From IMG/VR virus record IMGVR_UViG_3300010358_000006, positions 1-40,330 of that record: a DNA stretch of 40,330 bases; one strand, written 5' to 3'. The number at the start of each line of letters is the position of its first letter. Position 1 is the stretch's first letter. The DNA comes from a virus (taxonomy: Duplodnaviria; Caudoviricetes). Positions 1 through 40,330 of the stretch are shown piece after piece. Made by a program: the position numbers and the translations under genes. Below the pieces are notes generated by a model. It saw nothing but the letters and a program-made list of their open reading frames with translations, ran no database searches and was not told the DNA's origin.

Positions 1-535
1 CTCTCTGCCGTCGCTGCCACAAGAGCGCGAACCGCGAGCTGCCGGGTGGGGGCACATCGGTAACGCGTCTCTCTCCGGCGGGTCCCGCCGAGACACTCGC
101 GGCGCCTCGGGCTACCCCACCCACCGCGGCCGCGTTGCCGGGCTCGACGACGTTGTCGTGCCGGGTGGCGTTGGCAGTGCCGACAATGCTGCGCGTGTGG
201 TGGGTGCGCACGCGTGCCTTGCGGTGGCAGCGCCGGCAGAGCGCCTCGAGGTTCGCCCACGCGTTCGCGCCGGGTTCGTTTGGGCAGCGGCCGTCGCGGT
301 GGTGCACCTCGTGCGCCTCGAGTCCGCACCGTGCGCATCGTGGGTGGGCGTGTAGGTAGGCGTTGCGTGCTCGGGTCCAGTGCCACCCGTAGCCGCCGTT
401 GGCGCGCCGCCTGCCCTCGTCGGTGCGTCGCCAGTTGTCCCACGAGGTGCGTCCGTGTGCGGTGCACCTGCCGGGTCCGCCCTCGACGAGCTCCGTGCAG
501 CCGGGTTGCGCGCATAGGTGCGTGGTGCGTCGCAC
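1..535 (-). CDS. Terminase-associated HNH endonuclease (HK97 gp74-like), runs off the left edge of the window
   Basis: Not in the ORF track. Manual translation from GTG 535: MRRTTHLCAQPGCTELV..RCTAH..GYGWHWTRARNAYLHAHPRCARCG..EVHHRDG..NAWANLEALCRRCHRK, a typical phage HNH pattern. The frame stays open to position 1. Confidence 0.85.
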   Translation of the reverse strand, partial: MRRTTHLCAQPGCTELVEGGPGRCTAHGRTSWDNWRRTDEGRRRANGGYGWHWTRARNAYLHAHPRCARCGLEAHEVHHRDGRCPNEPGANAWANLEALCRRCHRKARVRTHHTRSIVGTANATRHDNVVEPGNAAAVGGVARGAASVSAGPAGERRVTDVPPPGSSRFALLWQRRQR

Positions 536-624
536 TAGCCGAACCCGTTGAAGTAGCCGAACACGACGAACACGGCGATCACGACGAGCGCGATTTCGCC
601 GACGGTGACGGTGCGGAAGTTCAC
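535..624 (-). CDS. 29-aa single-TM micropeptide (MNFRTVTVGEIALVVIAVFVVFGYFNGFG)
   Basis: GTGA overlap with the upstream stop and TAGTG overlap with the HNH start; hydrophobic core. Confidence 0.6.
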   Translation of the reverse strand: MNFRTVTVGEIALVVIAVFVVFGYFNGFG

Positions 625-878
625 TTGTGCCTCGTCTTGCCGGCCTTGCCCATGTTCTTGACGCGTTTGGATGAGACGCGGGTGACGTGTGCCTTGCTGC
701 CGCTCGTGCCTGATTGCGCTGCTCGAGCTCGCGCGTTGGCGTGCAGGCGCAGGTTCTGCGCCGGCGAGATGCCTGCCTTGGCGGCTTGCGCCTTGGTTGG
801 GACCGGGTACTTGCGCTGCTTGGGGTATGCGAACGCGGAGTTTGGTAGGGCGTTGCGCTGCCTCGAGGTTAGTGCCAT
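621..878 (-). CDS. Small basic protein, DUF6582-like
   Basis: RNALPNSAFAYPKQRKYP..HANARAR motif resembles DUF6582 as recalled; GGAGG RBS upstream. Confidence 0.65.
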   Translation of the reverse strand: MALTSRQRNALPNSAFAYPKQRKYPVPTKAQAAKAGISPAQNLRLHANARARAAQSGTSGSKAHVTRVSSKRVKNMGKAGKTRHK

Positions 879-917
879 TGCGGGTTTCCTCCCGGGCTCG
901 CGGTGCTATGTGGGCCG

Positions 918-1017
918 GGTTCGCTCGGCGGTTCGCTCGGGTTGTCGCCCGGTTCGCACTTCCGCCTTGGTGGCGGGGGTTCGCTCGGGCGGCGTCCCGG
1001 TTCGCGCGCCGGTTCGC
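918..1017. repeat. Six direct copies of GGTTCGC (GCGAACC on the minus strand) in the presumed leader of the late operon
   Basis: Copies start at 918, 930, 951, 978, 999 and 1011. Confidence 0.8.
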
Positions 1018-1067
1018 TCTTGGCCTTGCGCGGGAGTTTAGCGCGGGATTTGGCTAGCGCAAACGAG

Positions 1068-1091
1068 CGACGCCCGCTTGCGCGGGCGTCG
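1068..1091 (-). terminator. GC hairpin with GCAA tetraloop downstream of 1122..1811
   Basis: CGACGCCCGC-GCAA-GCGGGCGTCG on the minus strand; weak U tail. Confidence 0.5.
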
Positions 1092-1121
1092 TGGGGTCCT
1101 CGAGTTGTTGCGGGGTGAAGG

Positions 1122-1811
1122 TTAGCGGTGGAGCCACGCGGCCCAGCCGAGCCGTTCGGCGCTTGTGACCTCGGCCCAGGTGGTGCGGTAGTTCGCGGCG
1201 ACGACGCGGTTCGATTGCTCGAACGCGATCCGCAGGACTTTGTTTCCGGTGGCGGCGGCTGCCTGCCACGCGGCGGCGTGGTCGGTTGCGCCGGCGTTGA
1301 GGTAGTGCACGTATTGCACGAACTGGCCGGCGGCTCGCATTGACGCGATGGCGAACGCTTCGGTGAGGTTCTCGTTTTGGAACCCTTGCCGGTGGAGCGA
1401 TTCGTGCAGGAGCGTGGTGAACGCGCCGACTGACTGCGCGGTGTAGATGCCGTTGATGAACTGCGCGGCGTTGTTGCATGTGCCGGCGCGCATGTGGATG
1501 GTGTTGCCGCCGGCGTAGTAGGCGATGATCGTGGGGATGATGGCGGGTGAGTCGCCGCGGCGGTAGGCGCCGAGCTCGAACGAGAGGTTGTCGGTGTAGC
1601 AGCGGACCTCGATGGGCCAGGGGATGGTTTTGCCGTGGGTTTGGGTGTAGCTCGCTTGCTCGAGCGCGTCGTGGACCCATGCGCGGAGGGCGTGGTCGTA
1701 GGTGTAGCTCGGCGTGACCGCGGCGTTGGCGGTGGTGGTGCCGATGAGGATGGTTGCCGTGAGCGCGATGGTTGCGAGCGCGGCGATGCGTGCGATGATG
1801 GTTGTTGCCAT
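1122..1811 (-). CDS. Secreted HExxH zinc-metallopeptidase-like protein
   Basis: N-terminal signal peptide ending ANA; LLHESLH..ENLTE motif. Confidence 0.6.
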   Translation of the reverse strand: MATTIIARIAALATIALTATILIGTTTANAAVTPSYTYDHALRAWVHDALEQASYTQTHGKTIPWPIEVRCYTDNLSFELGAYRRGDSPAIIPTIIAYYAGGNTIHMRAGTCNNAAQFINGIYTAQSVGAFTTLLHESLHRQGFQNENLTEAFAIASMRAAGQFVQYVHYLNAGATDHAAAWQAAAATGNKVLRIAFEQSNRVVAANYRTTWAEVTSAERLGWAAWLHR

Positions 1812-1878
1812 TTGGGGGTATCTCCCTTTTGGTCATGGCCGGGGACGTTCGTGCGTCGCCCGGCCGCTTTTGGTTTGG

Positions 1879-2079
1879 TTAGTTGCGCTCGCGGATGAGC
1901 GCGATAGCGTCGGCGTCACGCCGCGCGTGGTACGCGGCGTGCTCGGCGACGTCCTGCTCGAGCAGCGTGCGCAGGCTCGAGCGCATCGTGAGCCCACACG
2001 TGCAGCGGGCCTCGAACCCGTCGAGCGCGCCGGCGGAGCTCGGAGCGATGGGGGTGATGGGGGTAATCGCGTGGTTCAT
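1879..2079 (-). CDS. Small CxC/His protein (alternative leaderless start at 2112)
   Basis: GAAAGGA RBS before ATG 2079; RCTCG..EH..YH. Confidence 0.65.
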   Translation of the reverse strand: MNHAITPITPIAPSSAGALDGFEARCTCGLTMRSSLRTLLEQDVAEHAAYHARRDADAIALIRERN

Positions 2080-2091
2080 GACGGTCCTTTC

Positions 2092-2250
2092 GCTAGTGGT
2101 CGATGTCGTCATGTCTATAATGTAGCGCATGTTGGCGTGGGGTGTCTTAGAGTTGTCCTAGAGTTTGGCTTGGTGGCTTGCGCCTCGAGCCGCTGTTCGT
2201 CTACTATGTAGACATGACGTTGACCACTAGCAGCGAAAGGATTGACATGA
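2092..2250. promoter_or_regulatory. Divergent early promoters with palindromic operator GTCTAC-TAT-GTAGAC (2199-2213)
   Basis: Plus strand: TTGCGC-18-TACTAT-6-ATG. Minus strand: TACATT-6-ATG. Both share TAGACATGACG and GACCACTAGC..GAAAGGA. Confidence 0.65.
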
Positions 2251-2420
2251 ACGGCACCTACGGTTTCACGTTTGACCCGCACGGTTGGGAGGACGGGTTC
2301 GACCTCGAGTCCGGTGACGCGAGCGACGACACCTACTGCGAGTCGTGTGACTCGACCGTCGACTACTCGGACGGCAGCAAGTACGGCAAGTGCAAGTGCG
2401 ACGACGGGGGGCCCGCGTGA
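2247..2420 (+). CDS. Small acidic Cys-containing protein (alternative leaderless start at 2214)
   Basis: GAAAGGA RBS; 57 aa with 14 D/E; CESC..CKC. Confidence 0.7.
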   Translation: MNGTYGFTFDPHGWEDGFDLESGDASDDTYCESCDSTVDYSDGSKYGKCKCDDGGPA

Positions 2421-2623
2421 TGGCCCCCGAAACGTCGGGCTACTACGCGCCGCTCGCGATCACCGACACGTTCACGCATGGCGCGTGGACGTTGTACGTG
2501 GGCACGACGCCGGCGGGCGAGCACGTCGTCGAGTTTCACACGCCGGCGTCGCCGCGCTACCAACGCCAGTACTTCACAACCGCGCGCGAGGCGCGCGACT
2601 ACGCGAAAGGATGGCTGTCGTGA
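2420..2623 (+). CDS. Hypothetical protein (67 aa)
   Basis: TGATG coupling to the upstream gene; MAPETSGYYAP..FTTAREARDYAKGWLS. Confidence 0.7.
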   Translation: MAPETSGYYAPLAITDTFTHGAWTLYVGTTPAGEHVVEFHTPASPRYQRQYFTTAREARDYAKGWLS

Positions 2624-2835
2624 GCGCCAGGGAGGTGTTGGCGCGTGCCGAGCTCGAGCGGCGCCGTGTTGAGCGCGCCGCAAGGGCGTTCGACGTTGCG
2701 CGGGTCGAGCTCGACGACGCCATCGTCGCCGGCCGCCATGCGGGGTTGACGTTCCGGGACCTTGCCGACGCGACGGGGTTGTCACCGGAGTGGGTGCGCC
2801 GGATCGCGGCGGGTACGGCGAGGGCGCGCGGGTAG
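2620..2835 (+). CDS. Small HTH DNA-binding protein
   Basis: GTGA overlap; LDDAIVAGRHAGLTFRDLADATGLSPEWVRRI HTH. Confidence 0.8.
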   Translation: MSAREVLARAELERRRVERAARAFDVARVELDDAIVAGRHAGLTFRDLADATGLSPEWVRRIAAGTARARG

Positions 2836-2880
2836 ACTCGCCGCCGCGACGGTCGGTATCCGACCGCCTTGCGCGAACAT

Positions 2881-2917
2881 GAGCGCCGGTCCCGTTCCCG
2901 TGGCCGGCGCTCTTTTC
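2881..2917 (+). terminator. Rho-independent terminator
   Basis: GAGCGCCGG..CCGGCGCTC stem followed by TTTT. Confidence 0.75.
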
Positions 2918-3014
2918 ACGACGGCGGCACGTTCGGGTGAGAGAGACGGGGCCGGCGTCGAAGCACCTAGCCGCGCTCCGAACCGGCCCTGGGAATACAC
3001 GATACTCGCCCTCG

Positions 3015-3036
3015 TTGTGTATAGTGCAGTACACAA
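3015..3036 (+). promoter_or_regulatory. -10 box (TATAGT) overlapped by inverted repeat TTGTGTA-N8-TACACAA
   Basis: Perfect 7-bp inverted repeat upstream of a GAAAGGA RBS and ATG 3089. Confidence 0.7.
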
Positions 3037-3088
3037 ATCGCCCTCGCTCGGCTCCGGCCGGGCGGGAACCTAGCCGAAAGGAATCAAC

Positions 3089-5161
3089 ATGAATGCAAGA
3101 CCTCGCCAACGTCCCTCGCGGGCGTTGCGCGAAACCCTCTTTTTACGCTCGGGCGGCGTCTGCGAGCGCGACGGTTGCGATACGCCGATCACGCTCGAGA
3201 CGATGCAGGTCGCGCATTTGCGCTCGCACGCGCACGGCGGCCCGCTCACGATCGAGAACACGGCCGCATGGTGCGCGCCATGCAACCACACTCAGGGATG
3301 GCGGGATGCCGCCGACACGCGTCTATTGCCGCGCCAGTGGCAGCTCGACGCGCTCGACCGGATCGTTGCGCGGATCGCGCGCGACGGCGTCGCGACCGTC
3401 AGCGCCGCCCCGGGCGCCGGCAAAACGATCTTCGCCGGCCTTGTATTCGAGGCGCTCTATGAGGCCGACCTCGTCGACCGCATGGTCGTCCTCGCGCCGC
3501 GGCTAACGCTCGTCGACCAATGGGTCGGCGCGCTTCTCGGCGCCCGCCATCTTCAATTGCGTCCCGGTCATGAGGTCGAACGCGACGGCCAGGACGGCGT
3601 CGTTGTCACCTATCAGTCGTTGAACGCCGACACGCTCGCGGTGCATCGCCGCATGGCCGCGCACCAACGCACGCTCCTCGTCCCCGACGAGGTCCACCAC
3701 GTCGGCGAGCACGAACGCTCCGCGTGGGCCCGCAACGTGCGGGAGCTCGCCGGCGTCGTCGACGTCGACCTCCACGTCGCCGGCGTCCTCAACCTCTCCG
3801 GGACGCTTTGGCGCTCCCGCACCGACGAGCGCATCTCGACCGTCCGCTACCGCGCGGCCGGCGAGAACAAAATCGAGGCGCTCGTCGACCACGACGAACC
3901 GACCGCGAAACTGATTCTCGACGGCCAACTACGCCCCGTTGACCTCCACACGATCGACGGCCGCGTCGAGCTATTCGAAACCGCGAACTTCCAAATGGTC
4001 GCGTCCGACATGATCGACCTCGACGAGCCGGCCGCGCGCGCCGTCATCCGCGAGCTCGCCGGACAACAGCCGTGGCTCGAGGCGTTCGTCGCGAAAATCC
4101 TCGGCCAGCTACAGCAGGCGCACGACCTTCTCGAGGGCCACCCTGTCAAAGCGCTAATCGTTGCCGCCCGGCAAGAGGACGCCTACATCTACCGCGACGA
4201 GGTCAACCGGCAAATGCGCGCGCTCGGACTTACCCCGTTCGCCGAGGTCGCTGTCTCCGACGAGCCCGACGCGGCCGCGACCCTGAGACGGTTTCGCGGC
4301 TCGCCGAATGCGGGCGTCCTCTGTACGGTCGACATGGCGGGCGAGGGCTACGACTGTCCCGATATCGCCGTCATCGGTTACGCCTCGAACAAACTCACGC
4401 CGCTCTACATTCGGCAGGTGATCGCGCGCGCGATGCGGGTCACCGAAACCGAACGCCGGCTCGGACAGGTGATTCCCGCCGTCGTCGTCGCGCCGAACGT
4501 TGAGCCGCTCCTCGGAACACTCAAGGCGCACCTAGGCCCGTTCTCGCACGAAATCATGCTTGAGGCGCAACGCGACCTCCGCGCGACCGGCGAGGGCGAG
4601 GGCCAGCTGCGGTTGCACGAACAGCCCTACATCATCGACTCGGTTGTCCCGGGCCAGCAGTTCGTAACCGTGCCGCTACCCGAGGGCGAAGGAATCACGT
4701 TCACCGAACAACAACTCGCGGCGATGGGCGATCTATTCCGCCGTTTCAACGTGCCCGCGATCTGGCATGCCCGGTTTGTCGCTGCGATGCAAGATTGGAT
4801 GCGCGAGCAACAGCGCTCCAATCCATTCGACCCGCGGTTCGCCGACACGGACGCTGCCGGGTCGGCTCCGGTCGGCCGGCGTGAGCCGAGCATCGAGGAG
4901 CTCGCCGAAATCCGCACGGGTCAGATTCGCCGGCTCGAGCGGTGGTTCGCGGTCAACGGCGATACGCCGATTCAACTCTGGGTCGCGCGCGCCAACAAAA
5001 CCGCCGGCATCCCGACCGGCAAACGCGCCGAGGCGACCGTCGAACAACTCGAGCGACTCCTCACGATCGAGCGCGACCTGATCGCCGCCTACTGCCGCGA
5101 GAGCGGCACAACCCCGCCACGCGGGAGCTTCACACGGGAGGCGGGCGGCGCCGATGCCTGA
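3089..5161 (+). CDS. N-terminal HNH nuclease fused to an SF2 (ResIII/DExH) helicase
   Basis: HNH: CERDGC..QVAH..HGGPLTIEN..CAPCN. Helicase: APGAGKT, DEVHH, LSGT, DMAGEGYDCP, QVIARAMR. Confidence 0.85.
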   Translation: MNARPRQRPSRALRETLFLRSGGVCERDGCDTPITLETMQVAHLRSHAHGGPLTIENTAAWCAPCNHTQGWRDAADTRLLPRQWQLDALDRIVARIARDGVATVSAAPGAGKTIFAGLVFEALYEADLVDRMVVLAPRLTLVDQWVGALLGARHLQLRPGHEVERDGQDGVVVTYQSLNADTLAVHRRMAAHQRTLLVPDEVHHVGEHERSAWARNVRELAGVVDVDLHVAGVLNLSGTLWRSRTDERISTVRYRAAGENKIEALVDHDEPTAKLILDGQLRPVDLHTIDGRVELFETANFQMVASDMIDLDEPAARAVIRELAGQQPWLEAFVAKILGQLQQAHDLLEGHPVKALIVAARQEDAYIYRDEVNRQMRALGLTPFAEVAVSDEPDAAATLRRFRGSPNAGVLCTVDMAGEGYDCPDIAVIGYASNKLTPLYIRQVIARAMRVTETERRLGQVIPAVVVAPNVEPLLGTLKAHLGPFSHEIMLEAQRDLRATGEGEGQLRLHEQPYIIDSVVPGQQFVTVPLPEGEGITFTEQQLAAMGDLFRRFNVPAIWHARFVAAMQDWMREQQRSNPFDPRFADTDAAGSAPVGRREPSIEELAEIRTGQIRRLERWFAVNGDTPIQLWVARANKTAGIPTGKRAEATVEQLERLLTIERDLIAAYCRESGTTPPRGSFTREAGGADA

Positions 5162-5756
5162 ACCACTCGACAACCACGGCCGCGAAGTGAGCTCGTTTAT
5201 CTCGCGGGCGACCAACCTCACTCGCACCGCCGAGCTCGTCGACGTCATCTCAGAGATGGCCGCCTCCGACGCGTGGCGCGACTACACGACCGCGCTCGGC
5301 CGCCAACAGTGGCGCGAGTCGGAGTTTGATTACTTCCTGATCGCGTGCGGATTGCCGTTCGCGGACGTCTCGCGCGTGATTGCGTGGTCGCGTAAGGGCG
5401 GGCAGTTGGCGCCGATGATGGATACGCAGGCGAACGCGGAGCGGCGGCGCACGCTCGCGGAGGCGTCGGCCGCCTACCGTTCGCCCGGCACGTCGCTCGT
5501 CGAGGAGGCGCAACGACTCGGTTGGGCACGCGCTCCCGGCCATGGTGCCAGCCTCCCCATGGGGACTCTGAAGTCAGCGATCCCGAAACAGTCGCGGGCG
5601 CGTGCTCGTCGTGCCGCGCGGCCTGAGCCGCTCCCGGCCAAGCGGCGCCGCGAGCTCGACCGGCTCAGCGATGAGATTCTCGCCGGGCTCGCGAACAACG
5701 ACGAGCGCCGCTACCTCATCGCCCGTCTCAGTCGCAAGCAAGGCCGGCCGTCATGA
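5154..5756 (+). CDS. Hypothetical protein, operon partner of the HNH-helicase
   Basis: 8-nt overlap with the helicase gene; WRDY..G..FDYF..GL motif; basic C-terminus. Confidence 0.75.
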   Translation: MPEPLDNHGREVSSFISRATNLTRTAELVDVISEMAASDAWRDYTTALGRQQWRESEFDYFLIACGLPFADVSRVIAWSRKGGQLAPMMDTQANAERRRTLAEASAAYRSPGTSLVEEAQRLGWARAPGHGASLPMGTLKSAIPKQSRARARRAARPEPLPAKRRRELDRLSDEILAGLANNDERRYLIARLSRKQGRPS

Positions 5757-5962
5757 AGCGGCGCGAGCCGACACCATCCGATCGGGCCGCGCTTCTGCGG
5801 GCGGCCCGTTCGGAGCGCCTCGCACGCGAACGCTGGGACAGATCGCTCGCCGTGCTCGAGCAAGCGATCAAGCAGGCATCGGCTAACGGCGCCAGCCTGC
5901 GCGAAATCGCGGCGCTGATCGGTCGTTCCCATGGTCGCGTTCGTGACCTCATTCACCGCTGA
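5753..5962 (+). CDS. Small HTH protein
   Basis: ATGA overlap; AIKQASANGASLREIAALIGRSHGRVRDLI. Confidence 0.8.
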   Translation: MKRREPTPSDRAALLRAARSERLARERWDRSLAVLEQAIKQASANGASLREIAALIGRSHGRVRDLIHR

Positions 5963-6205
5963 CTAGCCGGCACGGTTGCGGCGCCACGTGTCGCGCTGGG
6001 GGCAGGTGACGAAATGCGAGCGGTAGAGGGGTTCGTCGGTGAACGCGTCCGGTGTGGTCGCGAGCGCGCGGGTGCCTCGTTCGCGGAGCACGAACAGCCC
6101 TCGCGGGTCGTGGCCGATGTAGGGGTCGGCGTCGAGCGGCATCCGGCGGTCGTGCTCGGTGAGCACCCAACGCACCGAGGCGCCGCACGAGCGGCACGCG
6201 CTCAC
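5963..6205 (-). CDS. Small Zn-binding protein
   Basis: GTG 6205; CRSCG..MPLDADP..SHFVTCP. Confidence 0.75.
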   Translation of the reverse strand: MSACRSCGASVRWVLTEHDRRMPLDADPYIGHDPRGLFVLRERGTRALATTPDAFTDEPLYRSHFVTCPQRDTWRRNRAG

Positions 6206-6408
6206 CGCTGCACCTCGAGCACGCCGACGCGTTCGAGCTCGGCCAGTGCGCGGAGCACGTCGGCCTCGTCGACGTCGAACTTGGCGGCGAGGTAGTCGAT
6301 GGCGGGGATGTTCGGGCGTGGCGTGGGGTCGAGCCACACGCACACGATTTGGTAGGCGAGCTCGCTGACCGTGGGGCCGCCGCCGATGTACGCGGGTAGG
6401 CGCCTCAT
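6202..6408 (-). CDS. Small winged-helix-like protein, paralog of 10467..10733
   Basis: MRRLP..GGP.VS.LAYQIVC..DVL.AL.ELERVGV is shared with the paralog. Confidence 0.7.
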   Translation of the reverse strand: MRRLPAYIGGGPTVSELAYQIVCVWLDPTPRPNIPAIDYLAAKFDVDEADVLRALAELERVGVLEVQR

Positions 6409-6833
6409 GAGCCTGCCTGCCTGACGACGACGTGTGCGGCGGGGGCGCCGTAGTGCTTGCGCGCGTGGAGCTCGACGAACTGCGCGTCATCGACCACCAA
6501 GACGCCGGTGAGCGCGTCACCGATGGCGCGCACCAACTTGTCGAGGTCGGGGCGTTTGTCGCAGAACATCGGCGCCGACGGCTTGAGCACGCCGTGGTTG
6601 CGTCCGCTGCCGTAATGCGCCTTGGGGCGGCCGAACACGAACGTGACGTCGAGCTCGAGCGGACCGGTGAGCGGGCGCGGTGGCATGACCATCGCGGCCT
6701 CGGCGGCGACGGCGTTGCGCCACGGCACCAACTGGTCGCGGTTGCCGGCGATGGTGGGGCGTCCTTTGCCGAGCGAGCGGAGCGAGCCTTGCGCGACGGG
6801 GGTGCCGGCGACGGTGAACGCGACCTCGGTCAT
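6405..6833 (-). CDS. rusA: RusA-family Holliday junction resolvase
   Basis: GTPVAQGS..RPDLDKLVRAIGDALTG..DDAQ motifs. Confidence 0.9.
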   Translation of the reverse strand: MTEVAFTVAGTPVAQGSLRSLGKGRPTIAGNRDQLVPWRNAVAAEAAMVMPPRPLTGPLELDVTFVFGRPKAHYGSGRNHGVLKPSAPMFCDKRPDLDKLVRAIGDALTGVLVVDDAQFVELHARKHYGAPAAHVVVRQAGS

Positions 6834-6886
6834 GCCGCGTCCGTTGGTAACATTCGCGATCCGTTCGGGCTTGAACGGAATCCGCT

Positions 6887-7591
6887 ATGAGCGCCCACGA
6901 GCCCGAGCCACTCACGCTGTTCGAACTCACGTCGATTCCGAGTCGCCAGGTGACAGACCCGACGCTTGCGCTCGAGGGTGAACGCTGGTGTTCCGGGTCC
7001 GGGGTGCCCGGCGACAACTGCGAGTTTGGTCATCCGGTCGCCGCGGAGTGGACGGATGTAGCTTGGCGAGAGACGTCTAGAGAAATGCGAGATACATCGC
7101 GCATTTCTTACAACCGGGCGATGTGCTCCCGCTGCGAGCAGACGCGGCGCAACTATCTCGACAGCGTCGAGGATGGCGATGTGGCAAAGGCCCGAGCGTG
7201 GCTTAGTGATGAGGCGCGGAAGTTTGCGAAAGCATGGGGCTGCACCTCTGCCGAGGCCCGCTACCGATTCGAACTCCACGGGGTCACTCTTGATTTCATG
7301 ACGAGACTGTTCAAGGACGCTAGGGCACGCGGGACGTGTCCAGACTGGCGACACGGCGGTTGCAACACGGCGTTCGCCCCCGGCCCTCACGACGTCACTG
7401 GCGACATCAAAGACCCCGTCGCCGTGGAGGAGCGCGGCTACCTGCTTGCTGACGACATTCACGCTCAATGCTTCACCTGCAACCGAAAGAAAAACCGCAA
7501 ACGGTGGGATGAGTGGCTTCGCGTCTGCGCGTTCTTTCACTCGTGCGATCTGTATGAGCCACCCGGTCGACAGGTGCCGCTTGGGTCGTAG
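6887..7591 (+). CDS. Cys-rich HNH-like protein, lone plus-strand gene
   Basis: CSRC, CPD..GC and DDIHAQCFTCNRKK motifs; lower-GC codon usage. Confidence 0.6.
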   Translation: MSAHEPEPLTLFELTSIPSRQVTDPTLALEGERWCSGSGVPGDNCEFGHPVAAEWTDVAWRETSREMRDTSRISYNRAMCSRCEQTRRNYLDSVEDGDVAKARAWLSDEARKFAKAWGCTSAEARYRFELHGVTLDFMTRLFKDARARGTCPDWRHGGCNTAFAPGPHDVTGDIKDPVAVEERGYLLADDIHAQCFTCNRKKNRKRWDEWLRVCAFFHSCDLYEPPGRQVPLGS

Positions 7592-7600
7592 AGTCAGATA

Positions 7601-7646
7601 GCCAGCGGGGCGCGCGCCGGGGCTTCGGCTCGCGCCCGTCGCTGGC
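7601..7646. terminator. Long GC hairpin between convergent genes
   Basis: GCCAGCG.GGGCGCG.GCCG..CGGC.CGCGCCC.CGCTGGC imperfect inverted repeat. Confidence 0.55.
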
Positions 7647-7674
7647 ATCATCGCGGCCGTGTCGGTCGCGATCT

Positions 7675-8178
7675 TCAAAACCACGGCTCGTCGTCGTCGT
7701 CGGTGGTGGTGGCGGGAGCGCCGTGGTCTTTGAGCCATCCGCGTGCGAGCTCGAGCATGCGCTGGTCGACGGTGACGCCGGCGGGTTCGAGCTCGCCGTT
7801 CGACGTGCGCGGGGTTGGGGGTTTTGGTTCGGGCGCGCTAGCGTCGGGTTGGGGTCCTTTGTTATCTCCTAAAGTCTTAGCTAGCGGCGCGCTAGCACTC
7901 CACTCGACGAAACCCGCATCAACTAACGGTTTCGTCGATTGATAGACGTTCCTTAGCCCCGTGATAGCCCTGATACGTTTGCCGTCTAATCGGTATCGCG
8001 CGCGCGCATATTCGAGCCATAGGGTCACTAATAGCCCCCTTTGGGAGAGTGGCAATTCGAGCCACTCGGGTCTTGAGTTGAGCTCGGTGTAGACCTTGAT
8101 CCACGGGGGCGTGCGGTCGCCGTAGTGCTGGAACCGGTGCCACGAGGGGATGACGAGCCACCGTTCGTCGTCGCTCAT
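7675..8178 (-). CDS. Putative replication initiator / replisome organizer
   Basis: W..FQHY.DRTPPWIKVY..L..EWLEL motif typical of phage Rep N-termini; lies between the recT-like gene and rusA. Confidence 0.6.
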   Translation of the reverse strand: MSDDERWLVIPSWHRFQHYGDRTPPWIKVYTELNSRPEWLELPLSQRGLLVTLWLEYARARYRLDGKRIRAITGLRNVYQSTKPLVDAGFVEWSASAPLAKTLGDNKGPQPDASAPEPKPPTPRTSNGELEPAGVTVDQRMLELARGWLKDHGAPATTTDDDDEPWF

Positions 8179-8391
8179 TTACGCTGCCCTCCTAAGGTCG
8201 ATGAGTCGCTCGAGTACCTGCTCGACGTGCTCGCCGATGGCGGCCGGCACCCAATGCTCGGTGGTGGGTTCGCGCACCTGCCGGCAGTAGTGCGGGTCTA
8301 AGGCGGGGAGGTCGCGGTGCGCGCGGCAGGCGAGCCGTGCGTGGCGGGCGAGCCGGGCGCCGCAGTACACGCACCTCGTGGTCGTGCGCAC
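8179..8391 (-). CDS. Small Zn-finger protein
   Basis: CVYCG..CRAH; abuts both neighbours. Confidence 0.65.
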   Translation of the reverse strand: MRTTTRCVYCGARLARHARLACRAHRDLPALDPHYCRQVREPTTEHWVPAAIGEHVEQVLERLIDLRRAA

Positions 8392-9462
8392 CTAGTAGCC
8401 CTCGGGGAATTCGCCGTACTCGAGCGGCTGCTGCCTGTCGGGTTCGTCGGCGGGCGGGTCGGGGTGCTCGGTTTGCGCCGGTTCGTCGGGGGTCGCGTCG
8501 AGGCGCGCGGCGAGCTCGTCGACGACGGCTTGCTCGTTCGCCGGCAGCGCCGCGTCAGGCTCGGCCTTGAGCGCCTCGATGATCCGCGACACGTCGAGCG
8601 CGGTGAGCTCTTTCGACGTCGCGACCGGCCTGCCGACGGTTTGTTCGGCGTAGGCGTGCATGGCGGCGCGGTCGGTTATGCCTTTCTCGTTCATGAGCGC
8701 GAACATGAGGTTGAGTTGCGCTTGGTTAGGCATGTCGGGCGCCGCGGGCGTGTCGGGTTGTCCGGGTTCGGGGGTAGGGTCATCCGCCGCCGGCGGCGGC
8801 TCGGGTGTAGGGGGTGCCGAGCTCGGGCCGCTACTGCCGGCGGTGACCGCCGTGCGCTTACGCCGCCGTGACGCCGGCGGCTTGGCCGCCTTGGGCGCCT
8901 CGACCGGCTCGAGCTCGAGCTCGGCGTCGACGTCGTCGACCTCCTCGGTGGCGGCGATCCCGCCGATAACGTCGGCGAAGATCGCGCGCGCGAGCTCCGC
9001 ACTGGCGCGAGCGAGGAGCATGGCGCGCGGGTATGCCTGCCACGCCGGCCGACCGGCGATCTTCGCGCGTTTCGCGTCGTCCAAGGTCCATGTGACGCGG
9101 CTCAACGCGTCGCTGTCGCGGCGCCTGCCGGCGATGGTGCACCGGGTGTTGGTTGATTCCTCGACGACGAGCTCGTGCCCGGCGCCGAGGATGAGGGCGC
9201 GTTGCGCCTCGGCTGCCATCGAGGGGCGCCCGTCGAGGACGTGAATTTTCGCGAGCGACTGCATGGGTCCGAGTCCGACCTCGGCGCCGTAGAGCAGTGC
9301 GGCGGTGATCGCGGCGGGGTTGTTGCGTAGCGCCTTGGGCACGAAATCGGTGCCGCCGATGCGTTGCGCGATTTCGGCGGGGTCGAGGAGCCATTCGGCG
9401 TTGAACATCGACGAGCGTGACCGCGCCGGCGTGTTGGTGCGGTCGTATTGCACGAGTGTCAT
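8392..9462 (-). CDS. RecT-like single-strand annealing protein
   Basis: ATG 9462; FVPKALRNNP..G.EVGLGPMQSL..IHVLDGRP..W..YP..ML.ARA; acidic tail. Confidence 0.8.
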   Translation of the reverse strand: MTLVQYDRTNTPARSRSSMFNAEWLLDPAEIAQRIGGTDFVPKALRNNPAAITAALLYGAEVGLGPMQSLAKIHVLDGRPSMAAEAQRALILGAGHELVVEESTNTRCTIAGRRRDSDALSRVTWTLDDAKRAKIAGRPAWQAYPRAMLLARASAELARAIFADVIGGIAATEEVDDVDAELELEPVEAPKAAKPPASRRRKRTAVTAGSSGPSSAPPTPEPPPAADDPTPEPGQPDTPAAPDMPNQAQLNLMFALMNEKGITDRAAMHAYAEQTVGRPVATSKELTALDVSRIIEALKAEPDAALPANEQAVVDELAARLDATPDEPAQTEHPDPPADEPDRQQPLEYGEFPEGY

Positions 9463-9683
9463 GCGGCCTCCTCGTCTTTCAGTTGGGCGATGTTGGTGTC
9501 GTAGGTCTTGAGCCGCTCGGCGAGCGATGGGTCGTGGGGCGCGCGGTCGGCGAAGTAGCGGGCCGGCGGGTCGTACATGAGCCACGTGCCGTCGTCGGGG
9601 CACCGGGTCGCGTCGGGCCGGCAGCGTTTGCCGCAGTGCGGGCAGGTGGGGCGGAACGGGTGGTTAGAACGGATGGTCGGCAT
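9459..9683 (-). CDS. Small Zn-ribbon protein
   Basis: GAAAGGA RBS; CPHCG..CPDDG. Confidence 0.65.
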   Translation of the reverse strand: MPTIRSNHPFRPTCPHCGKRCRPDATRCPDDGTWLMYDPPARYFADRAPHDPSLAERLKTYDTNIAQLKDEEAA

Positions 9684-10470
9684 GCGTCCTTTCGGGAGGG
9701 AGGAGGGCGTCACCGATGACCTCGTCGCGGTCGGCGCCGATGTAGCGCGCGACGTCGAGCACGGCGAGGAACGTGTCGAACGCGTCCTCGCCTGCCTCGA
9801 CGGGGTGGAGGTCGTACCCGTCGGCGCGCAGCCACACGATGCCGGTTGCCTCAATCGGGGGGAACGCGTCGGCCAATGGCACCTCGGTGCCGTCCGGCTC
9901 GACGACGTACTCGGCGAACCGTGCCGCCGCGAGTTGCAACGCGTTTTCGGGCCACACGCCTGACGCGGTTGTTTTCCAGTCGAGGAGCCACACTTGCCCG
10001 TCGACGAGCTCGGCGAGCAGGTCGGGGGTGCCGGCGTACCCGTGCGTGCGCGAGTAGACGGGGCGTTCGACGGCGAGCTCGCGCGGCTGCCAGTCGGCGA
10101 CGAATTTGAGGTACGCGTCGACGTGGCCGATGTACTCGTCGGGTATCTCGAGGTCGGCGCCCTCGCCGAACGGTGGTGGTGCCATCCGGTGCGCGTACTT
10201 GTGGATGACGGTGCCGCGGGTTTTGCCGGCGCCCCAAACCTCGTGTCGCGCTGCGAGCACGCGGTCGAACCGTTCGGATGGTTCGAGCTCTTGGAGCTCG
10301 TCCCAGCGGTTGAGCACGTAGCGCGCGGATTCTTTCGCGGCGGCGTCGACCAATGCGGGTTTCGGGTAGCCCTTGTTGAGCACCCCGGTTATCGACATGG
10401 GCACCCTGAGGTCGTCGATGTAGTAGGTGTGGCCGCTGCGTCGTGAGCGCGGCTTGCCGTTGCTGCTCAT
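9664..10470 (-). CDS. PD-(D/E)XK exonuclease (RecE/Cas4-like)
   Basis: ATG 10470; SIT.VL..KPAL, RGT.IH, YAGTPD..LDWKT..LQL.A. Confidence 0.85.
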   Translation of the reverse strand: MSSNGKPRSRRSGHTYYIDDLRVPMSITGVLNKGYPKPALVDAAAKESARYVLNRWDELQELEPSERFDRVLAARHEVWGAGKTRGTVIHKYAHRMAPPPFGEGADLEIPDEYIGHVDAYLKFVADWQPRELAVERPVYSRTHGYAGTPDLLAELVDGQVWLLDWKTTASGVWPENALQLAAARFAEYVVEPDGTEVPLADAFPPIEATGIVWLRADGYDLHPVEAGEDAFDTFLAVLDVARYIGADRDEVIGDALLPPERTHADHPF

Positions 10471-10733
10471 CCGGGTCCTTTCGGTTTCATGGGGACGCCG
10501 ACGCGTTCGAGCTCGCCGAGGGCGACGAGTACGTCGTATTCGTCGGCGTCGAGGTGGTCGCAGAGGTAGGCGACGACGCGGGCGGGGCGGGCGTAGGTGC
10601 GGGTGTCGAGGGTGAGCGGCACGCCGGGCGGTGGCGGCGTGGGTGGGTCGCCGTAGGCGGTGCACACGATTTGGTAGGCGAGCGTTGACACCTTGGGGCC
10701 GCCTTTGGCGAGCCACACGGGCAGCCGCCTCAT
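10467..10733 (-). CDS. Small winged-helix-like protein, paralog of 6202..6408
   Basis: ATG 10733; shared motifs with the paralog. Confidence 0.7.
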   Translation of the reverse strand: MRRLPVWLAKGGPKVSTLAYQIVCTAYGDPPTPPPPGVPLTLDTRTYARPARVVAYLCDHLDADEYDVLVALGELERVGVPMKPKGPG

Positions 10734-10740
10734 GACGCAC

Positions 10741-11220
10741 CTACGGTTGGCAGGTCCATTCGCGCCATCCGCCGTCGCGGACAACTGTTTGCGCGGCGCT
10801 CAACGCGTTCGCGACCGGGTCGAACGGCGACATGCCATACGGCGACCAACCGAGTTGAAACAGCCCTTGGTAGCGGCCGTTGGTGGCGTAGGGGTCGAAC
10901 CGCGACTCGCACCACGCGACCGCGTAAAGCTGCGAGTACGGCACCCCGGTCGCCGAGCTCGCGAGGGTGAGCGCGTAGGTGACGGTCGGCTGCCAGTGTC
11001 GGCGCAGGTGCGCACGCTCGTGTTGCAACTGCCGGGTGCGGCGCCGGTAGCGGGCGGCCCACTGTTTCGCGGTGCGGCCCTGATAGGTGGTGACGAACAC
11101 GAGTCTCGAGACGAACGTCGGTGTTCTCGCCGGCGTCGGGTCGAGTGGTCTTGTGGCGCCACCCGTGGGCAGCGTGATCGCGGCGAGCGCCGCCGCGGCG
11201 ATGAGTAGGCGGGAGCGGAT
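10741..11220 (-). CDS. Secreted lytic transglycosylase (SLT/Rpf-like), probable ATC start
   Basis: Signal peptide; VAWCES..A.NG.Y.GLFQ..FDPVANA..W.EW.C; AAGGAGG lies 5 nt before ATC 11220. Confidence 0.75.
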   Translation of the reverse strand: MRSRLLIAAAALAAITLPTGGATRPLDPTPARTPTFVSRLVFVTTYQGRTAKQWAARYRRRTRQLQHERAHLRRHWQPTVTYALTLASSATGVPYSQLYAVAWCESRFDPYATNGRYQGLFQLGWSPYGMSPFDPVANALSAAQTVVRDGGWREWTCQP

Positions 11221-11247
11221 GACGTCCTCCTTGCTCGGTGACGGGGC

Positions 11248-11370
11248 ACCCGCGCGGCGAGGCCTCGAGCGCGTCAACGCCGAGTCTCGAGGCTGCCGAT
11301 ACTCCACCGGCGACGGGGGAGGGACACGGGCATCGCCGGCTTAGGTCGGGCCGGGCTCGCCGCGCGGGGT
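11248..11370 (-). ncRNA. Candidate structured RNA (three-way junction) in the transglycosylase leader
   Basis: 13-bp closing stem CCCGCGCGGCGAG/CTCGCCGCGCGGG encloses two hairpins (GCCGGCGA/TCGCCGGT and GCCTCGAG/CTCGAGGC). Confidence 0.45.
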
Positions 11371-13068
11371 TCATGCCACCGCCTCGGGTTCTGGCGGTAG
11401 CAGACTCAAGAGCGAGAGTTGCTGCAGGCGTTTCGCCGTCAGTGCCGCGTAGATGGGGTTGAGCTCGATGCCGACGCAATTGAGCTCGAGCTCGCGCGCC
11501 ACGAGCGCGGTCGTGCCCGAGCCGATGAACGGGTCGAGCACCACGCCGCGGCGCCATTGGTTGTGTCCGCAGTCGGTCCACCCGATGGTGCGCGAGTCGG
11601 CGTCGTAGAACCCGGCGCGGCGTGGGCGGACCTCGCCGGCTGCGAGGGTGGGGGTGATGGTGGGGGTTGCGGGGGTGCGCTCGACGATGCGTTCACGTGG
11701 CCGGCCGCAGACTCGGCACACGTAGCGAGGGCAGCCGGCGCGCAGGCAGCGGCGCACGAGCTCGGGCGGGTACGTGGCGAAATGCGCCTCCGCGTACGGC
11801 GCCGTCGGGATCGTCCACACGGTGCGCACGTTCCGCGTCGCCGACGGGTTGCCGTTCCGCGAGTCGATGCCGGCGTCGAGCCGCTTGTCGATTGACGCGC
11901 GGTCGGTCGGTCCTTGCCCGTCGACTGCCTTGCGGCTGCGCAGCAAACCGAGGTCGGTGCCCTCGACCGCCGGCTCGGCGACCGCGTCCTGGTCGAACGT
12001 GTAGCGGCCGCGCTTGGTGAGCATGAACACGTACTCGTGCGCCTTGGTCGGGCGGTCGGTCACCGACTCGGGCATCGGGTTCGGCTTGCTCCAAATGACG
12101 TCGGCACGGAGGTACCACCCGGCGGCTTGGAGCGCGAGGGCAAGCCGCGCGGGAATGAGCGCATCGTCCTTAGCCTTGAGCGCGAGCGCGACCGGCCGTG
12201 GCTCGCGCGGTGTCACCTCGGGTTCGTCGCGCTGATTGCACGCCGACACGGACCGCTTGAGCGCCTCGCGATAGGCGATAGCGTCGTCGGACAATGGCCT
12301 TACGCGGTGGCCACGCCGAGCGGCGATATCGTCGAGCAACATGATTCCGAGCGCCGCCTGCCGCCGTTTCGTGACGAGAAACGGATAGAGCGCGCGGAGT
12401 AACTCGCTCGTTTGCCGACCGCGGACCGACCAATCCCAGACGCCGCGGTTCTGTTGGTGGCAAGAGCCGAGCCCGGTAATCGCATGTGCGCGCTCAACCG
12501 CCTCGCGCGTCATCATCCCCACGCTCAGGTCCAGTTGGAACGCATCGCAGGTGCCGGCGGCGCGTCGCTGCCGATGTATCTGAATGCACCCCTCGCCGTC
12601 GATGAGCCCGGCGAGCCAAGCGGCATCGGTCGGCGCGAGCGGGTAGCCGTCCTCGCTTATGTAGGTCGAGCCGATGTTGAGCCACACGGTGCCGTGCGGC
12701 GCCAAGACCCGCCGTATCTCGGCGAACACCTCGACCATCCGCTCGACGTACCGGTCGGGCGAGGCCTCGAGCCCTAGCTGCCGGTCCACCCGCACCGCGC
12801 CGCACCGTGTGCAGGTGTCGCGTTGCGGGGTCGCGCCCGTGAACGAACGGGTCGAGCGCTGCCCGCTTTCGCCTTGCGCGCCGTTCGATGGTGCGTGCTC
12901 GCAGAACCCGTCGCCGCCCTCCCACTCGCCGGTGCCGTAGTCACGCAAACCCCAATACGGCGGCGACGTGACGACGCAATCGACGGACTCGTCGCGGAGC
13001 TCGGCGAGCATGTCGAGCACCTCGCCGGTGTAGAGCACGAAATCGGTGCCGATCACCTGCCGGCTCAC
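11371..13068 (-). CDS. Beta-class N4-C/N6-A DNA methyltransferase with an in-frame LAGLIDADG domain
   Basis: GTG 13068; TSPPYW (motif IV), W.KPNPMPESV.DRPT, HFATYP, DPFIGSGTT (motif I); the insert contains AWLAGLIDGEG. Confidence 0.9.
   Translation of the reverse strand: MSRQVIGTDFVLYTGEVLDMLAELRDESVDCVVTSPPYWGLRDYGTGEWEGGDGFCEHAPSNGAQGESGQRSTRSFTGATPQRDTCTRCGAVRVDRQLGLEASPDRYVERMVEVFAEIRRVLAPHGTVWLNIGSTYISEDGYPLAPTDAAWLAGLIDGEGCIQIHRQRRAAGTCDAFQLDLSVGMMTREAVERAHAITGLGSCHQQNRGVWDWSVRGRQTSELLRALYPFLVTKRRQAALGIMLLDDIAARRGHRVRPLSDDAIAYREALKRSVSACNQRDEPEVTPREPRPVALALKAKDDALIPARLALALQAAGWYLRADVIWSKPNPMPESVTDRPTKAHEYVFMLTKRGRYTFDQDAVAEPAVEGTDLGLLRSRKAVDGQGPTDRASIDKRLDAGIDSRNGNPSATRNVRTVWTIPTAPYAEAHFATYPPELVRRCLRAGCPRYVCRVCGRPRERIVERTPATPTITPTLAAGEVRPRRAGFYDADSRTIGWTDCGHNQWRRGVVLDPFIGSGTTALVARELELNCVGIELNPIYAALTAKRLQQLSLLSLLPPEPEAVA
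12180..12665 (-). mobile_element. LAGLIDADG homing-endonuclease-like domain inserted in the methyltransferase (boundaries approximate)
   Basis: WLAGLIDGEGCI..L.V.M..WSV.G..LL..LYPFLVTKRRQA; no intein splice motifs. Confidence 0.75.
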
Positions 13069-13139
13069 CGGCGCCTCACCGCGGTCGCGAGCAGGAGCAC
13101 GGCGCACACGGCGAGCGCGACATACATGCCGGTCGTCAC
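13065..13139 (-). CDS. 24-aa hydrophobic micropeptide (MTTGMYVALAVCAVLLLATAVRRR)
   Basis: GTGA overlaps at both ends fill the gap exactly. Confidence 0.55.
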   Translation of the reverse strand: MTTGMYVALAVCAVLLLATAVRRR

Positions 13140-13318
13140 CTGACCACCCGTACGTGCGCGTACAGGGCTCGCTCGAGCTCGTCACGGGCGCGGCGGCGCG
13201 CCTCGAGCCGGTTGCGGCGGCGGCGGCGGTCGCGTACACGCCAGCGGAGCCACACGACGCCGTAGGCGAGCACGAGCGCGGCGCCGGCGACGAGCAGCCC
13301 GAGCACCACCGCGGTCAC
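13136..13318 (-). CDS. Small membrane protein
   Basis: GTGA overlap; N-terminal TM followed by an Arg-rich tail. Confidence 0.65.
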   Translation of the reverse strand: MTAVVLGLLVAGAALVLAYGVVWLRWRVRDRRRRRNRLEARRRARDELERALYAHVRVVR

Positions 13319-13659
13319 TGCAGGACCCACACAATCGCGGGGGTGCCGGTGTCGGTTGGTCGCCGGCGAGCGCTCGCGATGATCGGCCAGCCGTCGGCGA
13401 TGAGCTCCTCGCGGCGTGTTCCCGGCACATGGGGCCGGGCGCCGATTCCCCAGTGCGCCCAGAGCTCGTAATCGGTCGCGCCGAGCTCGCCGACTTTGCG
13501 GAGCACGTCGAGCACGCGGGCGCGTTGCGAGCCGGAGCGCGGCGCGACAAGCGCTGCCGCGGTCCGCTCGGTGTCGTGGCCGTCGCGGTGGAATCGTCCG
13601 GGGCGGGGCTCGTTCGGGTCCGGCATGAACGAGAGTTGCCGGTCGTGGTCGATGCTCAT
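13315..13659 (-). CDS. Winged-helix DNA-binding protein
   Basis: ATG 13659; QRARVLDVL..GATDYEL..TRREEL..G..RRPT.TG..A.VW. Confidence 0.7.
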   Translation of the reverse strand: MSIDHDRQLSFMPDPNEPRPGRFHRDGHDTERTAAALVAPRSGSQRARVLDVLRKVGELGATDYELWAHWGIGARPHVPGTRREELIADGWPIIASARRRPTDTGTPAIVWVLQ

Positions 13660-13917
13660 CGGGGACCACGCGGGGACCACGGGGCACCAAAACGGGGGTT
13701 GCGCCACCGTGCGCCACCGTGCGCCACGACGCGCCACGTAGACGTGAAAAGAGCCGCATTTGCGGCTCTTTTGGCATCCCGTGGCGCCTCATGGCGCCCT
13801 ATGGCGCAGGAGGGTGGTAAGTCGACGGGTACCATACCGCTCTTAGGCTCTAACCCGCATGACCACTGCGTTTGCGCCGGTTCCCCCTGTTTCGCGGGGA
13901 CCACGCGGGGACCACGG
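13660..13917. other. Putative attP region
   Basis: Intergenic and downstream of the integrase; 23-bp direct repeat CGGGGACCACGCGGGGACCACGG at 13660 and 13895; 10-bp-phased GCGCCA(C) arrays at 13701-13740 and, inverted, at 13781-13810. Confidence 0.7.
13747..13772. terminator. Bidirectional rho-independent terminator
   Basis: AAAAGAGCCGCA-TT-TGCGGCTCTTTT perfect inverted repeat. Confidence 0.8.
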
Positions 13918-13918
13918 C

Positions 13919-14155
13919 TCATGTCGTACCCTTTCCGGACGAGCCGGTGCCGCCTCGGGATCTAGTGGACCCGCGGCGCGCCGGCTCTATTACGCGGGGT
14001 TGCGTCACGCGCTCGAGCGCGATGCCATGCGCGAGCGCGGCACGCTCAATCGCCTCGACGACGACGGCGGCGCTCGAGTCGACGACGAGCTCGACGTCGA
14101 GCCCGGCGCGCCCGGCGATCCCGCGGATACGCCACACGGTGCGCAGGTCGCTCAC
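13919..14155 (-). CDS. Hypothetical protein
   Basis: GTG 14155 directly after the upstream stop, with a GAGGAG RBS. Confidence 0.55.
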   Translation of the reverse strand: MSDLRTVWRIRGIAGRAGLDVELVVDSSAAVVVEAIERAALAHGIALERVTQPRVIEPARRGSTRSRGGTGSSGKGTT

Positions 14156-14156
14156 G

Positions 14157-14372
14157 TCAGCAAGACTCCTCGTCGCCGGTGCGTTCGTCGGCGACGATTG
14201 ACCCGTTGGCACGCACAATCAGGTAGGCGCGAGTGGATTGGTGCTTGTAATAGAAGCACTCGGAGTCGGCCTCCATGAACATCCAACCGTCGCAGTCCGC
14301 GCGGTTGAGCGCACGGTGTAGCGGTTCCCAATTCACGTGATCGCTGGCCGGGTAGTAACGCGGGTCGCTCAC
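14157..14372 (-). CDS. Hypothetical protein
   Basis: GTGA overlap; WEPL..WMFM..YKH..TR.YL motif. Confidence 0.7.
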   Translation of the reverse strand: MSDPRYYPASDHVNWEPLHRALNRADCDGWMFMEADSECFYYKHQSTRAYLIVRANGSIVADERTGDEESC

Positions 14373-14566
14373 CTGCACCCCTTGCGCGGTTCGATCCACG
14401 GGTGCGTTCGCCGGTGCTCGCGTTCGTGCTCAATCTTGTCGGCGCACTGGTCGCAGATACCTTCGGCCACCCGTGCAATGGCGAGCGCGATCATGCCGCG
14501 CCCGCCATCGACGGTGACCACGCGGCCGACGGTGCCGCAGTGGTAGCAGTAGCCCGGCAGCCTCAT
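14369..14566 (-). CDS. Small Zn-binding protein
   Basis: ATGA overlap with int; CYHC..CDQC. Confidence 0.7.
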   Translation of the reverse strand: MRLPGYCYHCGTVGRVVTVDGGRGMIALAIARVAEGICDQCADKIEHEREHRRTHPWIEPRKGCR

Positions 14567-15867
14567 GACGCCGCCCCTAGCGCCGCACGGAGCCCCAGGG
14601 GCGCCGCGTCGGCGAGGGCGCGACCAACGCGTCGGGTGCGGTCACCTTGGTCGTACACGGCGTCTATGAGCTCGCCGCGGTCGTGGTGCCCGATGCGTGC
14701 CGCGGCGACGTCGCGGTCGATGCCGAGGTCACGCATGAACGTCACCGCGGTCGCGCGCAGGTCGTGGGTGGTGATGGTGCGCCTGCCGTCGTCGTTTCGC
14801 CGGCGCCCGTCCGGGGGCGCCTCGAGCGGGTCGACGTACCACTCGAACGGCGTTGGGTCCGTCGGTCCGAGCCCGTTGTCGGCACGCCAATCGTCGGCGG
14901 CGGCGCTGACGCCGGGCTGCCACACGAGCCGGTCGTATTGCGTGTGCCGCCACGGCACCGGCCCTTGCTTGGTGCGCCTGACGGTGCCGGTGGGGTAGAC
15001 CTGAACGCCGGCGGTCATGAACACGCGCGGCGCGCCGGGCATCGTCGTCGGGCAGCCGCTCGTCGGCGAGCTCGTCACGGCGTGCAGCCCGCCGAGTTGC
15101 TCGCGCGCCAAGGCGACCTCTTCGGGGGTGAGCGGTATGCGCTTGTCGCGGCGCTCTTTGCAGTTGGTGCGCGGCACAAACATGGTGGGCGTGTCTGCGT
15201 CGAGCTCGAGGTGCGCGGGTTCGGCGCCGAACAGTTCGTCGATCCTGTTGCCGACGGTCGCTTGAAAGAGCACGAGCCGCCGGCCGATGGCGGGCACCCG
15301 CGGCACGAGGTAGTCGAGCTCGAACGGGGTGAGCGCGACACGTTCGCGCGCCTCGACGATGATGGGCGGGATGCGCATGATCGCGAGGTCGAACGTGTGG
15401 CCGCGGTCGGCGGCGTAGTTCAACGTCGCGAGCAGCCCTTGCCGTATCTTGCGCGCCTTATCGGGCGTGCGTGTCGCGACGGTAAGTAGGTGGTCCTCGA
15501 GCGGCGCGCGCCGCAGGAGCGATAGCGGGGTGTCGGCGAACGGTCCCTCGAGCCACGGCTCGAGTAGCCGTTCCCAATGCGCCTCGCCGCCGCGGGTGAG
15601 TTTGCGTCGGGTGCCGGTGACGCGTTTGCGTGTCATGAGCGCGCCGGCTGCGTCCTTGAGTGGCGGGTCGCCGGCGACGTCGGTGGGTGGCAAGCCGAGC
15701 TCCAAGCGCTCGTCGAGCTCGAGCGCGCGCCGGTTCGCCTGCGCGAGCGTGTCGAAATATTCGCTGACGCGCCCGTACGGCGCGGGGAACACCTTGCGGA
15801 CCCGTGGGCGGCGGCCGGGTTGGACGTCGACGCCGGCGAGCCGGACGGGGTCGGTGCTAGTGGACAC
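14563..15867 (-). CDS. int: Tyrosine integrase
   Basis: AGGAGG RBS before GTG 15867; catalytic GNRIDE, HDLR, IGH and VY. Confidence 0.9.
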   Translation of the reverse strand: MSTSTDPVRLAGVDVQPGRRPRVRKVFPAPYGRVSEYFDTLAQANRRALELDERLELGLPPTDVAGDPPLKDAAGALMTRKRVTGTRRKLTRGGEAHWERLLEPWLEGPFADTPLSLLRRAPLEDHLLTVATRTPDKARKIRQGLLATLNYAADRGHTFDLAIMRIPPIIVEARERVALTPFELDYLVPRVPAIGRRLVLFQATVGNRIDELFGAEPAHLELDADTPTMFVPRTNCKERRDKRIPLTPEEVALAREQLGGLHAVTSSPTSGCPTTMPGAPRVFMTAGVQVYPTGTVRRTKQGPVPWRHTQYDRLVWQPGVSAAADDWRADNGLGPTDPTPFEWYVDPLEAPPDGRRRNDDGRRTITTHDLRATAVTFMRDLGIDRDVAAARIGHHDRGELIDAVYDQGDRTRRVGRALADAAPLGLRAALGAAS

Positions 15868-15880
15868 CTGAAACCTCCTG

Positions 15881-16123
15881 CTAGTGGTCGGGGTTCTCGG
15901 TGTCATCGTAACCGGGCTCGTCGCCGGCGAGGTACCGCTCGAGCTCGGTGCGGGGTATCCGTGTCGAGCGACCAAGTTTGACGCTGCGTATCCCTCGCGC
16001 CGCGATGGCGGGGTCGTCGCTGCGGCCGACCTTGATAAGGCGAGTGATCGTGCGGCGCGACTGCTTCGACAACTCGACCACCTGCGCGATTGTGTAGAGC
16101 TCGAGCGGGTCGTGGTGTGGCAT
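15881..16123 (-). CDS. xis: Excisionase / MerR-like HTH
   Basis: YTIAQVVE..SRRTITRLI..G..SVKLGRSTRIPRTELERYL; GAGGTG RBS. Confidence 0.8.
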   Translation of the reverse strand: MPHHDPLELYTIAQVVELSKQSRRTITRLIKVGRSDDPAIAARGIRSVKLGRSTRIPRTELERYLAGDEPGYDDTENPDH

Positions 16124-16173
16124 CGCGATCACCTCGGCGCCCCTTCTAGCGCATCCCCCGTGAGCGCACCCAC

Positions 16174-16240
16174 GCGCCACGGCGCGCCACCGCGCGACCT
16201 GTGGCGCACCGACGCGACAGGGTACGCCATAAGGTGCCAC
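16174..16240. repeat. 10-bp-phased GCGCCAC-like repeats upstream of xis
   Basis: GCGCCAC at 16174 and 16184; ACGCCAT 16224; GTGCCAC 16234; inverted copy at 16201. Same motif as in the attP region. Confidence 0.6.
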
Positions 16241-16310
16241 GTGAAACTTCGCGCATTTTGCGGCGTTTTCGTCCCGGGCAAACGAACCGCTACCCGCACG
16301 TTGCGGCAAG

Positions 16311-16342
16311 CATGTCTACTTACTAGACCTTGCATCGTGCAA
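16311..16342. promoter_or_regulatory. Operator palindromes GTCTA-N5-TAGAC (16314-16328) and TTGCA-N3-TGCAA (16330-16342) in the divergent switch region
   Basis: 16/18 identity of 16328..16311 with the 2199-2216 operator. Confidence 0.7.
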
Positions 16343-16348
16343 ACTTTG

Positions 16349-16512
16349 ATGGCGGCGGGGCGGTGGCTCACCTCTCTCGCAGGGGTATTGAGCGACCGCC
16401 CCGCCATGACATAGCCGCGAGAGGTCGCCAACCGCCTCACGCATTTTCCTCTCTCGTTCATCCGTCTAAGTCCTCCCTGCCGCAAGGCGGCTTGGGCGGT
16501 AAGCGAGAGAGG
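16349..16512 (+). ncRNA. Candidate structured RNA/leader upstream of the repressor candidate
   Basis: Long stems at 16349-16407 and 16448-16512; GCAA tetraloop; duplicated CCTCTCTCG. Confidence 0.4.
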
Positions 16513-16669
16513 GTGCTGCCGCGCGCGATGCTAGCGACGCCGCAACCATTTGGGGCGGGCGGTGCTGACGCCGATGTCGCAAAATGCGGCGACTTTCTTG
16601 CCGCGCCGCCCAGAAACGTGCGATGCTCGGCACGTTACCGTGCCCGAGACGCCACTACCGTCCGACGCG

Positions 16670-16918
16670 ATGCCCGGTGGCCGCAAGCCCGGCCGACCCC
16701 TCACCGGCCTTGAGCTCAAATACGTGCGCCTCGTGCTCGAGGTGCGCGGGCGCGCGCATAGCTACGCGAGCACCTATGACGAGCGGCTCGAGGATTTCGT
16801 GCTCGGGTTGCGCGAGGACGGCTGCTCGGCGCGGGGGATCGCGGACGCGCTCGGCGTCGGCGCCTCGACGGTGCAAACGTGGACGGCGCACGCAAGGCAG
16901 CGGCGCCGCCGCTGTTAG
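16670..16918 (+). CDS. Small HTH protein, candidate immunity repressor (start uncertain)
   Basis: Divergent from xis-int; GCSARGIADALGVGASTVQTW HTH. Confidence 0.7.
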   Translation: MPGGRKPGRPLTGLELKYVRLVLEVRGRAHSYASTYDERLEDFVLGLREDGCSARGIADALGVGASTVQTWTAHARQRRRRC

Positions 16919-17205
16919 CGCGGCGGCAGTTCGACGGTCGGGTACTCGGAGGTCGGCTCGGGCGGCGGCTCGAGCTCGGGCGGCGAGCTCGGCGGGGTGT
17001 CGTTGATGATGCGCCCACCGAGGTAGGTGGCGATGGCGCCGATAGCAGCGCCGAGCGCCGTCGATAGCAGCGTCGACGATTCGGTCGAGAGGTTGCCGGT
17101 GCCGCCGCCCGCCTCGGTGTAGGCGGCACCAATCGCGAGCGCGACCAAGGCGATAGCGACGCCGGCGGCGAGGATGAGCGCGACGAGCGAGTAGGAGCGG
17201 TTCAT
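16915..17205 (-). CDS. Two-TM membrane protein (holin-like)
   Basis: Two hydrophobic helices; Pro/Glu tail; lies in the lysis cassette. Confidence 0.6.
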   Translation of the reverse strand: MNRSYSLVALILAAGVAIALVALAIGAAYTEAGGGTGNLSTESSTLLSTALGAAIGAIATYLGGRIINDTPPSSPPELEPPPEPTSEYPTVELPPR

Positions 17206-17206
17206 G

Positions 17207-17473
17207 TCAATCCTTCAGGCAGGTCCATATCGCGGTTTCGCCGTCTTGGTGTTCGAGCACGAGCTCGCCGGCGCTGAACCCGTTGGGGCAGGTGACGGCG
17301 CCGGGTGGTCCGGGTGGCCCGGGTGGCCCAACCGGACCAGCCGGGCCGGTCGCGCCTTGCGGTCCGGTGCCGACGTTGACGGTCACGGTTCGCGCCGGCG
17401 TGCTCGCACCGTTGACGGCTTGCGAGGTGAGGAACCCGGCGCCGCCGGCGAGCGCGACCGCCGCGGCGACCAA
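17207..17473 (-). CDS. Membrane-anchored collagen-repeat protein (start uncertain)
   Basis: Hydrophobic N-terminus; GPQGATGPAGPVGPPGPPGPPG; C-terminal Cys pair. Confidence 0.65.
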   Translation of the reverse strand: MVAAAVALAGGAGFLTSQAVNGASTPARTVTVNVGTGPQGATGPAGPVGPPGPPGPPGAVTCPNGFSAGELVLEHQDGETAIWTCLKD

Positions 17474-17475
17474 GG

Positions 17476-17673
17476 CTATGGGTTTGAGTGCTCCGACCGT
17501 CGGTCCTCCTCTAGTTCGTGTTCAAGGTGGAGACCTTCGCGGAGCGCGTCAAGCCGGCGTGCGCATTCCTCGAGTCCGCGTTTGCGCTCGAAGCGGATGC
17601 CGAGCCACGCGCTAACCACGCTGCCGACCCCCGACAGAAACGCCCCGATGGCGGCGAGTTGGTCCGGGCTCAC
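17476..17673 (-). CDS. Single-TM protein of the lysis cassette
   Basis: N-terminal hydrophobic helix followed by a charged tail. Confidence 0.6.
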   Translation of the reverse strand: MSPDQLAAIGAFLSGVGSVVSAWLGIRFERKRGLEECARRLDALREGLHLEHELEEDRRSEHSNP

Positions 17674-17676
17674 CCG

Positions 17677-17802
17677 TCACTCGTCGTCGCCTGCGTCGGG
17701 TTGGTCGGGTGCGTCGGGGTGCGCCCACGGCTCGGCCGGCTCGCTTTCGGGTTCGGGTTGCGGCTCGGGCCACTCCGGTTCGGGGGGCTCGGGTTCGCTC
17801 AT
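17677..17802 (-). CDS. 41-aa acidic Pro/Glu-rich peptide
   Basis: AAGGAG RBS; ATGA overlap with the endolysin stop. Confidence 0.5.
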   Translation of the reverse strand: MSEPEPPEPEWPEPQPEPESEPAEPWAHPDAPDQPDAGDDE

Positions 17803-18755
17803 GACAACTCCTTTGCTCGCTTGATGACCTGGTCGATGGGGAACGAGCCCCCACAATCCCAATGCCCTCCGCCCCAACTCCCGAGGTCGGCGTGTTGGCA
17901 CACGCCGCGCCCCGAGCCTTGCGCCTGCGACGCCGTTAGCTTGGTGATGGGGATGGCGAACGCTTTCGCTTCCTCGGCGATCCACCGCGCGACGTTCTCG
18001 AGCATGTCGGGGTGGCGCTGCCACTCGCTCGAGCTCCACTTCGCGAAAGCGCACAATTCCGTTTGCACGGCTACCGGGTTCGCGCCTGCCGAGGTCCACG
18101 CCTTGCCGTCGCGTTTCACGTACTCGCCGATCACGCCGGGTTTGTCGTCGATACCGGTGTGCGACGACACGCCCGAGCTCGAGCTCGCGAAAAACGACCC
18201 GAGCGACTCGATGGTCGTGGCGCCCTCCGCGGTATGGAGCACGATGAGGCGCACCGAGGCGCCGCCGCGGCTCGAGTAGTTCGGCGACGGCATCGCCTTG
18301 CGGGTGAGCGGCCCCGGCTTGCTCGGCGCCGGCGGCGCCGCCTTGAACAGGTCGTAGGCTTGGTCGATGAGTTTCGCGGCAGTCTGGTCCATCGCCATTT
18401 CGCCGGCGTGCGGTTTGCCCTCGGGCACGCGTATCGAGCGCAAGGTGTTGAACGTTTTTTCGCCGATGTAGCCGGTGGGGTCGAGGTTTTGCTGCCGCTG
18501 CACGCCGGCGACACCGCTCGAGCCGACGTCGCCGCCCGCCTTGCCGTGCGCGAACGAGTTTGAGTACGCGCGGTCGAACGTTTGCCACGGCCAGCGGCCG
18601 GCGCGGCTCACCGTGCGCTTGTATGCCTCGACGTCAGGACCGTCGCTCGACGGCGTGTGCCCCTTGACGTCGGGCGGGTACAGCGGGCGCGGGAACCCTT
18701 TCACCGCAACCATCTTCCCGCCTTTGTACGGCTTGGTCGACCATTCGTTTGCCAC
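17799..18755 (-). CDS. Endolysin: N-terminal peptidoglycan-binding-like region plus Amidase_2
   Basis: SPNYSSR..IVLHTAEG..SSH..E..H..HWDCG. Confidence 0.9.
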   Translation of the reverse strand: MANEWSTKPYKGGKMVAVKGFPRPLYPPDVKGHTPSSDGPDVEAYKRTVSRAGRWPWQTFDRAYSNSFAHGKAGGDVGSSGVAGVQRQQNLDPTGYIGEKTFNTLRSIRVPEGKPHAGEMAMDQTAAKLIDQAYDLFKAAPPAPSKPGPLTRKAMPSPNYSSRGGASVRLIVLHTAEGATTIESLGSFFASSSSGVSSHTGIDDKPGVIGEYVKRDGKAWTSAGANPVAVQTELCAFAKWSSSEWQRHPDMLENVARWIAEEAKAFAIPITKLTASQAQGSGRGVCQHADLGSWGGGHWDCGGSFPIDQVIKRAKELS

Positions 18756-18841
18756 CTACGGCACCCCTTTCGCGCTAAGGTCGGGACGCCGCAGAAACCG
18801 GGGGGTCGGGTTGCCGCAGGCTCGGCCCCCTCACCTCTTTC

Positions 18842-18973
18842 CTACGCGCTCTTGTCGTCCTCGTCCTCGTCGCCGTCCTCGTCGCCGTCCTCCTCCTCGG
18901 GGTCCGGCTCGACCGGGTCAACGGGTGCGCCGCTCGGCGTCGTCGGCTCAACCGGCTCGCTCGTTTCGCTCAT
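18842..18973 (-). CDS. 43-aa highly acidic peptide
   Basis: GGAGGT RBS; MSETSEPVEP..EEEDGDEDGDEDEDDKSA. Confidence 0.55.
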   Translation of the reverse strand: MSETSEPVEPTTPSGAPVDPVEPDPEEEDGDEDGDEDEDDKSA

Positions 18974-18991
18974 GTCACCTCCCTCCGTCGT

Positions 18992-19570
18992 TTACGACGA
19001 TGCGATTGCGTGCCAGTTCACGGCGGCGACCGTGCCGGCGCCGGTGAGGTTCCTTGCGACGTACACGTCGAACGTCGTGGTTCCCGTCGAACGCACCTCG
19101 ACGTGGTAGCCGTCCCAATATGTCGACTGCCCGATGTTCGGGGTAACGACCACGACCGGCACCGCCGCGAACGTGATCCCGAACCCGATTGTGTATTGCG
19201 CGCCGCCGTAGTCGGCGGTGATTGAGAGTCCTGTCGCGGTGCCGTACGCGATCCGGGGTCCGGTTGGGGGTAGCTGCGCCGCCGGCACCCTGCCGGACGC
19301 GTCGAGGCTCGCGTACCCGTTCGCCTGCCCTTTCTGCGAAATCAACTGGTACAGGTTCGACAGGCTTGGGATTTGCGACGCGACGATGAGGCCGCCGCCG
19401 TCGAGCCCGGCGTACCCGTTCGGTTGGTTCTTTTCGGAGCGAAGCTGCACCGTCGACGGCGTCACGAGCAGCGGGTCAACGGCGTTCGCGAGCGCACCAA
19501 TGTCGTGCGGCACGTCGGCGCGGTCCGAGAGTTGCGGGTACGGCAGCGCGTGAATCGGTGTAGTCGGCAT
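18992..19570 (-). CDS. Short tail fibre / baseplate-associated protein with a C-terminal lectin-like domain
   Basis: LPYP..D.ADVP.D..ALA; two K.Q.NGYA.LD..G repeats; FG.TF...P.V..WHAIA. Confidence 0.7.
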   Translation of the reverse strand: MPTTPIHALPYPQLSDRADVPHDIGALANAVDPLLVTPSTVQLRSEKNQPNGYAGLDGGGLIVASQIPSLSNLYQLISQKGQANGYASLDASGRVPAAQLPPTGPRIAYGTATGLSITADYGGAQYTIGFGITFAAVPVVVVTPNIGQSTYWDGYHVEVRSTGTTTFDVYVARNLTGAGTVAAVNWHAIASS

Positions 19571-20292
19571 TAGGCGGCCTCCTCGGTCGGCGCGACGCCG
19601 GGTTCGTCGTGCGACATCGTGCGGTAGTCGGGGTACGCGTTGTAGACGTCCTGGTAGGTGTTGAACCGGTCTTTGACCATTTGGTAGCTCTGACCGTCTT
19701 GGGTTTGGTAGTTGAGCACCAAGCCGGCGGGTTTCTGCGAGAGAATCCCGCGGAGCGTCGCGGCCGGGTCGGGGGTTTGGTCGGTGAACGTCATCACCGT
19801 CAAGTAGTAGGCGTAGTTCGGGGTGTCGGCGGGGTCGTGGTCGCGCTCCCATATGTAGACGGAGCGGTTCCCGGTGAGTGTCGAGTAGGCGGCGCCGTAG
19901 ATCGCGGCGCGGGTGCCGCGCCTGAACCCGTCGGTTGAGGCGATGCGAGCTCGCATGTCGTCGGGGCTCGAGCCGGGGAGGGTTCTGACGCCGACGAACT
20001 GCCCGAGCCACGGCAGCGCCTCGTCGGGGCACCGGTTCAGGTCCATCAATGGCGACCATCCGGGCCCGTCGGTGGTGTCGCGCGCCCAATCCTCCGGCAA
20101 CTGGAACGCGGTGCCAATCGCGTTGCACAAGATGAGCAGCGCCCACGCGTTATCGGGGTCGGTTTGCGCGAGCGGCGCGAGCATGCCGTAGAGCCGCGCC
20201 GCGAACGTGTCAGGCGTGAGCTCCACGGGTGGCGCCGGCAGGTCGTACTCGACGGCGCGGCGCAGGTGCGGTATCGCGTGGACGACGTTCAT
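19570..20292 (-). CDS. Baseplate/tail protein (P2 gpI-like)
   Basis: CP.EALPWLGQFVGV..RRGT..QKPAGL; follows gpJ. Confidence 0.75.
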   Translation of the reverse strand: MNVVHAIPHLRRAVEYDLPAPPVELTPDTFAARLYGMLAPLAQTDPDNAWALLILCNAIGTAFQLPEDWARDTTDGPGWSPLMDLNRCPDEALPWLGQFVGVRTLPGSSPDDMRARIASTDGFRRGTRAAIYGAAYSTLTGNRSVYIWERDHDPADTPNYAYYLTVMTFTDQTPDPAATLRGILSQKPAGLVLNYQTQDGQSYQMVKDRFNTYQDVYNAYPDYRTMSHDEPGVAPTEEAA

Positions 20293-21470
20293 GTTTCCGC
20301 GGTCACCGTGCCGTTGATGGTCCCGGCCTTGGGCATCGGCGCGACACCGGCGAGCGTGACGTCGGCGGTGCCCAAGGCGCCGCCGGAAGCGGCGAGGGTG
20401 ACGGTGTTGACGAAATCGACGCCGTCGACGCGGTCGATGAGCGCGATGAGCTCGTTATGCCGCACCACGGTCGCGTTGAGCCACGAGCGCCCGGAGGTGT
20501 CGCCGAACGGCGGCACCCCCCACGAGCCGGGGTCAAGGTAGTTCCGCACCGCGGTGATCGCGCGTGCCTGCACGTCGGCGGGGTCCCACCCCGGAAACGA
20601 GGTCGCGGCGAACGTCACGTCAACGGTGGTGTAGGTGGGGTCAACGACGAACACGAGGAAGTTGACCTCGCGCGCGGCTTGCAAGAGGTCGTCGACCTCT
20701 TGTTTCACCGTGGGCGCGACCGGCTGCCCGTCGGAGTCGCACACGGCGACGGTGACGCACCGTGGCACGTTCGTCGCCGGTGGTGGGCCGGGGTTGTAGA
20801 GGTCGATGGCGGTGGCCCTCGCGACGCCGGCGACCTGCCGTTGCGCGAGCACCGCGAAGTCTTGGGGGAGGATGGGCCGCGGCGAGAGCAGCGTGAGCAG
20901 CGCCGAGAGCCGTGCGAGGTACGCGGCGGTCGTTTCGGCGTCCTGCCCGCCGCTCGTCGCGCCGTCGAGCGTGACCGTTTTCACAAATGTCAGTTGGTCG
21001 ATGACGGTGACGGCGCCGGTCACGCCGCTTGCCTCACTGCCCGCCTGCAGCGCACGCGAGACAACACCGGTCGCCGTCGATGAGCCGGCAGGAATCGTGA
21101 ACGCCGCGTCGACGGCGAACGCGTACCCGGTCGAGCTCGCCGGCGGCGTCACCGCGATCACGGTGCCCGCCGGCACCGTGTACCCGGCCGTATCGGTCGC
21201 GGTCCAGTCGGTTACCGCGGTCGCCTGCACGGCAGCGAACGGTGGTAGCCCCAAGATGCTCGCGCCGAAATAGGCGAATATCGAGTCGGGCACCAATGCG
21301 GTGAGCGTGCGGAGCTCGCCGGCGATTTGCGCGAGCGATTCGACGAGCCACGCCTCGAGGTTGCCGTTCGCCGGCGTCCAGTTCGGCACCTTGCCGGCGA
21401 TGTAGTCGAACGCCTCGTTTGCGAGGTCGACGGGGTCGGTGTCGACGGGCACGGGTATGTATGAGCTCAT
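20289..21470 (-). CDS. Baseplate J-like protein
   Basis: W.P..GN.E..L.E; GG.DAET...Y..RL; DF..LA..V.GV.RA. Confidence 0.9.
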   Translation of the reverse strand: MSSYIPVPVDTDPVDLANEAFDYIAGKVPNWTPANGNLEAWLVESLAQIAGELRTLTALVPDSIFAYFGASILGLPPFAAVQATAVTDWTATDTAGYTVPAGTVIAVTPPASSTGYAFAVDAAFTIPAGSSTATGVVSRALQAGSEASGVTGAVTVIDQLTFVKTVTLDGATSGGQDAETTAAYLARLSALLTLLSPRPILPQDFAVLAQRQVAGVARATAIDLYNPGPPPATNVPRCVTVAVCDSDGQPVAPTVKQEVDDLLQAAREVNFLVFVVDPTYTTVDVTFAATSFPGWDPADVQARAITAVRNYLDPGSWGVPPFGDTSGRSWLNATVVRHNELIALIDRVDGVDFVNTVTLAASGGALGTADVTLAGVAPMPKAGTINGTVTAET

Positions 21471-21471
21471 C

Positions 21472-21834
21472 TCACTCCTCCGTTCTCACGCTCACGTCAA
21501 CCTCGACGTGCGCGATGAGCACGTCGAGGAGGTCGGGGTAGGTGTCGAGCACCAAGGCGGCGCGGGGTTCCCACGCCTCGACGGTGTCGCGTATCTCGTC
21601 GAGGTCCGGGGCCGGCACCGCGAACGTGGGGTCGGTCAACCCGAACGCCGGCAACTCGACGCGGAACCCGGCGGGGCACACGAGCACCGCGAACACGCAA
21701 TCGGCGATTTCGTCGAGTGAGTCCTGCTCGTTCACGGCAGCGGCAGGCCCGCCCCTGACGGCGTTGGTGAACCGGAACGGCAGCGAGAAATGCGGCACCT
21801 CCGTCGGCGCCCACGGGTCGCTAAGGCTGCTCAC
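21472..21834 (-). CDS. Baseplate wedge gp25/GPW-like protein
   Basis: GTG 21834; FSLPFRF..C..G.R.E.P.FG..D..WEPRA. Confidence 0.85.
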   Translation of the reverse strand: MSSLSDPWAPTEVPHFSLPFRFTNAVRGGPAAAVNEQDSLDEIADCVFAVLVCPAGFRVELPAFGLTDPTFAVPAPDLDEIRDTVEAWEPRAALVLDTYPDLLDVLIAHVEVDVSVRTEE

Positions 21835-22040
21835 GCGACCGCGCTGCCCCTTTTCGGCGACCCGTTCGAGCTCGCCACGAGCGTCGCGAGCCGCTCCTCG
21901 AAATCGTGCGCGTACACGAGTAGCCCGTCGATGCCGAACACCGTGTCGGGCTGCTCCGGTTGCGCCTCGGCGGTGACCTTGCCGTCGTCGTCGACGTCTT
22001 GGAGCACCGGCAGAATCATGAACTTGTACGTGCGGTACAT
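21831..22040 (-). CDS. Hypothetical protein
   Basis: TGATG and GTGA overlaps with its neighbours. Confidence 0.65.
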   Translation of the reverse strand: MYRTYKFMILPVLQDVDDDGKVTAEAQPEQPDTVFGIDGLLVYAHDFEERLATLVASSNGSPKRGSAVA

Positions 22041-22225
22041 CAGGGCGCCGGCGACATCGTCGGGATGATGTCCACACCGGCGACGCCGGCGCCGACGACG
22101 TTGAGGTTGACGGTGTCCTTTGTCTCGTCGCCGCCGAGCGCCTTGAGGACCGCGTCGGCGGCCTCGGTGGGCGTGAGCGTCCACGCGTCGCCGGGTTGGA
22201 TCGTGACGGTTGCGTTCACCTGCAT
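22040..22225 (-). CDS. Small protein, paralog of 22236..22412
   Basis: AGGAGG RBS; LKALGGDETKD. Confidence 0.7.
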   Translation of the reverse strand: MQVNATVTIQPGDAWTLTPTEAADAVLKALGGDETKDTVNLNVVGAGVAGVDIIPTMSPAP

Positions 22226-22235
22226 GATTGACCTC

Positions 22236-22412
22236 CTAGCGCGGCAGGGCTGCCGGGGTTATCTCGGTCGGTGGCGGGGTGTGCCCGGCGGTGACAGAAA
22301 CACCGATTGAGTCTTTGGTCGGGTCGCCGCCGAGCGCGGTAAGCATCTCGGCCGGCGACATCGTCGGTGTCTCGTCGCCGTCCGCGAGGTTTATCTGGAT
22401 GCTGATGTTCAT
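22236..22412 (-). CDS. Small protein (58 aa), paralog of 22040..22225
   Basis: AAGGAGG RBS; MNISIQINLADG..LTALGGDPTKD. Confidence 0.7.
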   Translation of the reverse strand: MNISIQINLADGDETPTMSPAEMLTALGGDPTKDSIGVSVTAGHTPPPTEITPAALPR

Positions 22413-22421
22413 GCTCCTCCT

Positions 22422-25400
22422 TTAGCCGATGGCTCTTTGCACGCCTGTCGGGTCGACGTAATAGAGCCGGTTGTCGCTGCCGACGTACAGGACTCCGAAG
22501 ACGCCGCCGACGTTCGGCACCACGGAGATGTTGCTCTTGTAGATCGCGATCGTGTACTCGTTCGCCTGGTTCCCGCCCCTGGTGCCGGGGCCGACCGAGA
22601 AGCACTGGTCGGTCGCGAGTTGCCCCGCCGCGACACCACGGATAATCACGTCGGCAGGGGTGCCGCGAAGCCGGATCGTGCCGTCGTTCCAGAGCAGGAT
22701 CTGGGTGCTCGCGTTCCCGTTGTTCGCGGAGTAGTAGCCGCTGGCGACGAAGTTCGACTGCAGCGCCAGAGTGCCCGCACCGCCCCGGTTCAAGACCGTG
22801 TCGGCGCCCGTTGAGCCTCCCGGCCCCCAGTGCATCGTCCCGGCCACATCGATCCAGAAGCGCCACTGCGCCTCCCCCTGGACCGCGCTCACGAGCGCGT
22901 TCCCGGCCGCCGAGGTCGGGTTGAACACAAACCCGTTCCCGTTCGCGCTCGTGAAGCACGAATAGACCTGGCTCCCGGCGATCAGGTAGCCGTCGGTCAT
23001 CACCTGCCCCGCGACTCTCCGGTAGAGGTTCGTGTCGCCCGCCGAGCCAAAACGGAGCGGCGCCCCGGTCCCGCCCTGGTCAACGTCGATGCCCTTCCCG
23101 GCCTGGAAGTTGGTGTCGGTGCGGAGGTAGCCCGCCGCTGGGCGGTACAGGTTCGTGTCGTTCGCGGAGCCGAAGGTCAATCCCGCGAGGCCACCGCCGA
23201 TGTCCCCGAGTGCGACCTGGGAAGACGCTCCGAGCCGAGCGGCAAGTGACCCGCCAGCCTGGAACGCACTGTCGGTGCCAACGATCGCGGCACTCCTTCG
23301 GTACAGGTTCGTGTCGGGCACGGTTGAGCCGCCCGGCCCCCACAAATGCCTCCCGTCACCGTTGAGTTGGAACCCGGGTTGCGCGTCGGTGCCGACAAGC
23401 AGGTTCCGGATGATCCGGGTGCCCGCCGCGATGGCGATGTCGGATGGGAGGGCGCCGGCGGCGGCGGGCGCGAGTTGCCAGGTGCCGTCGTCACGGAGGA
23501 ACCGGGTGCCGTCCCGAGCTCCGGCGCCCAATGACGCGGGGGTGACGAGGCCGTCAACGACGAGCGAGCCGCCGGTGCGTAGCTGGTTCGCGGCGCTGCG
23601 GTACAGGTTCGTGTCCTGCGCGTTGCCGAAATAGATGATCGGGCCGTTGTTGTACGACTGCAACGTCAGTTGCGAGGTCGTGCCCATGAACGCGCCGAAG
23701 CTGTTCGGGGTGCCAAGGAAACCCGCCGCCCACCGGTACAGCGTCGTGTCATTTGCGGCGTTCCCCGGCCCCCAAGTGATAGTGCCGTTCGCGTTGACGA
23801 TGAACCGGGGTGACGTGTCGCCGCTCACGCTCGCCTGGTACGCGCTGTACCCGGCGCCGCCCATGTTCACGGCGTTGAACCCGATCACGGCTTGCATCGC
23901 CCCGTCCGTCTTGAGGGTGTTCGCCGCCGAGCGGTACAGGTAGGTGTCGGTCGAGGTATCGAAGATCAACCCTGCACCCCTACCGGCCGCGTTTCCAATG
24001 ATCACCTGCATACCGGCTTGGCCGTTCCTTGCGGTGAGTTGCCCGTCGGTTGCCAGAACACTCGCACTGGAGCGGTACAAGGTTGTGTCGGCCGGGTTCG
24101 TCTTGTCGCCCCACCGCATCGTCCCGGTGTTCTCGATGCGGAAGTACGGCTGCGTCGCCGCCCCGGCGTCGTACATGACGAACGGCCACACGGTGTTGTC
24201 AGCCATGATCGTCAGGCTTGTCGGGAGGGCGCCGCCGCCGACCATTAGCTGTTTCGCCCCGTTCCGTTGCAAGTTGCAGTCAAACGCTGTCGCGCCGCCA
24301 GGCCCCCAACGCATCAACCCGTCGTAGCGGAGAGCGAACATGGAGTTGGCGTCGGATGCGACCGTGGACGTGACCGCCCATCCGCCTGCCGGGTTCGGGT
24401 TGTAGTAGAACCCGGTGCCGCCTCCGGTGCCGAGCGCGACAACACCGGTGCCGACGTAGAGGCCGCCGTCGGTTCTAAGCGCGTTCGCGAAGTAGCGGTA
24501 CAGGTTCGTGTCTGCGGCTGTTGAGCCGCCCGGCCCCCAGTTCATCCGGCCGCCGACATCGACGCCCCACCGGTAGTTGGCCTCGCCCTGCACTTGCGAG
24601 ATGCCGAACCACCCGTTAGCGGCGACGGAGTAGCGCCAGAACCCCGTGGCACCGCTTGAGGGGGCGAGCGAGACCCATGTGCCATCGGTCCCGAGTTGAC
24701 CGGCGCTCGAGCGGTACAGGTTCGTGTCGGTGGCGGTTGAGCCGCCCGGCCCCCAGTTGTGTCGCCCGTCCCACCAGAGCGTGAACCGCGCGAGCGCCTC
24801 ACCGTTCACCGTGGAACGAAACACGTTCCCGCTCGTTGAGGACGGGAACGCGGAGTACACCTGACCGCTGCCGCTGTAAGCGAGCAGCTCGTTGGTTTGG
24901 AGCTGGGCAGGCCCGGCTCGGAGCAACGTGGTGTCCGGGGCGGTCGCGCCTCCCGGCCCCCACCAGTGCTGACCGGTCCCCGTGATGTAGAACGCCGACT
25001 GCGCGTCGGTTTCGAGCAGCTTGTTGCGGATGACGGTGTTGCCGGCGGCTTGCTGCGCTCGGAAAGCGCCGGTCGAGCTCGCGTCAACGATGATCGGTGA
25101 TGAGCCGAGCGAACCTGCCGCGTTCCGGTACAGGTTCGTGTCGGGGTTCGTGATCGTGCCGTCCGCCCACGTCAGTTTCCCGGTTGGGTCGACGCTCCAG
25201 CGGACGGTGCCGGTGTCGCCGAGCACGGCCGCGCTGAACGCGTACCCGGACGTCGTCGCTCTGACGGAACCGAAGGTGCCGCCCGGCCCCTGATAGGTTC
25301 CGGCGCCGACCGCGTTGTAGCCGAACACGCCCTGTGCCGCACCGGTCGAGAGGCCGTTCGGCATGTTCAGGATCACCGAGCCGCCTCCGGTAGCGGGAAG

Positions 25401-25823
25401 CCTCTGCAACGTCGTGTCCGCGGCGGTCGTGCCGCCCGCGCCCCAGTGCATCGACCCATCACCCATCACGTTCCACGCGTTCTGCGTGTCGGTCGCGAGC
25501 AGCTTGTTCGCGATGATCCGGGTTGCTGCCGGAACGACGGTGTCGGCGGGCAGGCCTTGCACGACGCTCCACGCGGTGTCGAAGTCCGCCGCGCTCTTTT
25601 TCGTCAGCACCGTGCCGAGGGCGCCGCCGGCGGGGAGCCCGGCCACGAAGGACCAGATCGGCGGCCCGGCGGGGGTCGGCACGGTCAGCACCTGCCCGGC
25701 GTGCCCGGTGGTGTCGGGGTAGCCGGGCGGTCCTTGAATCACGAGGTTCGCCCACCCGGTCGAGGTGCGCACCCGGATCTGCCGGGCGGGGTCGATAACG
25801 GTTGTCTGTTCGGGTTGGCTCAT
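22422..25823 (-). CDS. Long repetitive tail fibre (1133 aa)
   Basis: ATG 25823 (ATGA overlap); about 14 WGPGG..DTNLYR-type modules. Confidence 0.8.
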
Positions 25824-26422
25824 ACCAAGTCGTCGTAGATGAGCGGCGGGTAGATGACGACGCCGGTGGCGGGCGGGTCGCTCGTGATCCAGATGGCGCC
25901 GAGGGGCGCGTTGATGGGTTCGGCGGCTTGTTCGTACACGGCGACGCTGCCTTGCGGGCCGGGGGGTCCTTGCGGGCCGGTGGCGCCGGGGGGTCCTTGC
26001 GCGCCGGTTGAGCCGGTGGCGCCGGGGGGTCCTTGCGCGCCGGGCGGGCCGGTGGCGCCGGTTGAGCCTTGCGGTCCGGGTGGGCCTTGCGCGCCGGTCG
26101 CGCCGGGCGGTCCCTGCGGGCCGGCGGGACCTTCGGGGCCGGGGGGTCCGGGGTCGCCGGTGCCATACACGGGTGCGGTGGTGAGCGCCCACGGCGTCGC
26201 GTCGTCGTCGGTCAACACGAGCAAGCAGTCGTCGCCTCGCGCGGGCAGCCCGTTCGCGGGCACCCACCGGCACGGACCCCACACTTGCCGGCCGCCGTCG
26301 AACGCGAACACGGTGACGTAGAGCTCGTCGTTCACGTCAACCGGGGTGTTCGCGACCACCGCGCTCACGGCGGTCACCGGTACCGGCGTCTTGACGAACA
26401 GCTCGGCGATATCGGTGGTCAT
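25820..26422 (-). CDS. Baseplate spike-like N-domain plus collagen repeats
   Basis: ATG 26422; WGPC.W..LP..GD.CL; long G-X-Y run at about 25950-26160. Confidence 0.75.
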
Positions 26423-28377
26423 GTTCCCGGCCAGTGCCTCGGGGTGAACCCGGCGGTCGGGTGGAGCTCGGGATTGAACCCCGGACCGCCCCAACTCTTG
26501 CCCCAATTGCCAGTGCCGAAATGGCGGTCGCCGCTCGAGGTGTGAAACACCATGAACACGTGGATGGCGTTGGCGTAGACGGTGAGGCCGTTGCCGGGTC
26601 CCTCGTGCCCCCATTTCGCGGCGATGGTCCCTGACACGTCGACGGGGCCGCCGAGCTCGTATCCCATGCTCGCAGCGGCGAGGACCGCGCAGGTGCTGCC
26701 GCTGCAGTCGTAGCCGATGCCGGGGTCGCGTCCGGTGCCGCGGTCGGGGGTGCCGGCGCGCGCGTGGCCCCCGCCCCACACGTAGGGGTAGCGCTTCGCG
26801 TCCATGTCTTGCGCCGCCGACCACGCCTGCGCCAACGGCGAGCCGCCGGTCACGGTGCCGGGGGTGAACGTACTGTCGCCGTTCACGCTCGAGCCGGTGC
26901 CGCCGACGGTGGTCGTGTCGGCTGCCGGCTCGGGCAGCGGCTCGGTTTCGCGTTTGAGCGTGATCGTGGCGAGGGGGTCGAACACGCCGCGCGTGACGTC
27001 CTTGACGAGCCACCTGCCGTCGGCGGGGCCGCAGTCTTTGAGCGCGACGACGGCGCCGGGCACAAACGAGGTGCGGAGGATGCGCGCGGTGACGGTCGCC
27101 TCGCTGTTTGCCTTGCCGTTGTCGACGTCGAAATCAATCGTGTCGACGCCGAGCACGAGCTCGCTTAGCGTCGCGACCGGCCGGCTTTTCATCAAGGTCG
27201 CTTCGCTCACGAACCACAACGCGCCGCCGCTCATGAAACAGCGCCATTGCACCTCGCTCGCCAGTCGCTGCAGGCAGGTCCATGAGTCCTCGGGTGGGGT
27301 GCTGCCGTCGGTGGTGCCGCGCTGGAACTGGTAGGGGAGCGTTTTGACCGACTGCGAGACGTTGACGGTGCCGCCGCTCGAGGCGCCGCCGCCGGGTATC
27401 CCGCCGTACGCGCCGAGCCATTTCTCGGCTTCGGTTTGGTATTGGTCGTAGCGTCCGGGGTACGCGGAGCCTTGCACGCCTTGCGCGACCTGCCCGGTGG
27501 TCCACGACGGATTCTTGGCGGCGAGGGTGATGGCGCCGCCGGCGCCGGTGAACCCGCGGGTGAGGAACGCGTTCACGCACTGCTCGACGTCGGTGTTCGT
27601 GATGCCCATGCTCGAGCCGGTCGAGTCGCGGACCTGCAGGATGCCGCGTGACCCGTACCCGTCCGCCGACGGTGTCGTCGGGTTGCTGAACAGCGACTCG
27701 ACGGTGCACGCCTCCAAGAGCGCGAGGGTTGCGCGGGTGCCGGCGCTCAACGAGCTCGCGACGTCCATGACGCGTTGCGCGTACCCGCGCTGCGACGCGG
27801 TCGCGGCGACGCCTTTGACGGTGACGTCGGCGCTCGCGGCGATCCCCTGCGACACCGCGGCGCTCGGGTTCGTGCTCGCCGACGGTGCCGTCGTCGGCGT
27901 CGTCGTGGTGTCGCTCGCCTTTTCGATGGGCTGCACCGTGTGCAGGTCGGGCGAGACGAACGGGATGCCGCCGCCCTGTTTCACCTCGCGCACGATGCTC
28001 AACGCAAATTCGGCGCGGGTCATGCTCGAGCGTGCCGCCTTGCGCGGCGTGGTGATCGCGCGCAGGTAGGCGACGGCGCGGTCCTCGAACGTCAAGGTGA
28101 GCCCGTCGCCGCTTTTCGCGACCTGCACGAGCCGCCACCACTCGCCGTCAAACTGCAAATCCATTTGCCGGCTAAACATGCCGCTGCGCAGCAAGGCGCG
28201 GTCGGCGTCCTCGACGTTCAAGGTCAACGTTGAGGCGCCGTCGATGGTGCGCTCGAGGCTGCCGTCGGTGACGCGCTGGTCAACCCTGACGATGCCTTTG
28301 CGTCCGAGTTTGACACCGACGGCTTGCAAGAGCAGCGAACCGACGTCGACGTCGCGGGCGAGCGCAAGCGAGCTCAC
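26419..28377 (-). CDS. Baseplate hub protein with lysozyme-like and NlpC/P60 domains
   Basis: Hub-like N- and C-segments; VES..SRG.LQ.R..AQ.VQ.SAYP.RY; YVWGGGH..GYDCSG..H. Confidence 0.8.
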
Positions 28378-29138
28378 GGCAGCCTCAAGACTTGCCCGGG
28401 CGTAATCGAGCGCGGGTCGCGTAGCTGGTTGAGCTCGGCGATTTCAACCCACCGGTCGGCGTCGCCGAGCTCCCGCGCCGCTATCGAGAGGAGGTCCTCG
28501 CCGGCGCCGAAATACTCGGGCTGCACGGTCACGAACGCCGGCTCGAGCAGCCCCGCGGCGCGGCTCGAGCTCGACGCGGTGCGCCGACGGTTCGCGCCGG
28601 CGACGATACGTTTCGTCGCGGCGCCCTGCTTGCGTTTCGCGTTCGCGGCAACCTGCGCCCTCCGGTTCACCGCACTATCGCTCGCAACCCTGACGTCGGC
28701 GATGTACTCGAGAAACGCAATGGTGACTTGCTGCCGGGTGCGGTTCCCGTGCTTGTTCATGATCGCCGGGTCACCCCACGTCAGGGTGTCGATGACCCAT
28801 GAGCGGTTTTGGTGGGGGACCGCGGAGCCGCGCGCGGTGACGCGGCAGCGGGGCGGTGAGCCGTCGGCGGCGGTCGGCAACGCAAGTTTCTCGAGTTTCG
28901 CTATGTCGCGCTCCACGCTCGTGCCGGCGCGGTAGCCGTCGAGGAGGATCGGCAGCGTGAGCCGCAAACCGGGTGAGCCGTTCCAAATCGAGAGTGGCCG
29001 GCGGCGTGGGCGCGCGACCTCGGCCCACCCGCCATAGCCGGCGTCAACGTTCGGGCGGGCGTCCGAGAGGCGTGCGGTGACCGACACGGGCGGGTCGGTC
29101 GAGCCGATGCGAACCCATCCGTGCGGCGGCAGCGTCAC
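28374..29138 (-). CDS. LysM-domain tail/baseplate initiator protein
   Basis: [30 protein letters not shown]. Confidence 0.85.
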   Translation of the reverse strand: MTLPPHGWVRIGSTDPPVSVTARLSDARPNVDAGYGGWAEVARPRRRPLSIWNGSPGLRLTLPILLDGYRAGTSVERDIAKLEKLALPTAADGSPPRCRVTARGSAVPHQNRSWVIDTLTWGDPAIMNKHGNRTRQQVTIAFLEYIADVRVASDSAVNRRAQVAANAKRKQGAATKRIVAGANRRRTASSSSRAAGLLEPAFVTVQPEYFGAGEDLLSIAARELGDADRWVEIAELNQLRDPRSITPGQVLRLP

Positions 29139-30823
29139 CGGCGCGCCAAGCGGTCGGACGCGACGCGCGCGGTTGCGCGCGCGAGCTCGCGGCGGTCAAC
29201 CACAACGGGCACGGTGATGACGAGGTCGCGTGCGGGGCCGCCGGCCGGCAGCGGGTGCACCGCGGCGCCGGCGGGGAGCGCGACGAGCTCGGGTCCACGC
29301 TCACCAACGAGCGCGGTGCCGCCGTGAGCGACGACACCGCCTTGCGCCAACGTCGGTATCTGCGGCACCCCCACCGTCCACCCGCCGATCTTGCCGACGC
29401 CGGGTATGTGCGTGTTGATTTTCGGCATCGTGAACTTGAGCGAATTCCACCCGCGGATGAGCATGTTGATGACGCCTTTGACGGTGTTGAACGCGTTCGT
29501 GAACGCCCGTGCGACGGCGCTCGCGGCGGCCGGCGCGGCGTTCTTGATCGCGTTGAACACGTCCATCGCGCCCTGTTTGATCGCCGCCCAATGCTTGTAA
29601 ATCTCCAATGCGGCGACCGCGAACGGGCCGATGAGGATGGCGAGCAGCAAAGGCCAGTTCGCTTTTATCCACTGCCACGTCGCGTTGATGAGGTCGCGGA
29701 ACGCACCCCATTTCTTGTAGAGGATGACCAAGCCGGCGATGAGCGCGACGACGCCGACGATGATGAGCCCGACGGGGTTCGCGAGCGCGGCCGCGTTGAA
29801 CTCCATTTGCTGGATCGTCGCCACGACCATCGCGGCTTTATAGGCGACGAACGCGGCGGTAAGCGCGCCGATGGCAAGGGTAAAGAGGGTGGTGTTCTTT
29901 GTGAGCGGCTGCAGGAACTTGCTCATCGCGAGCAGGACTTTCCCGACCTGCACGAGCACGGGTAGCAGCGCCTCGCCGAACTGGATTTTGAGCCCGTTGA
30001 CGGTGCGGTCGAGGGCGCGTTGCGTCTCGATCATGCTCTTGGCGCTCTTGACGCCCTTGCCCGAGATGTAGTTGCCCGAGTCCTTTTGCTCTTGCAAGAG
30101 TTTGTGCACGCCGGCGGCGCCCTGCATGAGGATCGGCAGCAAGGCTTGCCCGCCGCGCCCGAACAGTTGTTGCACGGCGACGGCTCGGGCGGTGGCGTCG
30201 TGCATGCCCTGCAGGCCGGTGGCGACGCGGAGCAGGACTTGCTCGGTGTCGCCGTGCGCGAGGTCGGCTTGCGTGACGCCGAGTTGCTGCAGCGGTAGCC
30301 GCGCCTTGGCGCCGGCTTGCTGCGCCTTGGTGATCGCGTTCGAGAGTTTCGCGAGCTCGGCGGGTGCTTTCTTGCCGCCGATGGTCGCGACCTGGTCGAT
30401 TTGGTCGCGTAGGTCCTTGGTCGTGCTCGCGGCCTTGAGGTCGCCTTGCCGCGCCGTCTCGATTGCCTTGCTGAACTTGACGAGTGAGGTTTGCGCTTGC
30501 TTGGTGCTCACGCCGCGCTCTTGCAGGAGCGCCGAAAACTCGCTCGAGGTTTCGATGTTCATGCCGGTCGTGCGCGAGAGGGCCATCGACGATTTCGCGA
30601 GGTTCACGGTCGCGTCGGTCGCGCCTTTCGCGAACCGGGTGACGCCGTAGAGCGCGGCGGCGCCGCCGGCCCACTTCGCGAGTCCTTTCCACCCGCTCGA
30701 GGCTTTCTTGCCGGTTTCCTCGGCGGTGGTGCCGACCTTGCCGATGGCGCCGCTCGCCTCCGAGGCGCCCCTGACGAACTGCGCGACGTTCTTGAGCTCG
30801 AGCAGGATTTCGACGGCGTCCAC
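29135..30823 (-). CDS. Tape measure protein
   Basis: Ala/Gly/Lys-rich helices; LFGRGG..LLP; ANPVGLII; LAQGG..LVGERGPEL. Confidence 0.9.
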   Translation of the reverse strand: MDAVEILLELKNVAQFVRGASEASGAIGKVGTTAEETGKKASSGWKGLAKWAGGAAALYGVTRFAKGATDATVNLAKSSMALSRTTGMNIETSSEFSALLQERGVSTKQAQTSLVKFSKAIETARQGDLKAASTTKDLRDQIDQVATIGGKKAPAELAKLSNAITKAQQAGAKARLPLQQLGVTQADLAHGDTEQVLLRVATGLQGMHDATARAVAVQQLFGRGGQALLPILMQGAAGVHKLLQEQKDSGNYISGKGVKSAKSMIETQRALDRTVNGLKIQFGEALLPVLVQVGKVLLAMSKFLQPLTKNTTLFTLAIGALTAAFVAYKAAMVVATIQQMEFNAAALANPVGLIIVGVVALIAGLVILYKKWGAFRDLINATWQWIKANWPLLLAILIGPFAVAALEIYKHWAAIKQGAMDVFNAIKNAAPAAASAVARAFTNAFNTVKGVINMLIRGWNSLKFTMPKINTHIPGVGKIGGWTVGVPQIPTLAQGGVVAHGGTALVGERGPELVALPAGAAVHPLPAGGPARDLVITVPVVVDRRELARATARVASDRLARR

Positions 30824-30829
30824 CGCGGG

Positions 30830-30970
30830 TTAGCCCTTCGCGTTGAGCTTGTTCACGATCCCGACGGCGCGGTGCGTGACCTGCTCGAGCAGCGCCCGCT
30901 CGGCGTGGTCGCCGTGCAGGTACCGCTCGACCGGCAGCCCCACGATTGCCATGTTCGCCAGGAGGCTCAC
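30830..30970 (-). CDS. Tail assembly chaperone C-terminal extension (lambda gpT-like, -1 frame)
   Basis: Open -1 frame from GGGGGAA (30997-30991) to TAA 30830. Confidence 0.7.
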   Translation of the reverse strand: MSLLANMAIVGLPVERYLHGDHAERALLEQVTHRAVGIVNKLNAKG

Positions 30971-31533
30971 GAGCCTGCCGTCGGCGTCGATTCCCCCAAC
31001 GCGTCAACCTCGAGGTCCTCGTCGGCGCCTTGCGCCCACGAGAGGTAGTCGCCGGCGGCGTTCATGACGGCGAGCTCCGGCGACGGGACGCCGCTGAACA
31101 GCGCCCGCAGTACCTGCCGGCTCGTGGTCATGCCGTCGAGCCCGAGCGCCTCGGCGAGCGGCGCGCCGATGGTCATGGGCACGTCGCCGCCGAGCGGCAC
31201 GAGCTCGTCGGTGCGGGTGCGGCGGCCGAGCACGTCAACGCACGCGTTGATGAGCACGTCGGCGTTCAACGCGAAATCACGCTCGGGGTCCTTGGAGCGC
31301 TCGAGCCGCATGCGCAGCGTGGTGAGCGTCGAGGCTTGCAGGGGTTCGCAGCGGAGCACGAGCCGGCCGGCCCACGCCCTGCCGGGCACGACCATGTCGT
31401 ACTCGTGCGCGGCTGCGAGCTCACGGGTTTTCGCGCGGAGCACGTCGAGCACCGAACCGGCCGCCGACGCCGCCGGCTTGAGTACGACGGTGTCGTCGTC
31501 GACGAGCTCGACGTCGTAGGGGCGGGTGGTCAT
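30967..31533 (-). CDS. Tail assembly chaperone (lambda gpG-like)
   Basis: Lies between tube and tape measure; slippery site near its 3' end. Confidence 0.75.
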   Translation of the reverse strand: MTTRPYDVELVDDDTVVLKPAASAAGSVLDVLRAKTRELAAAHEYDMVVPGRAWAGRLVLRCEPLQASTLTTLRMRLERSKDPERDFALNADVLINACVDVLGRRTRTDELVPLGGDVPMTIGAPLAEALGLDGMTTSRQVLRALFSGVPSPELAVMNAAGDYLSWAQGADEDLEVDALGESTPTAGS

Positions 31534-31937
31534 GTCACCGAGCCTTGCGGCGTTATCTCGAGCTCGATGATGGCGGGGTCGGTGACGGTGCTATCGACCT
31601 CCGGCGGGGTGACGCGTTTGAGCACGCCACGGGTGACCAGCGGCGAGCCGAACGCGTTGCGGTTGGGGTCGAGCACGGTTTTCGTCACGACCACTTGCGC
31701 GCTGCCGACCTGACCGAGCAGCCAATGCACGGTGGCGTGGTCACGCTCGAGCGTGTAAAGCCGGGAGACGATGAGTTGCCCGATGATCGGGATGCCGCCG
31801 AGCGACACCGGGGCAGCCATGCCCCCGGGCTTGTACTGCAGGATGTCGGAGTCTGTTTCGCCGCCGGTGAGGACGTCGAACACGCCGAGGTTGCGAGCCC
31901 CGACCTTGACGGTGACGCGGTGTTGGTCCTTGCGCAT
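31530..31937 (-). CDS. Tail tube protein
   Basis: Follows the sheath; F....GG..YKPGG..LGG; 135 aa. Confidence 0.8.
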   Translation of the reverse strand: MRKDQHRVTVKVGARNLGVFDVLTGGETDSDILQYKPGGMAAPVSLGGIPIIGQLIVSRLYTLERDHATVHWLLGQVGSAQVVVTKTVLDPNRNAFGSPLVTRGVLKRVTPPEVDSTVTDPAIIELEITPQGSVT

Positions 31938-31954
31938 TGGTTCTCACTCCTCTC

Positions 31955-33172
31955 TCATGCCGCGACGGGCGTGGTGACGGTCGCCGGCAGCGCCACGTTC
32001 GACGCGACCTTGACGATTTCGATGACAACCCACTCGGCATCGGGGCTCATGCGGACCGAGATGACCGCGTGTAGTTCGCCGTTGGCGATGGTGTCGGGGG
32101 TGTTCACGCTCGAGCCGGTATCGACCGAGTACGCCTCTTGCGCGGTCGCGCCGAACAGCGCGTCGGACTCCCAATAGCCGGCGAGCATTGCCGACAGGTC
32201 GCCGTTGAACTCCGACAACGTGTGGCCCCTGCCGTCGATTTGCGAGAACACGTAGTGCTCGCCGATTGCCTCGGCGTCGGCGGTGATCGCCATGTTCGTG
32301 CGTGCCCATCCGAACATGAGCCACTCCGGCACCTTGGTCGAGTCGACGACGGTGCGGTACCCGTAGGTTCTGACGCCGCCGTAGATGAGGCGTGCCATGC
32401 TCGCGCCGGCGTCGTTCAGGGTTTGGTACTCGAGGTCGGTGTAGTGCTCGGCGATATCCAGGGCGAACACGGATTGCCCGAGCTCGCCGGCGGCGGGTTG
32501 GTTCGGCGAGTAGACGAAATCGTTTCGGGCGATGATCCCGGCTTGCACGGCGGCGTAGGGGACGGTGCGGGTGGTGCCGGCGACGACACCGGGGACGATG
32601 GCGCTTGGTGCGAAGAGGGCGCCGTAGCGGGCGTTCGCGTCGGTGTTGAGCGCGGTCGCGGCGCCCTCGATCACGGTGGCGTTGCCGTCCGCGGTTGAGA
32701 GCAGCGCGACGCGGTTGTTCGCGTAGGCGTGCGCGAGGAGCGCCGACTGCGTCGCGGGGTCCGTGGCGAGCGTCGCGTCGGCGATGAACACTTGCCCCGG
32801 TCCGAGGTCTTTGTTGAGGGCGTCGAGCGCCGCCTGCAGCGTCGCGGGGACCGCCGTGGCGACCGGCGCGTCGGCGCTCTTGCTGCTCTTGCTCGAGCTC
32901 GAGCTCGCCGCGAACGCGGTGCTCGGGTTCGTCGGCGACACATAGAGTTTGTTGCCGCCCTCGCGAAAGTAGACGTCGGCGGCGTCCCACGCCGGTTGCG
33001 CGGTACTTGAACCGCGGTCGCCGAACACCGCGACGTACTCGGTCATGCTGCGCACCAAGGTCACCGCGCCGCCTGATGCGGTTGCGCCGATCATGAACGC
33101 GACGCCGGTATCGGTCGGCGCCGACCGCGGCGGGGGTAGCGCGCGTGAGATTACGTCAACGCCGGGCCTCAT
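31955..33172 (-). CDS. Contractile tail sheath protein
   Basis: ATG 33172; RPGV.V..AF.IG..Y...FG..YF.EGG; YG.RT; N.....ANGEL..P.AEWV.I.I. Confidence 0.9.
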   Translation of the reverse strand: MRPGVDVISRALPPPRSAPTDTGVAFMIGATASGGAVTLVRSMTEYVAVFGDRGSSTAQPAWDAADVYFREGGNKLYVSPTNPSTAFAASSSSSKSSKSADAPVATAVPATLQAALDALNKDLGPGQVFIADATLATDPATQSALLAHAYANNRVALLSTADGNATVIEGAATALNTDANARYGALFAPSAIVPGVVAGTTRTVPYAAVQAGIIARNDFVYSPNQPAAGELGQSVFALDIAEHYTDLEYQTLNDAGASMARLIYGGVRTYGYRTVVDSTKVPEWLMFGWARTNMAITADAEAIGEHYVFSQIDGRGHTLSEFNGDLSAMLAGYWESDALFGATAQEAYSVDTGSSVNTPDTIANGELHAVISVRMSPDAEWVVIEIVKVASNVALPATVTTPVAA

Positions 33173-33831
33173 TGGTCCTCCTCGGGTAGTGGTGCGGGTG
33201 GCGGGTAGTTCGCGACGTCGATGTCGACGGTGAGCACCTCCTGCCAAGGCGGCCACGCGTCGTCGCTCGGCTCGTCGGGCGTGACGGGTCCCATGTCGGC
33301 GCTCGCGACCTCGTCGTGCTCGATCACGAATTGCAGCCGTGCCGCATAGAGCGAGCGGGTGTCGTCGTAGCCGAGGTTGTCGTAGCGGATGCCGAGCCAG
33401 TTGATGCCGCCCGCGCCGAACCCGTCGAGCGATGGCCGCTGCAGAAAGAGGAGCTCGAGCGCGCCGCCGTAGATGCCGGCGAGCGCGTGCGACTCGGCCT
33501 GCGTGCGCGCCGACACGACGACGCCGGGCTCGATTTGCCACCACGCCGCATAGACGCCGTCGCCACCCATTTGCGGCGGGTTCAGCGTGCCGGGCGAGGT
33601 GACGATGACGCCGGGTAGCTGGTCCTCCGGCCATTTGTCGAACGACGGCGCGAGCGCCCATCCTTTCGGGCGCGGCAGGGTGCCGACGGCGAGGTTGTTG
33701 CGGCGCTCGAGCTCGGCGAGGTAGGTCGAGAACCACCGCCGCATCAACGCCATCGCGGCGTTCTCGACGTCGACGCCGGTGACGAGCGGACCGAAATCGG
33801 CGTGGCCCTGGATGACGGGGCCGCTTACCAT
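33169..33831 (-). CDS. Tail terminator/neck protein
   Basis: ATG 33831; lies just before the sheath; DQLP.V.V motif. Confidence 0.6.
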   Translation of the reverse strand: MVSGPVIQGHADFGPLVTGVDVENAAMALMRRWFSTYLAELERRNNLAVGTLPRPKGWALAPSFDKWPEDQLPGVIVTSPGTLNPPQMGGDGVYAAWWQIEPGVVVSARTQAESHALAGIYGGALELLFLQRPSLDGFGAGGINWLGIRYDNLGYDDTRSLYAARLQFVIEHDEVASADMGPVTPDEPSDDAWPPWQEVLTVDIDVANYPPPAPLPEEDQ

Positions 33832-34289
33832 CCGGCGCCCTCGTTCTTGGCGATGTACCGGGAGATGTACCCGTTGATTTCGCGTTCCTCGCTCGCGGTG
33901 AGGTCGATGAGCCGCCGGCGCCGACCACCGGCGGCGCCGGCAGCGCCGGCGTACGGCACCGTGGTGCCGAACCGAAACGCGGTGGGGTCGCGCACGTCGA
34001 CTTGGTCGCTTGCGCGTGCCGCGGTCAATGATTTGTAGAGCGCGCGGGTGCGCATCATCGGCGGCATCGCGCCGTACCCGTCGCGGGCCTTGCGCTCGAG
34101 CGTCGTGTCGGCGAGCGGCGCCCATGAGCCGAGCCCGCCGGTGCCGAATCGGCGGTCGTTCGAGCGGCGGTAGACGGTGCGGACCTTCTCGCTCACGCGG
34201 CGAATGTCGGAGCCGCGCTCGCCGAGCCGCGCCAGGTCGACGGCGGCCTCGGTCGCGCCTTTCTCGTGCACCTCGATTTGCATGCTCAT
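33825..34289 (-). CDS. Virion morphogenesis protein (Mu gpG-like)
   Basis: ATG 34289; RF..G..WAPLA..T..RK..L..SL..GT.VPYA. Confidence 0.75.
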   Translation of the reverse strand: MSMQIEVHEKGATEAAVDLARLGERGSDIRRVSEKVRTVYRRSNDRRFGTGGLGSWAPLADTTLERKARDGYGAMPPMMRTRALYKSLTAARASDQVDVRDPTAFRFGTTVPYAGAAGAAGGRRRRLIDLTASEEREINGYISRYIAKNEGAGW

Positions 34290-34852
34290 CGGCGCGCCCT
34301 CCTGCCTGCCGGCGAACGCGAGCGCGAGCTCGTGCCCGGCGGCATGCCGACGTTGACGACGTCGCTCATGGTCGGGAACCCGAACCCCCACGTGTACGCG
34401 AACACCACCGTGGAGCTCGGCGTCGGCAGGCTGCCGATCCGCTGCCCCACCCCGGAGTCGGGCAGGTACACGCCGACCATCACCTCGAACTGCGCGATGT
34501 TCGCCTCGAACATCGCCCAATAGTTCGACGCCGGCGAGCGGTTGCTGAGGACCTGCTCGGGCCAGTACGACAGTTCGGCCTCGTACGCGGCGACGAGCGT
34601 GGCGAGATGGCGGCCCTCCTCGACGCATTCGTCGGGGAGGTCCCACCCGACATAGCTCGCGACCTTGGCGCACCCGTTCGTGATGAGCAGTTCGACCTCG
34701 ACGTCGGTGGGGCGGGTGTCGGGGGTGAACGTGCCGAGCTCGTTCCCGCTCGCGTCTTTGGTGCGGGCACGCAAGAGCGCGGCGACGTCGTCGACGGTTG
34801 GCCGCCACGGCAGCGTCAGCGGGTCAATCGGGGTGGTTGGCGGAACGCTCAA
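34286..34852 (-). CDS. Head-tail adaptor
   Basis: TTG 34852; PTVDDVAALLRART..GTF..DTRPT..ELSYWPEQ. Confidence 0.7.
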   Translation of the reverse strand: MSVPPTTPIDPLTLPWRPTVDDVAALLRARTKDASGNELGTFTPDTRPTDVEVELLITNGCAKVASYVGWDLPDECVEEGRHLATLVAAYEAELSYWPEQVLSNRSPASNYWAMFEANIAQFEVMVGVYLPDSGVGQRIGSLPTPSSTVVFAYTWGFGFPTMSDVVNVGMPPGTSSRSRSPAGRRARR

Positions 34853-35058
34853 ATGTCGTCCTCCGGGTTCGTTGGGCCGAGCCGCCGTTCGGTGAGCCAC
34901 CAAATCACGGGCGCCCACGCGTCCATGACGGCTTGGCGAGGTTCAGGCGGCGCCATGAGGTCGAGCCATAGCTGCGCTTGGAACCGTGCACGGTTCAACG
35001 TTTGCTCGCGCCATAGCGCCGCCCGTTCGTCCTCGCTCGGGTAGTCGCTGCTGCTCAC
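34849..35058 (-). CDS. Hypothetical protein (69 aa)
   Basis: GTGA and TTGA overlaps with its neighbours. Confidence 0.6.
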   Translation of the reverse strand: MSSSDYPSEDERAALWREQTLNRARFQAQLWLDLMAPPEPRQAVMDAWAPVIWWLTERRLGPTNPEDDI

Positions 35059-35234
35059 GTCCCCTTGGTGACGCCCGCGAGCGTCAGGTCGGGGCGGTCG
35101 CTGCCGTCCGCCGGCTCGGGCAGGTCGCCGTAATAGCCCTGCTCGAGCGCCGCGGCGTACTCGGGGTTCACGGCGTCCCCGTCGCTCTTGCTCTTGCTGG
35201 TTCTGCTCGTGCTCGAGGTTTCGCTCGTGCTCAT
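35055..35234 (-). CDS. Small capsid-associated protein (59 aa)
   Basis: GGAGG RBS after the MCP; EQGYYG..P..LTLAGV. Confidence 0.65.
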   Translation of the reverse strand: MSTSETSSTSRTSKSKSDGDAVNPEYAAALEQGYYGDLPEPADGSDRPDLTLAGVTKGT

Positions 35235-35243
35235 CGTCCTCCC

Positions 35244-36203
35244 TTACGCGGCGTGCAGGACGCCGAACGGGTAGCGGTTCGCGGTGGTCGGCTGCGAGTA
35301 GGTGAGCGGGTTCGCGACCTGGAACGCGAACCGTGCGACCACGCGAATCGCGATCATGTCTTGCTGCGCGAGGTTGTACTGAATCACCGGCGGCGAGCTC
35401 GAGTCGGTGATGATCGCTTGGTCGAGGATCTTGAACGTGATGTCCTGCCTGACGCCCAAGAGCCCTTGGGTGAAGTCCCCGACGACGGCTTGCGCGGCGC
35501 CGGTGCCGGTCGGCCACAACCCGGGCATCGCGTACCGGATCGGGACGCTATACACGCTCGCTTGCGCCTGTTCGGCGTCGGTGCCGTTCCCGGTTTGCAA
35601 CTGCTCGCCGGTGGTGCCGCGGGCGTCGCGCAGCTTGCCGCGCATCGTGCGGTCGGCGACCATCCCGTCGACGTCGAACCCGTCGGCCTCAACGGTCGCC
35701 ATCGCCGCGGAGATGTCGCCGACGATGCCGCCGCTTGCGGCGGGCAGCCCGACAGTGGTCGTGTTCCCGGCTGCGGTCGCCGCGGGCACAATCGCTTGCG
35801 GCCACGACGCCGGCTTGTTCGTGCCGAAGAAAATCGCCGCGTCCAAGGCGCGCCCGATTGCTTCGGTCAACTGCGGGCGGATGACCGCCCATAGGTCGTA
35901 GTCGACGTCGTCGAACACGTTCTCGGGGATCGGGACGATTGCGGCGAGCTCCTCGGCGTTCAGGTAGAGGTTCGACCATGCCGACTGCGATGTTTGCTTG
36001 ACACCGGTGTCGCCGCTGACGAAATACGCGGTCGCCAAGGCGGACTCGGCGGGGATACGAAACTGCGCCCGCGACATGGCGACACGCCTGAACAGCGCCA
36101 TCGCCGCCGACTCGTCGGGTATGTGCGTGATGATCTCCCTCGAGAATTCCTCGGGGATGAGTGCTGCCGCGTCGGTGCGGCCAATCGAGTTGTTATATGG
36201 CAT
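35244..36203 (-). CDS. Major capsid protein (HK97 fold)
   Basis: LIPEE.S.EII..A.FV..K..EELA.IVP..D.A..FG..GDF..QQDM.A.R..R. Confidence 0.92.
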   Translation of the reverse strand: MPYNNSIGRTDAAALIPEEFSREIITHIPDESAAMALFRRVAMSRAQFRIPAESALATAYFVSGDTGVKQTSQSAWSNLYLNAEELAAIVPIPENVFDDVDYDLWAVIRPQLTEAIGRALDAAIFFGTNKPASWPQAIVPAATAAGNTTTVGLPAASGGIVGDISAAMATVEADGFDVDGMVADRTMRGKLRDARGTTGEQLQTGNGTDAEQAQASVYSVPIRYAMPGLWPTGTGAAQAVVGDFTQGLLGVRQDITFKILDQAIITDSSSPPVIQYNLAQQDMIAIRVVARFAFQVANPLTYSQPTTANRYPFGVLHAA

Positions 36204-36242
36204 CGACTTGAGCCCTTTCGCGTTAGGGGCAAGACGGCTCGG

Positions 36243-36821
36243 CTAGTTCCTCCCGGTCGCTTGCCGAATCAGCGTGTTCATGTCGGCGCCACTGCGGCCG
36301 CTTGCCGTGCCTCCGCGCCCGCCGCCGAGGTCACCCACGGCGCCTTTGCGCTCCTCGAGGTAGCGCTGCGCGTCGGCCTTGATCGTGCGAACGTCGGTCC
36401 CTTGCAGCCGGTGCGCCGCGTCGAGTGGTATCCCGACGTCGGCGCAGACGGTGCGTTTGAGCTCGAGCAGTTCGAGGTCGGCGAGCCGCTGCTCGGCGTC
36501 GTGCCGCGCGGTCCGCTCCTGCTCGAGCTCGGACGTTGTTCGTTCGAGCCGGCTTGTGGTCCGCTCGAGCTCGGATTTCCCGACGTCCTCGAGCTCTTGC
36601 AGGCGGCGCTCGGCCTCGGCTGCGCGCTGCTCGGCGTCGCGCCTCGCAGCCCGTTCCTTGGTGAGCACCTCCTGCCGGCGGTCACGACCGCCGGTAGTGG
36701 CGTCGTCAGTGCTGCCGGCGCTCGCGTCGCGCTCATCGCCGGCGGGCCCGTCAGGCGTCGCGCCATCGGGGGTCAGGGCATCGTCGGGCGTCGCGCCCGA
36801 GTCGCCGGTTTCGTCAGGCAT
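36243..36821 (-). CDS. Capsid scaffolding protein
   Basis: Acidic N-terminus; coiled coil with KSELER; RL.G...I.ADA; C-terminal MN.LIR. Confidence 0.85.
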   Translation of the reverse strand: MPDETGDSGATPDDALTPDGATPDGPAGDERDASAGSTDDATTGGRDRRQEVLTKERAARRDAEQRAAEAERRLQELEDVGKSELERTTSRLERTTSELEQERTARHDAEQRLADLELLELKRTVCADVGIPLDAAHRLQGTDVRTIKADAQRYLEERKGAVGDLGGGRGGTASGRSGADMNTLIRQATGRN

Positions 36822-38271
36822 TCGTTCCTCCGGTAGTTGCGGTTACGGGTGGCGAGCTCGCCGGCGCAACACCGATTTGGGCTGCCGCCTCGGCGGGCGT
36901 CGGGGTGATCGTTTCGCGCGCGGTGACCGCCGGCCCCTCGACGTCGGCGCCCTCGGCGATGAACCGCTCGACCTGCTGCGGCGTGAACCCGACGTACTCC
37001 CACAACGCCGGTCTTGGCACCCCGATGCTGCTCAACTTGACGGCGGCGTCGACGGTTTCCGCGGTCGAGCGCGACTCGGGGTTCGCCCAAATCGTTTCGA
37101 CGTCCCACGCGGTCGCCTTGGCTTGGTCGCCGGCGACGGCGAACGCCAACCGCATGACCTCCTCCCACCCCTCGCCGAACGCGGCTTGCTTGCGGCGCAC
37201 CTTCGCGACCAAACCCGTCTCGGTCGCTTTCAACGACTCCCCCGACGGGAACGTGCCGCTCGAGCCCAAAAGGTAGTGGGGAGGGGTGCGGGTTTGCGCC
37301 GCCAAATGCTGAATGAGCGCCTCAATCGCGCGCACATACGGCGACAGGTCCGAGATAGCGAACGAGCCGAACGCGGCTTGCATGTCCTCGACCGCCCATA
37401 TCTGCCCCGAGCCCGACTTGAATTGGCTTTTCCACTCGGGCAGCGGGTCGCCGGCGTTCGGGTGCCCATCCGGATACTTCGGAATGTCCACCCCGGTCAT
37501 CCACCGTTGCGGAAACGCCGCGTACTCGCTCGCGACGATCATGTCGGCGCACAACTTGTTGACGGCGTCTTGGATCGGGATGCACCGCTCGACGTCCGAG
37601 CGTCCCTCGCGCACGGTCAACGTCGGCATGTTCGGCAGCGGCACCAAGGGCACGATGGGCGCGAGCGGGTTGGTGCCGCTCAACTCCGGGAGCGCCTCCC
37701 ACCCCTTGTTGGTGCCCTCGCGGCGCCACCAAACGACCATGTCGGGCAGGTAGAGCACGCACTGCTCGGTGCCCCACTCGTCAACCCAATCGCGTAGCCC
37801 GGCGAGCCGGTGGCGGCCTTGCGCGGGGTCGACCGCGACAATCGCTTGCGACGGCGACTCGAGTTGGATCGAGGGGTCGCCCATGTCGTCGGGGAACACG
37901 AGCGCGTAGGCGCAGCCGAGCCGGATCGCCTCGCCGTGCGCGAGCTCGCTTTCGGCGTCGAGGTAGTTCCGCTGCCAAATCTGCCATGACTCGGCGTCGC
38001 CCTCCTCCTGGTCGTTCCCGAACCTGAACCCCTCGACCTTCAAACGCTCGGTCGAGGCGTCGCACACGAGGTCGCACCAGTTGTCGGAGAACGCGCCGAA
38101 CAGCGTCCCGAACGTCTCGCGAAACTTGATCGTCGCGAAGAGCAGCCGGTGCTCGCCGCGGTAGTAACTCTCGAACCGGTCGAGGTCCGGCTGCCGCGCG
38201 GCGAGCCCCTTCAAGAGCGTGTCGCGCCACTGCTCGACGAGCGACACGCCGGTGGCCGTGTAGGTGCTCAA
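36814..38271 (-). CDS. Portal protein (SPP1 gp6-like)
   Basis: TTG 38271; YY.G.H..NW..V.D..ERL.V.GF..W..N.LD; FPQRW.TG; SGESL. Confidence 0.92.
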   Translation of the reverse strand: MSTYTATGVSLVEQWRDTLLKGLAARQPDLDRFESYYRGEHRLLFATIKFRETFGTLFGAFSDNWCDLVCDASTERLKVEGFRFGNDQEEGDAESWQIWQRNYLDAESELAHGEAIRLGCAYALVFPDDMGDPSIQLESPSQAIVAVDPAQGRHRLAGLRDWVDEWGTEQCVLYLPDMVVWWRREGTNKGWEALPELSGTNPLAPIVPLVPLPNMPTLTVREGRSDVERCIPIQDAVNKLCADMIVASEYAAFPQRWMTGVDIPKYPDGHPNAGDPLPEWKSQFKSGSGQIWAVEDMQAAFGSFAISDLSPYVRAIEALIQHLAAQTRTPPHYLLGSSGTFPSGESLKATETGLVAKVRRKQAAFGEGWEEVMRLAFAVAGDQAKATAWDVETIWANPESRSTAETVDAAVKLSSIGVPRPALWEYVGFTPQQVERFIAEGADVEGPAVTARETITPTPAEAAAQIGVAPASSPPVTATTGGTNA

Positions 38272-39782
38272 AACGACACCGGCACCCGTGATCGCGCAGG
38301 CGCAGCCGGACCCAAGAGCGTGCGCGCCTCCCACGCCAGTAGCGCGGCGTGCGCCGCGGCGATGGGCGCGCCGCCTTTCGAGGCCTCGGCGAGATACGGC
38401 AGGTTCCGCACCCGCTGCACCCGCGCCGCCAACACGTGCCGCGCCAAGCGGCGGTCGCCGTCGTGGCGGATTCGGCCGGCGACCGCGTCGGCGCGGAACC
38501 GTTGCGTCACCTGCGCCGTCCTCGGCGACGGCGTCGCGACGTCAATGTCGACGACGTTGCGTTTACCGAGCAGGTGCGTCCACGCGTTCACCATCGTCGC
38601 CCACGCCGGCGTCGCGGCGGCGTAGACGGCGCCGACGCGGTACTCGCCGAGCGCCCACTGCACGGCGTCGTCGACGTCCTCGGTATCGACGAGCTCGCCG
38701 GCTTTCGACTCCCACACGCCCAAGGTGAACAGGACCCCGTCGGCGCGGCGGCACGCGACCAAGGCGCAGTGCTCGCCGCCGCGGAAACCGAGCACGACCT
38801 CGTCGCCCGTGTGGAGCTCGGCGCGCTCGAGCTCGAGCGCGCGCCACGGCTCGAGCTCGAGAAACCCCGACTCGCTCGTCGCCCACACGCACCCGTGCAA
38901 CTGCAGAAACCGGCCGTCCGTGAGTAGCGGCGACGCCGCGAGCTCGGCCAACCGCTCACGCGTCACCCACGACGCCGGGTTCGCCGCCTTGATCGCGTCA
39001 AGGTCGTGCACGTCCAAGGTGCCGGCGTCGTAGTTGTAAACCAACGTGCGGCCCGGATGGTTCCGCGACACCGTCAACTTGCCGACACGCTCGAGCTCAC
39101 CCTCGAGCTCATTGCGGTCAAGCAGATTCCCAAGAATCCCATCGACACGCTCCGCGGGCTCACCCGCGGTCGAGATGACGAACACGTGCACCTGTTTACG
39201 CACGACCTGCCCGGCGGTGGCGATGTCACCCCACGCCCTGCGCCGCCGCGGGGTGGTCCAGTCCTTGAGCTCGTCGGCGACGATCAGCGACGGGTTGAAC
39301 CCCGACGCGGCGCCACTGTCGGCCGAGAACCGGTAGAGCACGCCGAACCCGTCCGCGCGCGCGATCACGCCCTCGTGCTCACGAACCACGACCTGACCCG
39401 ACAACCACGGGTCGCTCTTGACGAACCGCACCGCCGACTCGAACAACCTGCCGGCCTGCTTATCGGTCGCGGCCGCCAAGAGGATTTCCGGGGCGCCCTC
39501 GTCCTCGACCAAGTGGTAGAGCCCGTACGCGGCAAGCAGACTCGTCTTGCCGTTCTTTTTCGGCACGACGAGCACCACCGTGAGCCAATACGACTCGTCG
39601 ACGCCGAGCTCCGCGAGCGCCTCGCCCATGAGCTCGAGTTGCCACGGCTCGAGCACCAGCGGCACGCCGTCGAACGGGTCGACCCACTGCACGCAATGCT
39701 CGCCCGCCCAATACGCGAAATGGTCGGCGCGCGTCGCCTGCGCGTAGGCCTCCCACCGCTCACCGACCGCGACCGCGCTCAC
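38268..39782 (-). CDS. terL: Terminase large subunit; ATPase intact, nuclease acidic residues apparently lost
   Basis: GTG 39782; LEPWQ, PKKNGKT, ADEL, ISTAG, ANP; C-terminal domain reads GFRGG, YAAA and PIAAA. Confidence 0.9.
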   Translation of the reverse strand: MSAVAVGERWEAYAQATRADHFAYWAGEHCVQWVDPFDGVPLVLEPWQLELMGEALAELGVDESYWLTVVLVVPKKNGKTSLLAAYGLYHLVEDEGAPEILLAAATDKQAGRLFESAVRFVKSDPWLSGQVVVREHEGVIARADGFGVLYRFSADSGAASGFNPSLIVADELKDWTTPRRRRAWGDIATAGQVVRKQVHVFVISTAGEPAERVDGILGNLLDRNELEGELERVGKLTVSRNHPGRTLVYNYDAGTLDVHDLDAIKAANPASWVTRERLAELAASPLLTDGRFLQLHGCVWATSESGFLELEPWRALELERAELHTGDEVVLGFRGGEHCALVACRRADGVLFTLGVWESKAGELVDTEDVDDAVQWALGEYRVGAVYAAATPAWATMVNAWTHLLGKRNVVDIDVATPSPRTAQVTQRFRADAVAGRIRHDGDRRLARHVLAARVQRVRNLPYLAEASKGGAPIAAAHAALLAWEARTLLGPAAPARSRVPVSF

Positions 39783-39874
39783 CGCACCCGCCGCCGCCGG
39801 CGCCGCGCCGGCCGCCGGTCCTCGATGTCGAGCCAATCCTCGAGCACGCCGCCCTTCAACGGCTCGACGTTCAC
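39779..39874 (-). CDS. 31-aa peptide between terS and terL
   Basis: GTGA overlaps at both ends; MNVEPLKGGVLEDWLDIEDRRPARRRRRRVR. Confidence 0.55.
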   Translation of the reverse strand: MNVEPLKGGVLEDWLDIEDRRPARRRRRRVR

Positions 39875-40284
39875 TCGCCGACCGCCTTGAGCCGCCGCCG
39901 TGTCGGCGCCGCACGGTCCGCCGCGCTCGCCGCACCCGCCGGCCTGCCCGCGCCCGCACGCCTCGACAACCGCCGGCGCGCCATCGGGTCCAAGCCGAGC
40001 GTGCCGCCGAGCTCGTGCGCCCACCGCTCCGCGTCACGGATCGCGCCGAGCAGCGGGTGCGCGACCTGCTGCCCGCGCGAGCCCTCGTCGAGCTCGGGCG
40101 ACCCCTCCGCGATCCACCGCCGGCGCAGCCGAGCCACGTCCCCCATGGCTCGCGCGTACGCGGCGAGCGGCTCGAGCGACAACGCGGTCGGCTCGCCGAG
40201 CTCGTCGAGCACCTTCGCGGCCCTGCGCCACGCCGCACGCGCGGTTGCGTCGAGCTCGCGCGGCGGCGCCGGCTTTTGGCTCAT
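39871..40284 (-). CDS. terS: Terminase small subunit (P27 family)
   Basis: PP.EL..A..AW..L..Y..G..G..HP..LGL.P.AR. Confidence 0.88.
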   Translation of the reverse strand: MSQKPAPPRELDATARAAWRRAAKVLDELGEPTALSLEPLAAYARAMGDVARLRRRWIAEGSPELDEGSRGQQVAHPLLGAIRDAERWAHELGGTLGLDPMARRRLSRRAGAGRPAGAASAADRAAPTRRRLKAVGE

Positions 40285-40330
40285 AGAGCCAACCTTCGTC
40301 GCGCGATTTCCGGCAGGTTCTGCGCGCGAC

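Follow-up and report, generated by a model that had tools for sequence, protein, structure and literature searches.

Textbook terminases both cut DNA and pump it, and to our knowledge phi29, which needs no cut, is the only described exception. The phi29 protein gp16 combines an ATPase with a non-cutting domain derived from RNase H (PMC7672431). Packaging at cos in HK97 involves gp1 (TerS), gp2 (TerL) and the HNH endonuclease gp74. The catalytic residues of HK97 TerL are D302, D388 and D471, and D302 is held in a salt bridge with K463 (available part of PMC9410871). Phage gp74 has been described as an enhancer of terminase cleavage (PMC13595911), while a model proposed for HK97-type phages assigns one nick to TerL and one to HNH (PMC11331095 and PMC12967558, both in excerpt); the purified packaging HNH of sk1 cuts non-specifically (PMC12967558, excerpt). 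Papers of 2024 and 2026 state as open whether HNH stimulates TerL or makes one cos nick itself. A literature search for nuclease-dead TerL in cos/HNH phages, covering sources other than subscription papers and supplements, returned phi29-type cases alone.

The locus studied here lies in a 40,330-nt stretch of soil phage DNA, hereafter the window (Table 1). It has in common with HK97 the TerS and TerL families, the order HNH-cos-TerS-TerL-portal, and a TerS-type motif ∼15–29 bases from the cut (for HK97, PMC11331095, excerpt). It differs in its TerL, where D302, D388, D471 and K463 are all replaced, in its SPP1-type portal and contractile tail, and possibly in its overhang, which is 10 bases in HK97 and inferred to be 3 bases in genomes of the type of G002. 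Like phi29 gp16, the window TerL joins an ATPase to an RNase H-derived domain that appears not to cut; however, that domain is shrunken in phi29 and full-length here, and phi29 has no TerS and carries protein-capped unit-length DNA, whereas here TerS and HNH are present and the DNA occurs in joined form. The tyrosine integrase implies a circular intermediate.

Table 1. Positions of the packaging genes, TerL sites, genome ends and other features in the window.
Feature	Position	Strand	Remark
HNH endonuclease, N-terminal zinc finger (PF01844, phrog_144)	1..535	-	core 191-535
Right genome end, two G-rich cos arms inverted (44-52, 112-125)	1..125	-	sequence
Tyrosine integrase	14563..15867	-	temperate life style
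Major capsid protein	35244..36203	-	PF05065
Portal, SPP1 gp6-like (PF05133)	36814..38271	-	start overlaps TerL stop
TerL large terminase, HK97-type (phrog_9), 504 aa	38268..39782	-	ATPase intact, nuclease site dead (by sequence)
RNase H-fold C-terminal domain, residues 302-492	38307..38879	-	fold kept, catalytic acids gone
A475, position of HK97 D471	38358..38360	-	Asp in 1/58
E466-A467, position of HK97 K463	38382..38387	-	acid at either column in 58/58
A389, position of HK97 D388	38616..38618	-	Asp in 0/58
E337, surviving second acid	38772..38774	-	D/E in 48/58; G, A, R or T in 10/58
R334, position of HK97 D302	38781..38783	-	Arg in 56/58 clade members
Walker B D170-E171	39270..39275	-	56/56 clade members covering site
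Walker A region PKKNGKT, residues 74-80	39543..39563	-	G78 and K79 in 55/55 clade members covering region
31-aa ORF overlapping TerS stop and TerL start	39779..39874	-	sequence; only sub-threshold match
TerS small terminase, 137 aa	39871..40284	-	PF05119 (E 1.2e-13), phrog_83
Left genome end (40330) and GGAAA 19 bases in	40307..40330	-	putative cut site and TerS-binding site

The TerL reading frame opens with GTG, and every motif quoted by the first-pass annotation is found in it as given: PKKNGKT (74–80), ADEL (169), STAG (204), VVLGFRGGEHCALV (329), VYAAATPAW (386) and APIAAAHAALLA (472). That annotation had called the ATPase intact, which is borne out by a PF03354 match (E 1.4e-12) and by the invariance of G78, K79, D170 and E171; Pfam and alignment together identify an ASCE ATPase with Walker A and B as in the HK97-type family. 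The ATPase family is the only Pfam match, PF20441 not being matched. When a profile of 116 relatives was aligned to HK97 TerL (6z6d; E 2e-26), the three catalytic aspartates fell on R334, A389 and A475, in agreement with the reported loss, and K463 fell on A467. One acid had been written off wrongly: the second acid of the 'D.TALV' motif survives as E337. Residue 337 is not at the position of any of the three catalytic residues named for HK97. The C-terminal domain was likewise rightly described as full length, since the TerL model (pLDDT 95.2) keeps the RNase H fold and its C-terminal domain matches the G20c nuclease 5m1f (Z 17.3, rmsd 2.8, 171 residues); the best structural match of TerL is HK97 TerL 6z6d (Foldseek E 2.6e-20, VIA Z 30.1). 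Relative to HK97, the acid at the E466/A467 columns and R334 would represent a charge swap and a putative ion pair, and Arg at the first metal ligand with an acid at the K463 position is predicted to plug the pocket.

The same changes extend across dozens of uncultured relatives. No acid stands at the three catalytic columns in 57 of the 58 protein clusters of this dead-site clade, nor, one Asp excepted, within two residues of them, while all three are retained in 61 of the 62 nearest relatives outside it. The region 36787–40330 was also recovered as a contig from a public run with 0 differences to the window, although that run is possibly the source sample and hence not independent; together with the column pattern, it rules out sequencing error or chance. 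At the level of sequence, a dead nuclease site beside an intact ATPase is thereby confirmed. In a tree built from the ATPase alone the clade is monophyletic (55 of 55 together; UFBoot 100 in a 15-member subsample), which points to one origin of the dead site. Purifying selection acts on the dead domain, judging by dN/dS: in 45 pairwise comparisons among 10 close loci its median is 0.25, and that of the ATPase 0.18. The net charge of the domain has a median of 0, compared with −6 in active relatives. Because all three catalytic aspartates are lost with the ATPase motifs and fold kept, TerL is likely to act as a pump only. The proposal that selection maintains a translocase-only terminase thus gains support from the clade-wide loss, the intact ATPase and the dN/dS ratio. 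The first-pass annotation had asked whether homologues sharing the GFR/YAA/PIA residues form a clade with a conserved extended HNH; the clade is real, but the HNH extension is unconserved read-through, running 13–89 aa past the core in 13 copies. P0060, in which the first Asp alone is lost, was considered as a half-way sister and set aside (UFBoot 74, weak). A tblastn search of 50,697 phage records found, at that sensitivity, no cultured member of the dead-site clade; the nearest cultured TerL proteins were those of the Streptomyces phages phiC31 and phiBT1, which are distant (32% over residues 11–383). Run X2 holds 0.28 of the window's words and represents a related strain.

We then considered how the genome ends are formed. 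A conserved GGAAA motif lies beside the TerS gene, and fixed ends, seen in contig ends rather than raw reads, fall between HNH and TerS. The window and five further dead-clade contigs (L059, L066, L067, L012 and G002) end at −19 from this motif, L161 at −20, and L001, L003 and L007 at −22; a second assembly, of run X1, terminates exactly where the window does. Active relatives, in contrast, end at −13 (11 of the 22 loci with the motif in the first 60 bases). The motif is missing from the first 60 bases in 43 of 50 dead-clade loci (duplicates included), since these are fragments, read-throughs or inverted copies. The end site is also read through in 15 copies; given these and the contigs ending at −19/−22, cutting is needed and is occurring. 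The suggestion that another enzyme cuts fits what is seen: joined copies of these genomes occur, and so do copies whose end lies at a fixed base.

Three bases are missing between paired ends when the two-ended G002 and three one-ended contigs are set beside the read-through L004 and L148; we interpret this gap as a 3′ overhang, and a very short one. In the window, the HNH frame runs past the contig end, and joining the two ends across 0 or 3n bases brings it to a stop on the TerS start, so that the HNH gene spans the inferred cut site. This frame coupling across the junction needs a 3n gap in both two-ended genomes; the test is weak, with a chance rate of ∼1 in 9, and for the window a 4-base gap is also possible. 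G-run distances proved too variable for the overhang to be estimated from them, and the window's right end itself has no G-run at the distance found in relatives. Of the 15 matches of one sequence search, 9 were unrelated chance hits. When active relatives were scanned for right ends or junctions, read-through copies or nothing came up, and a further scan of the dead clade added no right ends to those above.

The HNH gene beside cos and the Terminase_4-type TerS, which lies upstream of TerL, is intact (PF01844 above cut-off), its catalytic residues H79, N95 and H104 are invariant in 12 of 12 copies, and one HNH subfamily occupies the cut site throughout the dead clade. An initial count (12/16 dead, 3/57 active loci) was skewed because its seeds came from the dead clade; in the count that supersedes it, 10 of 13 dead loci with at least 2.5 kb upstream carry the gene there, as do 20 of 25 active relatives. 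Adjacency therefore fails to mark HNH out. The three without it are L059, which starts at the cut site, and the island remnants L109 and L110. Nevertheless, a dead TerL site together with fixed genome ends makes it likely that the neighbouring HNH does all the cutting. A complex prediction for HNH and the TerL C-terminal domain (score 0.01, mark 0.32) gave no answer and was used neither way.

Our preferred explanation, to which we assign a probability of roughly 60%, is that TerL only pumps DNA and HNH makes both cos nicks. TerS would bind GGAAA and set the cut register, and the cut would fall at a fixed base 19 bases from that motif, where the assemblies end. Two HNH nicks three bases apart would yield the 3-base 3′ overhang, with the TerS-side end displaced by 5–6 bases from the cut of active-TerL relatives, a shift expected if that nick changed hands. 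The dead domain may be retained because it helps to grip DNA, to dock on the portal and to stall at cos. The short ends could be joined after infection with the help of Ku/LigD end joining; Ku was not found in the window and is present in one of five clade phages and in all three MAGs carrying a clade TerL.

An alternative we consider unlikely credits HNH with one nick at most and leaves the other to a different nuclease, of the phage (RusA or a second HNH) or the host. The window does encode RusA and an HNH-helicase, besides a RecE-like exonuclease, and L001, L064, L003 and L009 carry a second HNH or PD-(D/E)XK-looking ORF (labelled by eye) beside TerS; these extra genes are patchy, however, in contrast to the one HNH subfamily found clade-wide. 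It is similarly improbable that TerL nicks one strand through a rebuilt site, made of E337, the 466/467 acid and perhaps R334, with HNH nicking the other and the cut being shifted as a result. The conservation of that acid, of E337 and strongly of R334, and the purifying selection on the domain, would agree with such a site, but column 337 tolerates G, A, R or T, the metal-ligand columns have no acid within two residues and Arg occupies the first of them. Moreover, the pair formed by R334 and the acid mirrors the D302–K463 salt bridge (PMC9410871, available part), which explains its conservation without catalysis.

We regard as very unlikely that an active terminase acts in trans, from a helper phage or an unrecognised second gene. 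Three MAG copies do sit in satellite-like islands devoid of head genes; on the other hand, the virion gene set of the window is complete, the cut register is unlike that of active relatives, and five genomes (three at least 90% complete) each have one PF03354 match and no second match to PF03354, PF20441, PF17289 or PF03237. Equally little credence can be given to packaging without a cut, on unit-length DNA made by protein priming or with hairpin ends. The vestigial nuclease of phi29 gp16 (PMC7672431) is a precedent, and pre-formed unit-length DNA had been raised in the first-pass annotation, but the window ends have no terminal direct or inverted repeats and are not self-complementary, a Pfam search of 51 ORFs gave no match to polymerase B, terminal protein or protelomerase, TerS and integrase are present, and both the read-through copies and the HNH frame cross the end site. 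Assembly forks give overlapping ends that shift with word length. We find it scarcely credible that assemblies broke at an invertible or structured element and so came to share their ends: the cos module is inverted in L001, L003, L004, L007 and L148 and forks can break assemblies at fixed places, but here there is a gap between the ends, a second assembly terminates at the identical base and active relatives behave alike at their own offset.

HNH as the cutter of both strands would make this clade a new form of HK97-type cos packaging, and would allow the cutting enzyme of a very common packaging system to be identified cleanly. With the TerL site dead and the ends precise, HNH and a rebuilt site are the only possible sources of a nick in a reconstituted system, and the 5–6 base shift predicts which nick was TerL's. 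It would also follow that the TerL family does not predict the end-cutting enzyme or the overhang.

We examined 14 hand-picked TerL proteins from >1,400 cultured actinophages. Similar nuclease decay is seen in another terminase lineage, in Omega, KilKor and Fenry; KilKor belongs to cluster P, with overhangs of ∼12 bases. This suggests a wider arrangement that could be tested at the bench on existing phages. Omega (cluster J) and Corndog (cluster O) have 4-base 3′ overhangs, an HNH near the terminase and, unlike the window, Ku (available parts of PMC3706429, PMC4351075 and PMC12848934, which do not mention TerL nuclease decay). Their TerL motifs also look decayed, though Corndog keeps the first Asp, and they form a separate lineage with ∼15% profile identity to the active relatives. 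Tentatively, and at somewhat below even odds, HNH may be the whole cutter in HNH-cos phages, the TerL nuclease having been lost repeatedly (in the soil clade described here as well as in Omega, KilKor and Fenry), with a moved nick, a 3-base cohesive end, a tie to end joining and a flipping cos module in the present case. The idea that a dead nuclease always accompanies a short overhang was dropped, because the third acid is absent from Hammy's K-type TerL and cluster K phages have 11-base ends (PMC3203893). The Arg once placed at the first Asp column of Omega TerL was also withdrawn: the alignment gives Tyr there, with Arg one residue on.

The large terminase of the window, TerL, is 504 aa long, and its sole Pfam match is to the ATPase family. 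HK97 TerL aligned over both domains with a profile built from 116 of the 120 best homologues; in this alignment, the HK97 catalytic columns D302, D388 and D471 read R334, A389 and A475, and K463 reads A467. The AlphaFold model (mean pLDDT 95.2) has HK97 6z6d as its closest structural match, and residues 304-488 fit the G20c nuclease with an rmsd of 2.8 angstrom. As aligned and modelled, the nuclease domain has retained its fold and lost its metal ligands, and we put the probability that the nuclease site is dead at about 0.9. This agrees with the first-pass annotation, which had proposed loss of the metal-binding aspartates with the fold kept. Its statement that all sites were lost holds for the three metal-ligand columns but was slightly overstated, since E337 survives and is D/E in 48 of 58 clusters of related proteins.

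To delimit these relatives, the best 120 of 325 TerL matches were aligned and assigned by eye to a dead group (58 clusters at 90% identity, 51-80% identical to the query) and an active group (the other 62). Dead-clade clusters carry Arg in 56/58 and Asp in 0/58 at column 334, and Asp in 0/58 and 1/58 at columns 389 and 475; the active relatives have Asp at the three columns in 61, 62 and 62 cases. Lys occupies the K463 column in 62/62 active and 0/58 dead clusters. All 58 of the latter have an acid at 466 or 467, from which we infer that R334 and this acid could form a swapped ion pair plugging the pocket. The dead domain is less acidic than its active counterpart (median net charge 0 versus -6), and its median dN/dS is 0.25 versus 0.18 for the ATPase (45 pairs from 10 close loci).

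The first-pass annotation asked whether homologues with the same losses form a clade, and they do so on a tree of the ATPase region only, where the nuclease columns were absent from the input: all 55 members included grouped together with support 0.966, three partial proteins having been left out. A smaller ATPase tree (15 dead-clade members, 19 active and 5 outgroup rows) gave the dead clade a UFBoot of 100. Protein P0060, which has lost the first Asp alone, may be a half-way sister of this clade (UFBoot 74). Searching 1.84 billion representatives returned new clade fragments and a few scattered losses that are separate events (proteins P0195, P0253 and P0254); all three aspartates were present in 107 of 148 new proteins. 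Portals paired with clade TerL are both SPP1-type and HK97-type. One member, P0045, has an intein within Walker A, and two BFVD entries labelled 'HNHc domain containing protein' (A0A6J5QUV0 and A0A6J5RK67; 586 and 602 aa) gave structure matches aligning to TerL and are possible HNH-TerL fusions or inteins. Six loci (L030, L059, L060, L061, L062 and L068) carry a cassette of ORFs that by eye resemble ParB and PAPS reductase, upstream of TerL and between cos and TerS, possibly for DNA modification; their TerS has a long N-terminal extension.

A conserved module sits between HNH and TerS. It consists of a G-run, then a short core reading GAGC-AAG-CT or GCGG-GAC-GTC, 19 bases and GGAAA, and 15 read-through copies of it were aligned. 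GGAAA falls within the first 60 bases of 7/50 dead-clade loci (duplicates included), at offset 19 in four (L144, which is the window's own record, L012, L059 and L066), 20 in one and 35 in two (one record); locus L067 starts, by homology, at the same base as the offset-19 loci. Genome G002, which carries the module in inverted orientation, stops 19 bases away from GGAAA on the other strand, and a contig of public metagenome run X1, which may be the same sample, stops like the window at base 40330. G-run-side ends of loci L001, L003 and L007 lie at -22. The two ends of G002 lack 3 bases relative to read-through loci L004 and L148; as library end repair takes off 3' overhangs, the missing bases read as a 3' overhang of 3 bases. 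For the two genomes with both ends, the HNH frame ends exactly on the TerS start only with a gap that is a multiple of 3 (chance ~1 in 9), and in read-through L004, L005, L148 and L155 it stops on the TerS start. The window's own right end is harder to read, with no G-run at the expected distance and two G-rich arms in inverted arrangement. We regard fixed cut ends in dead-clade genomes as very probable. Among active loci, GGAAA occurs in the first 60 bases in 22/159, with offset 13 in 11 of the 22 (duplicates included), which indicates that the TerS-side end has moved, by 6 bases or, with GGAC as the anchor, by 5. Scans for right ends or junctions of active relatives did not yield their overhang. 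Flipped modules (table) might, speculatively, stem from the near-symmetric 3-base GAC core.

No second TerL-like gene was found in a six-frame search of the flanks of 223 loci, where multiple TerL matches per locus overlap or adjoin, like split genes. PF20441 had no match in six records, and PF03354, PF17289 and PF03237 found one TerL per genome and nothing further in five genomes (three at least 90% complete). With TerL dead and no spare terminase, the simplest reading is that HNH would make both cos nicks, and we lean towards HNH as the sole cutter. The shift of the TerS-side end would fit with TerL having formerly made that nick. HNH carries an N-terminal zinc finger, and H79, N95 and H104 are conserved in 12/12 copies; the tail that follows, 13-89 aa long, is read-through without conservation, not the conserved extension that the first-pass annotation had asked about. 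The earlier proposal of a translocase-only TerL with HNH as candidate cutter gains from the dead site and the missing spare terminase, but HNH lies upstream in 10/13 dead and also in 20/25 active loci (unbiased seeds, loci with 2.5 kb or more of upstream sequence, identity of 36% or above, each duplicate dropped). It is therefore ancestral, and adjacency alone proves nothing. Dimeric HNH-fold enzymes (I-PpoI, PacI, Hpy99I) leave 3' overhangs of 2-5 bases, which the inferred 3-base overhang fits.

The 10-base overhang of HK97 could arise from one TerL cut and one gp74 cut (PMC11331095), a model also cited in PMC12967558. PMC13595911 describes gp74 as enhancing cleavage by terminase and as dependent on its metal-binding His; the sk1 HNH is essential, non-specific alone and does not co-elute with TerL (PMC12967558). 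In the portions available, these three papers leave the division of labour between TerL and HNH open. The dead-clade system would work like HK97 cos packaging, but its TerL lacks the catalytic triad. The inactive terminase nuclease named in the accessible parts of PMC13595956 and PMC7672431 is that of phi29, which needs no cut. In the literature searched (main texts, few subscription papers), no cos or HNH phage was described as having a TerL with a dead nuclease, and the occurrence of such a TerL in HK97-like cos packaging would be a variant absent from these papers.

Three-base ends barely anneal. The sections available give 4-base overhangs for Omega and Corndog, which employ Ku together with host LigD (PMC3706429, PMC4351075, PMC12848934). 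Ku is present in 1/5 dead-clade genomes, the window being without it, and in 3/3 MAGs carrying clade TerL. The short ends and Ku of Omega and Corndog prompted a comparison with 14 cultured actinophage TerLs, hand-picked out of 1,472 and 968 matches, whose profile matched the active relatives (probability 98.6, identity 15%). At the D471 column Asp occurs in 0/14; in six, Asp stands two positions before this column and might fill its role. The D302 column is without Asp in 7/14, and the Omega, Redno2, Fenry and KilKor TerLs are without it at both columns. As aligned at this low identity, aspartate loss in cultured actinophages appears to widen the dead-TerL finding. The TerL of Hammy, a cluster K phage, is without the third acid. 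The 11-base ends given for cluster K in the part of PMC3203893 available argue against a simple tie of dead nuclease to short ends.

The window is an entire virus contig of 40,330 bases, and its sequence is present in two soil metagenome runs. It encodes an integrase, a RecE/RecT-like pair, RusA, amidase, baseplate J, sheath, capsid, SPP1-type portal, TerL and TerS, with HNH at the end opposite TerS/TerL, a gene set that points to a temperate, contractile-tailed phage. Dead-clade TerL, at 54-59% identity, also occurs in three MAG contigs of uncultured Solirubrobacterales, whose islands (table) gave no match to portal, capsid or sheath; they hold excisionase-like and other genes.

Coordinates of features in the window and in related loci
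Record	Position (strand)	Feature	Remark
Window	44-125	Two G-rich arms	Head to head
Window	621-878 (-)	Small basic protein, 85 aa	Family search: no match
Window	1122-1811 (-)	229-aa protein, secreted-looking, HESLH motif	Family search: no match
Window	3089-5161 (+), 5154-5962 (+)	HNH-superfamily 2 helicase fusion, then two small genes	3089-5962 runs against the majority of genes; may be a defence or accessory module
Window	6887-7591 (+)	234-aa ORF rich in Cys/His	Family search: no match
Window	11371-13068 (-)	N6/N4 DNA methylase	LAGLIDADG-like insertion
L004	41-260	Inverted cos module between HNH and TerS	One subgroup, with L148, L007 and L226
L148	1563-1750	Inverted cos module
L007, L226	Ends	Inverted cos module
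L012	2947-7532	Dead-clade TerL with HK97-type portal, prohead protease and capsid	In place of SPP1-type portal
L108 (MAG contig)	6500-14000	Dead-clade TerL inside satellite-like island	Primase; retains HNH, cos module and TerS
L109 (MAG contig)	4950-9000	Dead-clade TerL inside satellite-like island	TerL split
L110 (MAG contig)	10000-16900	Dead-clade TerL inside satellite-like island
L338 (G006)	21900-22451	Ku gene	Complete dead-clade phage genome
L336 (Corndog)	13529-15040	TerL	Nuclease motifs without canonical aspartates
L337 (Omega)	4412-6964	TerL	As Corndog
L345 (Fenry)	27-1595	TerL	As Corndog
L346 (KilKor)	51-1727	TerL	As Corndog
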